From a virus: a stretch of 40,836 nt of DNA. A model generated the notes under the pieces. It did no database searches and was not told the origin of the DNA. It worked only from the letters and a program-made list of their open reading frames with translations. Numbering within the stretch: position 1 is the stretch's first letter; the number at the start of each line of letters is the position of its first letter. The stretch covers positions 1 through 40,836 of the IMG/VR virus record IMGVR_UViG_3300034138_000059; one strand, given 5' to 3'. The translations under genes were made by a program, and so were the position numbers. Positions 1-40,836 of this stretch are shown here, piece after piece.

Positions 1-127
1 GGGGCCGCTTCGTCGTTCCCGGGGTCACTGCCGGCGCCTCCGGCGGGTCGCGGGTGCGTACCGCTCGGCCAGCTCGGCCCGGAGGTCGTCGCGCTCTCCC
101 GACGAGAGGCGCCCGGTGCCCTTCGGC
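1..127. repeat. Left copy of an exact 127-bp terminal direct repeat (identical to 40710-40836)
   Basis: Read base by base: GGGGCCGCTTCGTCGTTCCCGGGGTCACTG...GGTGCCCTTCGGC is present at both window ends. It contains the 3' end of the 25..339 gene. Confidence 0.97.
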
Positions 128-339
128 ATCAGGTACCCGTCTGGGTAGGAGTAGGGCCGCCGCTTCACGAAGCGCCCGCGACGATCGAGCACGTAGGCCC
201 GTTGCCCCCCGCACCGGATGCAGACGAGTCCCTGGTCGAAGGCCCCGGACGCCCGGTCCCGGCTCACCGTGCCGGCCTTCCAGGCGTGCCCCCAGAGCCG
301 GCACTCCAGGAACTCGGTCGGCATGTCCTCGCCGGGCAT
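25..339 (-). CDS. Hypothetical 104-aa Cys/His protein (possible zinc ribbon), translationally coupled to the integrase
   Basis: C-terminal part of track ORF 25..1302. The ATG at 339 overlaps the integrase stop (ATGA). Third codon positions are almost all G/C when read by eye. C13, H18, C40-x2-C43 are present. The remaining N-terminal part of the track ORF is Arg/Pro/Gly junk. Confidence 0.75.
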   Translation of the reverse strand: MPGEDMPTEFLECRLWGHAWKAGTVSRDRASGAFDQGLVCIRCGGQRAYVLDRRGRFVKRRPYSYPDGYLMPKGTGRLSSGERDDLRAELAERYAPATRRRRRQ

Positions 340-1358
340 CAGTCGTCTCCTTCGAGGTCGAGCTGGGCCGTCACGGTGTGCGCGACGGCACCCAGGCGTC
401 GGAGCGCGTTCGCGCCCCGGTCGTACAGGCGGGTCGTGTCCGGCGAGGCGTGGCCCATGAAGTCTTGGAGCCAGGCCAAGTTCGCGTCCTTCGTGTCGAG
501 GTAGAGCGTGGCGAAGGTGGCCCGGAAGACGTGCGGCGTCAGGTGCCGCTCGATCGAGCCGTCCTCGCGCCTGGTCGAGATGCCGGCGTCGAGCCCCAGG
601 TGCTCGCACAGGCGGTAGAGCCACTGGTAGTCGGCGTCGGTCGCCCCGGTGCCGATCAGGAAGTCGCCCGTCGTGCCGGCGAGGTAGGTATCCAGCCGGG
701 CGGCGACGGGCGGGTCGAGGACGAGCTTCTTCGTCTTGCCGCCCTTGCGCGTCACCGTGATGACCTTCCGGCCGTGGTCGAGCACGTAGTCGCTCCGGCG
801 CGCCGTGAGCAGCTCTCGCGCCCTGATGGCGAGCGTGCCCATCAGGAGGACGGCGACGGCCTCCCGTCGCCCGTGCGAGGCGCCCCGGGGGCGAGAGGGG
901 CACTCCGGCGGGGGCCACCGGGCCACCTTCAGCACCCGATCCAGCTCCTCGGCCGTGAGCGCCATCGTCTTGCCCTCGCCGCCGAAGGTCGGCCGGTCGA
1001 TGTCGAGAGCCGGATTGACCCAGGTCCACCCGAGCGCGGCGAGCGCGGGCGACTCCGGCAGGCGGGCGAGGTACTTGTAGAGGCTCGCCACGGCCGAGAG
1101 CTTGCGGCCGACCGAGGAGGGCGCGAGGTCGGCGTCCTCCAGCTCGGCGGCCCAGGTATCCACCGTGACCCGGTGGGCACGCCACGGATCGACCCCGCGC
1201 CGGGCGCAGAACGCCCGCCACTGCCGCAGATCCGTGCGGTAGGCCTTCCGGGTCGTGGCGCGCCTCTTGGACGTCAGGAAGGCTTCCACGGCGGCCTCCC
1301 ACGGGTCCGGCTGGACGACCAGCTCGGCCGCCGGCCGGACGACCAGCTCGCCGGTCAC
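339..1358 (-). CDS. int: Tyrosine recombinase / phage integrase
   Basis: C-terminal catalytic motifs LTPHVFRATFAT (HxxR) and GHASPDTTRLYDR (His...Tyr), plus an N-terminal SAM-like core-binding region (AYRTDLRQWRAFC). Start placed at the in-frame GTG at 1358, because codons 1359-1553 of the track ORF have poor GC3 and Arg-rich content. The start is uncertain. Confidence 0.9.
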   Translation of the reverse strand: MTGELVVRPAAELVVQPDPWEAAVEAFLTSKRRATTRKAYRTDLRQWRAFCARRGVDPWRAHRVTVDTWAAELEDADLAPSSVGRKLSAVASLYKYLARLPESPALAALGWTWVNPALDIDRPTFGGEGKTMALTAEELDRVLKVARWPPPECPSRPRGASHGRREAVAVLLMGTLAIRARELLTARRSDYVLDHGRKVITVTRKGGKTKKLVLDPPVAARLDTYLAGTTGDFLIGTGATDADYQWLYRLCEHLGLDAGISTRREDGSIERHLTPHVFRATFATLYLDTKDANLAWLQDFMGHASPDTTRLYDRGANALRRLGAVAHTVTAQLDLEGDD

Positions 1359-1524
1359 GAGGGCTTCACCCCGTCCGCGACGCACCCCGGGCACAAGTCC
1401 AGCGCGCCCGGGAGTTCGGTTCGACCGCCGGCTCCTCGGAGCGCGGCGCGGGCTTGAGTGGCGGACTGGCGGCTCGCCGTGGTCACGCACGCACAGCCGT
1501 CGCAGATGATCACGTACTCCACGC

Positions 1525-1842
1525 TCACCGGAAGGCCCTCCAGCCAGCGTCAAGGCAGGCCGTGGCGAAGCCGTCGGCCGCTACCTGCCAGGCCGCGGGC
1601 TGACGGGTGCTGCGGATCAGCGCGCGGGCCGCGAGTGGGAGCGTGGTCACGCTCGACCTGGAGGCCCACTCCTGGACCTTCGACGCCAGGGCCTTGCGCT
1701 CGTCGAGAGTGAGGCCCGACTCGTAGCCCTCGGCGAAGTCGTCGCAGGCGAGTCGGCCGGCGTCGTCGAGAGTCCGGCCGGCGGGCGCCCCGCACGCCGA
1801 CAGGAGCACGACGAGGACGACGGCGGCGAGCTTCGCGCGCAT
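1525..1842 (-). CDS. Putative secreted lipoprotein (105 aa)
   Basis: MRAKLAAVVLVVLLSAC gives a signal peptide with lipobox L-S-A-C. The ATG at 1842 overlaps the stop of the upstream small gene (ATGA). The upstream part of track ORF 1525..2151 is Arg-rich and rejected. Confidence 0.8.
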   Translation of the reverse strand: MRAKLAAVVLVVLLSACGAPAGRTLDDAGRLACDDFAEGYESGLTLDERKALASKVQEWASRSSVTTLPLAARALIRSTRQPAAWQVAADGFATACLDAGWRAFR

Positions 1843-2015
1843 CAGGGCACCAGCTCGACTTCGACGTCGACGAGGTCGTCGATCGACCAATTGCCGTCGA
1901 CGTCCCTCACGATCTGGTCGTAGCCCTCCTTGGACAGGCCGGTCGGGTCTTCGAGGTCGAGGTACTCGTCGTCCAGCTCCTCGACCTCGATGTAGCCCAT
2001 GATCTTGATCCGCAT
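1842..2015 (-). CDS. Hypothetical acidic 57-aa protein (not in the ORF track, below its length cutoff)
   Basis: My translation: MRIKIMGYIEVEELDDEYLDLEDPTGLSKEGYDQIVRDVDGNWSIDDLVDVEVELVP. GAGGAGA RBS lies 6 nt upstream of the ATG at 2015. The stop overlaps the lipoprotein start. Confidence 0.7.
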   Translation of the reverse strand: MRIKIMGYIEVEELDDEYLDLEDPTGLSKEGYDQIVRDVDGNWSIDDLVDVEVELVP

Positions 2016-2101
2016 TGACGTCTCCTCGATGGGAACGGTGACAGATAAGCCCTATTACCCTACGGAGTGTAGGGGCACTTTTCGACCCGGGGGGAGCTGA
2101 A

Positions 2102-2338
2102 TCAGAGCAGGTGTGAGACTGGCTCGGACGGGTCGTGCAGCTCGGGAGCACAGGCGACCATGCCGCAGAGGGAGCAGCGGGTCATCGTTCTGTCGGTGGT
2201 CTCTGGTACGTCCTCGACGGGCTCGCCGACGGCGAACCACCGGGCGTGGATCTCCCGCTGGAGCGCGAGGTTGCAGTGCTCGATGTGCTGGACGCGCCGC
2301 GGGTCGAAGGGGGCGAGGGCTTCGAGGTCGAGCTTCAC
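2102..2338 (-). CDS. Hypothetical 78-aa Cys/His-rich protein
   Basis: Track ORF with plausible composition (HIEHC...CSLCGMVAC). The start overlaps the upstream stop (ATGA at 2335-2338). Confidence 0.75.
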   Translation of the reverse strand: MKLDLEALAPFDPRRVQHIEHCNLALQREIHARWFAVGEPVEDVPETTDRTMTRCSLCGMVACAPELHDPSEPVSHLL

Positions 2339-2559
2339 GACGCCTCACCGTGCCGGACCCGGACCGTCATCGGCACGAGCGGCACGAGCGTCGCCTCGTC
2401 GAAGGCGTCACCGTCGTAGGCGGCCGAGCCGCACCAGAGGCACCAGGCGCCCAGTACGACCCCGTCGGCCACGGCGAAGATGTCGACGAGGACGTGCCCC
2501 GCCGAGAGGCAGGAAAGGGCGGGAGGACTGGTCACCTCGAAGCCCGCGTAGGGCTTCAC
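2335..2559 (-). CDS. Hypothetical 74-aa protein
   Basis: C-terminal part of track ORF 2335..3015. The GTG at 2559 overlaps the stop of the upstream gene (GTGA). Sequence VKPYAGFEVTSPPALSC... Confidence 0.65.
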   Translation of the reverse strand: MKPYAGFEVTSPPALSCLSAGHVLVDIFAVADGVVLGAWCLWCGSAAYDGDAFDEATLVPLVPMTVRVRHGEAS

Positions 2560-3080
2560 CGGACGATCCCGACCGTGAGCCAGGCCTGGTACCCCAGGAG
2601 GACGACGAGCACCGGGGCGACCAGGGCGCGCTCGACGACCCCGCCGGACTTCAGGCCGACGCCGACGTGGCCCCACCACGGCGCGAGCGGGATGCCGGCG
2701 GCCCGGCCCCAGCCGGCACGCCCGTGGACGAAGTCGCCGATCAGGTGCGAGGTCCAGCCGGCGATCAGCGCCCAGGCGATCCAGGCCCAGCCGGCCGGGA
2801 CGAGCAGGAAGACCACGACCGCGGCGCCGGCCGGCAGGCCCCACCAGTGCGAGAGCCCCCGGTGCTGGAGCGGCCCGCCGCGGCCGAGCAGCTCGTCCGG
2901 CACGAGGGCGTCGGTCCTTCTCCAGGAGCGGTACTGGTCGGCGTCCGGTGACGTCGGGCCGTCCGACGTCACCGAGGCCAGACCGGCGCCCGCGAGCACC
3001 TGCCACCAGGGCCACCCGGCCGCGAGCCCCAGGCCGAAGCCCGAGGCCGCGCCGAGCAGGTTGTGCGTGACCCGGTTCAC
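2556..3080 (-). CDS. YdjM/DUF457-like membrane-bound metal-dependent hydrolase (174 aa)
   Basis: N-terminal VTHNLLGA, then HRGLSHW and SHLIGDF histidine motifs spread over several hydrophobic helices, the pattern of the YdjM family. The GTG at 3080 overlaps the upstream stop (GTGA). Confidence 0.65.
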   Translation of the reverse strand: MNRVTHNLLGAASGFGLGLAAGWPWWQVLAGAGLASVTSDGPTSPDADQYRSWRRTDALVPDELLGRGGPLQHRGLSHWWGLPAGAAVVVFLLVPAGWAWIAWALIAGWTSHLIGDFVHGRAGWGRAAGIPLAPWWGHVGVGLKSGGVVERALVAPVLVVLLGYQAWLTVGIVR

Positions 3081-3331
3081 GAGTCGGCCCTCGGGGCCAC
3101 GCCGAGTTCGTCGAGCGCGATGTCGAGCGCTCGGGCGAGCTTCTCGGCCTGCATGACCACCGCGAGGAAACCCGGGGGGCAGGTGTGGCACTCCTCGTCC
3201 CCGATCCGTCGCAGGATGCGGGCCTTCGTGCCGGCGCACTTGTCGAGGGTCTCTTCGATCTCCCAGCGGACGTCGTCCGCGGTAGCGCAGTCGACGGCCT
3301 GGGCGAGGTTGTTCAGTCGTGGGTAGCTCAT
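3077..3331 (-). CDS. Hypothetical 84-aa protein with 4 Cys
   Basis: MSYPRLNNLAQAVDC...KC...CHTC. AAGGAG RBS lies upstream. The ATG at 3331 overlaps the upstream stop (ATGA). Confidence 0.75.
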   Translation of the reverse strand: MSYPRLNNLAQAVDCATADDVRWEIEETLDKCAGTKARILRRIGDEECHTCPPGFLAVVMQAEKLARALDIALDELGVAPRADS

Positions 3332-3612
3332 GCTGCTCTCGGACTCCTTCGTCGTCGTAGCTCGTAGTCCCGCGCGGCCCGGAGCCCTTCGTGGGCGCCG
3401 TCCAGCGCGGCCTGGAGCTTCCAGTCGATCGGGCTCCCCGGTGCCCAGCCGTTCCCCGCCAGGACCGAGGGCTCGTAGCGCTCGGCCACCCAGCGGTCGT
3501 ACTCCCAGAGCGGCGCGCCCTGGTGCTCTCGGAACCACTCCTGCGCGTCGCCCCGGGCCATCTCCACCCAGGGCGACACCGCCGGCTCACTCACGCGATG
3601 TCGACCCGTCAT
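3328..3612 (-). CDS. Hypothetical 94-aa Trp-rich protein
   Basis: C-terminal part of track ORF 3328..3726. Start taken at the ATG at 3612 (MTGRHRVSEP...). First gene of a 4-bp-overlap chain. Start uncertain. Confidence 0.6.
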   Translation of the reverse strand: MTGRHRVSEPAVSPWVEMARGDAQEWFREHQGAPLWEYDRWVAERYEPSVLAGNGWAPGSPIDWKLQAALDGAHEGLRAARDYELRRRRSPRAA

Positions 3613-3622
3613 GCACCTATCG

Positions 3623-4486
3623 TCACGCCTGGGCGGCGTCAACGCGGACGACTTCCGCCAGCTCGCGGTCCAGCCGACGGGCCGACTCCTCGCGCTTCCG
3701 TTCGATCCAGAAGTTGTCCGACCCACCGTGCCGACGGCCCAGCTCGGCCGCCGAGACGTCGTCGAGGCCGGCCAGAGCGGCCAGGATCTCGGCCGCCGCG
3801 GGCCGGCTCGGCGCCGGCCGCTTCATCGAGATCAGCGTCGTCTCGGGCTCGACGGTCGGGCCGACCGCCATCGCCTCCGCTCGGATGCTCTCCGTTCGGA
3901 TCGGGTCCTTCGGAGTCGCCGGCAGGACCGCGAGCGGCTCGGTCAGCGGCGCGTCGCTCGGGAGGATGGTCGGGCCGTTCGGGCTCTCGCTCGGGGTCGC
4001 GCTCGGACGCTCGGGCCGAGCGGCTCGGGTCCGCGCTCGGGTCTTCGGGCTCGCGCTCGGGGTGACGCTCGGGATCTGCTCGGACTCACGCTCGGACTCC
4101 TGCTCGGACCGCTCAGGCTCGGGCTCGGCCGCTCGGGCCTGCTCGAACTCCAGCGCGAGGGTCATCAGGACGACCGTGGCGATCGGGGCGAGGGCGATGA
4201 TCCGGCCCGAGATCGTCGGCTCGGAGGTCGACAGGGCGGCCCAGCACAACCAGGCGAGCCCGACCAGGGTCATCAGCCAGCCGACGATCGCCTTCGGCGA
4301 GTACCGGAGCTTCCAGACCCCGATCAGGATCAGGATGTCCGGCACGAAGGAGAGCGCGAGCTGGCGCCAGCCGTCGGTCCGGTGCTGGCCCAGGTGGTCG
4401 AAGACGTGCGAGACGTTCCAGGCCAGCACGCCGGCCCAGGCGACCGCGGTCACGCGCGTCATCCATCGACGCTCGCTCGGCGGCAT
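3623..4486 (-). CDS. DUF2637-like membrane protein with low-complexity linker and C-terminal domain (287 aa; the track ORF extends to 4549)
   Basis: N-terminal hydrophobic helices with LSFVPDILILIG, as in DUF2637 proteins of actinomycete conjugative elements and phages, followed by a Ser/Glu/Pro-rich linker. I prefer the ATG at 4486 (GGGAGA RBS 8 nt upstream), because the 21 codons up to 4549 have only about 60% GC3. Confidence 0.7.
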   Translation of the reverse strand: MPPSERRWMTRVTAVAWAGVLAWNVSHVFDHLGQHRTDGWRQLALSFVPDILILIGVWKLRYSPKAIVGWLMTLVGLAWLCWAALSTSEPTISGRIIALAPIATVVLMTLALEFEQARAAEPEPERSEQESERESEQIPSVTPSASPKTRARTRAARPERPSATPSESPNGPTILPSDAPLTEPLAVLPATPKDPIRTESIRAEAMAVGPTVEPETTLISMKRPAPSRPAAAEILAALAGLDDVSAAELGRRHGGSDNFWIERKREESARRLDRELAEVVRVDAAQA

Positions 4487-4585
4487 CGGACGGGTCTCCC
4501 AGAGCTTCACGTTCGGATCTCCTTCGGGTCGTTCGGGTCGACGGGACATCGACGTTCGGGACGTGCGCTCGGGTCGGTGCTCGGA

Positions 4586-4891
4586 TCAGAGTCGGCGTGC
4601 TCGCCGCCGCGCGGCCTCCTGGGGGCTTCGGGTCAGCGCCCGAAGCCCCCCGAGCGCGAGGGCGAGGACCCCGAGCACGGCGAGCACGGTCGGGCCGGAC
4701 AGCCCGAACGTGCCCGAGGCCCAGGCCCAGAGCCGAACGGCTCCGAGCCCGAGCGTCCCGAGCGCGACCGCGGCGACCGCGGCGACCAGGAGGTACCGGC
4801 CGCCCCAGCGCCAGAACAGGATGGTCCGGCGGTGCCGGCGGCCGGTCTCGGTCAGCGCGGCGTCGACCATCCGGTCCAGGTCTCGTCCCAT
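4586..4891 (-). CDS. Hypothetical membrane protein (101 aa, 2 predicted TM helices)
   Basis: MGRDLDRMVDAALTETG... followed by YLLVAAVAAVALGTLGLGAV and TVLAVLGVLALALGGL. AGGAGA RBS lies upstream of the ATG at 4891. The upstream part of the track ORF is rejected. Confidence 0.75.
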   Translation of the reverse strand: MGRDLDRMVDAALTETGRRHRRTILFWRWGGRYLLVAAVAAVALGTLGLGAVRLWAWASGTFGLSGPTVLAVLGVLALALGGLRALTRSPQEAARRRARRL

Positions 4892-4902
4892 GATCTGTTC
4901 TC

Positions 4903-5283
4903 CTACTTGTCGGCGGCGAAGTCGCCCGAGCTGGCCTTCTGGCCCCCGAGCATCTGCTCCTCCTCGGCGATGGCGGCCGAGAGGTTCCGGGCGGCCTCCT
5001 CCATGTGGGCCGCGGCGTTGAAGTAGAGCTTCCGGATCTTGCGGGCCGTCAGGATCTTGTCGATCCGCAGCCCCCAGCGGCTCGTCTTGCGGAGCTTCTG
5101 GTAGACGGCCTCGCCGGCCGAGTAGTACCCGTCGGCCCCCTGGACCTCCCGGGCGCGGCACTTCTCGGTGGCGGCGATCAGCTCGCTCGTCGTGCCGGCG
5201 GCCTCGACCGCTCGGGCCGGGTGGCGCACCGGGGCGGTGCCCTGGGCGGCCGGACGGGACCTCGTGCTCGTTTCCATGATCAT
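4903..5283 (-). CDS. Hypothetical 126-aa protein
   Basis: C-terminal part of track ORF 4903..5385. Start at MIMETSTRS (ATG at 5283, alternative at 5277). Helical, Lys/Arg/Ala/Glu-rich C-terminal half. Confidence 0.65.
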   Translation of the reverse strand: MIMETSTRSRPAAQGTAPVRHPARAVEAAGTTSELIAATEKCRAREVQGADGYYSAGEAVYQKLRKTSRWGLRIDKILTARKIRKLYFNAAAHMEEAARNLSAAIAEEEQMLGGQKASSGDFAADK

Positions 5284-5295
5284 CTCACTCTCTGT

Positions 5296-5464
5296 AGCGT
5301 CGGAGCGTTGTGTCGGGCTTGTGTCGGATGCGTCGGAGGCCTGGAGGCCGTTGTGTCGGCGAGGCTCTGACCTGCACCGACGCAACTTGCGTCGGCCGAC
5401 GCATCCCTAGGGAAATGAGCCCCGTGCGGGCACTTGCGTCGGCGCCGTGGCGGACGCCGACGCG
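5296..5464. repeat. Array of ten TG(C/T)GTCGG / CCGAC(G/A)CA 8-mers (clt-like candidate cis site)
   Basis: Forward copies at 5296, 5309, 5320, 5329, 5352, 5388 and 5435. Reverse copies at 5377, 5396 and 5457. Perfect palindrome TGCGTCGGCCGACGCA at 5388-5403. Confidence 0.85.
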
Positions 5465-5466
5465 AG

Positions 5467-7881
5467 TCACTCGTAGTGAGCGTCCGGGTCCTCGCCCGGC
5501 TCGTCACCCGTGGACGGGATGGGCGGGTTGAGGACCCCCAGGCGGACCTTCCAGCTCGCCGGCCGGCGCCCGCGGGCGGACGCCACGCGCTCCGCGAAGC
5601 CGAGCGCGGCCAGCTTGTGCAGCCGCTCGCCGAGGGCCGCTCGCGGGTTGCCGTAGCTGAAGATCCCGGTCTCGGCCCACAGCTCGCCGAGCGTCGACGT
5701 GTCGACCTCGATCCACTCCGGGTTGCCCTTCTTCGCGAAGATCCCTCGGAAGACCTCGATCAGGGCGGCGTCGGCCTCCTCCGGCGTCATCACCTTCTGC
5801 GGCAGCTCGTCGCCGAGGACCATGTCGTCCTCGGGGTCGACGGGCTCCAGCGCCCGTGAGACCCGCGGGTCGATGCCCTCGACGAGCTGGCGGGACTCCT
5901 CGTCGTCGTACAGCTCGCGCGCCTCCTGGCGGGCTTCGCTCTGGTCGATCGAACGCATCTCGTCCTCCTCCTCTTCGGCCGTGATCGGCCCCTGGTTGGT
6001 CTGCAACTTCCCCAGCTCCTCCTCGACGCTGGTCGCCCGGCTCGGGAGGGCGGGCGGGAACTCTGTCGTGACGCCGGCCGCCTGGAGGGCGGGGACGGCG
6101 ATCTCGGCGACCGCGCGGACGGCGGCCTCGGGCGTGCCGGCCGGCGGCGTCATCAGCTCGACCTCGTGCGCCTCCATCCAGTCCTCGCGGTTGCAGCGCT
6201 GGCGCTCCTGGTAGGTCTTGCCGTAGGCGCCCATCGAGGCGATCGAGCCCTGGTCGAGCTTCGCCATGACCGGCGCCCACCACGCGACGTGCCAGTGCAG
6301 GACGTCGGGCGGGATCGGCAGGAAGGTCCGGGCCGGCATCGCCCAGCGCTCCTGGGCGACCAGGGTCGACTCCAGGTAGGACATGCCGGGCTTCGCGTCG
6401 GCCCAGGCCCCCGGGTCGGCGCCGTAGGAGAGCGTCGTGTCCGACAGGGCCATGTTCGCGTCCGAGCTGTCCTTGATCCCGAAGCACCAGCCCCCGCCCA
6501 GCGACGAGCGGAGCGAGGTGTTTATGTTGTCCGCGCTCGCCCGCTGGAGCGAGATCGAGAGCGAGATCCCGACCGACCGGACCTGCTCGCCGAGGCGGAC
6601 GATGTCCTTGTCGAAGAACTCGGCGACGTCGGCGAACTCCTCGATGTGGACGATCAGGTATGGCAGCTTCAGGTGCTTCCAGGCGTCCGGGGTCCACTGC
6701 CGACCCTCGGCCTTGAACTTCTTCTTCAGCAGCGCGAGCGCGCCGGCCCGGTAGTTGACGATGAAGCGGAGGGCCTTCGCCATCGCCGCGGCCTCGGGCT
6801 TGCCGGTCGCGCACCAGTCGACGGCCGGCAGGATGTCGTCCGCGGTCTGGGCGCCCTTCACGGTGTCGACCCACCAGAGGACGACGTCGGGACGGGTGAC
6901 GATCTCGCTCACCTCGTGCAGCTCGGCCTCGGTCTTGCCGGCGCCCGGCATGCCCATGACGAGGTAGGACCGGGCGTTGCGGCCCTTCTTCGGGTCGCCC
7001 GGCCGCACCATCTCGAAGGCCGAGCCGTCCTCGTACCGGCCGAGCCGGCACGGCTCGGCGATCGACTGCCCCGGCCGGCTCGGCCCGGGCCAGGGCGCGG
7101 ACTCGGCGAGGACGTCCTTCGTCACCAGGGTCAGCCGGGTCTTGGAGGCGTCGGTCGGGTCGGGGATGACCCGAGCCGCGGTCGGGGGCAGGCCGGCGAG
7201 CGAGAGCAGGTCCGGCATGCCCTTCGCGATGCTCGCCGACTGCGCGCCCTTGTGCGACAGCACGAACTCGTGACGGACGCCGTCCTCGGACGGCTCGTGC
7301 TTGACGACCCGGACCTTCGCCTTGACGCCGAGGATCTCGGCCAGGTCGTCCGACCCGTCGGTCTGCGGGTGCTCGTCGTGACCCTCGCCCATCACGGCGC
7401 GGGAGCGACGGATGTTCCAGCTCAGCGCGACGAGCGCGGCGAGCAGCGAGTGGCCGTCGACCCAGGGGCGCTGCACCCAGAGGGTCAGCGGTCCGCCCGT
7501 GCTGTCGACGCTGACGAAGCCGATCAGGGTCGTGACCGCGACCGACAGGAGCGCGAAGCCGACGGTCACGGCGGCGCGCCACCGCGTGTAGTCGCCTCGG
7601 GGCTTCGCTTCGTGCAGGGTCACCCAGGCGAAACCGGCGCCCGCGAGCACCAGGACCGCGGCGATGGCGAAGCGCCAGCCAGTCTGGCCCCAGACCGCGT
7701 GCGCGATCATGCCGGCGGCCGGCACGGCCACGAAGCCGCCGATCCACGGACCGAGGTACTCGTCCAGGTCGGTCCCGGGGATGAAGTCGAACCAGCTCTT
7801 CTTCCGCTCGCGGGGCTGGCGCCGCGGTGCCGGAGCCGGCTTCCGGCCGGACGGGCGGGGCTTGCGGGTCGTCGAGGCCAT
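5467..7881 (-). CDS. FtsK/SpoIIIE-family DNA translocase, TraB-like (804 aa, N-terminal TM helices)
   Basis: Walker A GMPGAGKT, Walker B-like YLIVHIEEFADV, and an FtsK-type segment SLQRASADNINTSLRSSLGGGWCFGIKDSSD. Three to four N-terminal hydrophobic helices. C-terminal about 100 aa look like a winged helix. GAAGGAGGA RBS lies 7 nt upstream of the ATG at 7881. Confidence 0.9.
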   Translation of the reverse strand: MASTTRKPRPSGRKPAPAPRRQPRERKKSWFDFIPGTDLDEYLGPWIGGFVAVPAAGMIAHAVWGQTGWRFAIAAVLVLAGAGFAWVTLHEAKPRGDYTRWRAAVTVGFALLSVAVTTLIGFVSVDSTGGPLTLWVQRPWVDGHSLLAALVALSWNIRRSRAVMGEGHDEHPQTDGSDDLAEILGVKAKVRVVKHEPSEDGVRHEFVLSHKGAQSASIAKGMPDLLSLAGLPPTAARVIPDPTDASKTRLTLVTKDVLAESAPWPGPSRPGQSIAEPCRLGRYEDGSAFEMVRPGDPKKGRNARSYLVMGMPGAGKTEAELHEVSEIVTRPDVVLWWVDTVKGAQTADDILPAVDWCATGKPEAAAMAKALRFIVNYRAGALALLKKKFKAEGRQWTPDAWKHLKLPYLIVHIEEFADVAEFFDKDIVRLGEQVRSVGISLSISLQRASADNINTSLRSSLGGGWCFGIKDSSDANMALSDTTLSYGADPGAWADAKPGMSYLESTLVAQERWAMPARTFLPIPPDVLHWHVAWWAPVMAKLDQGSIASMGAYGKTYQERQRCNREDWMEAHEVELMTPPAGTPEAAVRAVAEIAVPALQAAGVTTEFPPALPSRATSVEEELGKLQTNQGPITAEEEEDEMRSIDQSEARQEARELYDDEESRQLVEGIDPRVSRALEPVDPEDDMVLGDELPQKVMTPEEADAALIEVFRGIFAKKGNPEWIEVDTSTLGELWAETGIFSYGNPRAALGERLHKLAALGFAERVASARGRRPASWKVRLGVLNPPIPSTGDEPGEDPDAHYE

Positions 7882-7943
7882 CGGTCAGTCCTCCTTCGGG
7901 GTGGCGGCGAGCGAGCGGGCGGGACGGGACATCGACGCTCGCC

Positions 7944-8345
7944 CTACTTCGTCTGGCCCGGCTGGAGCCGGGCGGGAACGGGGGCGGCCGGAGTGACCGG
8001 CGCCTGGTAGATCACGGTCTTGACGAGCACCGAGTCGGCCGCCGTCAGGAAGCCGCGCGAGGACGGCTGGAACCAGCGGGCGACGTTGTTGTTGTTCAGC
8101 GTCAGCGTCAGCACCTCGTCGGGGCCGCCGTTCACGCTGGCGAGCACGGCCGACCCGACGGTGCTCGGGGCCGGAACCTCCAGGACCAAGACGGTCATGT
8201 TCGGCGACAGCGTCAGCACCTCACCCTCGTCGGTCTGGACCGAGACGAAGCCGGCCGACGTTGACCCCACGACCCCGGAGGACCGGAGTCGCACGCGGGT
8301 GCCGACGGCCAGGGTGCCGAGGGGGGCGGGCTCGCGCTCGGCCAT
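7944..8345 (-). CDS. Hypothetical 133-aa protein
   Basis: C-terminal part of track ORF 7944..8717. The ATG at 8345 overlaps the upstream stop (ATGA). Beta-rich composition (VLVLEVPAPSTVGSAVLASVNGG...). Confidence 0.7.
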   Translation of the reverse strand: MAEREPAPLGTLAVGTRVRLRSSGVVGSTSAGFVSVQTDEGEVLTLSPNMTVLVLEVPAPSTVGSAVLASVNGGPDEVLTLTLNNNNVARWFQPSSRGFLTAADSVLVKTVIYQAPVTPAAPVPARLQPGQTK

Positions 8346-8569
8346 CAGCGCTGGACCTTCGTGCGCTGGACCACGGCCAGGACGAGCGCGGCCGGTCGGC
8401 TGAAGGTGAGCACGAAGGCCACGGAGGCGGCCACGACGACGATCACGCTCAGGTAGTCGCCCCCGCCGCGGACCGCGGTCGACAGGGAGAACAGGAACGT
8501 CAGCACGCAGAGCGCGCGGGTCAAGGCCTGGGTGGTCGGCGGGGTCTTCGTGACGGTCGGGGTCTTCAT
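8345..8569 (-). CDS. Small membrane protein (74 aa, 2 TM helices)
   Basis: Track ORF. Hydrophobic helices LCVLTFLFSLSTAV and VIVVVAASVAFVLTF. ATGA overlaps at both ends. Confidence 0.75.
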   Translation of the reverse strand: MKTPTVTKTPPTTQALTRALCVLTFLFSLSTAVRGGGDYLSVIVVVAASVAFVLTFSRPAALVLAVVQRTKVQR

Positions 8570-8760
8570 GACGGGGTGCTCTCCTTCTGCTTCGCTGCGG
8601 CGAGGACGGCTTCGACGCTGTCCTCGTAGACCTTGATCGGACCCCGGGGGGCCGTGAGCTGGAAGCCGTCCAGCCGACCGGCGAAGTACCAGCGCCGGAC
8701 GGTCTGGCGCTCGACACCGAGGCGCTTCGCGGCTTGCTCGGTGGTCAACGTGGCGCGCAC
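8566..8760 (-). CDS. Helix-turn-helix DNA-binding protein, excisionase/MerR-like (64 aa)
   Basis: LTTEQAAKRLGVERQTVRRWYFAGRL is a typical Xis-family HTH. GTG start at 8760 with a GAGGAGG RBS. First gene of the leftward operon. Confidence 0.8.
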   Translation of the reverse strand: MRATLTTEQAAKRLGVERQTVRRWYFAGRLDGFQLTAPRGPIKVYEDSVEAVLAAAKQKESTPS

Positions 8761-8922
8761 ATCAGGCCTCCTCTCATAGGCAACATCGACAACATCGGGA
8801 TCACAGTCTCACGTCGGACCGTGTCGGCGCAAGCGCATCCCGCAACCGACTGGGATGTTGCGGATGTTGCCGATGTCCCGTAGTGTCGTCCCCGATGTCC
8901 CCGAACGACGAGAGGAACCGCC
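8761..8922. promoter_or_regulatory. Divergent control region with inverted sets of 9-bp-period repeats (CGATGT(T/C)(G/C)C)
   Basis: CAACATCG at 8781 and 8790. GATGTTGC at 8854 and 8863. CGATGTCCC at 8871 and 8893. Candidate rightward promoter: -35 TTGCGG 8858-8863, 17-nt spacer, -10 TAGTGT 8881-8886. Confidence 0.7.
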
Positions 8923-9390
8923 ATGACGATGTCGCCCTACACCGCCGGCCGGATCACGCTGGCGAACGGCAAGGTGCGTGACGCCGTCCGCGCCGAGAAC
9001 GGTGCCGTGGACTACCGCGCTGACCGCGACGTGACCGCCGGCCGCTACGTGAAGTCGACCTGGCGCAAGGCCACCGTGAAGCAGGCCGCCACCTTCGTGC
9101 CCGACGCGCCCGAGGTGGTCGTGGTCGAGAGTGAGGTGCCGACCGCGCCGGCCGCCACGGAGAAGGCGGCTCGCGACGCCCTGGTCGACGCCCAGCTCGA
9201 CGAGGTGCGCAAGCTCCGCGAGGACTACGAGAAGGCCTCCGCCGACCTGGCCGTCTCCGTCCGGGTCTGGCTCGCCCCCCGGCCCGACATCGTCCTGCCG
9301 AGCTACGTCCGGAACGACCTCGACCTCGCGATCTTCGCCTACGAGGCCTGGGACTCGGCCGTCGACGCCCTGCCGGACCTGGAGGCGTGA
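8923..9390 (+). CDS. Hypothetical 155-aa early protein
   Basis: Track ORF with a GAGAGGAA RBS upstream and balanced composition. Confidence 0.8.
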   Translation: MTMSPYTAGRITLANGKVRDAVRAENGAVDYRADRDVTAGRYVKSTWRKATVKQAATFVPDAPEVVVVESEVPTAPAATEKAARDALVDAQLDEVRKLREDYEKASADLAVSVRVWLAPRPDIVLPSYVRNDLDLAIFAYEAWDSAVDALPDLEA

Positions 9391-9393
9391 CCG

Positions 9394-9609
9394 ATGCGCG
9401 AGTTCGGAGCGTTCAACGACGAGGGATGCACCTTCGCCGGCTTCTCCACCCTGGCGAGCGCGGCCGAGGAGGCGGCCTACCAGATGGAGGACGGCGACGA
9501 GTGGGCCTACGCCGCCGAGCTGTGCCCAGACCACGAAGAGCAGGCACGTGACGCCTGCGAGGAGTGCCTGGCCGAAGACGAGACCGACGACGAGGACGAG
9601 GAGGTCTGA
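9394..9609 (+). CDS. Hypothetical very acidic 71-aa protein with 4 Cys
   Basis: Track ORF. 25 of 71 residues are Asp/Glu. C-terminal tail ETDDEDEEV. Cys at positions 12, 44, 55 and 58. Confidence 0.8.
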   Translation: MREFGAFNDEGCTFAGFSTLASAAEEAAYQMEDGDEWAYAAELCPDHEEQARDACEECLAEDETDDEDEEV

Positions 9610-9612
9610 CCG

Positions 9613-9813
9613 ATGCCGAGCTTCGAGCAGATCCTCGCGATCATCCTCGTCGTCGCCTTCCTGAAGCTGGCCGACAAGCTGGTCGACGAGTGGCGCGCCA
9701 CCCGGGGGCACAAGCGCGAGCTGGCCCGCGAGATCCACGACGCCAACGTCCGCTACCTGGAGAAGAACGGCCGGACCCTGGCCGCTCAGCTCACGACCGA
9801 AGGAGAGCGCTGA
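9613..9813 (+). CDS. Small membrane protein (66 aa, N-terminal TM helix)
   Basis: Track ORF. ILAIILVVAFLKLA helix followed by a charged tail. Confidence 0.75.
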   Translation: MPSFEQILAIILVVAFLKLADKLVDEWRATRGHKRELAREIHDANVRYLEKNGRTLAAQLTTEGER

Positions 9814-9815
9814 AC

Positions 9816-10043
9816 ATGAGCCAGCCCCCCGTCCCGAAGGGCGCCGTCCGAGGCATGTCGCCCGCCCGCAACACGGACGGCCAGCCCGGCCGCCTCGTGC
9901 TCTCCGACCACACGGAGCGGCTGGCCCAGGCCCGCTCCCGCGCTCAGTACGAGATCGGCGACATGTACTGGGCCGACATGATCATCGCCGCCTACCTCGA
10001 TCCCGCGCTCGACCTGGAGAAGCTCCGGAAGGACATGGCATGA
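9816..10043 (+). CDS. Hypothetical 75-aa protein
   Basis: C-terminal part of track ORF 9564..10043. ATG at 9816 is preceded by an AAGGAGA RBS. Confidence 0.7.
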   Translation: MSQPPVPKGAVRGMSPARNTDGQPGRLVLSDHTERLAQARSRAQYEIGDMYWADMIIAAYLDPALDLEKLRKDMA

Positions 10044-10261
10044 CCCACGACGAGGAGTTCACCACCGTCTCCCACGCCCACGACGCGATCCTCCAGGCCG
10101 CCCGCCTGTGCATCGCCCTGATGGCCCTCGCGATCATCGCCGGCATGGTCGGCCAGAGCACGGCGTTCGTCGCGCTCGTCGGCGGCATCGGCGCGATCCT
10201 GGTCCACCTCGTCATCGACCTGCTCACCAGCCGCGACGACGACCCGCCGGAGGCTCAGTGA
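10040..10261 (+). CDS. Small membrane protein (73 aa)
   Basis: Track ORF. ATGA overlap with the upstream gene. Two hydrophobic helices. Confidence 0.75.
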   Translation: MTHDEEFTTVSHAHDAILQAARLCIALMALAIIAGMVGQSTAFVALVGGIGAILVHLVIDLLTSRDDDPPEAQ

Positions 10262-10497
10262 TCGGGCCGCTCCCCGAGGGCATGGTCCGGTGCCTGTCCT
10301 GCGGCGGCGTCCGCACACCGGATCAGATGCAGCGGGCGATCGACTTCGGCTGGCGGCCCATCCCCGGCGAGTTCGTGTGCCGAGACGCCGGGCTCTGCTT
10401 CCACTCGATGCGCGCTCGGGGCTTCGACACCGGCCGCTTGACGGCCGACGGACTGGGCCGCATCGTCAAGACCGTCGTGATCGGAGAGGAGGACTGA
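10258..10497 (+). CDS. Hypothetical 79-aa zinc-ribbon-like protein
   Basis: C-terminal part of track ORF 10108..10497. The GTG at 10258 overlaps the upstream stop (GTGA). CLSC...C-x5-C. Alternative ATG at 10282. Confidence 0.65.
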   Translation: MIGPLPEGMVRCLSCGGVRTPDQMQRAIDFGWRPIPGEFVCRDAGLCFHSMRARGFDTGRLTADGLGRIVKTVVIGEED

Positions 10498-10552
10498 TGT
10501 CGTACTGGCTCGATCTCTGGTACCGCTACTGGTGACCACTCCCTGAACAGCA

Positions 10553-10587
10553 CGAAGCCCCCGCCGCGAGATGCGACGGGGGCTTCG
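10553..10587. terminator. Intrinsic terminator hairpin between convergent operons
   Basis: CGAAGCCCCCG (10553-10563), 13-nt loop, CGGGGGCTTCG (10577-10587). Perfect 11-bp stem. Confidence 0.8.
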
Positions 10588-10602
10588 TCGTGCGTCAGGC
10601 CA

Positions 10603-11286
10603 TCAGCAGCGGCCCTTCTTCGCCTGGCCCGGGGGGCACTCCTTCTCGCCCTTGACCTTGTCGGGCTTCACGGCTGGGGCCGCCGGCTCCTCGACGCTCG
10701 GGGGAGGCGTCGAGGGAACCGGCGGCGTCGTCGAGGACGGCGGGGGGGACGTCGTCGACGACCCGGTCGTGCCACCGGCCGTCGGCCCCAACGGGCCAGG
10801 AGGGGGACGGCGGGGCGACCGGCTCTCGGGGGGAGCCGCGGGCGGGGTCGGGCCGGACCGCGGCGGGATGAAGGCGGCCGGCTCGGCGTCGTCGCCCGGC
10901 TGGACGGGCTGGGCGACAGGCTCGGCCGCCCGACCGGGCGATCCCGCCGGCCGGCGCGGTGCCGGCGCCTCCGGGGTCGCCCCCGGTGCCGACGGGGCGA
11001 CCTTCGGGCCGGCGGCCGACGGCGAGGTCGACGACAGCACGCCGCCGAGCAGGAGCACCGCGAGGGAGGCCGTCGCGAGCATGCCGGCGCCGACGCCGAG
11101 GGAGGTCCCGCTGGGCCGAAGGCCCTTCAGTCGGCGGGCGACCGGCGGGCGGACCTTGATCACTTCAAGGCGCTGAGCGCCCCCGGTGGTGGGGGCGAGT
11201 CGGCGCCGGCCGGACGGGACGGGGCGGCGCAGGAAGCGGCGCCGCGTGCGGCTCCACTGGCGTTCGAACCAGAAGCGGATGGACAT
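10603..11286 (-). CDS. Single-pass membrane protein with basic N-terminus and Pro/Ser/Thr-rich extracytoplasmic region (227 aa)
   Basis: Track ORF. GC3 is very high when read by eye. TM helix MLATASLAVLLLGGVL. C-terminal KECPPGQAKKGRC. The ATG lies 4 nt after the repressor stop, so the two are coupled. Confidence 0.75.
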   Translation of the reverse strand: MSIRFWFERQWSRTRRRFLRRPVPSGRRRLAPTTGGAQRLEVIKVRPPVARRLKGLRPSGTSLGVGAGMLATASLAVLLLGGVLSSTSPSAAGPKVAPSAPGATPEAPAPRRPAGSPGRAAEPVAQPVQPGDDAEPAAFIPPRSGPTPPAAPPESRSPRRPPPGPLGPTAGGTTGSSTTSPPPSSTTPPVPSTPPPSVEEPAAPAVKPDKVKGEKECPPGQAKKGRC

Positions 11287-11290
11287 CGGG

Positions 11291-11752
11291 TCAGGCTCCC
11301 ACGGTGAGAAGGTGCGACGGGGTCATCAGCGGAAACCCACGACCCGGGGTCCTCGCCCGGATTGCTGCCGCTTGCTGGACCGCGACGGCGGAGAGCACGG
11401 CGCGGAGTTCGTTCGCCTCTTCGGGGGCGAGCCCGGAGACGAGAGCCGGGTCGAGCTGGAGCGCGATCAGGCCGGGCACGGTGGCCTCCAGGTCCGGGAT
11501 CGCCTGGCGCGCCAGCTCGACCTCGACGCGACGCTCCAGCTCGTCGGCGGGCCAGCCGAGCGCCTCGGAGATCGCGCGGATCACCTGGGGCTCGCGCCAG
11601 CCGTCGGCGTTGAAGAAGCGGCTGACGGTCTTGTAGCTGACCTCGGCCCGGTCGGCGAGGTCGACCTGGGTCAGGTCCAGGGAGTTCATCCGGTCGTAGG
11701 CGGCGCGCCGAACGGTGTGTCGGGCGCGAGCGATCCTCTCTCGGTCGTCCAC
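11291..11752 (-). CDS. XRE-family helix-turn-helix transcriptional regulator, candidate phage repressor (153 aa)
   Basis: LDLTQVDLADRAEVSYKTVSRFFN is a classic XRE HTH. The GTG at 11752 has a GAGAGAGGA RBS 7 nt upstream. No S24 peptidase motif is seen in the C-terminal half. The N-terminal extension of the track ORF is rejected. Confidence 0.8.
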   Translation of the reverse strand: MDDRERIARARHTVRRAAYDRMNSLDLTQVDLADRAEVSYKTVSRFFNADGWREPQVIRAISEALGWPADELERRVEVELARQAIPDLEATVPGLIALQLDPALVSGLAPEEANELRAVLSAVAVQQAAAIRARTPGRGFPLMTPSHLLTVGA

Positions 11753-12106
11753 GGTGCGGTCCTCTCTCGGGTGCAGGTGGGTCACCGAGAAGGCCTTCGA
11801 GGTAGCGGCGGGCTCGCGTATCGGTCGTGCGGCCTTCCCCGTGCTGCACAGGGGCAGGATGTCCCACCCGGACACGACAAGCAACATTCCGTGTCCACGG
11901 ATGCCCCGTTGTCACGCTCCGTGAGTCCTCCAGAGCGTTACATCGGATGTTCACCCCAGGACAGCCCCGGCCGATCGGCCGTCTTGAATGAGACTCGGCG
12001 AACCGCTTGACAGTCCCAGACCGGACCCTCATCCTGGGACTACGGCCAAGGAGGGCCACACAGGGCCACGGGCCCTGACCGGACACCGAGAGAGGAGGCG
12101 GACCGC
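11753..12106. promoter_or_regulatory. Second divergent control region (candidate immunity switch)
   Basis: Candidate promoter: TTGACA 12007-12012, 17-nt spacer, CATCCT 12030-12035. It is overlapped by inverted repeat AGTCCCAG 12012-12019 / CTGGGACT 12034-12041. Second inverted repeat GGACACG 11870-11876 / CGTGTCC 11890-11896. GGATGTCCC at 11857-11865. Confidence 0.6.
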
Positions 12107-12319
12107 ATGAGCCCCACCGAGAAGACCTGGAGCCTCGCCGAGGCCGCCCTGCTCGTCGGCTGCTCGGCCCGCACCCTCCGTCGGAAGCACGCCCTGAAGC
12201 AGGTCGGCGCGATTCGCGTCGGAGGGCACCCGACCCGCGGGCCGCTCCGCTTCACCGAGCAGGACATCGCTACGGCCCGCGCCCTCTGTTACCGGCGCGT
12301 CGAGGCCGAAGCCGCATAG
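12107..12319 (+). CDS. Helix-turn-helix DNA-binding protein, excisionase/MerR-like (70 aa; Cro-like or Xis-like)
   Basis: WSLAEAALLVGCSARTLRRKHAL HTH. GAGAGGAGG RBS. First rightward gene after the control region. Confidence 0.8.
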   Translation: MSPTEKTWSLAEAALLVGCSARTLRRKHALKQVGAIRVGGHPTRGPLRFTEQDIATARALCYRRVEAEAA

Positions 12320-12421
12320 ACATCCGGGCGCGGGCGGCATGCCGAGGCACCCGCTCGCGTCCGGGATCAACTTCCACATCGCGTCGCCTGTCCCGTCGAC
12401 GCACGACAGAAAGGCCCCATC

Positions 12422-12808
12422 GTGAGCGCTCCCCGCTTCGTCTCCGGTCGGTGCCGGACGCACGAGTTCGTGACGGCCGACCCCGCCCTCTTCGAGCAGC
12501 ACATGGTCGGCGAGCACGGCAAGAAGTCCCGGACGGCGTCGGCCGGACGGGCGACCACCTGGCGCACCCCGAACCGCGTGCCGGAGGCGAAGGCCCAGGC
12601 CGCGGCCGGCATGGTCACGGTGGCCGGGCTCGTCGACGGCGAGCTGCTCGCCCAGGTCGTCGGCCCCGCGGCGTGGCCGCGCACCTCCTGGGTCATCCCG
12701 GCCACGCCGACCGGCCGCGAGTTCCAGGGCTGCCTCCTGGTCCGCACCGAGGGCGACCGCCTGGTCGAGGTCAACCACGACCACCTCGTGAATCGACGGG
12801 CCGCCTGA
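12422..12808 (+). CDS. Hypothetical 128-aa protein
   Basis: Track ORF with GTG start and plausible composition. Its stop overlaps the next start (ATGA-type). Confidence 0.7.
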   Translation: MSAPRFVSGRCRTHEFVTADPALFEQHMVGEHGKKSRTASAGRATTWRTPNRVPEAKAQAAAGMVTVAGLVDGELLAQVVGPAAWPRTSWVIPATPTGREFQGCLLVRTEGDRLVEVNHDHLVNRRAA

Positions 12809-13146
12809 TGCCGCGCCGCCGCTTCTTCCGCGACTCGGCCGACTGGCGCAGTCGGGCCGCCTGCTTCCACGACGGCGACCCGGAGGCCTTCTTCCCCTTC
12901 GGCGACGACCACAAGGACGAGCCGTCGCCCCGGACCCAGGCCCTCCTCGACGAGGCGAAGGCCTTCTGCCAGACCTCCGGCCCCGGGGGGACCGCGTGCC
13001 CCGTCATCGCCGCCTGCCTGGAGGACGTCCTGTCCTCCGAGGGCTCGAACACCTTCGGCGTCCGCGGCGGGACCGACCCGGCCGAGCGTCGGCGCATCCT
13101 CCGTCGCCGCCGCGACTCGGCCCGCGCCCTTCAGGTCGCGTCGTGA
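12808..13146 (+). CDS. WhiB-like transcriptional regulator with atypical Cys spacing (112 aa)
   Basis: Four Cys (AAC19F, FC54Q, TAC64P, AAC70L). GVRGG turn in place of GVWGG. Arg-rich C-terminus. Cys spacing is C-x9-C-x5-C instead of the usual C-x2-C-x5-C. Confidence 0.7.
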   Translation: MPRRRFFRDSADWRSRAACFHDGDPEAFFPFGDDHKDEPSPRTQALLDEAKAFCQTSGPGGTACPVIAACLEDVLSSEGSNTFGVRGGTDPAERRRILRRRRDSARALQVAS

Positions 13147-14897
13147 GCGGCCTCCTGAAGCTCCGCGACTACCAGACCGAGACGATCGCCGCCCTCCAGG
13201 ACTCCTGGGACCGCGGGGTCCGACGGCCGGCCGCGGTGCTCCCCACCGGGGCCGGGAAGACCGTGGTCTTCGCGCACCTGTCGAAGGAGTTCACGGCCAC
13301 CTACGCCGCGAAGCGCGTGCTCGTGCTGGCCCACACGGACGAGCTGGTCACCCAGGCCGCGAGCAAGATCCGCGCCGTGGCCCCGCACCTGTCGGTCGGC
13401 ATCGTCAAGGCCGAGCGGAACGAGGTCAACCGCACGATCGTGGTCGCCTCGGTGCAGTCCCTGCGCTCGAAGGCCCGGCTCGACCAGCTCCGGAACATCG
13501 GGCTCGTCATCGTCGACGAGTGCCACCACGCGACGGCCCCGACCTACCGGCGCATCCTGGAGCACTTCGGCGCCCTCGGGGAGACCGAGGTCGACTCCGA
13601 GACCCTGGTCGCCGGCTTCACGGCGACGCTCGCCCGCGGCGACCGGGCCTCGCTCGCGGACGTGTGGCAGGAGGTCGCCTACCGGCGCGACATCGCCTTC
13701 ATGATCCGCAAGCGCTACCTCGTGAACGTCCGCGGCAAGCGCGTCCAGGTCGACGACCTCGCGCTCGACAAGGTGAAGAAGACCGGCGGCGACTTCGCGA
13801 TCGGCGACCTCGGCGACAAGCTCGAAGCCTCCCTCGCACCCGAGGTCATCGCGAAGGCCTACGTCGAGCACGCGGCCACCCGGTCCGGCATCCTCTTCGC
13901 CCCCACGGTGAGCGCGGCCGGCGCCTTCGCAGACGCCCTGAACGACGAGGGGATCAAGACCGAGGTCGTCCACGGCGAGCTTCCCCCGGGCGAGCGGCGC
14001 GAGATCCTCGGCCGCCTCCACGACGGGACGACCCAGGTCATCGCCAACTGCATGGTCCTGACCGAGGGCTTCGACTCCCCGCGGGTCTCGTGCGTCGTCG
14101 TGGCCCGCCCGACGAAGTCGGCGCCCCTGTATCAGCAGATGGTCGGCCGGGGCCTGCGGGTCGACCCCGAGTTCCCCTACGAAGACCAGGACTGCCTGAT
14201 CCTCGACGTCGTCGGGGCGAGCGCGACGCACGGCCTCGCGAGCCTGATCGACCTGTCCGAGAAGCCGATCGAGCTGAAGGACGGCCAGACCCTCACCGAC
14301 GCCGAGGACGAGTTCGACGAGCGGGACGGCCTCGACGCCCCGGTCTGGATCAAGCCGATCCACAACGGCCCCGTCCTGGTGAAGGACTTCGACCCGATCG
14401 TCGCGGCGAGCGCGAAGGTCTGGAATCGCTCGCGGGCCGGCATCTACTTCCTGTCGACCGGCACCCGCGACGACTCGGCCTTCGTCTTCCTGATCCCGGC
14501 CGTCGACCCCGAGGCGCCGGTCGGCACCTTCGACGTCGCCTGGGCCACGAAGAAGCGCGGCGTGCCGTTCTACGCCCCCGGCCGGCCCGAGCACCGGCAG
14601 TCCGGCGGCATCACCGAGCACACCTCCCTCTCGCTGGAGATGGCCCGGTCCTGGGGTGAAGACCTCGCCGACGACCTGGGCGGGGCCGAGGGCGCGATGA
14701 CCCTCGACAAGCAGCGGGCCTGGCGCAAGCAGAAGCCGTCCGAGCCCCAGCTCCGGTTCGCCCGCGGCCTCGGGATCGAGATCCCCGAGGGGGCCTCGAA
14801 GGGCGACCTCTCCTTCCTGATCGAGGGGCACCAGGCGTCGCACCGGATCGACGAGATCGCCAGCTACTTCGACACGCAGAGAGGACACGCGGCATGA
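13143..14897 (+). CDS. Superfamily-2 DEAD/DEAH-box DNA helicase (584 aa)
   Basis: Walker A LPTGAGKT, Walker B VIVDECHHA, FTATLARGD, and helicase C-terminal motifs (TEGFDSP, QQMVGRGLR). The GTG at 13143 overlaps the WhiB-like stop (GTGA). Confidence 0.9.
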   Translation: MSGLLKLRDYQTETIAALQDSWDRGVRRPAAVLPTGAGKTVVFAHLSKEFTATYAAKRVLVLAHTDELVTQAASKIRAVAPHLSVGIVKAERNEVNRTIVVASVQSLRSKARLDQLRNIGLVIVDECHHATAPTYRRILEHFGALGETEVDSETLVAGFTATLARGDRASLADVWQEVAYRRDIAFMIRKRYLVNVRGKRVQVDDLALDKVKKTGGDFAIGDLGDKLEASLAPEVIAKAYVEHAATRSGILFAPTVSAAGAFADALNDEGIKTEVVHGELPPGERREILGRLHDGTTQVIANCMVLTEGFDSPRVSCVVVARPTKSAPLYQQMVGRGLRVDPEFPYEDQDCLILDVVGASATHGLASLIDLSEKPIELKDGQTLTDAEDEFDERDGLDAPVWIKPIHNGPVLVKDFDPIVAASAKVWNRSRAGIYFLSTGTRDDSAFVFLIPAVDPEAPVGTFDVAWATKKRGVPFYAPGRPEHRQSGGITEHTSLSLEMARSWGEDLADDLGGAEGAMTLDKQRAWRKQKPSEPQLRFARGLGIEIPEGASKGDLSFLIEGHQASHRIDEIASYFDTQRGHAA

Positions 14898-16048
14898 GCC
14901 CCCAGACCGACCCGCTCGCCGGCATCTCGCCGGCACTCCGGCCCCTGTACCAACAGGAGGTCGACAAGGGGAAGATCGGCCAGGACGAGCACGGCACCTG
15001 GCGCTGGTACTGGACGACGCCCGAGGGCGACAAGATCCTGACCTCCGGCGTCGTGGTGGACCCGTTCACGGGCAAGCTCGCCCGGTACAAGCGCGTGACC
15101 AGCTTCAACAAGGTCGTCCACGACCGGGCCGCGCTCGACGCCTGGACGCTGCGCGAGATCGTCGCCTCGGTGGTGAAGCACCCCGACCTGATCGCCGAGG
15201 CCCGGGTCGCGGCCGGTGCCGACGACGACCAGGAGCGGAAGAAGAAGCTCAACAAGGTGCTGAAGAAGGTCCGCGAGCGCTCGAACATGGGCGCCGCGGC
15301 CACCCTCGGCTCGGCGATCCACGCGGCCACCGACGCCGCCCGCCAGGGCAAGTCGATCCCGGATCTCGGGGAGTTCGCCCCCGACGTCGAGGCCTACCTG
15401 AAGGCGATCAGGCCCTTCATGATCGTCGACTCCGAGCAATTCGGCGTGAGCGACCAGTACCGGATCTGCGGGTCCTGGGACTGCACCTTCGGCATCCGCG
15501 GCTCGGGTCGACCGGCGTTCCGGGTCGACACGAAGACCGGCCGGATCGACCTGAACTACCTCGACGAGGTCGCCCAGCAGCTCGGCAGCTACGCCGTGAT
15601 GCAGCCGTACGACCAGCGCACCGGGGAGCGTGGCGACTCGGGCGAGCTGGACATGACCCGCGCCCTGGTCGTCAAGGTCTGGCCCGGCCAGGCGAAGACC
15701 GACCTCATCTGGGTGCCCCTGGAGAAGGCCATGCGGACCCTGCTCCCCCTGTCCCAGCGGATCTTCGACGCTCGCCAGGGGCAGACGCACGGGTACATGT
15801 TCGACCTGTCGCAGGAGGTCGGCGCCGTCGGCGTCATCGACCACGCGGACCCGATCGAGCAGGCGATTTCCTCGCTCGCGGGTGACCCCGAGCAGGTCAA
15901 GGCCGGGCTCCTCGCCATCTGGCAGGCCAACCAGGCCACCTGGGGCACCAGGGCCGAGCACTACAAGGCCCTCGGGGACCAGCGCCTCGCGGACGCCGCC
16001 CGGGACGTCGTCGTCCAGGCCGGCCTCGCCGCCCCCGCGGCGGCATAG
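14894..16048 (+). CDS. PD-(D/E)XK exonuclease, RecB/Cas4-like (384 aa)
   Basis: GSAIHAA, FRVDTKTGR (D-x-K) and QQLGSYAV (Q-x3-Y) motifs. ATGA overlap with the helicase gene. Confidence 0.7.
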   Translation: MSPQTDPLAGISPALRPLYQQEVDKGKIGQDEHGTWRWYWTTPEGDKILTSGVVVDPFTGKLARYKRVTSFNKVVHDRAALDAWTLREIVASVVKHPDLIAEARVAAGADDDQERKKKLNKVLKKVRERSNMGAAATLGSAIHAATDAARQGKSIPDLGEFAPDVEAYLKAIRPFMIVDSEQFGVSDQYRICGSWDCTFGIRGSGRPAFRVDTKTGRIDLNYLDEVAQQLGSYAVMQPYDQRTGERGDSGELDMTRALVVKVWPGQAKTDLIWVPLEKAMRTLLPLSQRIFDARQGQTHGYMFDLSQEVGAVGVIDHADPIEQAISSLAGDPEQVKAGLLAIWQANQATWGTRAEHYKALGDQRLADAARDVVVQAGLAAPAAA

Positions 16049-16052
16049 GACC

Positions 16053-16077
16053 CCCAGCCGGGACGGCCCCGGCTGGG
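16053..16077 (+). terminator. Hairpin after the exonuclease gene
   Basis: CCCAGCCGGG (16053-16062), 5-nt loop, CCCGGCTGGG (16068-16077). Confidence 0.5.
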
Positions 16078-16130
16078 AGCACCACCCATCAGAGCACGAT
16101 CCAGACAGAGCAGAGAGCAGGGAACAGATC

Positions 16131-16643
16131 ATGGGTTTCTGGGACGACAACAAGGACGCGATCCCCGGTGCGGGCGGCAACTTCATCAAGTTCGACGCGC
16201 CGGGCGTCGAGTGTTCGGGCCGGGTCATCGGGATGAGCACCCACACCTGGGCGCCGAAGGCCAACCCGCGTACCGGCGTCATGGAGGAGAAGGTGTCGCC
16301 GGTCATCCTCTTCAAGGACGCCCAGGGCGCGGACAAGTCCGTCACCCTCTCGACGCACGCGGCCCGGCTCGCCTTCGAGCAGCGGCTGGACGTCGGCGAC
16401 GACTTCCACCTGCGGTTCACGCACCAGGAGGGCAACACGAAGAAGTTCGTCCTCCAGGTCCGCAAGAACGCCGCGTCGCCGACCGCCATGCCGCCGGGCC
16501 AGGGCGGCCACATCGGGCAGGACGCGAACGGCGCCCCCCAGATCCAGGCCATCCCGGCCGCCGCGCCGGCCGCGAGCCCGTGGGGACCGGCCCAGCCGGC
16601 CCAGCCGCTCGCGCCCACCGGGACCGGCGGCGCCCCCTGGTGA
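16131..16643 (+). CDS. Hypothetical 170-aa protein with Pro/Ala/Gly-rich tail
   Basis: C-terminal part of track ORF 15882..16643. ATG at 16131 follows a purine-rich leader. Confidence 0.7.
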   Translation: MGFWDDNKDAIPGAGGNFIKFDAPGVECSGRVIGMSTHTWAPKANPRTGVMEEKVSPVILFKDAQGADKSVTLSTHAARLAFEQRLDVGDDFHLRFTHQEGNTKKFVLQVRKNAASPTAMPPGQGGHIGQDANGAPQIQAIPAAAPAASPWGPAQPAQPLAPTGTGGAPW

Positions 16644-16760
16644 TCAGGCCCCCGGCCTGACGGCTGGGTCTCGTCCCGGTGGTGGGAAGCCACCGGGGCG
16701 GGGCCGAGCTGGACTCGACCTCACCCGCACCGAACCCCCCTTCAAGAGGCCGGAGACACG

Positions 16761-18983
16761 GTGACCATGAACGACCAGCGGCACGACGAGGGCGACGTCG
16801 GTCCCTTCGCGCGGGCCGCCCTCCACTACCGCCGGGCGGGCTGGCTGGGGACCATCCCGCTCCCGGCGGGCAAGAAGGTCCCCCCGCCCGAGGGCTGGAC
16901 GGGCTGGAAGGCCGGCGAGCGCTACCCGAGCGCGGCCGACGTGCAGACCTGGCTCGACGAGGGCGCAGGCGCCGGGAACATCGGCCTGCGGATGCCGGCG
17001 AACGTGGTCGGCCTCGACGTCGACGACTACGTGAAGGGCGAGGTCACGAAGACCGGCCTCGCCGCGGTCGCCGAGCTGGAGGCCCGGTGGGGCCAGCTCC
17101 CCCCGACGTGGCGCTCGACGAGCAGGGCCGACGGCCGGTCGGGCATCCGGCTCTACCGGGTGCCGGCTGGCCTGCGCTGGCCGACCCAGGCCGCGCCCTC
17201 CATCGAGATGATCCACTCGGGGCACCGCTACGCCGTGGCCGCGCCCTCGATCCACCCGGACACCCGGGTCGCCTACACGTGGATCGGTCCGGACGGCACG
17301 ACCGGGGTCGACGTGCCGAACGTCGACGACCTGCCGCTCCTGCCGACGACCTGGGTCGACGGCCTGAAGAAGGACGGCGCGGCCGGGGCCTACGAGTCGA
17401 CCGGCGTCGAGCTGGACGGGTACATCGAGTCGCTCCGCGAGGGCCGGGGCGAGCCGTGCCGCTTCGTCGTCGAGCAGCTCGACGGGCTCCGCGAGGCCGT
17501 CGAGGGCAAGTCCGGCGAAGGCCGGCACGACGCCGTCAACGAGCGCGTGATGGCGATCGTGCGGGCCGGGCAGATGGGGCACGCCGGGGTCGAGCGCGTG
17601 CTGCGCGAGGGGTACCGGCTCTGGATCGAGGGCATGACCCCGGTCCGGGGCGTGGCCGGCGCCCAGTCCGAGTGGGACCGCTCGGTCGACGGGGCGATCG
17701 ACAAGGTCGGCCCCCGGCCGTCGAGCGCGCGGTGCTTGTGCCGCACCGAGGCCGAGCAGGCCGACCAGGAGGCCTACTTCGAGGGCCTGGCGGCCAAGAC
17801 CACCGAGGCGGCGATCCAGACCGTCCAGGACGCCCTCGCGGCCGGCGAGCCCGTGCCCACCACCGGGGACTACATGCTCGACGAAGCGATCCGGCGCCAG
17901 CGAGTGCAGCGGACCGCGCGCCGGATCGTCGACGCCGAGGAGGCCGAGGCCGAGCTGGCCCGCGCCGACTTCGGCTCGGAGTTCCTGACCCGCGCCCAGC
18001 TCGCCAGCCTGCCCAAGCCCCTGCCCCTGATCCACGGCGTGCTCGCCCGGACCTCGACCATCCTCCTGCGGGGCCGCGACGCCAGCTTCAAGTCCTTCGT
18101 CGCGATCGACTGGGCGCTCTGCATCGCCACCGGCACGCCGTGGCTCCACCGGGACACCGAGCAGGGCCGGGTGCTCTACGTCATGGGCGAGGGCGCGCCG
18201 GGGCTCAACGACCGCGTGAGCGCCTGGGAGGAGGCCCGCGGGCTCCAGGTGCCCGACGACGCCTTCGTCGTCCGGGCGAGCCCCGTGAACCTCTTCAAGG
18301 GGGGCGGGGCCTACCTCGACCTCCTGCGGCGCGTCCAGGACGGGGGCTTCTCCCTGATCGTCCTCGACACGCTCCGCAAGGTCTCCGGGGGCGCGGACGG
18401 CAACGGGTCGGACATGGGCGTCGTGGTCGACCGGATCGAGGAGCTTCGTCGGGCCACGGTGGACGGCGGCAACGGGGCCATCCTCACGATCGCCCACACG
18501 GCGAAGGACGACGTCGACACCCGCGGGTACTCCGGCATCGAGGACGACCAGGACATCATCTGGCACTGCATCCGAAAGGAGGAGGGCTCGCCGCACTTCG
18601 CCCTCCGGAACTCGAAGCAGAAGAACGACCGCGAGACCGACGAGATGCAGCTCTCCACCCGGGCCGTGGGGCCGTCCCTGGTCGTCGAGTCCCTGGCGGC
18701 CGGCTCCCGGGTGGTCGAGGACCAGGGCAACGCCGCCCGTCGGGTCTGGCAGGTACTGGTCGGGTGCGACCAGACCGGGATCACCCAGAAGGCCATGACC
18801 GACGACTTCAAGATCCCGAAGACCACCGCCGTGCGCTACCTGAACCGCTGGGTCACCGAGGGGCGGGTCCGCAAGTCCGGCTCGATCTACTACGCCGACC
18901 GCACCCAGACCCCGGAGTTCGACGACGCCCTGAAGGCCTCCTGGGGGACCGCGGAGAGCGCGCCCGAGGGGTGGGCGTCGTGA
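16761..18983 (+). CDS. Bifunctional primase-polymerase / RecA-like (AAA_25-type) helicase with C-terminal winged-helix-like domain (740 aa)
   Basis: N-terminal prim-pol signature (AALHYRRAGWLGTIPLPAGKKVPPPEGWTG...LDVDD...HRYAVAAPSIHP). Central P-loop-like region (LLRGRDASFKSF...VLYVMGEGAPG...LIVLDTLRK). C-terminal GITQKAMTDDFKIPKTTAVRYLNRWVTEGRV. Start is the GTG at 16761 or the ATG at 16767. Confidence 0.85.
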   Translation: MTMNDQRHDEGDVGPFARAALHYRRAGWLGTIPLPAGKKVPPPEGWTGWKAGERYPSAADVQTWLDEGAGAGNIGLRMPANVVGLDVDDYVKGEVTKTGLAAVAELEARWGQLPPTWRSTSRADGRSGIRLYRVPAGLRWPTQAAPSIEMIHSGHRYAVAAPSIHPDTRVAYTWIGPDGTTGVDVPNVDDLPLLPTTWVDGLKKDGAAGAYESTGVELDGYIESLREGRGEPCRFVVEQLDGLREAVEGKSGEGRHDAVNERVMAIVRAGQMGHAGVERVLREGYRLWIEGMTPVRGVAGAQSEWDRSVDGAIDKVGPRPSSARCLCRTEAEQADQEAYFEGLAAKTTEAAIQTVQDALAAGEPVPTTGDYMLDEAIRRQRVQRTARRIVDAEEAEAELARADFGSEFLTRAQLASLPKPLPLIHGVLARTSTILLRGRDASFKSFVAIDWALCIATGTPWLHRDTEQGRVLYVMGEGAPGLNDRVSAWEEARGLQVPDDAFVVRASPVNLFKGGGAYLDLLRRVQDGGFSLIVLDTLRKVSGGADGNGSDMGVVVDRIEELRRATVDGGNGAILTIAHTAKDDVDTRGYSGIEDDQDIIWHCIRKEEGSPHFALRNSKQKNDRETDEMQLSTRAVGPSLVVESLAAGSRVVEDQGNAARRVWQVLVGCDQTGITQKAMTDDFKIPKTTAVRYLNRWVTEGRVRKSGSIYYADRTQTPEFDDALKASWGTAESAPEGWAS

Positions 18984-19039
18984 CCACCTGGACCCCGACA
19001 CGCCCGGGTGCAGAAATCGAAGACACGCCGCATTTTCCA

Positions 19040-19295
19040 GGTACCACCCCCCCTGGTACCTGGCCTGTTGATCATGCCCTGGTACCTGTTGTGGCACCTG
19101 CTCTGACCTGCGCGTCTCTCTATGTGAGACGGGCTTGGTACCTGGGTGGTACTTCGGTTGCCGATGTTGTGGCACCTGCTCTGACCTGCACTTGGTACCT
19201 CTGGTACCTGGGTGGTACTTCGCCTGGCACCTCCCTCCACCCCCCGGTCCTTTAGGACCGGGGGGGTGGTACCTGGGACCTGGGACCTGGAACCC
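19040..19295. repeat. Iteron-like repeat array (putative replication origin)
   Basis: GGTACC at 19040, 19055, 19081, 19137, 19194, 19203 and 19268. GGTACT at 19148 and 19214. 24-bp direct repeat at 19088-19111 and 19166-19189. 21-bp direct repeat at 19136-19156 and 19202-19222. Hairpin at 19237-19269. 7-bp tandem ACCTGGG at 19271-19293. Confidence 0.8.
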
Positions 19296-19325
19296 CTATC
19301 GAACGTCGACGAGAGGAGCCCGAAG

Positions 19326-19799
19326 ATGACCGACAGCCGCGCACCCAACCCGACCGGCACGCCTGCCCGGCCGGCGACCGACCAGGAGATGTCGAAGGGC
19401 GCCCTCGCCCTCCGCGCCTCGGCCCTGAAGGCCGGCTGGCGCGCTCGGGCCGACTACGCCCAGGGCTGGGCCACCGTGACGACGATGGTCGAGGACCGCG
19501 GCGCCGAGCTGACCCCGACCGGCCGGGTCGCCCGGAAGAAGGTCACCGAGGACGCCCTGGTCGATTCCGTCGTCCTGCGGCTGGAGCACCCTCTCGGCGC
19601 GAGCGCGGTCGTCGCCTACGAGGACGGCAAACCCGTCGACGCCTGGGTCTGGGCGACCGGCCTCGCCGCCGGGGTCGCCCGATCGAGCGTGACGGCCATC
19701 TCGACCCTCGTGAAGGGCACCGGCCCGGAGGTCACCGACGCCGAGGTCGCCGACCTCGACGAGTACGACCTGGACCCCGACCTGGAGAGTGCGGCGTGA
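19326..19799 (+). CDS. Hypothetical 157-aa protein
   Basis: C-terminal part of track ORF 19212..19799. ATG at 19326 with a GAGAGGAG RBS. The upstream part overlaps the repeat array and is rejected. Confidence 0.75.
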   Translation: MTDSRAPNPTGTPARPATDQEMSKGALALRASALKAGWRARADYAQGWATVTTMVEDRGAELTPTGRVARKKVTEDALVDSVVLRLEHPLGASAVVAYEDGKPVDAWVWATGLAAGVARSSVTAISTLVKGTGPEVTDAEVADLDEYDLDPDLESAA

Positions 19800-20338
19800 A
19801 GATCATCGGCATCGACCCGAGCCTGACGGCCCCCGGCTTCGCCGGCATCGTGAACGGGCGCGTGGTGGGCACCGAGACCTACGTGCCCTCGAAGATCAAG
19901 GGCCGCGTGACCGAGCAGGCCCGCCACCGTCGCCTCGCCGAGATCCTCGTCGTCGCTCGGGACTGGGCCACCGGGGCCGACCTCGTCGTGATCGAGGGCC
20001 TGGCCTACGACGGGCACGACACGATGCGCCAGCTCGCCGGTCTGCACTGGCTCCTGCGGCACTCGCTCTGGAGCGGCGACCGCACGGTGGCCCTGGTGAC
20101 GCCGAGCAGCCTGAAGGCCTTCGCCACCGGCCGCGGCGGGGCCGACAAGGACGACATGTTGGCCCTGGCCCGCCAGAGCTTCCCCGGGGTCGAGATCGGC
20201 GACCACAACGCCGCGGACGCCCTCTGGCTCGCCGAGACAGGAGCCGCGCACCTGGGATGTCCCGTCCTGGACACGTCAGCCGAACGGGTGACCCACATCC
20301 AGGGCGTTACGTGGCCGAAATCGGACCTTGCAGCATAG
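19796..20338 (+). CDS. RuvC-like Holliday junction resolvase (180 aa)
   Basis: IIGIDPS (catalytic Asp), VVIEGLAY (Glu) and GDHNAADALWLA (Asp/His) motifs in RuvC order. GTGA overlap with the upstream gene. Confidence 0.8.
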   Translation: MKIIGIDPSLTAPGFAGIVNGRVVGTETYVPSKIKGRVTEQARHRRLAEILVVARDWATGADLVVIEGLAYDGHDTMRQLAGLHWLLRHSLWSGDRTVALVTPSSLKAFATGRGGADKDDMLALARQSFPGVEIGDHNAADALWLAETGAAHLGCPVLDTSAERVTHIQGVTWPKSDLAA

Positions 20339-20378
20339 GGTGCGTCCCAGAACGGACTCGCACGACCGAGAGGGTGAC

Positions 20379-21188
20379 GTGATCAAGATCGTCCGCATGT
20401 GCGACTCCTGCAAGCTGCCGAACGCCGTGGATCACGCCCTGATCTGCCTCGCCTGCACCGAGCTGCTTCGCAAGCTCCTCGTGAGCGTCCCCGATGCCCT
20501 GGGCGAGCTGGACACGTCGCTGACGCGCCAGACCCGGATCGGGGCCGACTCGGGCGGCCGGCGGGGCTCAGAGCGTCCTCTGCCGTACGACGTTGCCGCC
20601 TCAGAGGCCGCGGACGTCCTCCTGGCCCAGACGGTCACCCGGTGGGCGCTGGACGTCTGGCGGGGCACTGAGAGCCCCCTGAAGAGCAATCCGCCGGACA
20701 GCCCGGTGGACTACCTCCTGGGCCGCCTCGACGTGATCCGCTTCCGCGGGTACGCCGCGGCGATGCTCGACGAGGTCCAGCTCGCGCTCGACAACGCCTG
20801 GGCGACCGTGGACATCGCCGCGGACTACCTCGAAGCCGGCCTGTGCGACTGCGGTACGCGGCTCGTCGCTCGGCCCGACCAGCCCCTCGTCGAGTGCCGC
20901 TCCTGCGCCCGCTCCTACGACGTGCTGAGCCGGCGGGCCGAGATGGTGCGCTCGGCCGAGAACCGCCTGCTCCAGGCGAAGGAGGTCGAGCGCCTGGTGG
21001 ACGTCTTCCTCCGGATCGGCGAGAACGACCGCATCAGGAAGCGCATCCCGGCCGGCTCGGTCCGAGGATGGGCATCGAAGGGCGACATCGAGATCCAGGG
21101 CTTCGCCGCCGACGGCCGGAGCCCCGTCTACCGGGTCGGGGACGTCTTCGACCGGGCGTTCCGCGAGCTGGCGAAGGTGGCGGCCTGA
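20379..21188 (+). CDS. Hypothetical 269-aa protein with two Cys clusters (zinc-ribbon-like)
   Basis: CDSC...CLAC near the N-terminus and CDC...CRSC in the middle. GTG at 20379 with a GAGAGGG RBS. Alternative ATG at 20397. Confidence 0.7.
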   Translation: MIKIVRMCDSCKLPNAVDHALICLACTELLRKLLVSVPDALGELDTSLTRQTRIGADSGGRRGSERPLPYDVAASEAADVLLAQTVTRWALDVWRGTESPLKSNPPDSPVDYLLGRLDVIRFRGYAAAMLDEVQLALDNAWATVDIAADYLEAGLCDCGTRLVARPDQPLVECRSCARSYDVLSRRAEMVRSAENRLLQAKEVERLVDVFLRIGENDRIRKRIPAGSVRGWASKGDIEIQGFAADGRSPVYRVGDVFDRAFRELAKVAA

Positions 21189-21409
21189 TGAGCATGTTCG
21201 AGCGTCCCCAGGAGACCTTCGAGGAGATCGTCGTCGAACTCGGCGACTACGACCTCGACCGCGGCTGGGTGCCCGTGCGGCACGCCGCCAGGGGCTCCCG
21301 AGTCGTGGACGGCCTCCTCCTCGGCTCGATGGTCACCCTGACCGGCCTCTGGCTCCTGGGCATCTTCGTCGGCATCCGGGAGGTCGTGACGACGTGGCCG
21401 ATCTGGTAG
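21188..21409 (+). CDS. Hypothetical 73-aa protein with C-terminal TM helix
   Basis: ATGA-type overlap with the upstream stop. LLLGSMVTLTGLWLLGIFVGI helix. Confidence 0.7.
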   Translation: MSMFERPQETFEEIVVELGDYDLDRGWVPVRHAARGSRVVDGLLLGSMVTLTGLWLLGIFVGIREVVTTWPIW

Positions 21410-21684
21410 CGGTCGCCGTGCGGCGCGACGACGTCGTGACGCCCCCTGGAGCCTCCCGGCTCTACCGGCGCCGCCGGGGTCGTGCCCACTTCGTGATCGA
21501 CAGCCTGATCGGTGCCGCGGCCCTCTGCGGGGCGCCGGCGCCCTGGCCGGACGCCTGGCTGGGCACCGGGGACCAGGCCGAGTACGACACCGCGGCGCGG
21601 CGCCGGCTCTGCCGCGGGTGCGCCCAGAAGGCCGTCTGGCGTTGGAGCGCCACACCTGGAACACTCGGATCGTCAGAGTCATGA
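21394..21684 (+). CDS. Hypothetical 96-aa protein
   Basis: Track ORF with GTG start. GC3 is high when read by eye. Contains a C-x2-C motif. Confidence 0.6.
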   Translation: MADLVAVAVRRDDVVTPPGASRLYRRRRGRAHFVIDSLIGAAALCGAPAPWPDAWLGTGDQAEYDTAARRRLCRGCAQKAVWRWSATPGTLGSSES

Positions 21685-21777
21685 AGTGTCGGTAGTTGCC
21701 GGCACCGCTCACGCCTCGACCTGAAGGCCCTCGCTCACGGCGGGGGCCTTCGTCGTTCCTCGGCCAGGGAGGCGGCC

Positions 21778-22116
21778 ATGCGCGAGCCCCGCCTCACCAG
21801 GGCACCTCGTCGGCCTGGCCGCGACGGTGCTGCATGGAAGGCCCTCTGCCAGCAGGTGCGGCGCGAGGAGGCCTCCTGTCGGTACTGCCGGAAGACCCTC
21901 CTCTGGGAGGCGCGTGTGGGGCACCCCGACAAGGGGGTCGTCGACCACATCGTTCCCCTGGAGCAGGGAGGCCCCGCCCTGGACAGGTCGAATCTGTGTG
22001 GTGCGTGCTGGCGCTGCAACACCCTGAAGGGGGCACGCACCCCTGCACAGTGGCTCGCCTCGCGAGGGGGTACAGGGGTGACCCTGGTACGGAGTCCCCC
22101 TCGGATCAGGGGGTGA
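21778..22116 (+). CDS. HNH endonuclease (112 aa)
   Basis: CRYC...DHIVPLEQGGP...NLCGACWRCNTLKG, a classic HNH/zinc motif. It sits just upstream of the terminase genes. Confidence 0.9.
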   Translation: MREPRLTRAPRRPGRDGAAWKALCQQVRREEASCRYCRKTLLWEARVGHPDKGVVDHIVPLEQGGPALDRSNLCGACWRCNTLKGARTPAQWLASRGGTGVTLVRSPPRIRG

Positions 22117-22319
22117 AGGGGCGCCGCGCCTCCACCCTGCATGCTGCGCTGACCGTGGTGTGGATCGTGCTCATCGTGCCCACCCTGTTGTGGTGGAGGG
22201 ATTCGATCCTGTGGGTACTGATCATGTCCCTCTGGGCGAACGTGGTCAGCCACGCCACCGCGTACGAAGCAGCACGAAGCAAGGAGATGCAGCGCCAGGA
22301 GGGCGATGCGTCAAGCTGA
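22113..22319 (+). CDS. Small membrane protein (68 aa, 2 TM helices)
   Basis: The GTG at 22113 overlaps the HNH stop (GTGA). Helices LTVVWIVLIVPTLLWW and ILWVLIMSLWANVV. Confidence 0.65.
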   Translation: MKGRRASTLHAALTVVWIVLIVPTLLWWRDSILWVLIMSLWANVVSHATAYEAARSKEMQRQEGDASS

Positions 22320-22497
22320 TTCAACGATCATGACCTCGATGCATCAGGGCAGGTCAGGGGCGTGATCATCAGAAACGTTTGCATCAGCGCAGGTCAGCCC
22401 CATGATTTTTTGGGGGCCGCCCGCCCGTCGACCCCACGCACAGTCGAAAAATCTCACACCGGGTAGCGCCTAGGGCGCCTGACGTCAGGAGGCCCCG
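22320..22497. other. Candidate cos / terminase recognition region
   Basis: Low-GC gap between the HNH block and terS. 17-bp direct repeat GCATCAG(G/C)GCAGGTCAG at 22341-22357 and 22381-22397. GATCAT motifs. T6 run at 22405-22411. Confidence 0.45.
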
Positions 22498-22929
22498 GTG
22501 CCCGAGGACCGCAAGGCCGTGACGCTCCGGCTCCCGCTCCCCCTCCTGAAGGCCATCGACACGGCCTGCCTGGCCGAGGGCACGCCCCGGCACGACTGGC
22601 TGGTCGCCGCCCTCTTCGTGGCGCTGGCCGAGGGGGCCGTCGAGCAGGACGTCGGGCACGTCGAGCGCAAGACCCGGCAGGACATCGAGGCGCTCGTCTG
22701 CTCGCACCCGATGGGCGAGTCGCTCGCGGCGATGGCCTTCAACCTGGCGCGCACCCTCGACCAGGGCGCCGGCCAGCTCCAGGCCGCGCTCGCCCGCGAG
22801 CTGCGCGCGACGCTGAACGACCTCGCGAAGTACGAGCACGGAGGGGCGCCGGATGACGACGACGCTCCAGACCTCGGCGCGCCCGCGCTGGGCAACGCCT
22901 CGGACGACGACCCGTCCGACCCTTGGTAG
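22498..22929 (+). CDS. terS: Terminase small subunit (143 aa)
   Basis: Sits immediately before the large subunit. N-terminal DNA-binding-like segment, helical middle, acidic tail. GTG with an AGGAGG RBS. Confidence 0.7.
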   Translation: MPEDRKAVTLRLPLPLLKAIDTACLAEGTPRHDWLVAALFVALAEGAVEQDVGHVERKTRQDIEALVCSHPMGESLAAMAFNLARTLDQGAGQLQAALARELRATLNDLAKYEHGGAPDDDDAPDLGAPALGNASDDDPSDPW

Positions 22930-24337
22930 GCAGGCCGCCGAGCTGACCGAGCACTACCTCGGCCGCCGGCTGATGCCCTGGCAGAAGCAGGTCGCCGCGG
23001 TCGCGCTGGAGGTCGACCCCGACACCCAGCTCCCGGCCTACCGCACGGTGGTCCTCACGGTCCCCCGGCAGTCCGGGAAGTCGACCTTGATCCTGAGCCT
23101 GTTCCTCCAGCGCTGCATGAGCGAGTTCTGGAAGGCGAGCGGTCGGCCGGACGGCCCGACGCCGGGGCGTCAGCGCTGCATCTACGCGGCGCAGACGCAG
23201 AAGGACGCCCGGCAGAAGTGGGAGTCCGACTACGTCGCCGACATGGAGGCGAGCCCGAAGCTCGCCGGCAAGTTCGACGTCTACCGCGGCTCCGGCCGCG
23301 AGTCGATCCGCTTCCCGAACCGCTCCTCGATCGGCATCACGGCGAACACCGAGAAGGCCGCGCACGGCCAGGTGCTCGACATGCCGGTCGTGGACGAGGC
23401 CTTCTCGCTGGTCGACGACCGGCTCGACCAGGCCTTCGTCCCGGCCATGTCGACCCGCCGACAGGGCCAGCTCTGGATCGTCTCGACGGCCGGCACTCCG
23501 GACTCCTTGTACCTGAAGGCGAAGGTCGACAAGGGCCGCGAGCTGGTCGAGGCCGGCACGACGAGCGGGCTCGCCTACTTCGAGTGGAGCGCGCCCGAGG
23601 ACGCCGACCCCGACGACGAGGAGGCCTGGGCGCGCTGCATGCCCGCCCTCGGCCACACGATCGACCTCTCGGTCGTGCGTGCCGCGCGCCAGACGCTCTC
23701 CACCGGGGAGTTCCAGCGCGCCTACCTCAATCAGTGGATCGACCGCGACGCCGGGGAGCGGGTCATCTCGGCCGAGCACTGGAATCGCTCCTTCGACCCC
23801 GACTCGGAGGTCGAGGGCCGGGTCGTCCTCTCGCTCGACGTCAGCCGCGACCGCGACTGGTCGTGCATCGGCATGGCCGGTCACCGCGACAACCGCGAGC
23901 GCGTCCACGTCCAGACCGTCGCACACGGCCCCGGCACCGACTGGGTCGTCCGCGAGCTGGGCCACCTGCGCGAGCAGGTCGGCCCCCGGGTCCTGGTGCT
24001 CGACGCCGCCGGCCCCGCCGGCTCCATGCTCCCCGAGCTGGTCGCCGACGGCTGGGAGCTGGGCGAGACCCTGATCGTGACCGGCGCCCGCGAGATGGCC
24101 CAGGCCTGCGGCGCCTTCTACGACGACGTCGTCAACGACCGGGTCCGCCACGTCCGCCAGCCTGAGCTGGAGGCCGCGGTCAGCGCCGGCCGCAAGCGCG
24201 AGCTACTCGATACCTGGGCCTGGGGCCGCAAGGCCTCCAGCTCGGACATCACGCCCCTGGTCGGCGTGACGCTCGCGCACTGGGCGCTCTCCGTGAAGCC
24301 CGACAAGTCCTACGACCCGCTGAAGAGCTTCTACTGA
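22853..24337 (+). CDS. terL: Terminase large subunit (494 aa)
   Basis: Walker A VPRQSGKST. Walker B-like MPVVDEAF. C-terminal nuclease-like region (LSLDVSRDRDW). GGAGG RBS before the ATG at 22853. Overlaps terS by 77 nt. Confidence 0.9.
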   Translation: MTTTLQTSARPRWATPRTTTRPTLGRQAAELTEHYLGRRLMPWQKQVAAVALEVDPDTQLPAYRTVVLTVPRQSGKSTLILSLFLQRCMSEFWKASGRPDGPTPGRQRCIYAAQTQKDARQKWESDYVADMEASPKLAGKFDVYRGSGRESIRFPNRSSIGITANTEKAAHGQVLDMPVVDEAFSLVDDRLDQAFVPAMSTRRQGQLWIVSTAGTPDSLYLKAKVDKGRELVEAGTTSGLAYFEWSAPEDADPDDEEAWARCMPALGHTIDLSVVRAARQTLSTGEFQRAYLNQWIDRDAGERVISAEHWNRSFDPDSEVEGRVVLSLDVSRDRDWSCIGMAGHRDNRERVHVQTVAHGPGTDWVVRELGHLREQVGPRVLVLDAAGPAGSMLPELVADGWELGETLIVTGAREMAQACGAFYDDVVNDRVRHVRQPELEAAVSAGRKRELLDTWAWGRKASSSDITPLVGVTLAHWALSVKPDKSYDPLKSFY

Positions 24338-24350
24338 CCAGGAGGTCGCC

Positions 24351-24545
24351 GTGTTCATCGCCCGCGCGACCTCCCTCCTGGAGCTGCTCGGGGCCGCCCT
24401 GATCTCGGCCGCCGTGGCCCTCGGCGTGTACGAGCGTGCGGGGCTGGTCGTCGCCCTGCTCGTCGGGGGCCTCCTGGCCTTCGGCTGGTCCTTCCTGTTC
24501 GGCGCCGTCCACCGTGAAGACCCCCTGGTCGAGGAGGCCCCGTGA
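24351..24545 (+). CDS. Small membrane protein (64 aa)
   Basis: Track ORF, GTG with an AGGAGG RBS, two hydrophobic helices. Confidence 0.7.
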   Translation: MFIARATSLLELLGAALISAAVALGVYERAGLVVALLVGGLLAFGWSFLFGAVHREDPLVEEAP

Positions 24546-25699
24546 GCCTCCTGCGACGCCGCCGGGTCGAGAGCCGGGCGACCACCTTCCAGAACTACTG
24601 GGGAGCCGGCGCCGACCAGCGGTATGCGGGCGACCCGCTCTCCCTGGTGCCGCTCTTCGCGGCCCAGCGGATCATCATCGACGCCGTCAGCTCGACCCCG
24701 CTGCACGCCTACCGCGAGCGCGACGGGATCACCGAGAAGGTGCCCCGCCAGCCCCCGCTGCTCACCACGCCGGTCTGGGGCACGCCGGCCACCTGGAAGG
24801 CCCAGGCCGTCGCCTCCCTGCTCGCCGACGGCAACGCCTTCGGGCTCGTCACGAGCCGCGGCACCGACGGCTGGCCGACCAGCCTGGTCTGGCTCGACCC
24901 GCGGCACGTCACCATCGAGGACGACAACGGCCTGCCGGCCTACCTGCTCGACCAGCGGCCGATCGACTCCGCGGACATCGTCCACATCCCGTGGATCGTC
25001 CCGCCGGGCTCCTGGCGGGGCCTGAACCCGATCTCGGCCTTCCGCTCGACGCTGGAGACCGGCCAGCACGCCCAGCTCACGGCGCGCGACTGGTTCGCGA
25101 ACGGGGCCATCCCGAGCGGCCACATGAAGAACACCCAGCTCCAGCTCGACCCGGCCCAGACCGAGGAGCTGAAGGCCCGCTTCAAGGCCTCCGTCGCGAA
25201 CCGCGAAGTCCTCCTGACCGGCAACGACTGGGATTACAGCACGATCGGCATCCCGGCCGACCAGATCCAGTTCATCGAGACCCTGAAGCTCTCGGCGACC
25301 CAGATCGCCGTGATCTACGGCGTCCCGCCGGAGGAGATCGGCGGCGAGACCGGCTCCTCGCTCACCTACAAGACGCTGGAGCAGACCGAACTCCGGTTCA
25401 ACTCCCGGGTCGTGCAGCCCTGGGCCGTGCGGATCGAGCAGGCCCTGTCGACCCTGATGCCGCGCCCGGTGTTCGCCCGGTTCAACCTCGACGCCACGGT
25501 CCGCTCGGACAGCATCACCCGCGCCCAGGTCCACGAGATCAACCTGCGGACCGGCATCGAGACCCTCGACGAGGGCCGCGCGCTGGAGAACCGCCGTCCC
25601 CTGACGGCGGCCGAGAAGGAAGCCCTGAAGCCCCCCGCACCAGCGCCGGCCCCGCCGGCCGCCCCCGAGGAGGAGGACGACGATGACCCGACCGACTGA
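24542..25699 (+). CDS. Portal protein, HK97-type (385 aa)
   Basis: Position after terL, size, and portal-like segments (DWFANGAIPSGHMKN, LKLSATQIAVIYGVPPEEIG). Acidic C-terminus. Confidence 0.85.
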   Translation: MSLLRRRRVESRATTFQNYWGAGADQRYAGDPLSLVPLFAAQRIIIDAVSSTPLHAYRERDGITEKVPRQPPLLTTPVWGTPATWKAQAVASLLADGNAFGLVTSRGTDGWPTSLVWLDPRHVTIEDDNGLPAYLLDQRPIDSADIVHIPWIVPPGSWRGLNPISAFRSTLETGQHAQLTARDWFANGAIPSGHMKNTQLQLDPAQTEELKARFKASVANREVLLTGNDWDYSTIGIPADQIQFIETLKLSATQIAVIYGVPPEEIGGETGSSLTYKTLEQTELRFNSRVVQPWAVRIEQALSTLMPRPVFARFNLDATVRSDSITRAQVHEINLRTGIETLDEGRALENRRPLTAAEKEALKPPAPAPAPPAAPEEEDDDDPTD

Positions 25700-26381
25700 G
25701 ACCCGGTCCACGACCGGCACGGTCGAGCTTCGCGCGGCCGACACCGGCCTCGGCCGGCTCGGCGGGTACGCCCTGAAGTGGCGCACCCTGAGCCAGAACC
25801 TCGGCGGCTTCGTCGAGACGATCGAGCTGGACGCCGTCGACGACCAGACCGTCCGCGGCGAGCGCGGCGACGTCGTCGCGCGCTACCAGCACGACGATCA
25901 GTACCTGCTCGGCCGGCTCGTCTCCTCGACGCTCCGGCTGTCGAAGGACGCCGTCGGGGTTGAGTACGACGTCGACCTGCCCGAGACCAGCTACGCCCGG
26001 GACGTCCGGGCGCTCGCCGAGCGCGGCGACCTGCGGTACTCGTCCTTCGCCTTCCGTGTGCTCGACGAGGACTGGGACTACACGGACCAGGGCTTCCCCC
26101 TGCGGGTGCTGCGCTCGATCCAGCTCGTCGACGTGGCCCCGGTGGTCAACCCGGCCTACATGGATACGACGACCGGCCTCCGGCACCTCGCCGAGAAGCG
26201 CGGGCTCGACGTCGACACCGTGCTGAAGGCCGCCTCGGTCGACGAGCTGGACGTCCTCCTGCGGGCGGGGGCGCCGACCGTGATCGACACCAAGACCTCC
26301 GGGAGCAGCGGACAGGGCGCCACCCACCCGCCGCTTTCGGTTCGCCGGCTCCGCATGGAGCTGGCCCGCAAGGCCCTCTGA
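25683..26381 (+). CDS. Capsid maturation (prohead) protease, HK97 S78-type (232 aa)
   Basis: GYALKWRTLSQNLGGFVETI, VARYQHD and YSSFAFRV segments typical of the HK97 gp4 family. Sits between portal and capsid. Confidence 0.8.
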   Translation: MTRPTETRSTTGTVELRAADTGLGRLGGYALKWRTLSQNLGGFVETIELDAVDDQTVRGERGDVVARYQHDDQYLLGRLVSSTLRLSKDAVGVEYDVDLPETSYARDVRALAERGDLRYSSFAFRVLDEDWDYTDQGFPLRVLRSIQLVDVAPVVNPAYMDTTTGLRHLAEKRGLDVDTVLKAASVDELDVLLRAGAPTVIDTKTSGSSGQGATHPPLSVRRLRMELARKAL

Positions 26382-26481
26382 CGGCAGGGCGCCACCCACC
26401 GTCGAACGACCGACAACTCTTCCTCGCGCCACCGGCCGCCACCTGGGCGGCGGGGCGCATCGACCTGCCCTGGAGGGCATC

Positions 26482-27705
26482 GTGGACCGTATTCAGGCCC
26501 TGCTGGAGCAGCGGGCGAACATCTACAGCGGCATGACCGCCATCGTCGACCTGGCGACCTCCGAGAAGCGCGAGCTGACCGGCGAGGAGAACGCCGAGTT
26601 CGAGCGTCGCAACGGCGATCTCGACCGGCTCGACGCCCAGGTGAAGGCCCTCACCGAGGGCGAGAAGCGCGCCCAGGACGCCCAGGACGCCCTCTCGGAG
26701 ATCCGGAGCCGTGAGCCCCGCCCCGGCAGCACCCCGGGGCAGGAGAGCGACGTCTCGAAGCGCCTGCGCTCCTTCCTGAAGGGCGAGACCCGGACCTTCG
26801 AGGTCAAGGCCGACGGCCCCGTCGACTTCCGCGTGCTGTCGAAGCTGTCGGCCGGCGCGGGCGCGAACACGGTCAAGACCAGCTTCTACGAGCGGCTGAT
26901 GCAGCACTTCATCGAGGTCGCCGGCATCATGCAGCTCGGCCCGACCGTGCTGAACACCACCTCGGGCGAGCAGATCCTGGTCCCGAAGACCACCGGCCAC
27001 TCGACCGCCTCCCTGGTGGCCGAGGCCGGCACCATCGCCGCGAGCGACCCGGCCTTCGGCCAGATGCCGCTCGACGCCTACAAGTACGCGACGCTCTTCC
27101 AGGTCTCCTCGGAGCTGCTCCAGGACACTTCGGTCGACATCGAGGGCTACCTCTCGATGCAGGCCGGTCGCGCCGTGGGCAACGCCTTCGGCACGCACGC
27201 CATCACCGGCACCGGGACCAACCAGCCGAACGGCGTCATGACCGCGGCCACCGTCGGTGTCACCGGGGCGGCCTCGGTCGTCGGCGCCTTCACGGCCGAC
27301 AACCTGATCGACCTCTTCTACTCCGTCATCGCGCCGTACCGGAACAGCCCGTCGGCCGGCTGGCTGATGCGCGACGCCACGGTCGGCAACGTCCGGAAGC
27401 TGAAGGACTCGGCGGGTCAGTACCTCTGGCAGCCCAGCCTCCAGGTCGGTGTGCCGGATACCTTCCTCGGCAAGCCGATCGCCACCGACCCGAACGTCGG
27501 CGCGGTCGCGCTCTCCGCGAGGAGCGTCGCCTTCGGCGACTTCAGCCGGTACATGGTCCGGCTCGTGAACGGCGTCCGGTTCGAGCGGAGCGACGACTTC
27601 GCCTTCAACACCGATCTCGCCACCTACCGCTGCATCATGCGGGCGGACGGCGACCTGGCCGACACGACCGGCGCGATCAAGGTCTTCGTCGGCAACGCGG
27701 CCTGA
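26482..27705 (+). CDS. Major capsid protein, HK97 fold, with N-terminal coiled-coil delta domain (407 aa)
   Basis: Position and size. Coiled-coil N-terminus. LVAEAGTIAASDPAFGQMPLDAYKYATLFQVSSELLQD. Followed by a strong terminator. Confidence 0.9.
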   Translation: MDRIQALLEQRANIYSGMTAIVDLATSEKRELTGEENAEFERRNGDLDRLDAQVKALTEGEKRAQDAQDALSEIRSREPRPGSTPGQESDVSKRLRSFLKGETRTFEVKADGPVDFRVLSKLSAGAGANTVKTSFYERLMQHFIEVAGIMQLGPTVLNTTSGEQILVPKTTGHSTASLVAEAGTIAASDPAFGQMPLDAYKYATLFQVSSELLQDTSVDIEGYLSMQAGRAVGNAFGTHAITGTGTNQPNGVMTAATVGVTGAASVVGAFTADNLIDLFYSVIAPYRNSPSAGWLMRDATVGNVRKLKDSAGQYLWQPSLQVGVPDTFLGKPIATDPNVGAVALSARSVAFGDFSRYMVRLVNGVRFERSDDFAFNTDLATYRCIMRADGDLADTTGAIKVFVGNAA

Positions 27706-27711
27706 TCCACC

Positions 27712-27739
27712 CCGGGCGGGGGCTTCGGCCCCCGCCCGG
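27712..27739 (+). terminator. Intrinsic terminator after the capsid gene
   Basis: CCGGGCGGGGGC, TTCG loop, GCCCCCGCCCGG. Perfect 12-bp stem. Confidence 0.85.
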
Positions 27740-27808
27740 ACCGCTCCAGACATCGACAGGTAATGCGAGTTATCTGTCACTCAGTCCCCCGATCAAGGAG
27801 AACCTGTC

Positions 27809-28366
27809 ATGGCACGAGTCGTGCTCGCCGCGGACATCAGCGGCACCAGGGACGGGAAGAGCTGGCCCCCGCGGGGGACCGAGGTCGACCTGCCCGACAC
27901 CGAGGCCGCGGACATGGTCCGGGCCGGCACCGCCTACGAGCTGGACGACGAGCGCGTCGCCTCCACCCGTGGCGGCGTCTTCACGAAGCTGGAGCTGGCC
28001 GGGGCGCCCACCGGGCGCGAGTCGACCGACGGCCAGCCGGACACCAACCTCGCCCGCGCCCAGGCCATCGGCCAGGGCGAGCAGGCCCGCCCCGTCGCCC
28101 GCGCGGCGGCCGAGGAGACCGGCTACGTCGACGAGAACCTGATCCCCGGGCGGGCCGGCGGCCCGACCGTCGGCGACGGCGAGGACAACCCGACCGCGAG
28201 CACCCGCGCGGCCGACGAGGCACCGAAGACCGTCGCGCCCCCGGCCAAGACCGAGGGCTCGAAGGGCAACGACACCCCGGAGACCGCTCGCGCCTCGGAG
28301 GCCGACGTCGAGACCGGCACCGCTCGCGGCACCGTCCGGCGCGGCGGCCCCGGCAACGGTCGCTGA
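27809..28366 (+). CDS. Hypothetical 185-aa head-module protein with disordered C-terminal half
   Basis: Track ORF with an AAGGAGA RBS. Folded-looking N-terminal 50 aa, then low complexity. Confidence 0.75.
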   Translation: MARVVLAADISGTRDGKSWPPRGTEVDLPDTEAADMVRAGTAYELDDERVASTRGGVFTKLELAGAPTGRESTDGQPDTNLARAQAIGQGEQARPVARAAAEETGYVDENLIPGRAGGPTVGDGEDNPTASTRAADEAPKTVAPPAKTEGSKGNDTPETARASEADVETGTARGTVRRGGPGNGR

Positions 28367-28381
28367 AGCGTCACCGGGGCT

Positions 28382-28417
28382 CCAGGACGCCTTCGGCTTC
28401 GGTCGAGGGCGTCCTGG
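28382..28417 (+). terminator. Hairpin (10-bp stem)
   Basis: CCAGGACGCC 28382-28391 pairs with GGCGTCCTGG 28408-28417. Confidence 0.5.
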
Positions 28418-28475
28418 GGGCTTCCGGGCTTGATCGACTTCTGTCAGAACGATTCTGAGCGCGATCGGGGGCGAC

Positions 28476-28682
28476 ATGGCCGGCTCCATCGCCGCTTCCA
28501 CCCGTTCCGCCGGGGGCGCGAGCGTCCAGGCCTTCACCCGGCCCGGCGGCGGCTCTCCTGGCTCCCTGTACGACGTGGCCCTGTACGACGTGGCCCTGTA
28601 CGACGACCCCGCGGCCCCGACCACCACCTACGGCACCGCGGGCGGCTCTGTGCGGGCCGTCGGAACCCTGACCGGAGGTTGA
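28476..28682 (+). CDS. Hypothetical 68-aa protein containing the tandem LYDVA repeat
   Basis: Track ORF. High GC3 when read by eye. 15-bp tandem repeat CTGTACGACGTGGCC x2.8 at 28566-28607. Confidence 0.6.
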   Translation: MAGSIAASTRSAGGASVQAFTRPGGGSPGSLYDVALYDVALYDDPAAPTTTYGTAGGSVRAVGTLTGG

Positions 28683-28686
28683 ACCC

Positions 28687-29646
28687 GTGACCACTGCCTA
28701 CCCGACCGGGATCGACCTCTTCACGACGAAGGTCTCCGGCGCGCCGGTCGGCTCGGCGCACGTCAACGACCTTCAGGACGCCGTCGAGGCGATCCAGGAG
28801 ACGCTCGGCACCAGCCCCCAGGGCGCCGCGGCCTCCGTGAAGGCCCGGATCGCCGCCGTGGAAACCACGGCCGGGGCCGCCGCGACGAGCGCGACCGTGA
28901 CCGCCCTCGACGGCCGGGTGACCACCGTCGAGACCGTCGCGGCAGCCGCCGCGACCGCCGCGAGCGTGACCGCCCTGCTCCCTCGTCTGGAGCCCGCCGG
29001 GGGCTCGACGGGCCAGGTGCTCACGAAGTCGAGCGCCACCGACTACGACACCGCCTGGACGACCGTGAGCGGCGGGAGTGGCGACGCGCCTCCCGGCTGG
29101 GTCAGCAACCGCTACTACGGCAACAGCCCCGCGGCGAACAGCTCGTCTACCGGCGCGCTCAACAGCCTCTACGTCGCCCCGATCTACATCCCGAACTCGA
29201 TCGCCATCGACTCGCTCACCTTCGAGGTCACGGTCGCGGCCGGCGCGGGCGGCGTGGTCCGGCTCGGCGTCTACACGATGGGCGCGGACGGCCTGCCGGG
29301 CACGCTCGTCTGCGAGACCCCGACGATCTCCACGACCTCGACCGGGATCAAGACCGGCGCCGTGAGTTCCACCATCCCGGCGGCCGGGTGGTACTGGGTC
29401 GGCGGCGTCCCCCAGGTCGCGGCCTGCACCTACCGGACCGTGAGCGCCTGGCACCCCTTCGCCTACTCCGGGCTCAGCGCGCCTTCCACGAACATGATCC
29501 ACGCTGGGTACCTCTCGGTCGACGCCGCGAACTCTGCGACCACCGTCACGGGCGCGCTCCCCGCGGCCTTCACGGCCCCTGGCATGACCCCGTTCCGGGC
29601 CGCCTTGACCTCGGCCCCGCCCCGGATCTTCATCCACACCACCTGA
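28687..29646 (+). CDS. Fiber-like protein located in the head module (319 aa)
   Basis: N-terminal AHVNDLQDAVEAIQETLG motif and Ala/Thr/Val coiled segment, as in actinophage tail-fiber or minor-tail proteins. GQVLTKSSATDYDTAW. GTG with a GGAGG RBS. Confidence 0.7.
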   Translation: MTTAYPTGIDLFTTKVSGAPVGSAHVNDLQDAVEAIQETLGTSPQGAAASVKARIAAVETTAGAAATSATVTALDGRVTTVETVAAAAATAASVTALLPRLEPAGGSTGQVLTKSSATDYDTAWTTVSGGSGDAPPGWVSNRYYGNSPAANSSSTGALNSLYVAPIYIPNSIAIDSLTFEVTVAAGAGGVVRLGVYTMGADGLPGTLVCETPTISTTSTGIKTGAVSSTIPAAGWYWVGGVPQVAACTYRTVSAWHPFAYSGLSAPSTNMIHAGYLSVDAANSATTVTGALPAAFTAPGMTPFRAALTSAPPRIFIHTT

Positions 29647-29657
29647 TCGGAGGCACC

Positions 29658-30509
29658 GTGTCCTACCCGCTCGGCGCCCTGGTCCCCCTCACCATCACCG
29701 TGAAGAACGCGGCCGGGGCCGCCACGGCGACCACGCCCGTCACGCTCACCATCACCCAGCCCGACGGGACCACGGTCACGCCAACGGTGTCGACCAGCTC
29801 GACCGGCGTCTACTTCGTCGACTTCGCCGCGTCCCAGGCCGGCCGGCACCTCGCCCGGTGGGTCACCGGGGGGACGGTCATCTCGGCCTACGCCGACGTC
29901 TTCGAGGTCGACCCGGCCGACCGGATGGGGCTCGTCAGCCTCGCGGACGTGAAGCGGCACCTCAACCTCCCGACCTCGCGCACCGTCGACGACGACGAGC
30001 TGCTCTTCCTGACCTCGGGCGTGACCGACGCCGTCGAGAGCCACGTCGGCCGGCCGATCCGTCGGCAGACCGTGACCGACGTCTTCTCGGTCGGCGCCGG
30101 CCCGTTGATCCTGCGCAAGACCCCGTGCCCGTGCGTCGTCTGCTCGCCGCACCGGCTCTTGCAGGTGCTCTACGTCGGCGAGGACGGGATCGAGGTCACG
30201 GCCTCGAACTACCGCCTCGACTCCGCGCGCTCGCTGCTCTACCGCGACTCGCTCGGGTCGAGCTGGTCGACGCTCTCGCTCCAGAACGTCTCGGTGACCT
30301 ACGTCGCCGGCTACACGACCACGCCGCCCTGGGCGCGCCAGGCCGTGCTCCGCGCGATCGAGGGCCTCTGGCAGACGAGCCAGCAGAGCCCCCACCCGGC
30401 CCTCGGCCAGGACGCCACCGGGGCGCCCGACTGGGCCGTCGCCCAGTCCTTCATGCTCCCGTACGCCGTCCAGAGCATCCTGAACCCGCACCGATCGAGC
30501 GGCTTCTGA
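29658..30509 (+). CDS. Head-tail connector (gp6-like) with N-terminal Ig-like domain (283 aa)
   Basis: LADVKRHLNLPTSRTVDDDELLFLTSGVTDAVESHVGRPI is the gp6-like connector signature. N-terminal beta-rich TITVKNAAGAATATTPVTLTITQPDGT. GTG at 29658 with a GGAGG RBS. Confidence 0.75.
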   Translation: MSYPLGALVPLTITVKNAAGAATATTPVTLTITQPDGTTVTPTVSTSSTGVYFVDFAASQAGRHLARWVTGGTVISAYADVFEVDPADRMGLVSLADVKRHLNLPTSRTVDDDELLFLTSGVTDAVESHVGRPIRRQTVTDVFSVGAGPLILRKTPCPCVVCSPHRLLQVLYVGEDGIEVTASNYRLDSARSLLYRDSLGSSWSTLSLQNVSVTYVAGYTTTPPWARQAVLRAIEGLWQTSQQSPHPALGQDATGAPDWAVAQSFMLPYAVQSILNPHRSSGF

Positions 30510-30967
30510 TGGCGACCGGCAGCGCGATCCCGGGCGTGAAGAGCTACCTCGTCGACACCCTGCTCCCGACCCTCTTCCCCGCGGCCCAGGTCATCTACGG
30601 CCCGCCCGGGGGCTGGCTCGGCGAACAGGTGATCAGCGTCGGCAACGCCACCGTCGAGTCCTCGCAGATGATCCTCGGCACGAACCGGCCCCGCCGGGAG
30701 GACGCCGAGGTCGAGGTCATCCTGTCCGTCTTCCAGGGGGGCGGGCCGGAGGCCCAGCAGACGGCCACCGAGGCCGCCTTCACCATGCTCGGCACCTTCG
30801 CCGACCACTTCCGCACCCAGGGGAACGAAACCCTCGGCGGGGCCTGCGACAACGCCTACGTCTCGGCCTACTCCCTCGACGAGACCGACGACCCCGACGT
30901 CCTGGAGAAGGGCCGCTACGCGGCCCTCGTCGCGACCCTCACCGTCCAGACCTTCCGCCTGCTCTGA
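30509..30967 (+). CDS. Hypothetical neck/tail-joining protein (152 aa)
   Basis: ATGA-type overlap with the connector gene. Position within the neck module. Confidence 0.65.
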   Translation: MATGSAIPGVKSYLVDTLLPTLFPAAQVIYGPPGGWLGEQVISVGNATVESSQMILGTNRPRREDAEVEVILSVFQGGGPEAQQTATEAAFTMLGTFADHFRTQGNETLGGACDNAYVSAYSLDETDDPDVLEKGRYAALVATLTVQTFRLL

Positions 30968-30980
30968 AGGAGCCCCCGCT

Positions 30981-31313
30981 ATGTCCGTCTGGCTGAAGAA
31001 CACGAACCCCCAGGGCGACGTCTTCGTCGCCGCGCTCGGCCGGCTGGTCAAGGCCGGGGAGACCTTCGAGGTCCCGGCCACCGTCGCCGGGAAGCCGCCG
31101 TCCGACTTCAAGAAGGTCGGCCGCGACACCACGACCGGCGAGCTGAAGCCCTACGACCGGGCCTTGGCCCGCGCGGTCGTCAACGAGGACGGGATCGTCG
31201 ACGCCGTCGAGGTCTACCACCCCGGCGCCGGGCTCCTGGCCCAGGTCGGCAACTTCGAGCAGGTCGAGGCCCCGAAGGCCGACGACGAGAAGGACAAGGG
31301 TGAGGCGAAGTGA
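30981..31313 (+). CDS. Hypothetical 110-aa structural-module protein
   Basis: Track ORF with an AAGGAG RBS. Confidence 0.7.
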   Translation: MSVWLKNTNPQGDVFVAALGRLVKAGETFEVPATVAGKPPSDFKKVGRDTTTGELKPYDRALARAVVNEDGIVDAVEVYHPGAGLLAQVGNFEQVEAPKADDEKDKGEAK

Positions 31314-32299
31314 CCACGTTCCAGGACTGCTCGATCGGCTTCAGCGTCGAGAGCACCTACAAGACCTACGTCGCGCCGACGCGCTTCGTCTCCTTCACCG
31401 GGGAGTCCCTCCAGTGGGACAAGGACGTCAAGCAGGGCACCGGCCTGCGGGTCGGGGGCCGCGTGCCGCGCTCGATCCGGCGCGTCGTGCCCACCGCCCA
31501 GGGCCAGGGGGACATCGAGCTGGAGATCCCGACCAAGGGCATGGGTTTGCTCTGGCAGGCAGCGATGGGCACCGGGGCCTCCAACCTCGTGTCCGGCTCG
31601 CTCTACCAGCAGGTCTTCACCCTCGGGGACACCCCGAACTCGCTCACGATCCAGAAGGGCATCCCCCGGGTCAACGGCACGGTCGACGCCTACTCCTTCC
31701 TCGGCGCGGTGGTGACCGACTTCGAGATCGACTGTTCCAACGGCGACATCGTGACAGCGTCCTTCGGGATCGACGCCGGGGATGTCACCACGGCCCAGGC
31801 CTACGCGACCCCGAGCTACGCCACGGCGCCGGTCTTCCACTTCGCCCAGGGCATCGTGGCCGTGAACGGCACCCTCACGGCGCCGACGACGACCACGCTC
31901 GGCTCGGTGGCCGGCGCGGCGGCGGCCTCGATCCGGTCCTTCAGCGTCCAGGTCGAGCACAACTACGCGACCGACCGCTTCAACTTCGGGGGCGCCGGCC
32001 GCAAGGACAAGCCCGCCGTCGGGCTCCGCGAGATCACGGGCCGGATCACGGTCGAGTACGACCAGACGACGCTCCGGGACGCCTTCCTGGCCGACTCCAC
32101 GATCGGGCTCCTGGCGACCTTCACGAGCGGCACGGATGTCCTCCAGGTCGTCCTGCCCGACGTCCGGCTCGAAGGCGACCTGCCCGAGACGAACGACGGC
32201 GAGCTGATCACGGTCGACCACGACTTCACCGTGCTGGACAACCTCACTGCGGCCCAGCCGATGTGGCTGGTCGCCCGGACGGCCGATACCGCGCTCTGA
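31310..32299 (+). CDS. Major tail (tail tube) protein candidate (329 aa)
   Basis: Position upstream of the chaperones and tape measure. Beta-rich, Thr/Gly/Val-rich composition. GTGA overlap with the upstream gene. Confidence 0.55.
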   Translation: MTTFQDCSIGFSVESTYKTYVAPTRFVSFTGESLQWDKDVKQGTGLRVGGRVPRSIRRVVPTAQGQGDIELEIPTKGMGLLWQAAMGTGASNLVSGSLYQQVFTLGDTPNSLTIQKGIPRVNGTVDAYSFLGAVVTDFEIDCSNGDIVTASFGIDAGDVTTAQAYATPSYATAPVFHFAQGIVAVNGTLTAPTTTTLGSVAGAAAASIRSFSVQVEHNYATDRFNFGGAGRKDKPAVGLREITGRITVEYDQTTLRDAFLADSTIGLLATFTSGTDVLQVVLPDVRLEGDLPETNDGELITVDHDFTVLDNLTAAQPMWLVARTADTAL

Positions 32300-32790
32300 T
32301 GGCGGGCCGACCGATCGAGATCAGCATCGAGGCGAAGGAGTTCGCCGAGCTGGCCGGCCGGACGTCGAAGCTCGCCCCAGCGATCAAGACCCAGCTCCGC
32401 AAGGAGTTGCGCCAGGCCGCCACGGTGGCCGCGAAGAAGAGCAAGGCCGAGGTCATGAAGCCCCCGCTCTCCCGCGGGCGGGGGCGCTCGACCGGCCTCC
32501 GGCGGGGCATCGCCGCCGGGATCAAGGTCCAGCTCGCCTCCGGGGCCACCGGGAAGCGCGTCGGGGTCTTCATCCGCTCGACGGGCGCCGGGCTCGACGC
32601 CGACCGGAAGAAGCTCGTGCGCCAGTGGGACTCCGACCGGCCGTTCCGCCACCCGGTCTTCGGCAACCGCGAGCGCTGGGTCTCCCAGCGCGGCCGGCCC
32701 TACTTCCGGACGATCATCCGCAAGGACCAGCCCCAGATCGAGAAGGCCGTCCGGGCCGCCCTCGAAGAGGCGAAGAAGACCCTCACCTGA
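32299..32790 (+). CDS. Hypothetical basic 163-aa structural protein (HK97 gp10-like tail-completion candidate)
   Basis: ATGA-type overlap with the upstream gene. Lys/Arg-rich. The family assignment is only a weak impression. Confidence 0.5.
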   Translation: MAGRPIEISIEAKEFAELAGRTSKLAPAIKTQLRKELRQAATVAAKKSKAEVMKPPLSRGRGRSTGLRRGIAAGIKVQLASGATGKRVGVFIRSTGAGLDADRKKLVRQWDSDRPFRHPVFGNRERWVSQRGRPYFRTIIRKDQPQIEKAVRAALEEAKKTLT

Positions 32791-32811
32791 GCCCACACCA
32801 GGAGACCCGCC

Positions 32812-33171
32812 GTGCGTATCACCATCGAAGGCCGCTCGTACGCCCTGGGCGCCGCGAACCAGGCCAGCCTCGCCGTCCTGCTCGCGCTGAAGCGGGCCTC
32901 GGGGCTGTCCCTGAAGGACGTCCAGGCCGGCATCGGTCGGCTCCAGGAGATCGGGAACGACGAGTCGCTCTCGACCGACGAGCGCGGCGTCGAGGCGATG
33001 TCAGACGAGAGCTGTCTGCTCGCGCTCGGCGCGCTGATCTTCATCGCCCGCTGGCAGGCCGGCGAGCGCCTCGGCTTCGAGGAGGCGTGCGACTTCCCCC
33101 TGAACGGCCTCTCGCTGGAGTCCGAGCCCGGCGACCCGACCGAGGAGGAGCCGGCGCCGGACCCCATCTGA
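32812..33171 (+). CDS. Tail assembly chaperone (G-like, 119 aa)
   Basis: Immediately upstream of the tape measure. Acidic C-terminus. The overlapping -1 frame stays open into the next ORF. Confidence 0.7.
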   Translation: MRITIEGRSYALGAANQASLAVLLALKRASGLSLKDVQAGIGRLQEIGNDESLSTDERGVEAMSDESCLLALGALIFIARWQAGERLGFEEACDFPLNGLSLESEPGDPTEEEPAPDPI

Positions 33172-33185
33172 CCCCGGCCGGCTTC

Positions 33186-33419
33186 ATGTCGGGCAGGAAG
33201 CGCCCGACCGCGACGTCGGGGGCCTTCCCGATCGAGGACATCGAGGAGTCGGTCTACCGGCACATCCTCGTCGTCGCTCACGTCTGGCCGGGGATCACGC
33301 CTATGAACGTCTGGGACATGCGCTACGACTTCTGGGTCGGCTTCGCGGACGCCGCGGAGAAGTACGCCAAGGACCAGACCAAGAGCACGAAGAAGGAGGG
33401 CGGACGTCGTGGCAGGTGA
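33186..33419 (+). CDS. Tail assembly chaperone extension (T-like part; probably expressed as a -1 frameshift fusion with 32812..33171)
   Basis: The frame is -1 relative to the G-like ORF and stays open across the G stop. It ends 11 nt inside the tape measure gene. The first in-frame ATG, at 33186, has no convincing RBS. Confidence 0.5.
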   Translation: MSGRKRPTATSGAFPIEDIEESVYRHILVVAHVWPGITPMNVWDMRYDFWVGFADAAEKYAKDQTKSTKKEGGRRGR

Positions 33420-35310
33420 CAGCACGAGCTTGACCTTCAAGCTCTTCGGCCAGGACGTCTCGGCCTCGAAGGCGATCGAGGGCGTCGGGAAGAAGGCGGC
33501 CGGAGTCGGCGAGCACGTCAAGACCGGCCTCGCGGCCGGAGCCGCGGCCGGCGGGGCGATGCTCGTCGCGGGCCTGATGCAGGGCCTGGAGACCGAGAAG
33601 GTCACGGACAAGATGAACGCCCAGCTCGGCAAGACCGGGCCGGAGGCGGCCCGGCTGGGCAAGGTGGCCGGCGACCTCTGGGCGGACAACTTCGGCGCCG
33701 GCCCGGAGGACGCCGCGAACGCGCTCCGCATGTCGCTCCAGGGCGGGCTCTTCGACGAGAAGGCCACCGACGCCGAGATGAAGGCCATCACCGGCTCGGT
33801 GATGAACCTCGCGACGACCTTCGACCTCGACCTCGGCGGCACCGTCAACGCCGTGTCGCAGATGATGAAGACCGGCATGGCGAAGAACTCGAAGGAGGCC
33901 CTCGACATCCTGACCGTCGGCTTCCAGGGCGGGGCCGACAAGGCCGGGGACTTCCTCGACACGATCAACGAGTACGGCACGCAATTCCGCAAGCTCGGCC
34001 TCGACGGCGCGACCGCGACGGCCCTGATCTCCCAGGGGCTGAAGGCCGGCGCCCGCGACGCCGACATCGTCGCGGACTCCCTGAAGGAGTTCTCGATCCG
34101 GGCCGTCGACGGCTCGAAGCTGACCTCCGAGGGCTTCAAGGCCGTCGGCCTGAACGCCGGCACGATGGCGAAGGCCATCGGCGCCGGGGGCGAGACCGCG
34201 GAGAAGGCTCTCGGGCTGACCCTGGAGAAGCTCCGGGCCATGCCCGACCCGGTGAAGCGGTCTCAGGCCGCCGTGGCCCTGTTCGGTACCCAGGCCGAAG
34301 ACCTCGGGGAGGCGCTCTTCGCGCTCGACACGACGAAGGCCCAGAACGAGATCAAGAACGTCGGCGGCGCGGCCGACCGGATGGGCACCACGCTGAACGA
34401 CAACACGGGTGCCAAGATCGAGACCTTCAAGCGCGAGACCTTGGTCAAGTTCCAGCAGATCGCCGCCGGGATCATCTCCTTCGCCCAGGAGAACCAGTCC
34501 TGGCTCGTCCCGCTCCTGGTCGTGCTCGGTTCGTTCGCCGCGGTCATCGGGACGATCGTCGCCGCCGTGAAGGTGGCGCGAGCCGTGATGATCGCGTGGA
34601 CCGCGGTCCAGTGGCTCTTCAACATCGCGATGACCGCGAACCCGATCGGCTTGGTCATCCTCGCCATCGTCGCCCTGGTGGCGGCGATCGTGATCGCCTA
34701 CAAGAAGTCCGAGACCTTCCGCAACATCGTGCAGGGGGCCATGCGTGGCGCCGTCACGGCCTGGAACTGGGTCTGGAAGAAGGTCGAGGGCTTCGTCGGG
34801 TGGATCAAGAGCAACTGGCCCCGCCTGCTCCCGATCCTGACTGGCCCGATCGGGCTCGCGGTCCGCTGGATCGTCACGAACTGGGGAAAGATCATCTCCA
34901 TGTTCAAGACCGCCCCGGGGAAGATCGCCGGGATCGCGAAGGGCATGTGGACCGGGCTCGTGAGCAGCTTCAAGGGTGCCCTGAACTCGATCATCGGGGG
35001 CTGGAACCGGCTTTCGTTCTCGGTGCCCTCGATCGACATGGGGCCGCTCGGCTCGGTCGGCGGCTTCACCATCGGCACGCCGGACATCCCCTACCTCGCC
35101 AAGGGCGGCATCGTCTCGAAGCCGACGCTCGCCATGATCGGCGAGGCCGGCCCCGAGGCCGTGGTGCCGCTCGGGCGCGGAGGCTTCGGCCAGGGGGTGA
35201 CCGTCAACGTCTACGCGGGCGCGGTCGGCAATGAGGACTTCCTGGCCCGGGAGGTGACCCGCGCGCTGAAGGGCGCGAAGGCGAAGGGGCTCATGTTCGG
35301 CACCGTCTGA
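33409..35310 (+). CDS. Tape measure protein (633 aa)
   Basis: Position. Helical Ala/Gly/Lys-rich N-terminal part. Central TM-like segment (WLVPLLVVLGSFAAVIGTIVAAV...LVILAIVALVAAIVIAY). AAGGAGGG RBS. Confidence 0.9.
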   Translation: MAGDSTSLTFKLFGQDVSASKAIEGVGKKAAGVGEHVKTGLAAGAAAGGAMLVAGLMQGLETEKVTDKMNAQLGKTGPEAARLGKVAGDLWADNFGAGPEDAANALRMSLQGGLFDEKATDAEMKAITGSVMNLATTFDLDLGGTVNAVSQMMKTGMAKNSKEALDILTVGFQGGADKAGDFLDTINEYGTQFRKLGLDGATATALISQGLKAGARDADIVADSLKEFSIRAVDGSKLTSEGFKAVGLNAGTMAKAIGAGGETAEKALGLTLEKLRAMPDPVKRSQAAVALFGTQAEDLGEALFALDTTKAQNEIKNVGGAADRMGTTLNDNTGAKIETFKRETLVKFQQIAAGIISFAQENQSWLVPLLVVLGSFAAVIGTIVAAVKVARAVMIAWTAVQWLFNIAMTANPIGLVILAIVALVAAIVIAYKKSETFRNIVQGAMRGAVTAWNWVWKKVEGFVGWIKSNWPRLLPILTGPIGLAVRWIVTNWGKIISMFKTAPGKIAGIAKGMWTGLVSSFKGALNSIIGGWNRLSFSVPSIDMGPLGSVGGFTIGTPDIPYLAKGGIVSKPTLAMIGEAGPEAVVPLGRGGFGQGVTVNVYAGAVGNEDFLAREVTRALKGAKAKGLMFGTV

Positions 35311-35333
35311 TCCGCCACCCAGAGGAGTGAGGC

Positions 35334-38270
35334 ATGGCCCCCGGAGTCCTCACCACCCTGAAGCACGAGGTCGAGTTCACGGCCGGCACCTGGACGGACG
35401 TGACCGCGTACGTCCAGGCCGAGGCGGGGGCGACCGGCACCTTCGGCCGCCCGAGCGAGTTCGAGGACTGCGCTCCGGCGACCTGGCGCTTCAGCCTGCG
35501 CAACGACGACGGGCGCTTCATGCCCGACAACCCCCTGAGCCCGCACTACCCGAACGTCGTCGAGAACCGGCGCGTCCGGGTCACGGCCACGAAGGGCGCG
35601 TCGAGCTGGACCCGGTTCGTCGGCTTCATCACGAGCTGGTCGCCGGCCTTCCCGGACGCTGACGGCAACACCGGCACGGTGTCCGTCGCGGCGGCCGACG
35701 TCCTGGCCGTGCTGGCCCGGACGGCCACCGAGAACGGTTACGTCGAGCAGGCGAACTACATCGCCCGCTACTTCCTGAAGTGGTGCGACCTCTTCCCGTT
35801 CCCCTCCGACGCCGGGTCGGCGAGCGAGTTCCGCAACGTCGGGACCACGGTCGCCGGCCAGGCCCTCGGGGTCGCCTCGATCGTCCCGGCGAAGTCGGGC
35901 GCGGGCGCCTACGCGGTCGAGGAGGCGGATGCCGGCCTGGAGCTGGACGGCCAGCTCGCCTTCCAGCCCTCGGGCGGCGTCGGGCCGGTCCTGAAGGTGA
36001 ACCCCCAGACCGGCCCCGGGCAGATCGACTTCTTCCTGAAGGTGCCCACCGACACGGCCATCGCCTCCGGCGGGGCCGCGCTCACGGTGCTCGACTTCTG
36101 GTCGGCGACGGCCAACCTCGGGAGCATCCGGCTCTACTACGACGTCGGCACGCTGACCACGCACCTCGGGTACTACAGCGCGGCCGGCGCCTTCGTCTCG
36201 CCGATCTCGACCCCGACGCTCTACGGGATCACCCGGATGAACGACGGGGTCTGGCGGAAGGTGACGATCTTCGACCTCACCATGAAGGGGCTCGGGTCGG
36301 GGATCGGGGTCAACTTCAACGACCTCGCGTACGTCGGTCTGTCCACGGCTCCCGCGCTCACCACCGTGACCCGGCTCGTCTACGGCGGGTCGTACGGCGG
36401 CCCCTCGAAGGAGGGAAAGCAGACCCTGTGCCCGGCGATCTCCATCGCCGGGATCGACGCCCAGGGCGAGGACTTCGGCGTCTTCGGGTACTACGCGCTC
36501 GGCCAGCCCCCGGCGACCAGCACGAACAACAGGTGGCGCGAGCTGCTCGGGTACGCGATGGATCAGGCCGACTGGCGCATGGTCGACCCCGCCACGGTGA
36601 CGCTCGGGGTCGCCTCGATCACGAGCGCGAGCCCGGCCTTCAGCACCGACGACGTCGGGGCCGGGATCATGTCGTCCCGGTTCCCGCTGAACACGGTCGT
36701 CTCGGCCTACGTCAGCCCGACCCAGGTCACCACCTCCCAGCCCGCGCTCAGCACGACGGCCGCGGCCAGCCCGGTCCTCCAGGGCCGGGTCATCGGGACC
36801 GACGACCGACAGGTCGTGCGGGTCAACACCAGGGACACGGAGAACCTCGCCGCGGCCCTCCAGAACCTCGCCCGCACCGTCGGGGGCGTCGTCTGGTGCC
36901 ACCCCGATGGGCGCCTGGAGCTGCTCCTGGCGGACCAGATGCGCCAGCCGACGGTGGTCGCCTCGATCGACGTCGAGGGCGACGCCGAGGGCGACTCGAT
37001 CGAGCTGTCGCGCTCGATCGAGTCGGCTCCGACCCGGGTCACCATCGAGAGCCCGATCGGCAAGGCCCTGCTCGCGGACGCGCCCTCCGAGGCCCTCGGG
37101 TACCGGCGCGAGGTCACGGTGAGCACCGGGGCGGCCAGCACGGCCGACGCGATTGCCATCGCCGGGTACTACCTCAACGTCTCCAACAGCCTGCGCATCG
37201 AGCAGCTCTCGGTCGACCTGGCGACCGCGGGGACGGACCTCTACTCGGCCCTGATCGGCGGCCTCCGGCCGGGCATCCGACTGCGACTGACGGGCCTTCC
37301 GTCAGCCGTCTTCGGGTACACCCGGACGGACGTCTACGTCCAGGGCTGGGAGGAGAGCTACTCCAAGGACGCCGTCCGGCTCACCTTCGACTGCACCCCG
37401 GCCGACGACCCGGTCGAGGGCATCGTCGAGGACGCCGAGTACGGGCGCTACGCGGGGGACGGCACGCTGCTCCTCGGGTACGACCTCACCAGCTCGGCGA
37501 CCTCGGTCGTCGTGGTGCCGGGGGCGAGCGGCTCCCCGGTGCTCACCACGGCGCCGGCCGACTACCCGCTCGACCTGGACCTGATGGGCGAGCGCGTCAC
37601 GGTGGCCGCGGCCCCGGGGGCGTCGACCAGGACCAACCGCTGCACGAACCCGTCCTTCGAGACGAACGTGACCGGCTGGTCGGGCTCGGCCGCCGGGTAC
37701 ACGACGAGCACGATCGCCACCTCGACGGTCCGCGGGCTCTTCGGCTCGCGCTCGATGCAGGTCACCTGGCCGACGGCGGCCGGCGGCAACTCGATCGCCG
37801 TCTTCTCCCTGGCGACCACGATCGGGCTCCGCTACTCCTTCTCGGCCTGGGTCTACGTGCCGGCCGGCAACCCGCCCGTCCAGATCGGGGAGGCCTTCGC
37901 CGCGGGGACCAGCTTCAGCTACTCCCGACAGGCGAGCACCGGCACCACCGGGGCGTGGGTCCAGCTCGGGGTCTCCTTCACGGCGACCGCGGCGACGAGC
38001 TTCTTCGCGATCGGCAACGTCACGGCCTCGGTCGCCGGCCAGGTCTGCTTCGTCGACGGCGTGCTGATCGAGCAGGTCGCGACCGGGGTCGGGTCGTACT
38101 TCGACGGCGCCACGAACGGTGGCGCCTGGGCGGGGACGGCGCACGCCTCGAACTCGACCCAGTCGGCCCAGACCGTCACGGTGACCCGCGGCGTCCTGCC
38201 CACCATCGCCCACGCCCACGTGGCGGGCGAGTCCGTGAACGTCTGGCACGAGGCGGCCTTCGCCTTCTGA
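35334..38270 (+). CDS. Large minor tail protein: distal-tail (Dit-like) N-terminus fused to central domains and a C-terminal carbohydrate-binding-like jelly roll (978 aa)
   Basis: N-terminus EVEFTAGTWTDVTAYV...WRFSLRNDDGRF is typical of siphovirus distal tail proteins. C-terminus NRCTNPSFETNVTGWSG...CFVDGVLIEQ is typical of CBM-like modules in actinophage tail proteins. Confidence 0.8.
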   Translation: MAPGVLTTLKHEVEFTAGTWTDVTAYVQAEAGATGTFGRPSEFEDCAPATWRFSLRNDDGRFMPDNPLSPHYPNVVENRRVRVTATKGASSWTRFVGFITSWSPAFPDADGNTGTVSVAAADVLAVLARTATENGYVEQANYIARYFLKWCDLFPFPSDAGSASEFRNVGTTVAGQALGVASIVPAKSGAGAYAVEEADAGLELDGQLAFQPSGGVGPVLKVNPQTGPGQIDFFLKVPTDTAIASGGAALTVLDFWSATANLGSIRLYYDVGTLTTHLGYYSAAGAFVSPISTPTLYGITRMNDGVWRKVTIFDLTMKGLGSGIGVNFNDLAYVGLSTAPALTTVTRLVYGGSYGGPSKEGKQTLCPAISIAGIDAQGEDFGVFGYYALGQPPATSTNNRWRELLGYAMDQADWRMVDPATVTLGVASITSASPAFSTDDVGAGIMSSRFPLNTVVSAYVSPTQVTTSQPALSTTAAASPVLQGRVIGTDDRQVVRVNTRDTENLAAALQNLARTVGGVVWCHPDGRLELLLADQMRQPTVVASIDVEGDAEGDSIELSRSIESAPTRVTIESPIGKALLADAPSEALGYRREVTVSTGAASTADAIAIAGYYLNVSNSLRIEQLSVDLATAGTDLYSALIGGLRPGIRLRLTGLPSAVFGYTRTDVYVQGWEESYSKDAVRLTFDCTPADDPVEGIVEDAEYGRYAGDGTLLLGYDLTSSATSVVVVPGASGSPVLTTAPADYPLDLDLMGERVTVAAAPGASTRTNRCTNPSFETNVTGWSGSAAGYTTSTIATSTVRGLFGSRSMQVTWPTAAGGNSIAVFSLATTIGLRYSFSAWVYVPAGNPPVQIGEAFAAGTSFSYSRQASTGTTGAWVQLGVSFTATAATSFFAIGNVTASVAGQVCFVDGVLIEQVATGVGSYFDGATNGGAWAGTAHASNSTQSAQTVTVTRGVLPTIAHAHVAGESVNVWHEAAFAF

Positions 38271-38282
38271 GAGGAGCACCAC

Positions 38283-38855
38283 GTGGTCACGAAGCCGAGC
38301 CCGACCGACGTCGCCGTCGGGCAGAAGATCACGGCGGCCGGGTGGAATCGGGGAGTCCAGGACGCCTACGAGTTCTGGGACCTCACCCGCCCGGTTTGCT
38401 ACCTCTCCCAGAGCGTCGGCCAGGCCATCGCCACCGGGACAGCGACCTTCACCCCGGTGACCTTCACGAACGAGGTCATCGACCGGGACGGCCAGCACGA
38501 CAACGCCGTGAACACGAGCCGGATCGTCATCGGGAAGACCCTCGGCTGGTACGAAGTGTCGGGCGCCGTGTCCTGGGCCACGGGCACCTCCGGCGGGGTC
38601 AACGACACCCGGCGGGCCGGAGTGCTCTTCAACGGCGCCGTCGGCCCGCTCACCGAGGGCGGGCAGATCAGCATCCCGTACACCACCGGGACCGCCCTCT
38701 GCACCGTCGTGGTCCCGCCGATCCTCGTCCTCGCCACCGCGGCGACCGACTATGTCGAGCTGGGCGCGGCACACACCGCGGGCGTCTCCCAGAGCACGCT
38801 CGTCTCCGGCGGCTTCCGCTCCAGCTTCAGGGCCGTCTACATCGGCAGCGCCTGA
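38283..38855 (+). CDS. Minor tail protein (190 aa)
   Basis: Track ORF with GTG start, directly after the large tail protein. Beta-rich composition. Confidence 0.7.
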   Translation: MVTKPSPTDVAVGQKITAAGWNRGVQDAYEFWDLTRPVCYLSQSVGQAIATGTATFTPVTFTNEVIDRDGQHDNAVNTSRIVIGKTLGWYEVSGAVSWATGTSGGVNDTRRAGVLFNGAVGPLTEGGQISIPYTTGTALCTVVVPPILVLATAATDYVELGAAHTAGVSQSTLVSGGFRSSFRAVYIGSA

Positions 38856-38979
38856 CCCACCTACCCCGGCCGGGGCCGCCCGTGTGGGCGGGCCGCCTCG
38901 GCCGGGCCTTCAACCGTGAGACGACCCCGGGGGGAACCTCTTGCTCTCTGACCTGTCCGACATCTTCCGCGAGGGCGGC

Positions 38980-39291
38980 ATGTCCGCGCCGGCCTGGGCC
39001 TTCTTCACGACGATCCTGGCCGCGCTGATCGCCCTCCTCCGCGAGTCGATCCAGGCCCGGCACGCCGCGAACGACGCGAAGAAGGCCGCCGGCCGCGCCT
39101 CCGACCAGATCGACGAGGTCCGCAAGCTCTCGGAGCCCACCGGCAACGGCTTCGCCGAGAAGGTGCTGAGAGGCCAGGAGGACATCGTCATGCGCCTGAA
39201 GCGTCTGGAGACCGGCCAGGACGCACAGGCGAGCACGCTGATGGCGCACCTCCTGGAGCACGACCGCAAGCACGACCACCCCATCGACTGA
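38980..39291 (+). CDS. Membrane protein with N-terminal TM helix and coiled-coil tail (103 aa; the track ORF starts at TTG 38941)
   Basis: WAFFTTILAALIALL helix. GAGGG RBS 5 nt before the ATG at 38980. First gene of the lysis cassette. Confidence 0.65.
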   Translation: MSAPAWAFFTTILAALIALLRESIQARHAANDAKKAAGRASDQIDEVRKLSEPTGNGFAEKVLRGQEDIVMRLKRLETGQDAQASTLMAHLLEHDRKHDHPID

Positions 39292-39301
39292 CCCCCCTTC
39301 G

Positions 39302-39330
39302 AGCCCCGTCCGGCAGATCCGGGCGGGGCT
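39302..39330 (+). terminator. Hairpin between the first lysis-region gene and the holin gene
   Basis: AGCCCCGTCCGG, CAGAT loop, CCGGGCGGGGCT. 12-bp stem with one G-U pair. Confidence 0.6.
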
Positions 39331-39365
39331 TCGTCATGCCCGCACCCACCCAGAGAGGCACCCCG

Positions 39366-39740
39366 ATGGACCGCATCCCCGAGTACGTCGTCACCATCGA
39401 CGAGTTCTGGCTGACCTTCCTGATCGGCACGATCCTGCCGGCCGTGGTCGCCTTCGTGACCCAGCGGTTCGCCTCCGGGTCGGTCAAGGCGCTGACCCTG
39501 CTCGCGCTCTCCCTGGTCACCGGCTGGGCGACCTCGCTCGGCGCCACCGGGGGCGAGTTCGAGCTGAAGGCCGCGCTCGTCGGCTTCATGGTCGCCTTCG
39601 TCTCCGGCACGGCCTCGCACTTCGGGCTCCTGAAGCCCATCGGCGCGACCGGCGCCGACGGCGCCATCGCGAAGGCCGTCCCGGCCGGGATCGGCGGCGG
39701 CGAGCGCGGCCACGACGAGTCCACCTTCCGGAACCTGTGA
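39366..39740 (+). CDS. Holin candidate (124 aa, 3-4 TM helices)
   Basis: Multiple hydrophobic helices. Immediately upstream of and overlapping the endolysin gene. AGAGAGG RBS before the ATG at 39366. The earlier ATG at 39336 abuts the hairpin and has no RBS. Confidence 0.7.
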   Translation: MDRIPEYVVTIDEFWLTFLIGTILPAVVAFVTQRFASGSVKALTLLALSLVTGWATSLGATGGEFELKAALVGFMVAFVSGTASHFGLLKPIGATGADGAIAKAVPAGIGGGERGHDESTFRNL

Positions 39741-40594
39741 CCACGTACCTGCGCCGCTCGGACTGGACGAAGACCGGCCCGGTGCGCGCGCTTCAGCCGC
39801 TCGACCCGGCCACCCTCCGGGGCTTCGCCGTCCACTGGCCGGGTACCTCCGCGCCCCTGGGGAGCCCGCCACCCTCCAGCATCGCCGCCCGGCTGGAGAG
39901 CTACCGGAAGATGCACACGGCCCCTGGGGGGCTCGGGACGGTCGACGGGGCGTCGGACATCGCCTACCAGACGGCGATCGACCAGGAGGGCCGCGTGTGG
40001 CCTCTCCGGGGCGCCACGGCGAAGTCCGGGGCCAACGGGAGCGGCACGACGAACGCCCTCTGGGGCGCCGTACTCCTCCTGCTCGGCCCCGGCGAGGACC
40101 CGAGCCGCCGGCTCGTTCAGGCCGTCCAGGACTACCGGGCCGAGGTCTGGCTCAGGCACTTCCCCAGGGCGACCCGGGTCGTCGGCCACCGGGACCTCCA
40201 CGGCACCACGTGCCCTGGCCCGGAGGTCTACGACCTCGTCAAGTCGGGCGCCTTCGCCCGGCTCCCCCCACTGCCCCCGAGGCCGCCGGCCCCGCCGGCC
40301 AAGACCCCAGCGAAGGAGCCCTCCGTGGCAGAGCTGACCGTGAAGGAGATCCGGGACGCCGTCCTGGGCACCCACTACAAGGAGTACGCCGACGAGAACC
40401 GCGACGGCGTCCGCAACCCGCGGTCCGTGGCCGATTTCATCGTGGCGACGCACGCGAACTCGGTCCAGGCCGAGGAGCGGCTGGCGGCCCTCCAGGACGT
40501 CCTGGTGGCCCGGGACGACGCCCAGATGGCCGTCTTGAAGGAGATCCGAGACGCCCTCGTCCAGCCGGCGCCCAGCCCGAGCCCGGTGGGCTGA
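39737..40594 (+). CDS. Endolysin: N-acetylmuramoyl-L-alanine amidase (PGRP/Amidase_2-like) with Pro-rich linker and uncharacterised C-terminal domain (285 aa)
   Basis: FAVHWPGT...IAYQTAIDQEGRVW...VVGHRDLHGTTCPG match the zinc-amidase signature. PPLPPRPPAPPAKTPAK linker. GTGA overlap with the holin gene. Confidence 0.85.
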   Translation: MTTYLRRSDWTKTGPVRALQPLDPATLRGFAVHWPGTSAPLGSPPPSSIAARLESYRKMHTAPGGLGTVDGASDIAYQTAIDQEGRVWPLRGATAKSGANGSGTTNALWGAVLLLLGPGEDPSRRLVQAVQDYRAEVWLRHFPRATRVVGHRDLHGTTCPGPEVYDLVKSGAFARLPPLPPRPPAPPAKTPAKEPSVAELTVKEIRDAVLGTHYKEYADENRDGVRNPRSVADFIVATHANSVQAEERLAALQDVLVARDDAQMAVLKEIRDALVQPAPSPSPVG

Positions 40595-40680
40595 CCAGCG
40601 CCACCTCGACTCCGAGTCGACCTCGCCCTACCCTGGACCCGTCGACGGGACATCGACGCTCGGTTCCGGCTCCAGAGCAC

Positions 40681-40720
40681 GAAGCGGCCCCGGCCTCCTG
40701 ATGGAGGTCGGGGCCGCTTC
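40681..40720. terminator. Strong bidirectional terminator hairpin between the lysis cassette and the convergent int-side operon
   Basis: GAAGCGGCCCCGGCCTCC, TGAT loop, GGAGGTCGGGGCCGCTTC. 18-bp stem with one G-U pair. It spans the start of the terminal repeat. Confidence 0.85.
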
Positions 40721-40836
40721 GTCGTTCCCGGGGTCACTGCCGGCGCCTCCGGCGGGTCGCGGGTGCGTACCGCTCGGCCAGCTCGGCCCGGAGGTCGTCG
40801 CGCTCTCCCGACGAGAGGCGCCCGGTGCCCTTCGGC
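40710..40836. repeat. Right copy of the exact 127-bp terminal direct repeat. It contains a truncated duplicate (40734..40836, minus strand) of the 3' end of gene 25..339.
   Basis: Identical to bases 1-127 when read base by base. Confidence 0.97.

Follow-up and report, generated by a model that had tools for sequence, protein, structure and literature searches.

The window analysed here, a stretch of viral DNA of 40,836 bp, carries a leftward gene block that is, on balance, probably a working-looking dsDNA transfer module of the TraB/clt/Spd type, resident in a temperate siphovirus and serving virion-independent spread through the mycelium. Of the conjugation-type block that had originally been predicted in this phage, a TraB-family translocase, a clt-like repeat array directly behind its gene and a DUF2637/SpdB2-type membrane protein stand, whereas TraR/KorA (GntR), TraA and SpdA, their partners on plasmids and in the integrative and conjugative elements of actinomycetes (AICEs), are absent.

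The carrier genome

Positions 1..127 of the window are exactly repeated at 40710-40836, a 127-bp terminal direct repeat that represents assembly overlap and leaves a unique sequence of approximately 40,709 bp. These identical ends indicate that the genome is circular or circularly permuted, and the circular junction is spanned by two independent contigs (L001 and L002). The circular assembly, together with a full set of temperate, virion and lysis genes on one molecule, confirms the prediction of a complete siphovirus genome. The virion and lysis module, identified through PHROG and Pfam matches, occupies 22853..40594 on the plus strand and encodes TerL, portal, protease, an HK97-type major capsid protein (MCP; ~35% identical to phiC31-type capsids), adaptor, tube, tape measure protein, minor tail proteins, holin and endolysin. 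Integrase, repressor-like HTH, helicase, exonuclease and prim-pol/AAA_25 genes are found on the same genome. The tyrosine integrase gene (339..1553, minus strand; Pfam Phage_integrase, E=5.7e-11, and Phage_int_SAM_1, E=2.4e-10; phrog_1, E=7e-34) is the last gene in the leftward string that holds the TraB block.

The HK97-type MCP, tail tube, tape measure, integrase and repressor-like gene are those of a temperate siphovirus, whose morphology is here read from the genes; no sheath gene was noticed in the genome. Neither an att site nor a tRNA was identified in the window, and the circular form is the one observed. We take the carrier to be a temperate siphovirus of a high-GC actinomycete; the mycelial lifestyle of the host is assumed on the basis of GC content and nearest relatives.

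Organization of the leftward gene block

All seven ORFs of the block were found on the minus strand where they had been predicted. Their GC3 values (0.89-0.99) are of coding type, as in the phage genes, and the same genes were predicted by independent metagenome gene callers on a 95-99% identical contig. The intergenic gaps measure, in order, -4, -1, 62, 183, 11 and 36 bp; most of the genes have a GGAG-type ribosome-binding site upstream. This spacing fits the proposed operon; since neither a promoter nor a terminator was detectable in the block, the single transcription unit is one that we infer.

At the head of the string lies the gene for a 64-aa protein of the excisionase/HTH_17 family (8566..8760, minus strand). 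Its assignment as an Xis-type HTH protein holds, with matches to Pfam HTH_17 (E=2.7e-7), to TIGR01764 (29.9 bits versus a cut-off of 28.8) and to PHROG excisionase families. A small HTH gene upstream of traB, with no sequence similarity to this one, is also present in contigs where no integrase was seen, and the 64-aa protein may be either an Xis or a regulator of the block. The next gene (8345..8569, minus strand; GC3 0.99), whose start and the upstream stop share 4 bp, encodes a 74-aa protein with two predicted TM helices (15-33 and 39-57) and no match in Pfam, PHROGs, NCBIfam or PADLOC. It is followed by the gene for a 133-aa soluble protein (7944..8345, minus strand), placed as TraA is on plasmids; this protein is unlike plasmid TraA, has no family match in the same four collections and is not conserved in related cassettes.

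The TraB-family translocase

The 804-aa protein encoded at 5467..7881 (minus strand) is predicted to be a membrane-anchored dsDNA translocase, whose parts are an N-terminal two-helix membrane region, a motor that resembles FtsK, an acidic linker and a winged helix at the C-terminus. It matches the NCBIfam profile plasmid_TraB (NF041214) with E=5.2e-113 over profile positions 7-576 of 639; the score, 378.7 bits, falls well short of the equivalog cut-off (800). In an alignment that took in the TraBs of pJV1, pSN22 and NBC_00104, the Walker A motif (GxxGxGKTE, 310-318; G310..K316-T317-E318), the Walker B motif (hhhhEE, 410-415; E414-E415) and the SLQRA/SLQRAS motif (440-448) are invariant. Hydropathy analysis (Kyte-Doolittle) places TM helices at 71-89 and 105-123; those of pWTY27 TraA lie at 68-90 and 102-124 (PMC3583192). 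The profile match, invariant motor motifs and N-terminal helices agree with the FtsK/TraB-like ATPase that had been predicted.

Identity to the Tra proteins of pJV1, pSN22 and pWTY27 is 30-37%, limited to the N-terminal and motor parts; across PLSDB and 185k species genomes, no TraB of a plasmid or AICE exceeds 39%. The protein also matches phrog_24831 (E=2.5e-66), a family that carries no annotation. FtsK is its sole sequence relative in the PDB, and the Pfam FtsK_SpoIIIE profile that is used in AICE surveys reaches just E=0.083. Judged by these comparisons, the protein is clearly homologous to plasmid TraBs, and would be a genuine but divergent TraB that forms a clade of its own.

Plasmid TraBs lack the acidic linker, which measures approximately 100 aa. 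Modelled with AF2, the last 114 residues adopt the topology a1-b1-a2-a3-b2-b3 (pLDDT 75), and the top Foldseek matches of the model in the PDB are all winged-helix domains, with probabilities of 0.9-1.0 and weak E values (6e-3 to 0.1). An R..RL..G signature is common to this protein and plasmid TraBs. The C-terminus is thus predicted by the model to fold as a winged helix.

A clt-like repeat array downstream of traB

The 183-bp gap directly 3' of the traB stop codon (5284..5466, minus strand) contains ten copies of CCGACRC, for an expectation of 0.18. Seven are direct and three inverted, and the last four are spaced by 9-13 bp; the extended word CCGACRCA has eight of its nine window matches within 5309-5442. 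The repeats surround a conserved GCCCGCACGGGGC...TCCCTAGGGA element, with a palindrome at 5404-5413. Direct repeats, inverted repeats and palindrome are also combined in published clt loci, and in pJV1, pSN22 and pWTY27 clt lies directly 3' of the tra gene (PMC3583192). In three plasmids, the same unbiased scan picked out CCGCACA, the clt word published for pJV1, at the traB 3' end. The candidate cis site that had been predicted near traB is borne out in its repeat-rich, clt-like position and build.

The layout of the array is kept in seven elements, with a word that is specific to the element (CCGACRC, CCGACGA, CGGACRS or CYGACAC). Iterons were considered and are disfavoured: the array accompanies traB across elements with different replication modules, which argues against them. 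Covariation between the recognition helix and the repeat word is not clean, CCGACGC being paired with three different helices, and one member of the TraB clade (L007) has no gap behind traB. Position and repeat structure suggest that the array is a clt-like recognition site, to which TraB would bind.

Accessory and membrane proteins

Directly behind the array lies the best-conserved accessory gene of the cassette (4903..5283, minus strand), which encodes a 126-aa soluble, all-helical protein. Its homologues, 40-81% identical, are always located directly behind the repeats, and a distant one follows traB in an IMG/VR phage contig (L038). The AF2 model is helical (pLDDT 67) and has no PDB fold match, and no family match was found in Pfam, PHROGs or NCBIfam. 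The neighbouring 101-aa protein (4586..4891, minus strand) has predicted TM helices at 34-52 and 68-86, so that, like the 74-aa protein, it is the two-helix protein that had been anticipated. Its position in the cassette is conserved; it is 53% identical to its counterpart in L014 and weakly similar in its N-terminal part to those in L003, L004 and L013, and it has no family match.

The last gene of the block (3623..4549, minus strand, with a start at 4549 or 4486) encodes a polytopic protein with an N-terminal domain of ~125 aa, a low-complexity linker and a C-terminal tail. Four hydrophobic segments can be recognized in the domain by eye, of which three pass a simple hydropathy scan. Pfam PF10935 (DUF2637) does not match this protein, nor its versions in L003, L004 and L013, at E<=0.1. 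A family profile built on the N-terminal domain recovers 162 representatives; of 150, 45 match Pfam DUF2637 (best E=6e-17); one member (P0048) bridges the family to an annotated plasmid DUF2637 protein with 1e-36. The profile further matches ORFs that adjoin traB in Nonomuraea, Actinomadura and Spirillospora loci of the ordinary AICE type and in IMG/VR contigs. The proposed DUF2637 relationship is therefore retained through intermediates, with no direct Pfam match and a second possible start; by transitive homology only, the protein belongs to DUF2637 (SpdB2 type).

The suggestion of several small Spd-like membrane proteins fared less well. The topology agrees, and one membrane protein is tied to an Spd family through DUF2637; the 74-, 101-, 126- and 133-aa proteins, four of the six accessory proteins, have no match to anything, and comparison of the small block proteins with known Spd, TraA and TraR proteins gave none. 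No GntR domain was matched among the block proteins (Pfam, PHROGs, NCBIfam), and tblastn with three plasmid TraR proteins found no match anywhere in the window.

The cassette recurs in diverse elements

The core cassette (TraB, repeats, 126-aa and two-helix genes) recurs in seven elements. Its carriers include phage-like contigs (L003, L013 and L038), a complete circular PRD1-capsid element (L004) and L014, and the types represented comprise siphovirus-like contigs, the PRD1-capsid element and a T4SS-like element. The available sequence of L003, L004 and L013 showed no integrase, and in L014 the region downstream of the array yielded no DUF2637-like gene. The cassette proteins have diverged to 40-55% identity with gene order and array layout retained, which indicates long-term purifying selection in viral backbones. 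Between independent samples the block is 97.5% conserved, and the flanking segments are mosaic between relatives that are 95-99% identical. The cassette is wholly absent from a related Streptomyces phage-plasmid. Isolated phages in INPHARED contain no detectable TraB homologue, so that there is no cultured system.

These observations do not agree with a simple phage-AICE chimera as originally envisaged: the TraB clade is its own, at no more than 39% identity, and the cassette is a portable module, found across element types, and not a one-off fusion. The hallmark AICE gene set is present as predicted, with integrase, Xis-like HTH, prim-pol and Tra, but the first three are ordinary temperate-phage parts and are no evidence of AICE ancestry. 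As for synteny, members of the DUF2637-like family adjoin traB in AICE-type loci.

Comparison with known systems

The closest parallels are the TraB/clt systems of the Streptomyces plasmids pSVH1, pJV1, pSN22, pIJ101 and pWTY27. In common with the window, they have a single membrane-anchored FtsK-like translocase with a C-terminal winged-helix HTH (predicted here), a cis site (a candidate one here) of ~150-200 bp at the tra 3' end with 7-9-bp direct repeats and inverted repeats, and an associated DUF2637/SpdB2-type membrane protein. The window differs from them in its distant TraB with an extra linker, in its repeat word (CCGACRC versus CCGCACA or TGACACC), in lacking GntR-type TraR/KorA, TraA and SpdA/sps, and in its carrier, a phage of 40.7 kb, complete with virion and lysis programmes, and not a plasmid. 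The repeat word of pSVH1 is reportedly GACCCGGA.

With AICEs, the window shares a tyrosine integrase, an excisionase-like HTH, a prim-pol-type replication protein, an FtsK-like Tra, Spd-like proteins and a single excisable circle. The AICEs named in a review measure 10.9-17.3 kb, and none is described there with virion genes (PMC2440964); the window, in contrast, has 40.7 kb with head, tail and lysis genes, and its int, xis and prim-pol follow a normal temperate-phage layout. Its TraB clade is distinct from AICE Tra proteins (best 39%, 185k species genomes), and the cassette also occurs in elements with no integrase seen.

Phages have been linked to such functions before. Streptomyces pZL12/phiZL12 is said to be an extrachromosomal singleton plasmid-prophage of ~90 kb. 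A passage in PMC3583192 credits the plasmid-phage pZL12 with conjugal transfer by its tra locus. The carrier here differs in being an integrating siphovirus of 40.7 kb whose TraB-clt cassette is compact, portable and shared with a PRD1-capsid element; no sequence relation to pZL12 was found, and no INPHARED record matches the window TraB. The temperate Streptomyces siphoviruses phiC31 and VWB encode SpdB2 homologues, membrane proteins of the plasmid-spreading type speculated to help phage DNA spread (PMC4447253). SpdB2 homologues alone are named in that source, with no mention of TraB or clt, whereas the window adds a motor and a candidate cis site. The FtsK/SpoIIIE-like genes of actinophages (PHROGs 1358, 31069 and 3551) likewise encode P-loop motors of the FtsK superfamily. 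They match the window TraB weakly (E=1e-5 to 1e-9, versus 2.5e-66 for phrog_24831), have no recognition site or Spd partner recorded in the consulted literature, and are usually assigned to development or segregation (PMC10117723).

Alternative explanations

This last reading could be extended to the block. The TraB-like pump would then act as FtsK or SffA does, with the array as a KOPS/SRS-like polarity site, and clear or pump the phage or prophage replicon through septa that are closing, in sporulation or in vegetative growth, so that every compartment or spore inherits it; this would be maintenance and not horizontal transfer. We consider it unlikely. The motor is FtsK-like, with FtsK as its only PDB relatives, and actinophage ftsK, parB and ssgA homologues are currently interpreted as development manipulators (PMC10117723); however, the nearest characterised homologues are conjugative Tra proteins. 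L003, L004 and L013, with no integrase in their available sequence, may need active partitioning as plasmids, but the window phage integrates and hence does not. SpdA/sps of pIJ101 acts on stability and not on transfer (PMC4170104), whereas the SpdB2-type protein of the cassette belongs to a family tied to intercompartment spreading (PMC4447253). Since intercompartment DNA movement is mechanistically Spd-type spreading, segregation and transfer overlap.

It is decidedly unlikely that the block is a selfish, hitch-hiking mobilisation module or decaying cargo, of no benefit to the phage and at most mobilising host or co-resident DNA. Its presence in unrelated backbones, the mosaic flanks and its absence from the related phage-plasmid would be expected of such a module; nevertheless, every ORF is intact, the codon bias resembles that of the phage, the catalytic motifs are invariant, and the block is conserved between samples and, in order and array, across divergent elements. 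Moreover, since the clt-like site lies in cis, transfer would act on the phage's own replicon. A role in exclusion, defence or killing, in which a pore-forming ATPase and small membrane proteins would block incoming DNA (superinfection or plasmid) or arrest host growth, with the array as a regulator's operator, appears very unlikely to us. Plasmid traB is a kil gene that requires repression (PMC4447253), and PADLOC gives weak matches to the MADS components mad1 and mad8, but at 23-31 bits these reflect generic HTH and P-loop similarity. The array does precede the next three genes and could be their regulatory region; against this, ten helically phased sites with inverted copies exceed the needs of an operator and fit clt architecture, no sigma-70-like promoter was found in the 183-bp gap, and in each of the seven elements the array accompanies traB irrespective of the genes downstream. 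Finally, the assembly is of metagenome type, with no cultured isolate and no close INPHARED match, and could in principle be chimeric or reflect an AICE integrated beside or inside a prophage. This we regard as extremely improbable: across both block ends and the circular junction, the window is colinear with two further assemblies of independent origin, an ENA contig (k141) and a JGI contig; it has a single integrase, no bacterial flank, no tRNA and uniform GC and GC3; and other contigs, at 44-55% divergence, show the same block-phage linkage.

A proposed model of virion-independent spread

For the transfer module that we favour, the following sequence of events can be proposed. Upon infection or prophage induction, the phage genome would become a circular dsDNA replicon, and the leftward operon, with the Xis-like HTH gene first and int last, would then be expressed. 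TraB would insert into the membrane via its two N-terminal helices and form a ring-shaped FtsK-like motor, which its C-terminal winged helices would load onto the CCGACRC array just downstream of traB. ATP hydrolysis would drive unprocessed phage dsDNA across the septal cross-wall or a fused hyphal envelope, so that it reaches the adjacent compartment or hypha. The DUF2637/SpdB2-like protein and the small membrane proteins would build the channel or lengthen it, the part that Spd proteins play for plasmids. We infer the transfer of phage DNA, the timing of expression and the roles of the 126-, 101-, 74- and 133-aa proteins. The lytic programme kills the donor compartment and would leave a short time window, a point against transfer.

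The phage could gain particle-independent spread, during lytic or lysogenic growth, in a mycelial host where adsorption of virions to mature hyphae is poor; mature mycelium is resistant to virion infection (PMC10117723). Because virus types that are not related to each other carry the same cassette, they may also pass from one host cell to the next as naked DNA, with no particle involved. We tentatively suggest, as a possibility that falls somewhat short of probable, that a family of actinobacterial viruses, both tailed and membrane-containing with PRD1-type capsids, shares a portable cassette of TraB, clt and accessory membrane proteins with which naked dsDNA infects neighbouring hyphae or compartments through a conjugation-type pore. 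If so, these viruses would possess a second, virion-independent route of infection, and the boundary between virus and conjugative element would be blurred in multicellular bacteria.

A gene block of conjugative type in a complete siphovirus genome

Profile searches of the window identified a full temperate siphovirus gene set, consisting of a tyrosine integrase (339-1553, minus strand), a repressor-like HTH_3 protein (11291-11887, minus strand), an SF2 helicase, an exonuclease and a prim-pol/AAA_25 replicase (16761-18983), the large terminase, portal, prohead protease and HK97-type capsid, a head-tail adaptor, tail tube, tape measure and 978-aa tail protein, and a holin and endolysin. The G+C content is 72% and even along the whole length, and neither a tRNA nor an att site was found in the window. 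Its first and last 127 bp (1-127 and 40710-40836) form an identical direct repeat, which represents an assembler overlap, and the sequence is thus circular or circularly permuted, with a unique genome of approximately 40,709 bp. Two independent contigs (L001 and L002), 95-99% identical to the window, cross the junction of its ends.

All seven ORFs that the original prediction had placed in a leftward string at 3623-8760 were found on the minus strand at the predicted positions. They display the strong third-position GC bias of the phage genes, and independent gene callers reported the same block genes on the two near-identical contigs (41,328 bp from ENA and 41,314 bp from JGI). These contigs are circularly permuted with respect to the window and continuous across its ends, with the integrase followed directly by tail and lysis genes. 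Their independent colinearity with the window rules out an assembly chimera, or an AICE (actinomycete integrative and conjugative element) lying beside a prophage, and an assembly artefact is thus rejected; the block and the virion genes are carried by one circular molecule. Intergenic spacings of -4, -1, 62, 183, 11 and 36 bp and GGAG-type ribosome-binding sites fit an operon, as judged from the sequence, and promoter and terminator scans of the block detected neither element.

The block (3319-8926) is 97.5% identical between samples, and its flanks are mosaic, as in window 2105-3319, which is replaced in L001 by unrelated DNA. The 344-aa long ORF listed for this segment is mostly spurious; an ORF at approximately 2556-3074 (minus strand, about 170 codons) has coding-type GC3 and a borderline match to the YdjM inner-membrane protein (28.7 bits versus a cut-off of 29). 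L001 also carries a DNA methylase (PF00145; 4423-5427) that is missing from the window counterpart (12425-12798), and a WhiB-like gene was called just upstream of its helicase, the window counterpart of which probably lies near 12808-13146. These differences are mosaicism between near-identical phages.

Megablast against INPHARED detected no phage similar to the window or the block at the DNA level. The window capsid shares approximately 35% identity with capsids of phiC31-type Streptomyces phages and 57% with the capsid encoded by a circular 'plasmid' (34.5 kb) of Streptomyces sp. NBC_01335, from which the block is absent. On account of this capsid kinship, the host is probably Streptomyces or a related actinomycete; a search for integrated relatives that could point to the host, in 185k species genomes, gave just ordinary AICE and plasmid TraBs of at most 39% identity. 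The record of the NBC_01335 replicon (NZ_CP108372.1, 'plasmid unnamed2', 34,477 bp) carries a plasmid annotation; it constitutes a complete phage genome, in which genes for integrase, prim-pol, terminase, HK97 head, tail and lysis are all present, and probably represents a prophage in circular or excised form, or else a phage-plasmid. Among cultured relatives it is the nearest to the head module of the window, but at 40-57% identity in that module it was too divergent for the insertion point of the block to be located by comparison.

The 804-aa protein is a divergent TraB

The 804-aa protein (5467-7881) matched the Pfam FtsK domain marginally (E=0.083). The NCBIfam model 'plasmid transfer protein TraB' aligned to residues 40-656 with E=5.2e-113, at a score of 378.7 bits that lies far under the equivalog cut-off of 800. 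A tblastn search of 72,556 plasmids returned 54 records at 22-37% identity, nearly all of them small Streptomyces conjugative plasmids, including pJV1, pSN22 and pWTY27, for which there is experimental work on the Tra protein and on the clt site, the cis site of TraB conjugation (PMC3583192). Alignment to plasmid TraBs showed no variation in the Walker A (GxxGxGKTE), Walker B (hhhhEE) or SLQRAS motif, nor in the C-terminal R-x5-RL-x6-G signature. Two N-terminal transmembrane (TM) helices are predicted at residues 71-89 and 105-123, almost exactly the positions of those of pWTY27 TraA (PMC3583192). The last 114 residues were modeled by AlphaFold (pLDDT 75) in the order a1-b1-a2-a3-b2-b3, which is that of a winged helix, and the top PDB fold matches of this model were all winged-helix DNA-binding domains, with modest E-values. 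In comparison with the plasmid proteins, the window protein has an extra acidic linker of about 100 residues, and its best relative among 185,579 species-representative genomes is 39% identical, with the similarity confined to the motor. By sequence, the protein is a genuine yet divergent TraB.

No TraB homologue was detected by tblastn in the isolated phages of INPHARED, and a single-protein scan of IMG/VR gave no close relative; at 25-36% identity, TraB relatives are encoded by 17 predicted viral contigs of IMG/VR. In a minority of these, tail, tape-measure, portal or endolysin genes lie within 10 kb, and in one (L038) the gene order is tape measure, tail genes, TraB, a homologue of the 126-aa protein encoded next to the window TraB, and a lysis peptidase. 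Fourteen of the 17 relatives fall in phrog_24831, a family annotated as 'unknown function' to which the TraB assignment supplies an annotation. Another contig (L007) encodes a TraB that is 40% identical, together with a Mom-like protein, an HNH nuclease and a 582-aa TROVE/Ro60-like protein (2078-2821, 17417-19165); it has no gap after traB, indicating a different arrangement of the module. PADLOC gave weak matches to the MADS system, namely mad1 for the small HTH protein at 8566-8760 (E=6.6e-8) and mad8 for TraB residues 392-478 (E=1.1e-5), which probably reflect generic HTH and P-loop similarity.

A clt-like repeat array follows traB

Transfer of Streptomyces plasmids requires just Tra and clt, which is generally located at, or immediately beyond, the 3' end of tra and consists of 7-9-bp direct repeats with inverted repeats (PMC4447253, PMC3583192). 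In the window, a 183-bp non-coding gap (5284-5466) on the 3' side of the traB stop codon is a clt-like candidate. Eight of the nine window matches to CCGACRCA fall inside it, and the shorter word CCGACRC occurs there in 10 copies, versus 0.18 expected from the rest of the window. Seven copies are direct and three inverted; they flank a conserved GCCCGCACGGGGC...TCCCTAGGGA element, and the final four are spaced by 9-13 bp, about one helical turn. Promoter and terminator scans found nothing inside the gap, and Rfam gave no RNA-element match to it.

As a positive control, an unbiased scan for clustered 7-mers was run on three authentic plasmids, and each time CCGCACA, clustered at the 3' end of traB, was the word selected, the published clt repeat of pJV1 being CCGCACA[C/G][C/G] in nine copies (PMC3583192). 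Run on the window and on a second, phage-like element (L003), the scan selected the gap after traB in both. Because the repeat words were picked after the sequences had been viewed, the Poisson P values (1e-8 to 1e-17) err on the optimistic side, and do so equally for the controls. The top match of the scan was a low-complexity, Ser/Glu/Arg-rich tandem stretch at window 3941-4140 (CCGAGCG, 10 copies), which lies within the linker of the DUF2637-like gene.

The cassette is found in unrelated elements

Database searches with TraB and the 126-aa protein, followed by inspection of the contigs, identified six further elements that carry traB, the array, the 126-aa gene and a two-TM gene as a cassette; their TraBs are 44-74% identical to that of the window. 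Two are phage-like, with no integrase seen: L003 (word CCGACGA) has an endolysin after the cassette, and L013 (CGGACRS) an endolysin and a 981-aa tail gene. L004 (CYGACAC) is a complete circular 19.2-kb genome with a PRD1-type P3 capsid (PF09018, 37.8 bits versus a cut-off of 25.3), a small packaging ATPase and lysozymes, and with neither PolB nor integrase; its assembly ends overlap by 141 bp, and the junction is crossed in an independent assembly. L014 (CCGACRC) is apparently non-viral and carries a ParA-like gene, a T4SS pilin (PF18895, 30.7 bits versus a cut-off of 26.6) and a weak match to an AAA_10-type ATPase. L051 and L052 (both CCGACGC) are short contigs that cover the gap in part.

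The whole L004 locus (19,351 bp), noted together with L005, encodes two lysozymes and no protein-primed polymerase; tblastn with its capsid gave no match among isolated phages, and it may represent a new circular DJR-capsid virus lineage of actinomycetes. In L014, where the TraB cassette and its T4SS-type neighbors occupy 8599-14900, the element could be a T4SS-type conjugative element that additionally carries a TraB-type system.

The post-traB non-coding gap is present in all seven elements, window included, and measures 155-183 bp in the five in which it is fully covered. A common layout is found throughout: a forward copy of the word, a GCCC...TCC(C)TA(TA)GG(G)A palindrome, two to three inverted copies, four to five phased direct copies, and then the ribosome-binding site of the next gene. 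The repeat word varies by element, and the palindrome keeps the consensus CTCCCTATAGGGAG. It lies at window 5404-5413 and at the equivalent sites of the other six elements, preceded by GCCCRCACGGGSC, and is superficially like the T7-class promoter core TATAGGGAG, no phage RNA polymerase having been seen; its candidate binding partners are the 126-aa protein, the small HTH protein and TraB. Covariation between recognition helix and repeat word looked promising with five elements but was abandoned when two more had the same word with different helices. Three different putative recognition helices share CCGACGC, and some pairs are suggestive.

Accessory proteins of the block

The polytopic membrane protein (3623-4549) had been described as DUF2637-like, and has no direct Pfam match. 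An exhaustive search of 1.84 billion representatives with a profile of its four-TM N-terminal domain yielded 162 relatives; Pfam DUF2637 was found in 45 of the 150 scanned (best E=6e-17), and several have a winged-helix domain at the C-terminus. One relative (P0048) gave 1e-36 against a protein annotated as DUF2637 on a plasmid with traA-traB, and the profile also matched ORFs adjoining traB in AICE-type loci of Nonomuraea, Actinomadura and Spirillospora. The description is thus correct, by transitive homology and genomic association. On plasmid L012, NCBI assigns DUF2637 to a large polytopic membrane protein beside traA-traB, and we equate this domain with SpdB2. All these plasmids share SpdB2 as a conserved spreading protein with four TM segments (PMC4447253).

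The best-conserved accessory gene encodes the 126-aa protein (40-81% identity), always directly after the array; its model is predicted to be all-helical (pLDDT 67), and it has no family match and no meaningful PDB fold match. The 101-aa two-TM protein keeps its position, with weak conservation of sequence, and conservation among the cassette elements is absent for the 133-aa protein and for the 74-aa protein, which has two TM helices. Small HTH and membrane proteins are encoded upstream of traB in other elements too, with unrelated sequences. The 74-, 133-, 126- and 101-aa proteins gave nothing in Pfam, PHROGs, NCBIfam or PADLOC. The original prediction had termed the small proteins Spd-like, which holds for their topology but, the DUF2637-like protein excepted, not for their sequences, since profiles of the accessory proteins matched no ORF of pJV1, pSN22 or the NBC_00104 plasmid, and tblastn of plasmid TraR, TraA and SpdA/B gave no match in the window. 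Likewise, no homologues of TraR/KorA, TraA or SpdA were found.

Discussion

We are confident that complete viral genomes harbor a conserved and portable cassette made up of a TraB-type translocase, a clt-like site and an SpdB2-type protein. Since it is carried by capsid lineages that are unrelated, and also by a T4SS-type element, it stands out as an exchangeable mobility module. The parts are of known kinds, and partial precedents exist in the SpdB2 homologues of phiC31 and VWB and in the ftsK-like genes of actinophages. In the searchable literature, we found no paper on a phage with TraB and a clt-like site, or on the same cassette in a PRD1-capsid element.

As to function, we lean towards a cassette that would carry the phage dsDNA, in circular form and free of particles, from one hyphal compartment or hypha to another. 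Rival explanations would give the motor an FtsK-like role in segregation or maintenance, regard the cassette as a selfish hitch-hiking module, or assign it to exclusion or a kil function, with the array as operator. That the array is an origin iteron is argued against by its staying with traB across different replication genes, which are a prim-pol/AAA_25 gene in the window, one for an AAA_25 protein in L003 and one for an HTH initiator-like protein in L004. For transfer of phage DNA, the same particle-free movement was suggested by Thoma et al. for phage SpdB2 homologues (PMC4447253), and the role that we propose resembles the tra-locus transfer of a further precedent, the plasmid-phage pZL12, as reported second-hand (PMC3583192). 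Mature Streptomyces mycelium is poorly infected by virions (PMC10117723), which provides a selective rationale for particle-free spread.

The interest of the finding is high but unproven. In practical terms, an orthogonal tool for delivering DNA to actinomycetes could be built from a compact traB-clt cassette whose recognition word is new. To our knowledge, the assumption is that phages spread solely in the form of particles and that conjugation in Streptomyces is the domain of plasmids and AICEs. A phage that brings its own TraB pump and cis site could pass through the mycelium or into a neighbor even where mature hyphae no longer adsorb virions, where receptors are absent or where the phage is repressed as a prophage. 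If true, this would change views of phage host range, of the containment of infection by cross-walls, of the spread of lysogens and of gene flow in antibiotic-producing actinomycetes.

Follow-up and report, generated by a model that had tools for sequence, protein, structure and literature searches.

Dispersed 19-22-mers carrying a control-region repeat unit as putative operators in an uncultured temperate actinophage

Proteins of the Xis, Apl and BldC types normally require at least two adjacent units. BldC protomers line up head-to-tail, one per 9-bp direct repeat, and a dimer requires ~22 bp (PMC5859096). For recombination directionality factors, Apl among them, direct-repeat binding is described at att as well as at the early switch (PMC7498355), and the Xis-like Gp36 of mycobacteriophage D29 represses the genes downstream of its direct-repeat site (PMC12266134). 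In Streptomyces plasmids unregulated traB expression is toxic, and clt is defined as direct 8-bp repeats (PMC4447253). Here we analyse short repeats in the genome of an uncultured phage known from metagenomes, a temperate siphovirus of high GC content (an actinophage). The window, that is, the whole 40,836-nt stretch of DNA analysed, represents a circle of 40,709 bp (positions 1-127 equal 40710-40836).

Long sites and their placement

The 19-mer GACGGGACATCGACG(C/T)TCG is present in exactly three copies, at 4540-4558, 7923-7941 and 40644-40662, all on the + strand, just as the first-pass annotation had described them (near-identical, with one C/T difference and a single orientation). These copies belong to the sites S1, S2 and S3, which have an exact 15-nt identity in common. 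S2 and S3 are identical over 19 nt, and S1 and S3 share the 18-mer CGTCGATGTCCCGTCGAC on the minus strand, so that the conserved block spans ~22 nt. Outside this block no flanking homology was found around the three 19-mers, in agreement with the first-pass annotation, which had seen none. The remaining 15-mers with three copies are GC-only repeats.

S1 (4537..4558, minus strand, CGAACGTCGATGTCCCGTCGAC) lies in the 75-bp gap between a 101-aa gene (stop codon at 4586-4588) and a 295-aa membrane-protein gene on the minus strand (RBS GAAGGAG), 26-29 nt from the GTG of the latter at 4510. This GTG is an ATG in the sister genome, which supports 4510 as the start, and the sequence of S1 is unchanged there. 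The label 'DUF2637-like' proposed for the gene after S1 has no Pfam support. S2 (7920..7941, minus strand, CGAGCGTCGATGTCCCGTCccg) lies in the 62-bp gap between a 133-aa gene and an FtsK/TraB-like gene, 2 nt past the TAG of the former and 41 nt upstream of the ATG of the latter at 7881, where ~40 nt had been estimated. The FtsK/TraB-like gene (5467..7881, minus strand) encodes an 804-aa membrane translocase; its label is backed by PHROG matches and a Walker A motif (GMPGAGKT), and less so by Pfam, where the FtsK match only reaches E = 0.083. Circularity of the window places S3 (40641..40662, minus strand, CGAGCGTCGATGTCCCGTCGAC) at the distal end of the leftward arm, in the gap where an endolysin-like gene (stop at 40594) and the last leftward gene (25..339) converge. 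A strong bidirectional hairpin lies 17 nt from S3, and S3 is followed by no gene on the minus strand.

Two further sites, missed by the first-pass annotation, are found in the rightward arm. S4 (12382..12400, + strand, CGTCGccTGTCCCGTCGAC) differs from S1 and S3 by one indel and lies 21 nt upstream of a GTG at 12422, with a hairpin (12325-12363) preceding it; the sister genome keeps S4, the RBS and the start codon, while the gene downstream is swapped for a DNA methylase gene. The weaker S5 (20255..20266, + strand, GGATGTCCCGTC) is inside the 3' end of a RuvC-like gene (19796..20338), oriented with its transcription. Beyond the core, the long sites are also conserved in their flanks, CGAGCGTCG and, across the core, GTCGAC; these may serve a second factor or stem from recent copying. 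A hairpin already precedes each site.

The 9-bp unit and the early control region

The core of these sites is strongly over-represented. ATGTCCCGT, the exact core of S1, S2, S3 and S5 and itself the third unit of the rightward array described below, has 5 copies against 0.21 expected, a count reached in none of 100 shuffles. Furthermore, six of the eight copies of GATGTCCC are non-coding, in a genome of which roughly 10% is non-coding as scored here. The looser form of the unit is (C/G)GATGT(C/T)(C/G)C, and each long site holds one canonical 9-bp unit only. All five copies of ATGTCCCGT, together with S4, match the direction of local transcription, in both arms. The claims that the core is common to the control regions, that the sites are intergenic and non-random, and that their orientation follows transcription are hence supported, with S4 and S5 as two additional copies that agree with the rule. 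The genome-wide motif search yields one copy against it: an exact CGATGTCCC at 31509 (minus strand), also previously missed, lies inside a + strand gene and runs against the direction of that gene.

The early divergent control region (8761-8922) contains two arrays of this unit. On the rightward side, three 9-bp-phased units (GGATGTTGC / GGATGTTGC / CGATGTCCC(GT); 8853..8881, + strand) cover the predicted -35 (TTGCGG, 8858-8863) and spacer and adjoin the predicted -10 (TAGTGT, 8881-8886), whose counterpart in the sister genome is TAGGGT. A second rightward-side core (CGATGTCCCCG, 8893..8903, + strand) is located at about +1 of this predicted promoter, 21 nt before the ATG at 8923. On the leftward side, four 9-bp-phased units (GTGATCCCG / ATGTTGTCG / ATGTTGCCT / ATGAGAGGA; 8769..8804, minus strand) run into the RBS of the first gene of the leftward operon. 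Both arrays point outward, each with its own operon. The periodicity is clear: four-mer self-matches number 18 at lag 9 and 0-4 at every other lag.

The 9-mer noted earlier (CGATGTCCC at 8871 and 8893, + strand) and its counterpart GGATGTCCC (11857..11865, + strand) are present as described, the latter near the 5' end of the XRE repressor gene and with a degenerate copy, GGATGCCCC, at 11903. The partial copy at 4464-4475 does exist; as it is part of the 295-aa reading frame and is not intact in the sister, it is probably a chance match or a relic.

Candidate binding proteins and relatives

The most likely binder, judging from sequence, would be the product of the first gene in the leftward operon (8566..8760, minus strand), a 64-aa HTH_17 winged-helix protein of Xis/BldC/Cox-like type. 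Its Pfam HTH_17 match is above the Pfam threshold (E = 2.7e-7) and it matches PHROG excisionase families. Against PDB sequences it retrieves Pukovnik Xis (4J2N, E = 6e-4) and BldC (E = 0.1), and Foldseek returns RacA, Xis, BldC and P2 Cox (model pLDDT 71). Two other proteins are less likely binders: its 70-aa paralogue in cro position (12107..12319, + strand; PHROG excisionase E = 4e-5, Pfam HTH_17 weak), and the XRE-family repressor candidate (11291..11887, minus strand), whose start is ambiguous (11887 or 11752; homologue length 153 aa). The geometry favours the HTH_17 protein over the XRE repressor, which the first-pass annotation had named first, given that 9-bp-phased direct-repeat arrays occur alongside an Xis/BldC/Cox-like protein.

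Comparison with relatives supports the motif without singling out its binder. The sister genomes are 95-98% identical to the window, so that exact conservation of S1-S3 there is weak evidence (~1.5 changes expected in 57 nt). The only diverged relative is represented by L119 and L120, from the same sample, with an HTH_17 protein 70% and an XRE protein 61% identical. In it CGATGTCCCGT persists between genes, with the start of one of them 17 nt further on; by our own estimate this 11-mer would occur by chance in 2 kb with a probability of ~1e-3. L119 has a five-unit 9-bp array (83-127) upstream of its HTH_17 homologue, equivalent to the leftward array, and the same lag-9 self-match pattern in its control region. 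L120 has ATGTCCC upstream of the XRE homologue, at the place corresponding to 11857..11865. Both candidate regulators thus co-occur with the motif in this relative, which leaves the choice between them to other evidence. In a further genome, L070 (TraB 55% identical), tblastn gave no match to the HTH_17 protein of the window and a different small HTH gene occupies its position. L070 lacks the gaps at the S1 and S2 positions, and has its own motif set (GTGTAAAC, GTCTAG/GTCTAC with TTGACA) common to its control region and arm gaps, which suggests that such motifs are specific to the lineage.

Readings of the sites and known systems

The 19-22-mers carry the 9-bp unit of the tandem arrays of the control region and are hence most likely extra sites for a small phage DNA-binding protein. 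Being intergenic, non-random, core-sharing and orientation-matched, they are best read as operators or roadblocks. We assign a probability of roughly 55% to the reading, drawn from sequence comparison, that they represent the unit bound by a putative phage-encoded regulator of the early switch, in isolated copies of high information content, acting as operon-internal operators or roadblocks. In the control region, copies of the protein binding head-to-tail and cooperatively would occupy the rightward promoter at its -35, spacer and +1 as well as the leader of the leftward operon, and would thereby set early expression. At S1, S2 and S4, a protein bound between the gene-end hairpin and the next RBS would form an operator or roadblock within the operon, matched to its orientation, and thereby lower expression of the TraB-like gene, the block from the membrane-protein gene to the integrase, and the first gene of the replication module. 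S3, at the point where the integrase arm and the lysis genes converge, would either keep transcripts from running on antisense into the latter or, should attP be located in this gap, also serve as an excision-factor site. With a hairpin before each site, such a roadblock would be partly redundant.

It is possible, though unlikely, that the 19-22-mers are phage-specific promoter or start-site-proximal elements at which host RNA polymerase, aided by a phage factor or an unusual sigma, would restart transcription after the hairpin. The blocks are long, contiguous and asymmetric and run with transcription, and S1, S2 and S4 come after hairpins, 21-41 nt upstream of start codons. In addition, a similar ACGAC + RBS leader follows S1, S4 and the second rightward-side core, which itself is at ~+1 of the rightward promoter, and TAGGGC at S2 and TAGTGT at that promoter are both 6 nt upstream of the core. 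However, a sigma-70 scan and inspection revealed no sigma-70-like promoter at S1-S3, and S1, S3 and S4 have neither a TANNNT -10 nor a -35. Among the proteins scanned (part of the gene set) none was identified as an RNA polymerase or sigma factor, S3 would yield only antisense RNA into the endolysin gene, and S5 is inside a gene. An element acting in the transcript, where a motif in the leader would serve antitermination (nut/put-like) or processing or be the target of a translational regulator, would explain the strict co-orientation with transcription, the position in 5' leaders just upstream of the RBS and the nearby hairpins. We consider it rather improbable: the sites share no common secondary structure, the context z-scores of S1 and S2 are not significant, there is no Rfam match, location after the hairpins is the wrong order for antitermination, and the core unit is likelier to be recognised as DNA, since it also forms phased tandem arrays within promoters.

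Somewhat more doubtful still is a link to recombination, with the sites as excision-factor or integrase sites, or as copies of an att core marking accreted modules. Indeed, the three direct repeats enclose two gene blocks in the integrase arm, TraB (4558-7923) and integrase (40662-4540), S3 is beside the integrase operon where attP is expected, the candidate binder is excisionase-like, and two mosaic-exchange junctions with the sister fall right after the second rightward-side core and S4. Yet the 19-mer gives only single scattered matches in unrelated genomes, without flank homology, hence no attB was found; neither was a tRNA, nor deletion variants or integrated forms among the contigs retrieved. 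Moreover, S4 and S5 are in the other arm, and L070 keeps the order of the TraB, 126-aa and membrane-protein genes without the repeats (L071 and L074 also keep TraB with the 126-aa gene), so that the repeats are not module scars. We give very little credence to the sites being oriented loading sequences (clt or TRS-like) of the FtsK/TraB-like translocase. S1-S3 do share one orientation, as KOPS and SRS do, S2 adjoins the TraB-like gene, and the 5' half (A)GCGTCG(A) resembles GCGTCGG repeats. But those repeats belong to a separate module (5284-5466) directly downstream of the TraB-like gene, and all TraB homologues examined have such a conserved module of clustered repeats immediately after them, a far better fit to the clt definition (PMC4447253), for which reason the 19-mers are probably not the clt. 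The 19-mers are single and dispersed, their core unit is common to promoter arrays and rightward-arm sites, and GCGTCG alone is not enriched genome-wide. Just as improbable is a lack of function, the 19-mers being relics left when leader segments were recently duplicated on a small scale or underwent gene conversion. Their identity (18-19/19) exceeds the specificity that a 40-kb genome needs and leader-like sequence follows S1, S4 and the second rightward-side core; on the other hand, longer flanking homology is missing, orientation and intergenic placement are non-random, and the core is kept in a relative whose regulators are 61-70% identical and whose surrounding intergenic sequence has diverged.

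Among known systems, the clt/TraB recognition sequences of Streptomyces conjugative plasmids resemble the sites as short, GC-rich, oriented motifs near a TraB-like gene; direct 8-bp repeats cluster in the clt (PMC4447253), a description that here fits the 5284-5466 module and not the dispersed 19-mers. The Kil-Kor system of these plasmids (TraR, KorA; GntR family) also has a repeat just upstream of a TraB-like gene (PMC4447253). As to family membership, the Kor analogy of the first-pass annotation fails: Pfam scanning of arm and early proteins revealed no GntR/Kor-type regulator; S2 is outside any traR-traB divergent promoter and the repeat also precedes unrelated genes. The SAS/ESAS of Cluster K mycobacteriophages are, as here, conserved motifs along transcription and upstream of several gene starts. 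The SAS overlaps the RBS, a few bp from the start codon, whereas the motif here is 21-41 nt upstream with a separate RBS, and S3 has no gene.

Small winged-helix proteins of the Xis/BldC/Cox/Apl type (BldC, phage 186 Apl, P2 Cox, D29 Gp36, Pukovnik Xis) occupy direct repeats head-to-tail, and Xis, BldC and Cox are the closest structures to the 64-aa HTH_17 protein. The 9-bp protomer site of BldC matches the repeat period observed here (PMC5859096), and, as with Apl and Cox (PMC7498355), putative sites are present at the early switch and possibly beside the integrase arm. D29 Gp36 represses genes downstream of its site (PMC12266134), which may be akin to the effect proposed here. In contrast to this group, the long dispersed sites hold one canonical unit and not an array, and their flanks are conserved whereas the neighbour sites of Apl are of low specificity. 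The stoperators of Cluster A mycobacteriophages (bound by the L5 gp71, Bxb1 and TipsytheTRex repressors) are likewise asymmetric, occur at the early promoter and in short intergenic gaps, and track transcription in both arms (PMC9283540). The analogy drawn by the first-pass annotation thus stands for orientation and fails for family membership: the present sites number 5-8 and those of Cluster A phages >20, conservation extends over 19-22 bp where Cluster A sites have 13-14 bp, the 9-bp-phased arrays of the control region are absent from Cluster A operators, and no Cluster A-type repressor matched the XRE protein (sequence against solved structures, E<=1). If the operator reading is true, the 19-22-mers are an ordinary kind of phage regulatory motif. 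The dispersed, orientation-matched sites belong neither to the Cluster A family nor to a Kor/GntR system, and are stoperator-like in logic.

A dispersed, orientation-matched repeat in a circular actinophage genome

Positions 1-127 of the window are repeated at 40710-40836, so the window represents a complete circular assembly of 40,709 bp, with a G+C content of ~71% and recovered from metagenome assemblies. It encodes a large terminase, a portal, a major head protein, a tape-measure protein with a PhageMin_Tail domain and an endolysin, together with a tyrosine integrase in the leftward arm, a WhiB-like protein, a helicase, a primase-polymerase and a RuvC-like resolvase, a gene content that identifies a temperate siphovirus-like actinophage. 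Other samples, at least three in number (ERZ27253117, SRR10953298 and JGI 3300034024), contain near-identical circles of ~41.3 kb; megablast with the 9-kb query 3500-12500 returned no near-identical sequence from the phage and plasmid collections of GenBank. The leftward arm runs on the minus strand from 8760 down to 25 and encodes, in order, a 64-aa HTH_17 protein (8566..8760), 74-aa and 133-aa proteins, an 804-aa FtsK/TraB-like protein, 126-aa and 101-aa proteins, a 295-aa membrane protein, several small gene products, the integrase and a 104-aa protein. The divergent control region occupies 8761-8922, and six small rightward genes extend from it up to 10497. A leftward pair encodes a 227-aa protein and an XRE repressor candidate (10603..11887), and all genes from 12107 to 40594 are rightward. 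The label 'DUF2637-like' previously attached to one leftward-arm gene found no support and was dropped.

The first-pass annotation had reported a near-identical 19-mer present three times in one orientation. We recovered it at 4540, 7923 and 40644, always on the plus strand, and the 9-mers that it was said to share with the control regions also lie where they had been placed. Read from the core unit ATGTCCCGT, the corresponding long copies lie on the minus strand (S1, 4537..4558; S2, 7920..7941; S3, 40641..40662). Five copies of ATGTCCCGT were observed in the window for 0.21 expected, and six of the eight copies of GATGTCCC are located in non-coding DNA, showing that the repeat is not due to chance. 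The annotation's claim that site orientation follows local transcription is true of all five ATGTCCCGT copies and of S4, a copy with one indel. One intragenic 8-mer core, at 31509, opposes the direction of transcription. S4 (12382-12400, plus strand; CGTCGccTGTCCCGTCGAC), 21 nt upstream of the GTG at 12422, had been overlooked, as had the weaker copy S5 (20255-20266, plus strand), within the 3' end of the RuvC-like gene. A partial copy reported at 4464-4475 does exist, but it lies in coding sequence and is broken in a sister genome. Altogether there are 5-8 sites, ranging from 40641 through 20266 across the circle junction, and a window-wide scan found none within the structural operon. Homology among the 19-mer copies ends at ~22 nt, on which grounds a duplicated segment was rejected, bearing out the earlier observation that flanking homology is absent. 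By its features, the 19-22-bp repeat would be an ordinary-looking phage regulatory repeat.

The gaps holding S1-S4 measure 62-139 bp. At S1, S2 and S4, a gene end with a GC-rich hairpin lies upstream and the next start codon, preceded by its own ribosome-binding site, lies 21-41 nt downstream. S3 comes after the integrase arm's closing hairpin, which is strong and bidirectional; the site points into the endolysin gene in antisense, with no credible gene downstream. Since hairpins are present in most intergenic gaps of this genome, we give little weight to their association with the sites.

All sites are unchanged in the sister genomes, with S1-S3 kept exactly in L068, L069 and L115, which is weak evidence given that these genomes are 95-98% identical overall. 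In a sister genome a methylase gene takes the place of the one that follows S4, and a different gene also follows the rightward promoter; in both places motif and leader are kept up to the junction. The swap between window 12320-12808 and L068 4423-5530 is precise, a 128-aa gene being exchanged for a 334-aa DNA methylase gene, with homology breaking off after the first 3 nt of the gene (window 12425) and returning at ~12798, near the stop. A single diverged relative was found, represented by two contigs of the same sample (L119/L120); it encodes HTH_17 and XRE proteins 70% and 61% identical to those of the window. This relative retains CGATGTCCCGT, located within an intergenic gap and 17 nt upstream of a gene, as well as ATGTCCC upstream of the XRE homologue and, ahead of the HTH_17 homologue, a 9-bp array of five units; orthology between the gene after the L119 core and the 295-aa gene of the window was not significant. 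No equivalent motif is present in five distant TraB-bearing elements (L070, L071, L074, L121 and L122), which have other lineage-specific repeats, L070 and L074 each having their own. Furthermore, L070 conserves the order TraB, 126-aa gene, membrane-protein gene with no gaps at the positions of S1 and S2. The conserved gene order without gaps and the absence of the motif from distant relatives indicate that the sites are lineage-specific, putatively regulatory additions, not module scars. In L074, a distant TraB-bearing phage, a distinct, lineage-specific and start-proximal repeat, CGCAACCGCC (minimum GCAACCGC), recurs ahead of at least six gene starts at a distance of 5-35 nt, co-oriented with transcription, in the gaps before the genes at 965, 5289, 6583, 8723, 12416 and 17417.

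The control region and its candidate binding protein

The control region (8761-8922) shows a sharp 9-bp periodicity, with 18 four-mer self-matches at lag 9 versus 0-4 at other lags, and a lag-9 peak is also seen in L119. Its plus strand carries an array in 9-bp phase, GGATGTTGC / GGATGTTGC / CGATGTCCC(GT), that overlaps a plausible promoter, TTGCGG-17 nt-TAGTGT, whose -10 box reads TAGGGT in a sister genome. The third unit of this array is ATGTCCCGT, the exact core of the 19-mer, and the second plus-strand core falls at approximately +1 of the predicted rightward promoter. On the minus strand, four phased units reach into the HTH_17 gene's ribosome-binding site. The control-region arrays, with their 9-bp period, show the head-to-tail layout at 9-11 bp that characterises sites of Xis/BldC/Cox-like regulators; the isolated 19-mers have one canonical unit each and lack this layout.

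The 64-aa HTH_17 protein (Pfam HTH_17, 31.2 bits for a cut-off of 27) has the features of a small MerR-like winged-helix protein (~55-75 aa) devoid of dimerisation or effector domain. Among solved structures it is closest to Xis of mycobacteriophage Pukovnik (4J2N, E = 6e-4) and to Streptomyces BldC (6AMA), and its AlphaFold model, of modest quality (pLDDT 71), gives Foldseek TM values of 0.6-0.7 to RacA, Xis, BldC and P2 Cox. BldC protomers each sit on one 9-bp direct repeat, head-to-tail, with a dimer site of 22 bp (PMC5859096). Excision factors of the Apl type occupy direct repeats at the early switch as well as at att (PMC7498355), and the Xis-like Gp36 of D29 represses the genes that follow its direct-repeat site (PMC12266134). 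Phased direct repeats of an asymmetric unit fit the Xis/BldC class better than a dimeric XRE repressor. The candidate binder would be an early-switch regulator, most probably the Xis/BldC-like HTH_17 protein; the XRE protein (11291..11887, minus strand) and the second Xis-like protein at 12107 (12107..12319, plus strand) may be alternative binders. The XRE/cro-like divergent region contains the inverted repeats GGACACG-N13-CGTGTCC (11870-11896) and GTCCCAG-N14-CTGGGAC (12015-12042), the latter overlapping a TTGACA -35 box at 12009. These are plausible palindromic XRE operators, distinct from the asymmetric motif.

We read the repeats, from sequence evidence, as dispersed, orientation-matched putative regulator sites that would serve as operon-internal operators or roadblocks, their regulator being most probably the Xis/BldC-like protein, and we place the probability of this reading slightly above even (about 0.55). 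An early-switch regulator occupying dispersed sites would act at each of them as an operator or a roadblock, following a stoperator-like logic. A far broader proposal, which we consider unlikely, is a stoperator-style, orientation-dependent silencing network run by an excisionase-like mini winged-helix protein in place of a two-domain immunity repressor. There, one 64-aa Xis/BldC-type protein, acting through the single 9-bp unit of 19-22-bp sites, would couple, in a temperate phage, the early switch, excision (S3 lying beside the integrase arm), the beginning of the replication module and expression of a TraB translocase of conjugation type.

Alternative readings and other repeats

The 19-mers could also be promoters, leader RNAs or recombination sites, each of which we hold possible at a lower probability than regulator sites. 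A scan of 1-12500 yielded no sigma-70 promoter and none of this type is detectable at S1-S4; by eye the sole canonical-looking one is the rightward promoter, so a sigma-70 reading was rejected. The ATG within the core is in frame with the downstream gene in S1, and in S2 it starts a 15-codon ORF ending 3 nt upstream of the TraB start. An upstream-ORF or start-codon role was nevertheless rejected, because no ribosome-binding site precedes this ATG and S4 lacks it; moreover, a GTG-to-ATG change at 4510 in a sister genome marks the real start of the 295-aa gene. As for a leader RNA, there is no Rfam match, the sites have no fold in common, and stability around S1 and S2 does not exceed that of shuffles, the S4 context being similar; an RNA element was rejected on these grounds. 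Regarding recombination, exact scans for the 19-mer across viral, genome and metagenome collections produced no more than single matches, in unrelated taxa and without flank homology. No tRNA was found, nor were integrated copies through the 104-aa or endolysin proteins, and an att core or attB was hence rejected.

Recognition by TraB was likewise rejected for the 19-mers, in favour of a separate clustered module at 5284-5466 (minus strand). This module holds seven GCGTCGG/CCGACGC copies in 167 bp, as well as CCGACACAA three times, and sits upstream of the 126-aa gene, which accompanies TraB in L070, L071 and L074. Each FtsK/TraB-like gene examined is immediately followed by a conserved non-coding module in which a CCCTA(T)AGGG palindrome precedes numerous copies of a 7-8-mer specific to the lineage. 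Besides the window, the module is present in L070 (12329-12491, repeat CCGACGAG), L071 (9623-9777, repeat CGACACA), L121 (2835-2910) and L122 (2577-2681, repeat AGCGTCGG), and its existence weakens a clt reading of the 19-mers. The 5284-5466 module matches the published description of the TraB locus clt (PMC4447253), and is a candidate for this TraB recognition locus. L071 is a circular 19.2-kb contig (19,351 bp; 1-141 = 19211-19351) with a PRD1-type capsid gene (Phage_Capsid_P3_N), and it also encodes a 44%-identical FtsK/TraB-like homologue and the 126-aa partner, placing the same translocase module in a tectivirus-like element.

Other repeats are present in the window. An AT-richer motif, GGTAAT-N6-TTATCTGTCAC, is shared by 2016-2101 (minus strand) and 27706-27820 (plus strand), ~25-35 nt upstream of two genes that are unrelated, a 57-aa gene (1842..2015) and the one following the major head gene; the 2016-2105 gap is a conserved island between swapped genes in a sister genome. 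It may be a second family of promoter or regulator sites. After the primase-polymerase/helicase gene, the 342-bp non-coding stretch 18984-19325, dense in repeats that contain GGTACC and holding direct repeats of 20-26 nt in two pairs (19087/19165 and 19136/19202), is likely a replication origin. Finally, 2937-3000 and 7588-7651 are 72% similar over 64 nt, including the exact 19-mer ACCGGCGCCCGCGAGCACC. The former lies in a YdjM-like gene and the latter in the N-terminal membrane part of the TraB-like gene, and their likeness probably reflects similar coding of transmembrane segments.

Comparison with known systems

Kor-type control of the TraB-like gene, suggested in the first-pass annotation, did not hold. 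In Kil-Kor systems (TraR/KorA), a GntR repressor is encoded beside traB and the repeats lie in the traR-traB promoter, whereas here no GntR match was obtained among the leftward-arm and early proteins scanned, and the gene upstream of the TraB-like gene, on the same strand, encodes the 133-aa protein with no assigned function. The 19-mers differ also from clt, a cluster of direct 8-bp repeats, in being single and 3-4 kb apart. Cluster K start-associated sequences overlap the ribosome-binding site, only a few bp from the start codon, whereas the motif described here ends 21-41 nt before start codons that each have a separate one.

The analogy with Cluster A stoperators (PMC9283540) stands in part. 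As in that system, asymmetric sites are found at an early promoter, the cores overlapping the predicted rightward promoter, and in short gaps, and their orientation correlates with transcription. Site number and repressor type do not agree: Cluster A genomes carry more than 20 sites of 13-14 bp genome-wide, compared with 5-8 here, and use a monomeric repressor of two domains, HTH and stoperator, that is related to L5 gp71; with the XRE protein, a sequence search of solved structures gave no mycobacteriophage repressor at E<=1. The motif provides ready targets for EMSA and reporter assays, and a signature for spotting relatives in this uncultured actinophage lineage. If a regulator binds, the phage would constitute a compact case of how a small excisionase-like protein could use single sites to control several junctions inside operons, including one that precedes a conjugation-type DNA translocase gene, and would extend an orientation-matched 'operator plus roadblock' logic beyond the Cluster A mycobacteriophages.

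Follow-up and report, generated by a model that had tools for sequence, protein, structure and literature searches.

What does a dense cluster of one 8-bp word do directly behind the gene of a DNA pump in the genome of a tailed phage? The question is raised by a 183-bp gap in an IMG/VR virus record of 40,836 nt (IMGVR_UViG_3300034138_000059; this whole stretch of DNA is called the window below), for which a preliminary description had proposed a site akin to clt, the cis-acting transfer locus of conjugative Streptomyces plasmids. Our analysis of the sequence suggests that the gap (5284-5466) is probably such a site, a candidate clt-like element acting in cis for the phage's own TraB-type DNA pump. 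This reading draws on the homology of the pump to TraB, the site specificity of the word, the conserved position of the array, the concerted change of the word between lineages, and the precedent of homologous plasmid systems.

The window closes as a circle (positions 1-127 equal 40710-40836, a 127-bp terminal overlap), and two contigs from other samples, 95-99% identical to it, are circular permutations of it. Pfam profiles identify TerL, a portal, an HK97-type capsid, a tape-measure-like protein, an integrase, an HTH_3 repressor, a helicase, and a Prim-Pol. It is a complete tailed-phage genome, with lysogeny genes on one closed replicon of 72% GC. It is distant from known isolates: no isolated phage has a portal more than 33% identical to its own, and 50,697 isolated phage genomes gave no match to the translocase in tblastn or to positions 4000-9000 in megablast. 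Actinobacterial integrative and conjugative elements (AICEs) bring together Tra/clt, an integrase, and a replication protein of the Prim-Pol or RepSA kind (PMC3218068). The window resembles AICEs such as pSAM2, SLP1, and pMEA300 in having an integrase, a Prim-Pol, and a Tra/clt-like module, but it also has the terminase, portal, capsid, and tail genes that these elements lack, and can thus be described as a phage/AICE-like hybrid. A partial precedent is the plasmid-phage pZL12, reported to carry virion genes and Streptomyces-type tra genes on one element (Zhong et al. 2010, as described in papers citing it). According to these papers, pZL12 is a ParAB-maintained plasmid-prophage of about 90 kb, whereas the window is a 40.7-kb phage encoding an integrase.

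The features of the locus and of the gene block around it are the following:

339-1553, minus strand: tyrosine integrase, at the end of the leftward gene block that contains tra.
3623-4549, minus strand: membrane protein of the same leftward operon, with three predicted transmembrane segments and a stretch rich in Pro, Glu, and Ser.
4903-5283, minus strand: conserved small basic protein of 124-126 aa without a known domain, directly after the array.
5284-5466, minus strand: candidate clt-like array of 10 direct and inverted word copies, with two generic boxes.
Starts at 5296, 5309, 5320, 5329, 5352, 5388, and 5435: forward copies of the word (the first, 5296-5303, reads AGCGTCGG).
Starts at 5377, 5396, and 5457: reverse copies (the last is the variant CGCGTCGG).
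5296-5359, minus strand: block of five copies in the same orientation, with start-to-start spacings of 13, 11, 9, and 23 bp.
5365-5375: box CTCTGACCTGC, an 11-mer found exactly three times in the window (the others at 19101 and 19179).
5377-5403: group of three words, made of CCGACGCA at 5377-5384, a 3-nt gap, and the palindrome 5388-5403.
5404-5413: palindromic box TCCCTAGGGA, abutting the palindromic word pair 5388-5403.
5432-5467: first inverted word pair, directly past the tra stop, with 13-nt arms and a 10-nt loop.
5467-7881, minus strand: TraB-like dsDNA translocase of 804 aa, identified by PHROGs, tblastn, NCBIfam, and an FtsK motor by profile and fold.
5530-5784, minus strand: C-terminal winged-helix domain of the translocase (residues ~700-784).
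7393-7770, minus strand: N-terminal membrane region of the translocase (residues ~38-163), four long helices in the structure model.
8566-8760, minus strand: excisionase-family HTH protein, encoded by the first gene of the leftward operon containing tra.

On one side the gap ends at the stop codon of the 804-aa frame (5467-5469), on the other at the next leftward gene, whose start codon is an ATG at 5283 or, more likely, at 5277. We counted it as non-coding because it differs by indels among relatives and is left empty by the gene calls on near-identical contigs. The array takes up all of it, from the tra stop codon to the next gene's ribosome-binding site. Its word is CCGACRCA in gene orientation (TGYGTCGG on the plus strand). 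A new count gave 10 copies of the core GYGTCGG between 5284 and 5466, in line with the ten copies of one 8-mer described earlier between the translocase stop and the next gene, and all array coordinates of that description agree with the sequence. The longer form TTGYGTCGG is present in six copies, five forward and one reverse. The block of five copies stops 12 nt short of the ribosome-binding site GAGAGTGAG, and the perfect 16-bp palindrome at 5388-5403 (TGCGTCGG/CCGACGCA) was found again.

Some elements of the gap are not peculiar to it. The core CTGACCTG/CAGGTCAG of the 11-mer box is also present in many arrays downstream of TraB in other lineages. The motif CCT(W0-4)AGG occurs only three times in the window (5406, 19249, 22469), each time in non-coding DNA, and is kept at the same position in relatives regardless of their word. 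The CCT(W)AGG and CTGACCTG boxes are common to the gap and to two other non-coding regions of the phage with different words, so part of the architecture is not specific to TraB. A second array with the same two boxes and a different word (TGGTACCT) lies at 19039-19260, directly after the Prim-Pol gene. The divergent region 8761-8922, where the operators of the tra operon are likely to be found, carries operator-like repeats (GATGTTGC and CCGATGTCCC) that differ from the array word. The inverted pair past the tra stop could also serve as a hairpin or terminator. The gap probably combines the array with the terminator of tra (this hairpin) and start signals for the downstream genes (the CCTAGG and CTGACCTG boxes), in which case occupancy by TraB may also influence downstream expression. 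Scanning the gap for promoter and terminator consensus sequences returned nothing, including no U-tract terminator, and Rfam gave no match in it.

The word is strongly concentrated at this site. Over the whole window and both strands, the exact TGYGTCGG has nine matches, eight of them inside 5309-5442, which bears out the predicted enrichment at the gap alone. Given the rate outside the gap, 0.005 exact 8-mers are expected per 183 bp (P = 4e-24); for the 7-mer core, 10 are found inside the gap for an expectation of 0.18 (P = 6.5e-15). The largest clusters in 100 second-order Markov simulations had four copies of the 7-mer and two of the 8-mer. Outside the array the core has no strand bias (19 on the plus and 20 on the minus strand), and the exact 8-mer occurs once. 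This rules out a polarity like that of KOPS and leaves the analogy with FtsK, made in the preliminary description, only half standing: it applies to the reading head, a C-terminal winged helix, and fails for the distribution of the word, which is clustered and otherwise unskewed.

The translocase has the Walker motifs GMPGAGKT (A) and LIVHIEEF (B). In tblastn searches it is 30-36% identical to Streptomyces plasmid TraB, with annotated TraB of 51 plasmids matched and E-values down to 2e-56. The NCBIfam model plasmid_TraB (NF041214) is matched at its positions 7-576 of 639 with a score of 378.7 bits (E = 5.2e-113), short of the curated equivalog cut-off of 800 bits. Judged from its sequence, the protein is thus clearly a divergent homologue of TraB rather than an equivalog. 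Pfam gave no match on the translocase or its gene neighbours. The profile of the translocase family matches an FtsK motor in the PDB (E = 7e-07), and the best Foldseek matches of the modelled motor fold are FtsK motor domains (E = 4e-14, TM 0.61). Hydropathy predicts transmembrane segments at residues 69-87 and 102-120. Besides the membrane helices, the FtsK-type motor, and the winged helix, the protein has an acidic linker.

Its C-terminal segment, rich in helices, had been suggested to be a DNA-binding domain, and the last ~100 residues are indeed modelled as a canonical winged helix. The AlphaFold2 model of residues 692-804 has a pLDDT of 77.8 and the topology a1-b1-a2-a3-b2-wing-b3. The top 50 Foldseek matches of the model are all winged-helix proteins (H1, MarR, BlaI, ORC, kleisin), with E-values of only 0.01-0.2. 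The domain can be aligned with the C-termini of the TraB proteins of pSN22 and pJV1, and NPRAALGERLHKLAAL is presumed to be its recognition helix.

The array is conserved in position. Six close relatives (L048, L001, L047, L043, L044, and L002) have a homologous, alignable array, although that of L002 is too degenerate to be significant alone. In these six, as well as in L045 and L010, it begins about 5-25 nt past the tra stop. On visual inspection, about 20 of the 27 TraB loci of IMG/VR that are more distant have a similar array right after the tra stop, and in 13 of the 27 the 3' segment is among the 5% of the locus richest in repeated 7-mers. The winged helix is present without an adjacent array in about 9 of 35 loci of the TraB family (L005, L009, L024, L032-34, L036, and others), so the adjacency is frequent and not obligatory. 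With this proportion of exceptions, the expectation that relatives would have repeats at the same place after homologous translocase genes was borne out. One of the relatives is a small contig that has a gene for a PRD1-type capsid. A profile search of the genome and metagenome contigs with the alignment of the close sub-family revealed no confirmed relative.

The repeated word is specific to each lineage, and all copies of one locus change together on a scaffold that can be aligned. The window has CCGACRCA, L048 (whose TraB is 74% identical to that of the window) CCGACGCA, L001 CCGACGAG, L047 CGGACGC, and L002 YGACACA. The words of L002 and of L016-L021 can be written TGACAC(C/A), close to the TGACACC of pWTY27. 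In L048 the words are preserved while the spacers have diverged. In L041 and L042, which are 95-99% identical to the window, three of five substitutions fall at the degenerate position of the word and none at the other seven, and the two arms of the hairpin 5432-5467 have co-varied at the degenerate Y/R position. Variation of the word is accompanied by variation in the presumed recognition helix, a covariation seen over few loci and confounded by phylogeny.

The layout of the locus matches that of characterised Streptomyces plasmids. The claim that the gene and the repeats have the same geometry as in these plasmids is upheld by pJV1, pSN22, and pWTY27. The translocases of pJV1 and pSN22 are homologous to that of the window (31-33% identity), and an array of 7-9-bp words directly follows the traB stop and extends up to the next gene. 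We observed CCGCACA arrays directly past the traB stop codons of both plasmids, and the word CCGACACA of the window resembles CCGCACA; the clt of pJV1 contains nine CCGCACA[CG][CG] repeats, with direct and inverted copies intermixed as in the window (PMC3583192). Unlike the window, these are small rolling-circle plasmids rather than complete tailed-phage genomes; they have TraR (GntR) or TraA genes adjoining tra, a shorter acidic linker in the translocase, and neither CCTAGG nor CTGACCTG boxes. The genes flanking tra in the window encode no GntR domain indicative of a TraR/KorA-type repressor for kil-kor control, whereas L010 has a GntR gene and a TraA-like gene upstream of tra. The clt of pWTY27 consists of 16 bp of traA and the adjacent 159 bp, and its TGACACC repeats are bound by TraA in EMSA and footprinting assays (PMC3583192). 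This 175-bp site resembles the locus of the window in combining the end of the gene with about 160 bp of adjoining non-coding DNA and in mixing direct and inverted repeats. It differs in its own words (TGACACC and CCCGCCC), in belonging to an element that has no virion genes (a theta-type plasmid or excised AICE), and in that Tra binding is demonstrated there and predicted in the window.

The mode of recognition has a precedent in TraB of pSVH1, where helix a3 of the wHTH reads 8-bp TRS repeats (Vogelmann et al. 2011, as summarised in PMC4447253 and PMC3583192). That protein and the translocase of the window share a transmembrane region, an FtsK-type motor, a C-terminal wHTH, an 8-bp word, and a proposed recognition by helix a3; they differ in the sequence of the word, and hexamer and pore formation are established for pSVH1 TraB only. 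The gamma domain of FtsK offers a more distant parallel, with an FtsK-type motor, a C-terminal winged helix, and an 8-bp word (whose reading is presumed in the window). Its KOPS are spread and strand-skewed across the chromosome, in contrast to the clustering of the word at one site and its 19 to 20 distribution elsewhere in the window.

We also analysed the genes downstream of the array. The gene for the 126-aa protein accompanies the array only in the closest sub-family (7 of 7 loci). Its product is, besides TraB, the sole protein conserved beside the array and is not present at L010 or at IMG/VR loci that keep arrays, which makes TraB the common denominator. A PDB sequence search with the 126-aa family gave nothing meaningful, and homology to SpdA was ruled out (hhalign probability of 0.3% against SpdA of pJV1). 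The product of 3623-4549 is a possible Spd-like spreading protein by position and topology alone. Neither this protein with three transmembrane segments nor the small downstream proteins matched known Spd families; Spd proteins are poorly conserved (PMC4170104). A common small HTH regulator binding the word was ruled out because the HTH proteins encoded upstream are not homologous between loci.

We infer that the word is bound by TraB rather than by another protein. It is unlikely that the array is instead an operator or centromere-like site of a different DNA-binding protein, most plausibly the 126-aa product, controlling the downstream spd-like genes; that protein would then autoregulate or act as a stability or adaptor system of the SpdA/sps type. 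The 16-bp palindrome is part of the array, which does extend to the ribosome-binding site of the 126-aa gene; gene and array occur together in all seven of the closest loci; and SpdA (117-163 aa), whose gene adjoins traB, binds two to three palindromes located within that gene or upstream of it (PMC4170104). The likeness to SpdA/sps, a small protein gene adjoining traB with palindromic repeats in or upstream of it, does not extend further: sps is a conserved 12-bp palindrome, CGTCACGTGACG, with two to three copies, whereas the palindrome of the window is TGCGTCGGCCGACGCA and its word is an 8-mer that differs between lineages and is repeated 10 times. No DNA-binding domain could be detected in the 126-aa family, which does not resemble SpdA of pJV1 either. 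Similar arrays precede unrelated downstream genes in L010, L014, L017, L025-L031, and L035-L040, the equivalent arrays of pWTY27 and pJV1 are bound by Tra or are clt, and the likely operators of the operon (8761-8922) carry other words.

An element acting at the RNA level is quite improbable. The inverted copies would then be the tra terminator and a structured 5' leader for the next gene, and the repeats by-products of hairpin stems. Folding the gap as RNA gives -90 kcal/mol (z = -4.07 relative to shuffled sequences), with a 13-bp GC hairpin past the stop, and both arms of the hairpin co-changed in L041 and L042. However, the compensatory change also preserves the word in both arms, the five direct-repeat copies cannot pair mutually, and the gap has no U-tract terminator or Rfam match. 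Relatives keep the words and not the hairpins; L001 and L043 have only one word before the CCTAGG-type box. We give still less credit to iterons of a replication origin, or auxiliary origin, for the Prim-Pol/helicase module. Words of 8 bp at a spacing of about 11 bp would suit iterons, and a second array with the same boxes follows the Prim-Pol gene. That array has a different word and is a better candidate for the origin. The array of the gap lies 11 kb from the helicase and Prim-Pol genes, lacks an AT-rich unwinding stretch, and accompanies tra rather than rep genes over about 25 loci. A chance cluster or a low-complexity artefact of the genome, for which only its high GC content speaks, is practically negligible: P is at most 1e-14, the simulated maximum is 4 for 10 copies observed, and the array is conserved in relatives. 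The simulations and this conservation rule it out.

If the gap is a clt-like site, the winged helices of a TraB ring would read the 8-bp words in a TRS-like manner. Once excised or while replicating, the circular dsDNA of the phage would thereby acquire an assembled motor, which would pump it unprocessed into an adjacent cell or compartment of the hypha. Help may come, in the way of Spd proteins, from the membrane protein and the small proteins encoded downstream. The phage genome would then actually be transferred between cells, and the outcome would be a second, capsid-independent way of spreading for a temperate tailed phage, like that of AICEs and conjugative Streptomyces plasmids. Tentatively, with somewhat more doubt than confidence, we propose that this phage and its relatives move their dsDNA genomes between cells or hyphal compartments via TraB/clt, with the words as private address labels. 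Such labels would stop co-resident elements from mobilising each other. If this proposal is true, the element is simultaneously a virus and a conjugative element.

A pump and its label inside a complete tailed-phage genome imply that the capsid may not be the phage's only means of spreading. With an active module, the 40.7-kb element could travel either as a virion or, needing neither lysis nor a receptor, as naked dsDNA that passes a TraB pore. This would blur the distinction between transduction-type and conjugation-type gene flow in actinobacteria, and would affect how one reads host range, the spread of prophages in mycelia, and 'viral' contigs in metagenomes. It also bears on the classification of these elements by the presence of Int, Rep, and Tra: some of those classed as AICEs may be phages, and vice versa. 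Finally, the roughly 25 TraB loci with matched, lineage-specific words are a resource for the recognition code of the TraB winged helix.

The repeat array past tra is best explained, in our judgement with a fair degree of probability, as a putative clt-like site for loading or recognition of the TraB-like translocase, clt being the cis site of Streptomyces plasmid transfer. The array and its neighbour are laid out as follows.

5284-5466, gap holding the array, between the stop codon of the 804-aa ORF and the ATG (5283 or 5277) of the next gene
5467-7881, leftward, 804-aa ORF (tra)

A sequence check found all the repeat copies listed in the preliminary description at the positions it gave them, along with its 16-bp palindrome (5388-5403). 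Its expectation that the word would be enriched solely in the gap also held: of the nine exact TGYGTCGG copies in the 40,836-bp window, eight lie inside 5309-5442. The 7-mer core GYGTCGG is present 10 times in the gap, where its rate elsewhere in the window predicts 0.18 (P = 6.5e-15), and the largest cluster in 100 second-order Markov simulations had 4 copies. The gap is non-coding, since near-identical contigs have no gene call inside it and relatives differ there by indels. A KOPS-like polarity of the word was tested and is absent.

Pfam gave no match for the 804-aa protein. PHROGs assigned it to phrog_24831 (E = 2.5e-66), with weak matches to FtsK/SpoIIIE families, and the NCBIfam model plasmid_TraB matched it with E = 5e-113 at 378.7 bits, below the equivalog cut-off of 800 bits. 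By tblastn, 51 plasmid records match the translocase, mostly annotated as Streptomyces plasmid TraB (30-36% identity across residues 42-561, E down to 2e-56). The full-length AlphaFold model (pLDDT 74) has four long N-terminal helices (residues 38-163), a part that is closest, among PDB structures, to FtsK motor domains (E = 4e-14), an acidic, disordered linker (about residues 610-697) and a compact C-terminal domain, which is the domain plan described for TraB (PMC4447253, PMC3583192). The DNA-binding fold anticipated at the C-terminus is predicted when this domain is modelled alone (pLDDT 78): it follows the canonical winged-helix order a1-b1-a2-a3-b2-wing-b3, and its structural neighbours are all winged-helix, with weak E-values (0.01-0.2). 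It can also be aligned to the C-terminal ends of TraB from pSN22 and pJV1.

The gene-to-repeat geometry is indeed that of Streptomyces plasmids: in pSN22 and pJV1, CCGCACA repeats start right at the traB stop codon and occupy the gap to the next gene. The pJV1 clt is reported to consist of nine CCGCACA[C/G][C/G] direct repeats and two inverted-repeat pairs (PMC3583192, PMC4447253). That of pWTY27 spans 16 bp of traA and the adjacent 159 bp, with TGACACC repeats, and is bound by TraA in EMSA and footprinting (PMC3583192). As cited in PMC3583192 and PMC4447253, helix a3 of the pSVH1 TraB winged helix reads 8-bp repeats; the pIJ101 clt is located elsewhere according to PMC3583192. The window array matches the pSN22/pJV1/pWTY27/pSVH1 class in position and word length and in combining direct with inverted copies, and even the composition of its word agrees.

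The close translocase family has few members, 15 in 5.8 billion proteins. We read the DNA past the tra stop codon in each available locus. Across the closest sub-family the gap can be aligned, and its elements keep a constant order. The stop codon is followed by one word and, about 25-30 nt further on, by a palindromic CCT(A/TA)GG box. Next come a word in inverted orientation (or a word palindrome), a box of the CAGGTCA type and between three and five words in direct orientation. Last is the GGAGAGTGA ribosome-binding site, which belongs to a conserved gene of 121-138 aa. The word is locus-specific, all copies within one locus being altered together. In gene orientation it reads as follows.

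Window: CCGACRCA
L048 (TraB 74% identical): CCGACGCA
L043 and L044: CCGACGC
L001: CCGACGAG
L047: CGGACGC
L002: YGACACA

In L048 the spacers have diverged and the words are kept. Three of the five substitutions in the near-identical contigs L041/L042 fall at the single degenerate word position, including a matched pair of changes, one in each arm of the first inverted repeat. The presumed recognition helix starts with NPRAALGERL, NPRSALGERL, NPRPFLGDRL, NPRPFLGRRL or NKRAALSERL, and its apparent covariation with the word across loci is suggestive only.

Arrays directly 3' of the tra stop codon also occur among more distant TraB relatives (L010, L045 and 27 IMG/VR loci), with lineage-specific words that include TGACAC, CGTGACA, CTGACGC, CCGTAC, CCGTGC, GTGGCA, TTGCAC, GCGACA, CGATTATCG and TGGAAA. 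The 3' window is within the locus top 5% for 7-mer repetition in 13 of the 27 IMG/VR loci. About nine loci whose TraB has a winged helix lack an adjacent array, so adjacency is common, not obligatory. The clt-like interpretation is backed by every computational test proposed for it: enrichment, C-terminal fold and array position in relatives.

Several of these loci have further features. In L005, a non-coding gap (640-922) 8 kb upstream of an array-less TraB holds six CCATGCC and five GCCACGC, and may be either an unrelated site or a clt that has been displaced. Seven loci (L028-L031, L035, L039, L010) share a conserved non-coding stretch, CAAGATCAA...GCGCG..ATCCCACGCGCAGCCGTRCGCGCG, about 150-230 nt past the tra stop, which follows word arrays in several lineages with different words. 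L017-L021 (IMG/VR, isolate genomes, 80-87 kb) resemble the Streptomyces plasmid-phages pZL12/pSLE1 in size and in TGACAC arrays past tra; the plasmid records closest to them, NC_019307 and NC_013449, are about 85 kb long. The prophage-like contig L010 (ena:ERZ25039565:contig_121949) encodes an integrase, RusA, a holin and large tail proteins; between integrase and lysis/tail genes lies a plasmid-style module (8096-13001) with two GntR genes, a TraA-like gene, TraB and then a CGTGACA array. From its gene content, L010 appears to be another tailed prophage. L002 (ena:ERZ27259148:k141_3364857, 19,351 bp; tra at 7400-9622) has a TraB homologue 44-48% identical, accompanied by a degenerate array downstream of it and by the conserved gene of 138 aa; it also encodes a PRD1-type capsid P3 N-domain match, a lysozyme and a short terminase-like ATPase, and may be a tectivirus-like element with a putative conjugation pump.

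The most serious rival is that the array serves the downstream 126-aa protein, as an SpdA/sps-like or autoregulatory element (PMC4170104). However, we detected neither a DNA-binding domain nor similarity to SpdA in this protein, and arrays are still present at loci without it. The small HTH proteins encoded upstream were rejected as a common binder, not being homologous between loci. An exclusively RNA-level role accounts for the hairpin after the tra stop codon (z = -4.07) but leaves the direct repeats unexplained, and Rfam found no match in the gap. An origin of replication is unlikely because the array follows tra, not rep genes. These readings are compatible with one another; in addition, the gap is probably where tra is terminated and the downstream genes are started.

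Two of the boxes in the array also occur outside it. CCT(W)AGG is found three times in the window (5406, 19249, 22469) and CTGACCTG/CAGGTCAG six times, five of them in three non-coding regions: the array itself, 19039-19260 past the Prim-Pol gene, and 22320-22497 before the small terminase; the sixth (38948) is at the start of a predicted gene (38941-39291). Both boxes are also seen in arrays downstream of TraB in distant lineages and are absent from pSN22 and pJV1; they may belong to transcription signals or be sites for a host factor. A second repeat array is located in the gap that follows the Prim-Pol/AAA_25 gene (19039-19260). It comprises about eight copies of TGGTACCT (or TGGTACTT), a 21-mer, GTGGCACCTGCTCTGACCTGC, present twice, and the perfect hairpin CCCCGGTCCTTTAGGACCGGGG; it has CTCTGACCTGC and CCT(W)AGG boxes in common with the tra-downstream array, and is a candidate replication origin or second protein-loading site. 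In 22320-22497, two GCATCAGSGCAGGTCAG and the palindrome GCGCCTAGGGCGC represent the same two generic boxes, and the region may serve as a late promoter or as cos/pac.

By GC3-guided ORF calling and Pfam, the window is a predicted temperate tailed phage, with these lysogeny and regulatory genes.

339-1553, minus strand, tyrosine integrase (Pfam)
8566-8760, minus strand, excisionase-family HTH gene
11291-11887, minus strand, HTH_3 repressor

Pfam also identified replication genes (a helicase and the Prim-Pol/AAA_25 protein), and the virion genes comprise large terminase, portal, HK97-type capsid, a tape-measure-like protein and tail genes. The two ends of the assembly, 1-127 and 40710-40836, are an exact direct repeat of 127 bp and close it into a circle of about 40.7 kb (about 40,709 bp). 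Two contigs obtained from other samples, L041 and L042, are circularly permuted versions of this circle (95-99% identical); tra and the array therefore belong to the complete phage genome itself and not to host DNA beside it. Among 50,697 genomes of isolated phages, none matched 4000-9000 at the DNA level (megablast) or TraB (tblastn), and the portal shares no more than 33% identity with that of any isolated phage. Elsewhere, the divergent region that separates the excisionase-family gene from the rightward genes (8761-8922) has operator-like words of its own, two tandem GGATGTTGC facing an inverted CAACATCGACAACATC and two CCGATGTCCC, and is likely the control region of the tra-containing leftward operon. 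Sixteen GCTCGG/CCGAGC within 200 bp at 3937-4131, inside the gene of a 308-aa three-TM protein, encode a low-complexity Pro/Glu/Ser/Arg-rich stretch and are thus a coding repeat, not a cis site.

The TraB/clt kind is already known from Streptomyces plasmids and from actinomycete integrative conjugative elements (AICEs), and pZL12, reported as a plasmid-phage with tra genes, is a precedent. The novelty is the setting, a putative TraB/clt module in a complete, integrase-encoding 40.7-kb tailed-phage genome. By its predicted genes, this phage also combines Int, Prim-Pol and Tra, the criterion by which AICEs are called (PMC3218068), and relatives occur in the tailed prophage L010 and on L002, the small contig that carries a gene for a PRD1-type capsid protein.

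Follow-up and report, generated by a model that had tools for sequence, protein, structure and literature searches.

In the P4 alpha protein, a single polypeptide unites primase and helicase with a winged helix at the C-terminus that binds the origin by recognising short iterons, and in the TraB protein of Streptomyces, a hexameric motor, a C-terminal winged helix reads short repeats located 3' of its own gene (clt). In the SaPI elements, rep is directly followed by the replication origin (ori), whose iterons, 5–6 nt long and present in 6–12 copies, are bound by a winged helix at the C-terminus of the Rep protein; the specificity differs from one element to another, the helicase is self-loading and, in SaPI5, it is fused to the primase (PMC9371898). 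In pRN1, the essential cis element, or origin, maps just 3' of the gene for a prim-pol/helicase/winged-helix protein and includes a stem-loop, and the authors of that study proposed the same arrangement for some bacteriophages (PMC4234260). By function, a further likeness is offered by the oriV of RSF1010/R1162, where an iteron-binding protein works together with a hexameric helicase of the RepA type and a dedicated primase acting at the ssiA/ssiB hairpins beside the iterons (in part from PMC8567376). As for actinobacterial phages, a search of a limited full-text library yielded no study of origins of such kind, its only finds being the RepA of prophages and the RNA-based origins of cluster A mycobacteriophages. 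Here, we describe a locus in which a repeat array follows the gene of a presumed initiator and which we consider, with moderate confidence, to be a putative replication origin where the initiator would load itself beside its own gene.

The window (the whole stretch of DNA analysed, 40,836 nucleotides) is a temperate actinobacterial phage of ~41 kb with 72% GC. The putative origin array occupies a gap of 342 bp (18984..19325) located 3' of the Prim-Pol/helicase gene and delimited by the stop codon of this gene (18981–18983) and by the ATG of the next one at 19326, which is preceded by the ribosome binding site (RBS) GAGAGGAG (19311–19318) and is called identically in three independent assemblies of a near-identical phage variant; the gap is non-coding, as an earlier note on this DNA had claimed. 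Its GC content is 63% versus 72% for the genome, and it contains a 100-bp segment (start 19120, z = 3.5) whose duplex stability is the third lowest in the genome; no discrete AT-rich unwinding element is found in the gap. The downstream gene (19326..19799, plus strand), which forms the right border of the array, encodes a protein of 157 aa with no match in Pfam, PHROG or NCBIfam; a homologue follows the Prim-Pol gene in only one of 84 related loci, and on the basis of this position we rejected it as the iteron binder. Nothing near any family threshold was found in Rfam, the window lacks tRNA genes and no DNA polymerase gene occurs among the window ORFs scanned, while GC skew is uninformative on the origin because it tracks gene orientation. 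A partition site was also considered and set aside, since neither ParA nor ParB was found among the ORFs covered by a non-exhaustive scan and the phage encodes a tyrosine integrase.

The array begins 54 nt past the stop codon of the Prim-Pol gene. The earlier note regarded GGTACC as the repeated unit, and the seven GGTACC sites (19040, 19055, 19081, 19137, 19194, 19203 and 19268) and the two GGTACT sites (19148 and 19214) that it listed are all present; the former represent 7 of the 16 sites of the window, in which 4.4 ± 2.2 are found after shuffling. However, the true repeat unit is the directional 7-mer TGGNACY, present in the gap in 14 forward copies and one reverse copy, and the GGTACC palindrome is a by-product, because the N of this 7-mer is mostly T. 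The TGGNACC form is strongly concentrated, with 13 of the 23 copies of the window inside 255 bp, versus ~0.06 expected from the density in the remaining window. GGTACC had also been considered as the target of a phage C5 methyltransferase, but we discarded this candidate: the methyltransferase gene is present in sister genomes and absent from the window, and the gap arrays differ by only 2 bases.

From left to right, the array opens with the single inverted iteron, CCAGGTACCA (19037..19046, minus strand), and all of the remaining iterons, like both boxes, lie on the plus strand. Three iterons (TGGTACC at 19054, TGGTACC at 19080 and TGGCACC at 19092; 19054..19098) end 2 nt before a box of different sequence, box A, CTCTGACCTGC (19101..19111), and three more (TGGTACC at 19136, TGGTACT at 19147 and TGGCACC at 19170; 19136..19176) end 2 nt before box B, CTCTGACCTGC(AC) (19179..19189). 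Four iterons follow at 19193, 19202, 19213 and 19225 (19193..19231), with spacings of 9, 11 and 12 bp, and four head-to-tail copies, TGGTACC, TGGGACC, TGGGACC and TGGAACC, close the array (19267..19294). These last copies correspond to the 7-bp tandem repeat of the earlier note, which indeed exists and extends over 19267–19294 in 4.0 copies. Also exact are the direct repeats that it reported, namely that of 21 nt (19136–19156 and 19202–19222) and the longer one with a spacing of 78 bp (19087–19111 and 19165–19189), whose length is 25 nt rather than 24; part of the latter is, however, the separate conserved box CTCTGACCTGC, which had gone unnoticed and is not specific to origins. Both repeats stem from the duplication of one module, which comprises an iteron, a CTCTGACCTGC box and more iterons. 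The iterons show a helical phasing of ~11 bp that is marginally significant (R = 0.71, a value attained in 213 of 5000 random placements).

Two hairpins are present in the gap. The larger one, GC-rich and already noticed in the earlier note, is formed by CCACCCCCCGGTCC-TTTA-GGACCGGGGGGGTGG (19237..19269, 33 nt, 14 pairs and one bulge), begins 254 nt past the stop codon, has a DNA fold energy of –16.8 kcal/mol (z = –3.9) and is kept in the closest relative of this locus, L001. The smaller one, CGTCTC-N7-GAGACG (19113..19131; –8.6 kcal/mol, z = –5.4), is missing from the second repeat module. Matches to the pattern CCCC-GTCCTTTAGGAC-GGGG were found in over 120 metagenome contigs, unrelated and of every GC content; being generic, the pattern cannot diagnose the family, and the hairpin was rejected as its marker. 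The larger hairpin could be either an origin structure or an intrinsic terminator lacking a U-tail, and it may possibly be just the terminator of the replication operon. Across the family, perfect hairpins of at least 8 bp occur in 19 of 29 arrays versus 6 expected.

The presumed initiator gene (16767..18983, plus strand; longest ORF from the GTG at 16761) encodes a fusion of a Prim-Pol (AEP) primase at the N-terminus, a RecA-type AAA_25 helicase in the middle and a winged helix at the C-terminus. In particular, Pfam recognises PF09250 at aa 20–178 (E 2e-19) and PF13481 at aa 409–584 (E 1e-30), and the PHROGs families matched are DNA primase and helicase; no match was obtained in NCBIfam, nor any sequence match in the PDB. 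A protein of 738 aa, 99% identical, is found in three metagenome assemblies. The winged-helix domain (aa ~655–715; 18723..18905, plus strand), with the recognition helix PKTTAVRYLNRW, agrees with the C-terminal winged-helix-like domain of the earlier note, as a predicted fold: the AlphaFold2 model shows an H-H-H-beta-beta layout with pLDDT 88–96, and the best Foldseek matches are winged helices (Zalpha, IclR, MarR and ArsR) with TM-scores up to 0.79, normalised to the target, and weak E-values. It also belongs to the part of the protein that is least conserved in the comparison with L001, the last 140 aa being 35–48% identical to the L001 protein versus 50–90% elsewhere.

When this locus is compared with the systems described above, the resemblance to P4 alpha, on which the earlier note relied, is an analogy only. 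The window protein shares with it a predicted C-terminal winged helix; however, its helicase is of the RecA type (AAA_25, PF13481) and not the D5/SF3 one of the proteins named 'P4 family primase', which carry the D5_N/DUF5906 SF3 domains that the window protein lacks, and the window protein itself falls outside the P4 alpha family. More distant homologues that do bear the name 'P4 family' carry PF08706/PF19263. Furthermore, the iteron sequence differs and the crr-like second cluster of P4 has no counterpart, given that there is no second cluster of TGGNACY anywhere in the 40.8-kb window. A pair of the TraB/clt type is found in the window itself, where an array (5279..5466) lies directly 3' of a gene for a TraB homologue, an FtsK-like DNA translocase of 804 aa (5467..7881, minus strand). 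The latter matches NCBIfam NF041214 (E 5e-113; 379 bits, below the equivalog cut-off of 800), is FtsK/SpoIIIE-like in PHROGs and has a weak PDB match to FtsK, and its array contains GCGTCGG/TGTGTCGG repeats in both orientations and hairpins. Unlike the presumed initiator, TraB is a DNA translocase for conjugation, and the repeats of its array are different.

The likeness to the SaPIs consists in an array of short iterons placed immediately 3' of the ORF of a helicase-initiator. SaPI Reps, however, are AAA+ proteins (SF3 or MCM-like) and the window helicase is RecA-type AAA_25; moreover, the SaPI ori has opposed sets of iterons and an AT-rich centre (PMC9371898), whereas the ratio of orientations in the window is 14:1 with no AT-rich core, and the CTCTGACCTGC boxes have no described SaPI counterpart. 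The window protein resembles the ORF904 of pRN1 in that one chain unites an AEP prim-pol with a helicase and a winged helix, but the pRN1 helicase is SF3 and its element is a stem-loop of ~100 nt with no iterons, whereas the window combines AAA_25 with a hairpin of 33 nt and the iteron array is dominant. In RSF1010, three separate proteins, RepC, RepA and RepB', correspond to what is a fusion in the window, and the iterons are 20-mers.

To compare the locus with its relatives, these were gathered by protein search, contig look-ups and an alignment-based scan of viral contigs. Locus searches of genome and viral contigs with single proteins found no close relatives, and BLAST of the region against GenBank phages returned only a short, 68–69% identical Prim-Pol stretch and no annotated close relative. 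The closest relative, L001, encodes a protein 67% identical to the window primase-helicase, and its repeat is CGGAAC, which forms an array at L001:7384–7665 and is present in 13 forward copies and no reverse ones, with none elsewhere in the 8.3-kb contig. As in the window, the CTCTGACCTGC box occurs twice, in either case with an iteron at –10, the pair being followed by four iterons at +13, +22, +33 and +45 (exactly the positions of the GGNAC cores relative to box B in the window), then by the hairpin and then by tandem repeats. The gaps between successive elements are the same in the two loci (23, 23, 9, 11, 12 and 41/42 bp), so that the spacing is kept base for base while the iteron letters and the spacer sequences have all changed. 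The comparison of repeats in relatives, which the earlier note had proposed, hence found the layout conserved and the letters not.

This layout recurs 3' of homologous genes. Among 53 distinct related loci, each of ~9 kb, 32 have their densest 7-mer cluster between –350 and +450 bp of the stop codon, versus 5.1 expected for that position (p about 1e-19), and the same holds for 25 of the 34 arrays with at least six copies. The motifs of the arrays are phage-specific across the family. In three loci of lower GC (L076, L078 and L079), iteron blocks flank AT-rich spacers, which is the classical layout of an origin, and L093 contains two DnaA-box-like sequences. The gene located downstream of the array is a DEAD helicase in L092 and an Mrr nuclease on the opposite strand in L093; the array follows the Prim-Pol gene and not the neighbouring one. 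Recognition helix and iteron covary among the four closest proteins: PKTTVYRV and PKTTFYRW, found in proteins that share only 33% identity overall, both occur with GTCCCA (that is, TGGGAC), PKTTAVRY pairs with TGGNACC, and KKATVSQT, the helix of L001, with CGGAAC.

The CTCTGACCTGC box is not confined to this array. Its 9-mer core occurs five times in the window versus 0.44 expected, its extended consensus is aaSS-CTCTGACCTGC-RSnWWYGC, and it is widespread in actinobacterial mobile elements, where it is also found at cos-like, att-like and TraB/clt-like sites; this part of the array is therefore not origin-specific. In the window, one exact CTCTGACCTGCAC box lies in the TraB-associated array, at 5365, and two boxes in reverse orientation (22349–22357 and 22389–22397) lie within a 27-nt direct repeat in a cos-like gap (22320..22497) upstream of the presumed small terminase gene, where a 100-bp segment with the second lowest duplex stability in the genome is also found (start 22311). 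In mycobacteriophage Crossroads, the right physical end has boxes at distances of 67 and 154 nt, and in many prophages the box flanks att cores made of tRNA fragments.

Several identities of the box were examined. As a promoter it was rejected, its orientation to the flanking genes being inconsistent in the window and no –10 element lying at a fixed distance, and as the site of a shared small terminase because the window and Crossroads have unrelated candidates for this protein. Papers on mIHF, the known integration host factor, and on sIHF report no sequence specificity for either protein, so an identification as an mIHF site is unsupported; a near-match to the box in the attP of L5 keeps this identification open only as a lead. 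A full-text search matched the box sequence only to unrelated primers. It is conceivable, though in our opinion rather doubtful, that the box is a cis element marking the assembly of mobile-element proteins across actinobacteria, be they initiator-helicase at ori, TraB at clt, terminase at cos or integrase at att, and that it is bound by a conserved candidate factor, probably encoded by the host and with an IHF-like role. In this view, every element-specific iteron would keep a constant spacing to the box, so that the protein of the mobile element and the common factor would occupy neighbouring places on the DNA.

The gap might instead be an operon boundary with a regulatory role, in which the hairpin terminates the early replication operon and the iterons are operators for the winged helix or another regulator, controlling the downstream recombination/late genes or the expression of their own gene, replication starting elsewhere. 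The gap does lie between two co-directional gene blocks with an RBS directly after it, plasmid and phage initiators that autoregulate through iterons are well known, and the occurrence of the hairpin motif in so many unrelated contigs is what would be expected of a generic terminator-type palindrome. We nevertheless regard this explanation as unlikely: a consensus scan of 18700–19600 found neither a sigma-70-like promoter nor a canonical terminator, the array keeps its place 3' of the Prim-Pol gene also in loci whose next gene is unrelated in function or encoded by the other strand, and 14–15 phased sites, together with the AT-rich spacers of relatives, go far beyond what operators need. The recent duplication of a module, to which the exact repeats of 25 and 21 nt testify, could also have left a tract with no function at all, a view that is scarcely credible given that the spacing is kept in L001 despite changed iterons and spacers and that the feature is found in 32 distinct loci.

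Two further readings keep a binding function and move it away from initiation. The array might be an accessory site of the same initiator-helicase, namely a replication enhancer or a locus for copy control or handcuffing like P4 crr or P1 incA, and the evidence taken strictly shows only an array of protein-binding type linked to the gene, with no clear unwinding element and with iterons nearly all in one orientation. Such a role is quite unlikely, however, as the genome contains no other cluster of TGGNACY that could serve as the true origin, and its other repeat arrays have different repeats and different neighbour genes. On the other hand, the boxes upstream of the presumed small terminase gene and in the TraB array, as well as those near the right end of Crossroads and around prophage att cores, would fit a site for packaging, recombination or DNA transfer centred on the CTCTGACCTGC box and bound by terminase, TraB or a recombinase. 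This appears very improbable, considering that the terminase genes, at a distance of 3.2 kb, possess a box-bearing gap of their own, that the TGGNACY-type array tracks the Prim-Pol gene throughout the family and varies with its winged helix, and that the iterons differ among the three box sites (TGGNACY, GCGTCGG and TGCATCAG), from which it follows that each site would have its own specific binder.

The origin model, in which the array 3' of the initiator gene is read by the winged helix of the encoded protein, was already that of the earlier note; its repeat unit did not hold and its comparison with P4 alpha stands as an analogy only, and the model itself gains comparative support from the position of the array in the family, the layout of L001 and the diverged winged helix. 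Counting against it, no AT-rich unwinding element is evident and 14 of the 15 iterons have one orientation. The best reading, by analogy with the Rep-ori pair of the SaPIs, ORF904 of pRN1 and P4 alpha, is that the initiator reads the iterons by its own winged helix. In the mechanism that we propose, the C-terminal winged helix of the Prim-Pol/helicase would recognise the TGGNACY iterons and, since most of them lie about one helical turn apart, several protein molecules would be placed on one face of the DNA. The two iteron-plus-box modules would probably also recruit the conserved candidate box-binding factor, which would shape the DNA, and the resulting complex would open the comparatively weak duplex from box A to the hairpin, whose extrusion may help. 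The ring of the RecA-type helicase would then load, the Prim-Pol would make the first primer and the host replisome would extend it.

Most likely, the array is the replication origin of the phage, an arrangement of a known kind in a new protein and host setting. If the origin model is correct, an origin rule would be available for a large group of phages, in which phage-specific short repeats lie 3' of a gene for a Prim-Pol/AAA_25/winged-helix protein, and this would help the construction of phage-derived vectors, the prediction of incompatibility and the study of replication in hosts including Streptomyces, Mycobacterium and Gordonia. The window and L001, which share scaffold and spacing and differ in iterons and recognition helices, make the recognition code of the winged helix directly testable. 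If the wider role suggested for the box also proved true, the window would contain three composite sites (19101/19179, 5365 and 22349/22389) and the origin would be one case of an undescribed design rule of actinobacterial mobile elements. The shared box also raises the question of whether a sequence-specific architectural factor is common to the phages, plasmids and integrative elements of actinobacteria.

The non-coding gap at 18984-19325, 3' of a plus-strand gene (16767-18983) encoding a fused Prim-Pol, AAA_25 helicase and winged-helix protein, is best read as a putative replication origin, at which the initiator would load beside its own gene; since everything concerning function is inferred, we hold this reading with moderate confidence. 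The features listed in an earlier note, made from the sequence alone, were all found where it placed them, and the GGTACC enrichment is genuine (16 sites in the window vs. 4.4 expected, seven of them in the gap). As the repeat unit, however, GGTACC gives way to a directional 7-mer, TGGNACY, which describes the array better: the gap holds 14 forward copies of this iteron and one inverted copy at its left edge, and 13 of the 23 TGGNACC copies in the window are packed into 255 bp. From the left, the inverted iteron is followed by three iterons and a box, CTCTGACCTGC (copy A, 19101), then by a small hairpin, three iterons and a second box (copy B, 19179), four iterons spaced by 9, 11 and 12 bp, a 14-bp GC hairpin (19237-19269) and four head-to-tail iterons; the next gene begins beyond these with its ribosome-binding site and start codon. 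The two long repeats of the earlier note, in fact 25 nt and 21 nt, are real and are explained as duplications of an "iteron plus box" and of an "iteron pair" module; its "24-bp repeat" contains a separate element, the box. Iteron phasing is weak, at about 11 bp; one of the genome's three least stable 100-bp stretches falls in the gap, which lacks an AT-rich centre and contains hardly any opposed iterons.

The window (72% GC) has its genes arranged as in a temperate tailed phage. It encodes a tyrosine integrase (339-1580, minus strand) and an XRE-type regulator; a replication and recombination block contains a DEAD/ResIII helicase (~13143-14897), an exonuclease (14894-16048), the Prim-Pol/AAA_25 gene, a 157-aa protein without assigned function (19326-19799) and a RuvC-like resolvase (19796-20338), and genes for portal, protease and capsid proteins come after the large terminase gene (22853-24337). 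Three metagenome contigs of ~41.3 kb encode a 99% identical primase-helicase, and their differing end points imply that the complete genome is circular or circularly permuted. Between the window and its sister genomes, the gap differs at only two bases, and the sequence upstream of the Prim-Pol gene differs by 119 bp in length. Where near-identical sisters carry a C5 DNA methyltransferase gene (L008:4919-5923), the window (~11804-12808) has unrelated sequence including an excisionase-like HTH ORF, a mosaic exchange of modules between phages that are 99% identical elsewhere. Within a minus-strand ORF (3623-4585) that gave no match in the family search lies a degenerate tandem repeat with a period of 6/12 (TCGGGC, ~25 copies, 3979-4138), and this ORF probably encodes a low-complexity repeat protein.

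The closest relative of the window protein, P0002 (67% identical), occurs on nine short contigs, such as L001. There the equivalent gap (L001:7384-7665) was erroneously swallowed by the gene caller into the next ORF, whose similarity to the 157-aa protein begins only from residue 135. The L001 repeat is CGGAAC, with 13 forward copies, no reverse ones and no further copies in the 8.3-kb contig. Both gaps contain two CTCTGACCTGC boxes, each with an iteron at -10, and iteron cores at +13, +22, +33 and +45 from the second box; hairpin and closing tandem run occupy equivalent positions in the two, and the successive gaps of 23, 23, 9, 11, 12 and 41/42 bp agree. On the conservation of the repeats in relatives, a comparison proposed in the earlier note, L001 thus retains layout and spacings with different letters, which indicates that the spacing is under selection. 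The two proteins are 35-48% identical over their last 140 residues, compared with 50-90% along most of the remainder.

Residues ~655-715 of the window protein are predicted by AlphaFold2 to form a helix-helix-helix-hairpin unit (pLDDT 88-96), whose top PDB matches are winged-helix DNA-binding domains, with E-values as weak as would be expected for so small and generic a fold. Recognition helix and iteron covary in the four closest proteins: PKTTAVRY with TGGNACC in the window, KKATVSQT with CGGAAC in L001, and PKTTVYRV and PKTTFYRW, both with GTCCCA (that is, TGGGAC), in P0003 on contig L091 and P0004 on contig L092, which share this iteron despite only 33% overall identity. Since a GGNAC core is common to all four iterons, these would drift around a common core in this sub-family rather than undergo wholesale replacement, as far as four cases allow. 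In L091, a 42% identical relative, the primase-helicase gene is also preceded by DpdA-like and Vut_1 genes, the latter of the queuosine-precursor transporter family (L091:3315-4605), which suggests that the DNA of this phage has a 7-deazaguanine modification.

More distant homologues were collected from 80 viral contigs; deduplication left 53 loci in which the fused gene spans 600-1000 codons. The densest 7-mer cluster of the ~9-kb locus lies between -350 and +450 bp of the stop codon of the primase-helicase gene in 32 of these loci, vs. ~5.1 expected (binomial p ~1e-19), and in 25 of the 34 whose array has six copies or more. The motifs differ by phage (e.g., GCTGACA, GAGGAAC, GTGTAAC, CCAGTTA, ACCTCGT, TGTTCCC, GTTGGAA) and are frequently present in both orientations; in lower-GC phages they stand on both sides of AT-rich spacers, the textbook layout of an origin. 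Perfect hairpins of 8 bp or longer, frequently formed by two converging iterons, are found in 19 of 29 family arrays (6 expected). The gene beyond the array varies: one relative has a DEAD helicase there and another an Mrr nuclease on the opposite strand, and in only one of 84 loci is the primase-helicase gene followed by a homologue of the 157-aa protein. The array therefore belongs with the primase-helicase gene. In several of the high-GC relatives (L022, L024, L031, L033, L034, L042, L044, L053, L063) the array starts upstream of the in-frame stop codon of the Prim-Pol/helicase ORF, by 80-190 bp, so that the repeats may overlap the 3' coding region, to be compared with the lambda origin within gene O; alternatively, the overlap may be an artefact of miscalled ORF ends. 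In a 35% identical relative, the iteron gap opens with two DnaA-box-like sequences, TGTGGATAA and TGTGGATAG (L093:7095-7120), a hint that some family members also recruit host DnaA.

The box is not confined to the array. Its 9-mer core occurs five times in the window (0.44 expected): two copies in 18984-19325, one, the exact box CTCTGACCTGCAC, in a second array of 188 bp (5279-5466), and two in reverse orientation, at 22349 and at 22389, shortly before the presumed small terminase gene. In the second array the repeats are different ones, GCGTCGG and TGTGTCGG; it also contains hairpins and adjoins the 3' side of a minus-strand gene for an 804-aa protein, clearly homologous to TraB, the conjugative DNA translocase of Streptomyces (NCBIfam NF041214, E 5e-113). 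A clt locus consists of short repeats at the 3' end of a traB gene, bound by TraB; by analogy, this array looks like one, and 5279-7881 like a TraB/clt transfer module within a tailed-phage genome that also encodes an integrase. In the gap 22320-22497, likely a cos or pac recognition region, two copies of a 27-nt direct repeat (TGCATCAGsGCAGGTCAG), 40 bp apart, contain the two reversed boxes, and the genome's second least stable 100-bp stretch (start 22311) falls here. The ORF 38920-39291, past the tail-gene block, has a near-box, CTCTGACCTGT (38946-38956), at its start.

Beyond the window, two boxes 65-95 nt apart were found in 52 viral contigs and in at least 120 genome contigs, of which the large majority of those listed are Actinomycetota (including Streptomyces, Micromonospora, Nocardioides, Gordonia, Dietzia and Microbacterium) and the rest are scattered in other phyla. 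Apart from ~16 viral matches that are coding repeats and irrelevant, the box occurs within phage-specific iteron arrays, four of which, among those with a recognisable homologue nearby, adjoin Prim-Pol/helicase homologues (L135, L140, L218, L220); in packaging regions, upstream of terminase genes or beside HNH genes; and at attachment sites, flanking tRNA 3' fragments or the 3' end of a methyltransferase gene. Two well-studied mycobacteriophages have it too: Crossroads (L268/L269) carries two boxes, at 154 and 67 nt from its right physical end, and a degenerate copy 62 nt from the left one, and in the L5 attP (L270:25370-25780) a 10/11 match directly follows the tRNA-Gly core. The box is widespread in actinobacterial phages and prophages (L094-L225), at ori-like, cos-like and att-like sites. 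Its extended consensus is aaSS-CTCTGACCTGC-RSnWWYGC, and local iterons concentrate at fixed offsets from it (-10 to -8 and +22/+23). Inconsistent orientation relative to transcription argues against a promoter, and unrelated small-terminase candidates against a shared-terminase site. Our leading guess for the binder, a tentative one, is a conserved architectural factor; mIHF reportedly shows no sequence preference, and no published description of the box was found in the searchable literature.

The main rival readings make the gap a region that combines a terminator with operators, an accessory site for copy control that serves the primase-helicase, or a packaging or transfer site organized around the box. 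The origin proposed in the earlier note was a reasonable reading, and the family-wide position and the L001 architecture now support it considerably better. In SaPI Rep/PriRep systems the ori is directly downstream and its 5-6-nt iterons are read by a C-terminal winged helix (PMC9371898), and pRN1 ORF904 has the same self-adjacent initiator arrangement, an idea that its authors extend to some phages (PMC4234260). The label "P4-alpha-like" is apt for the logic of initiator loading beside its own gene, which P4 alpha shares, but not as membership: the window helicase is a RecA-type AAA_25 and is not SF3 or MCM-like. By analogy, the window element would work like SaPI Rep, pRN1 ORF904 and P4 alpha while belonging to none of them, as its array also lacks an AT-rich centre, has only one opposed iteron and carries an extra conserved box. 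The putative origin is a variation on a known arrangement and not a new category; what gives it more than routine interest is the family-wide rule, the natural specificity pair formed by the window and L001, and the shared box.
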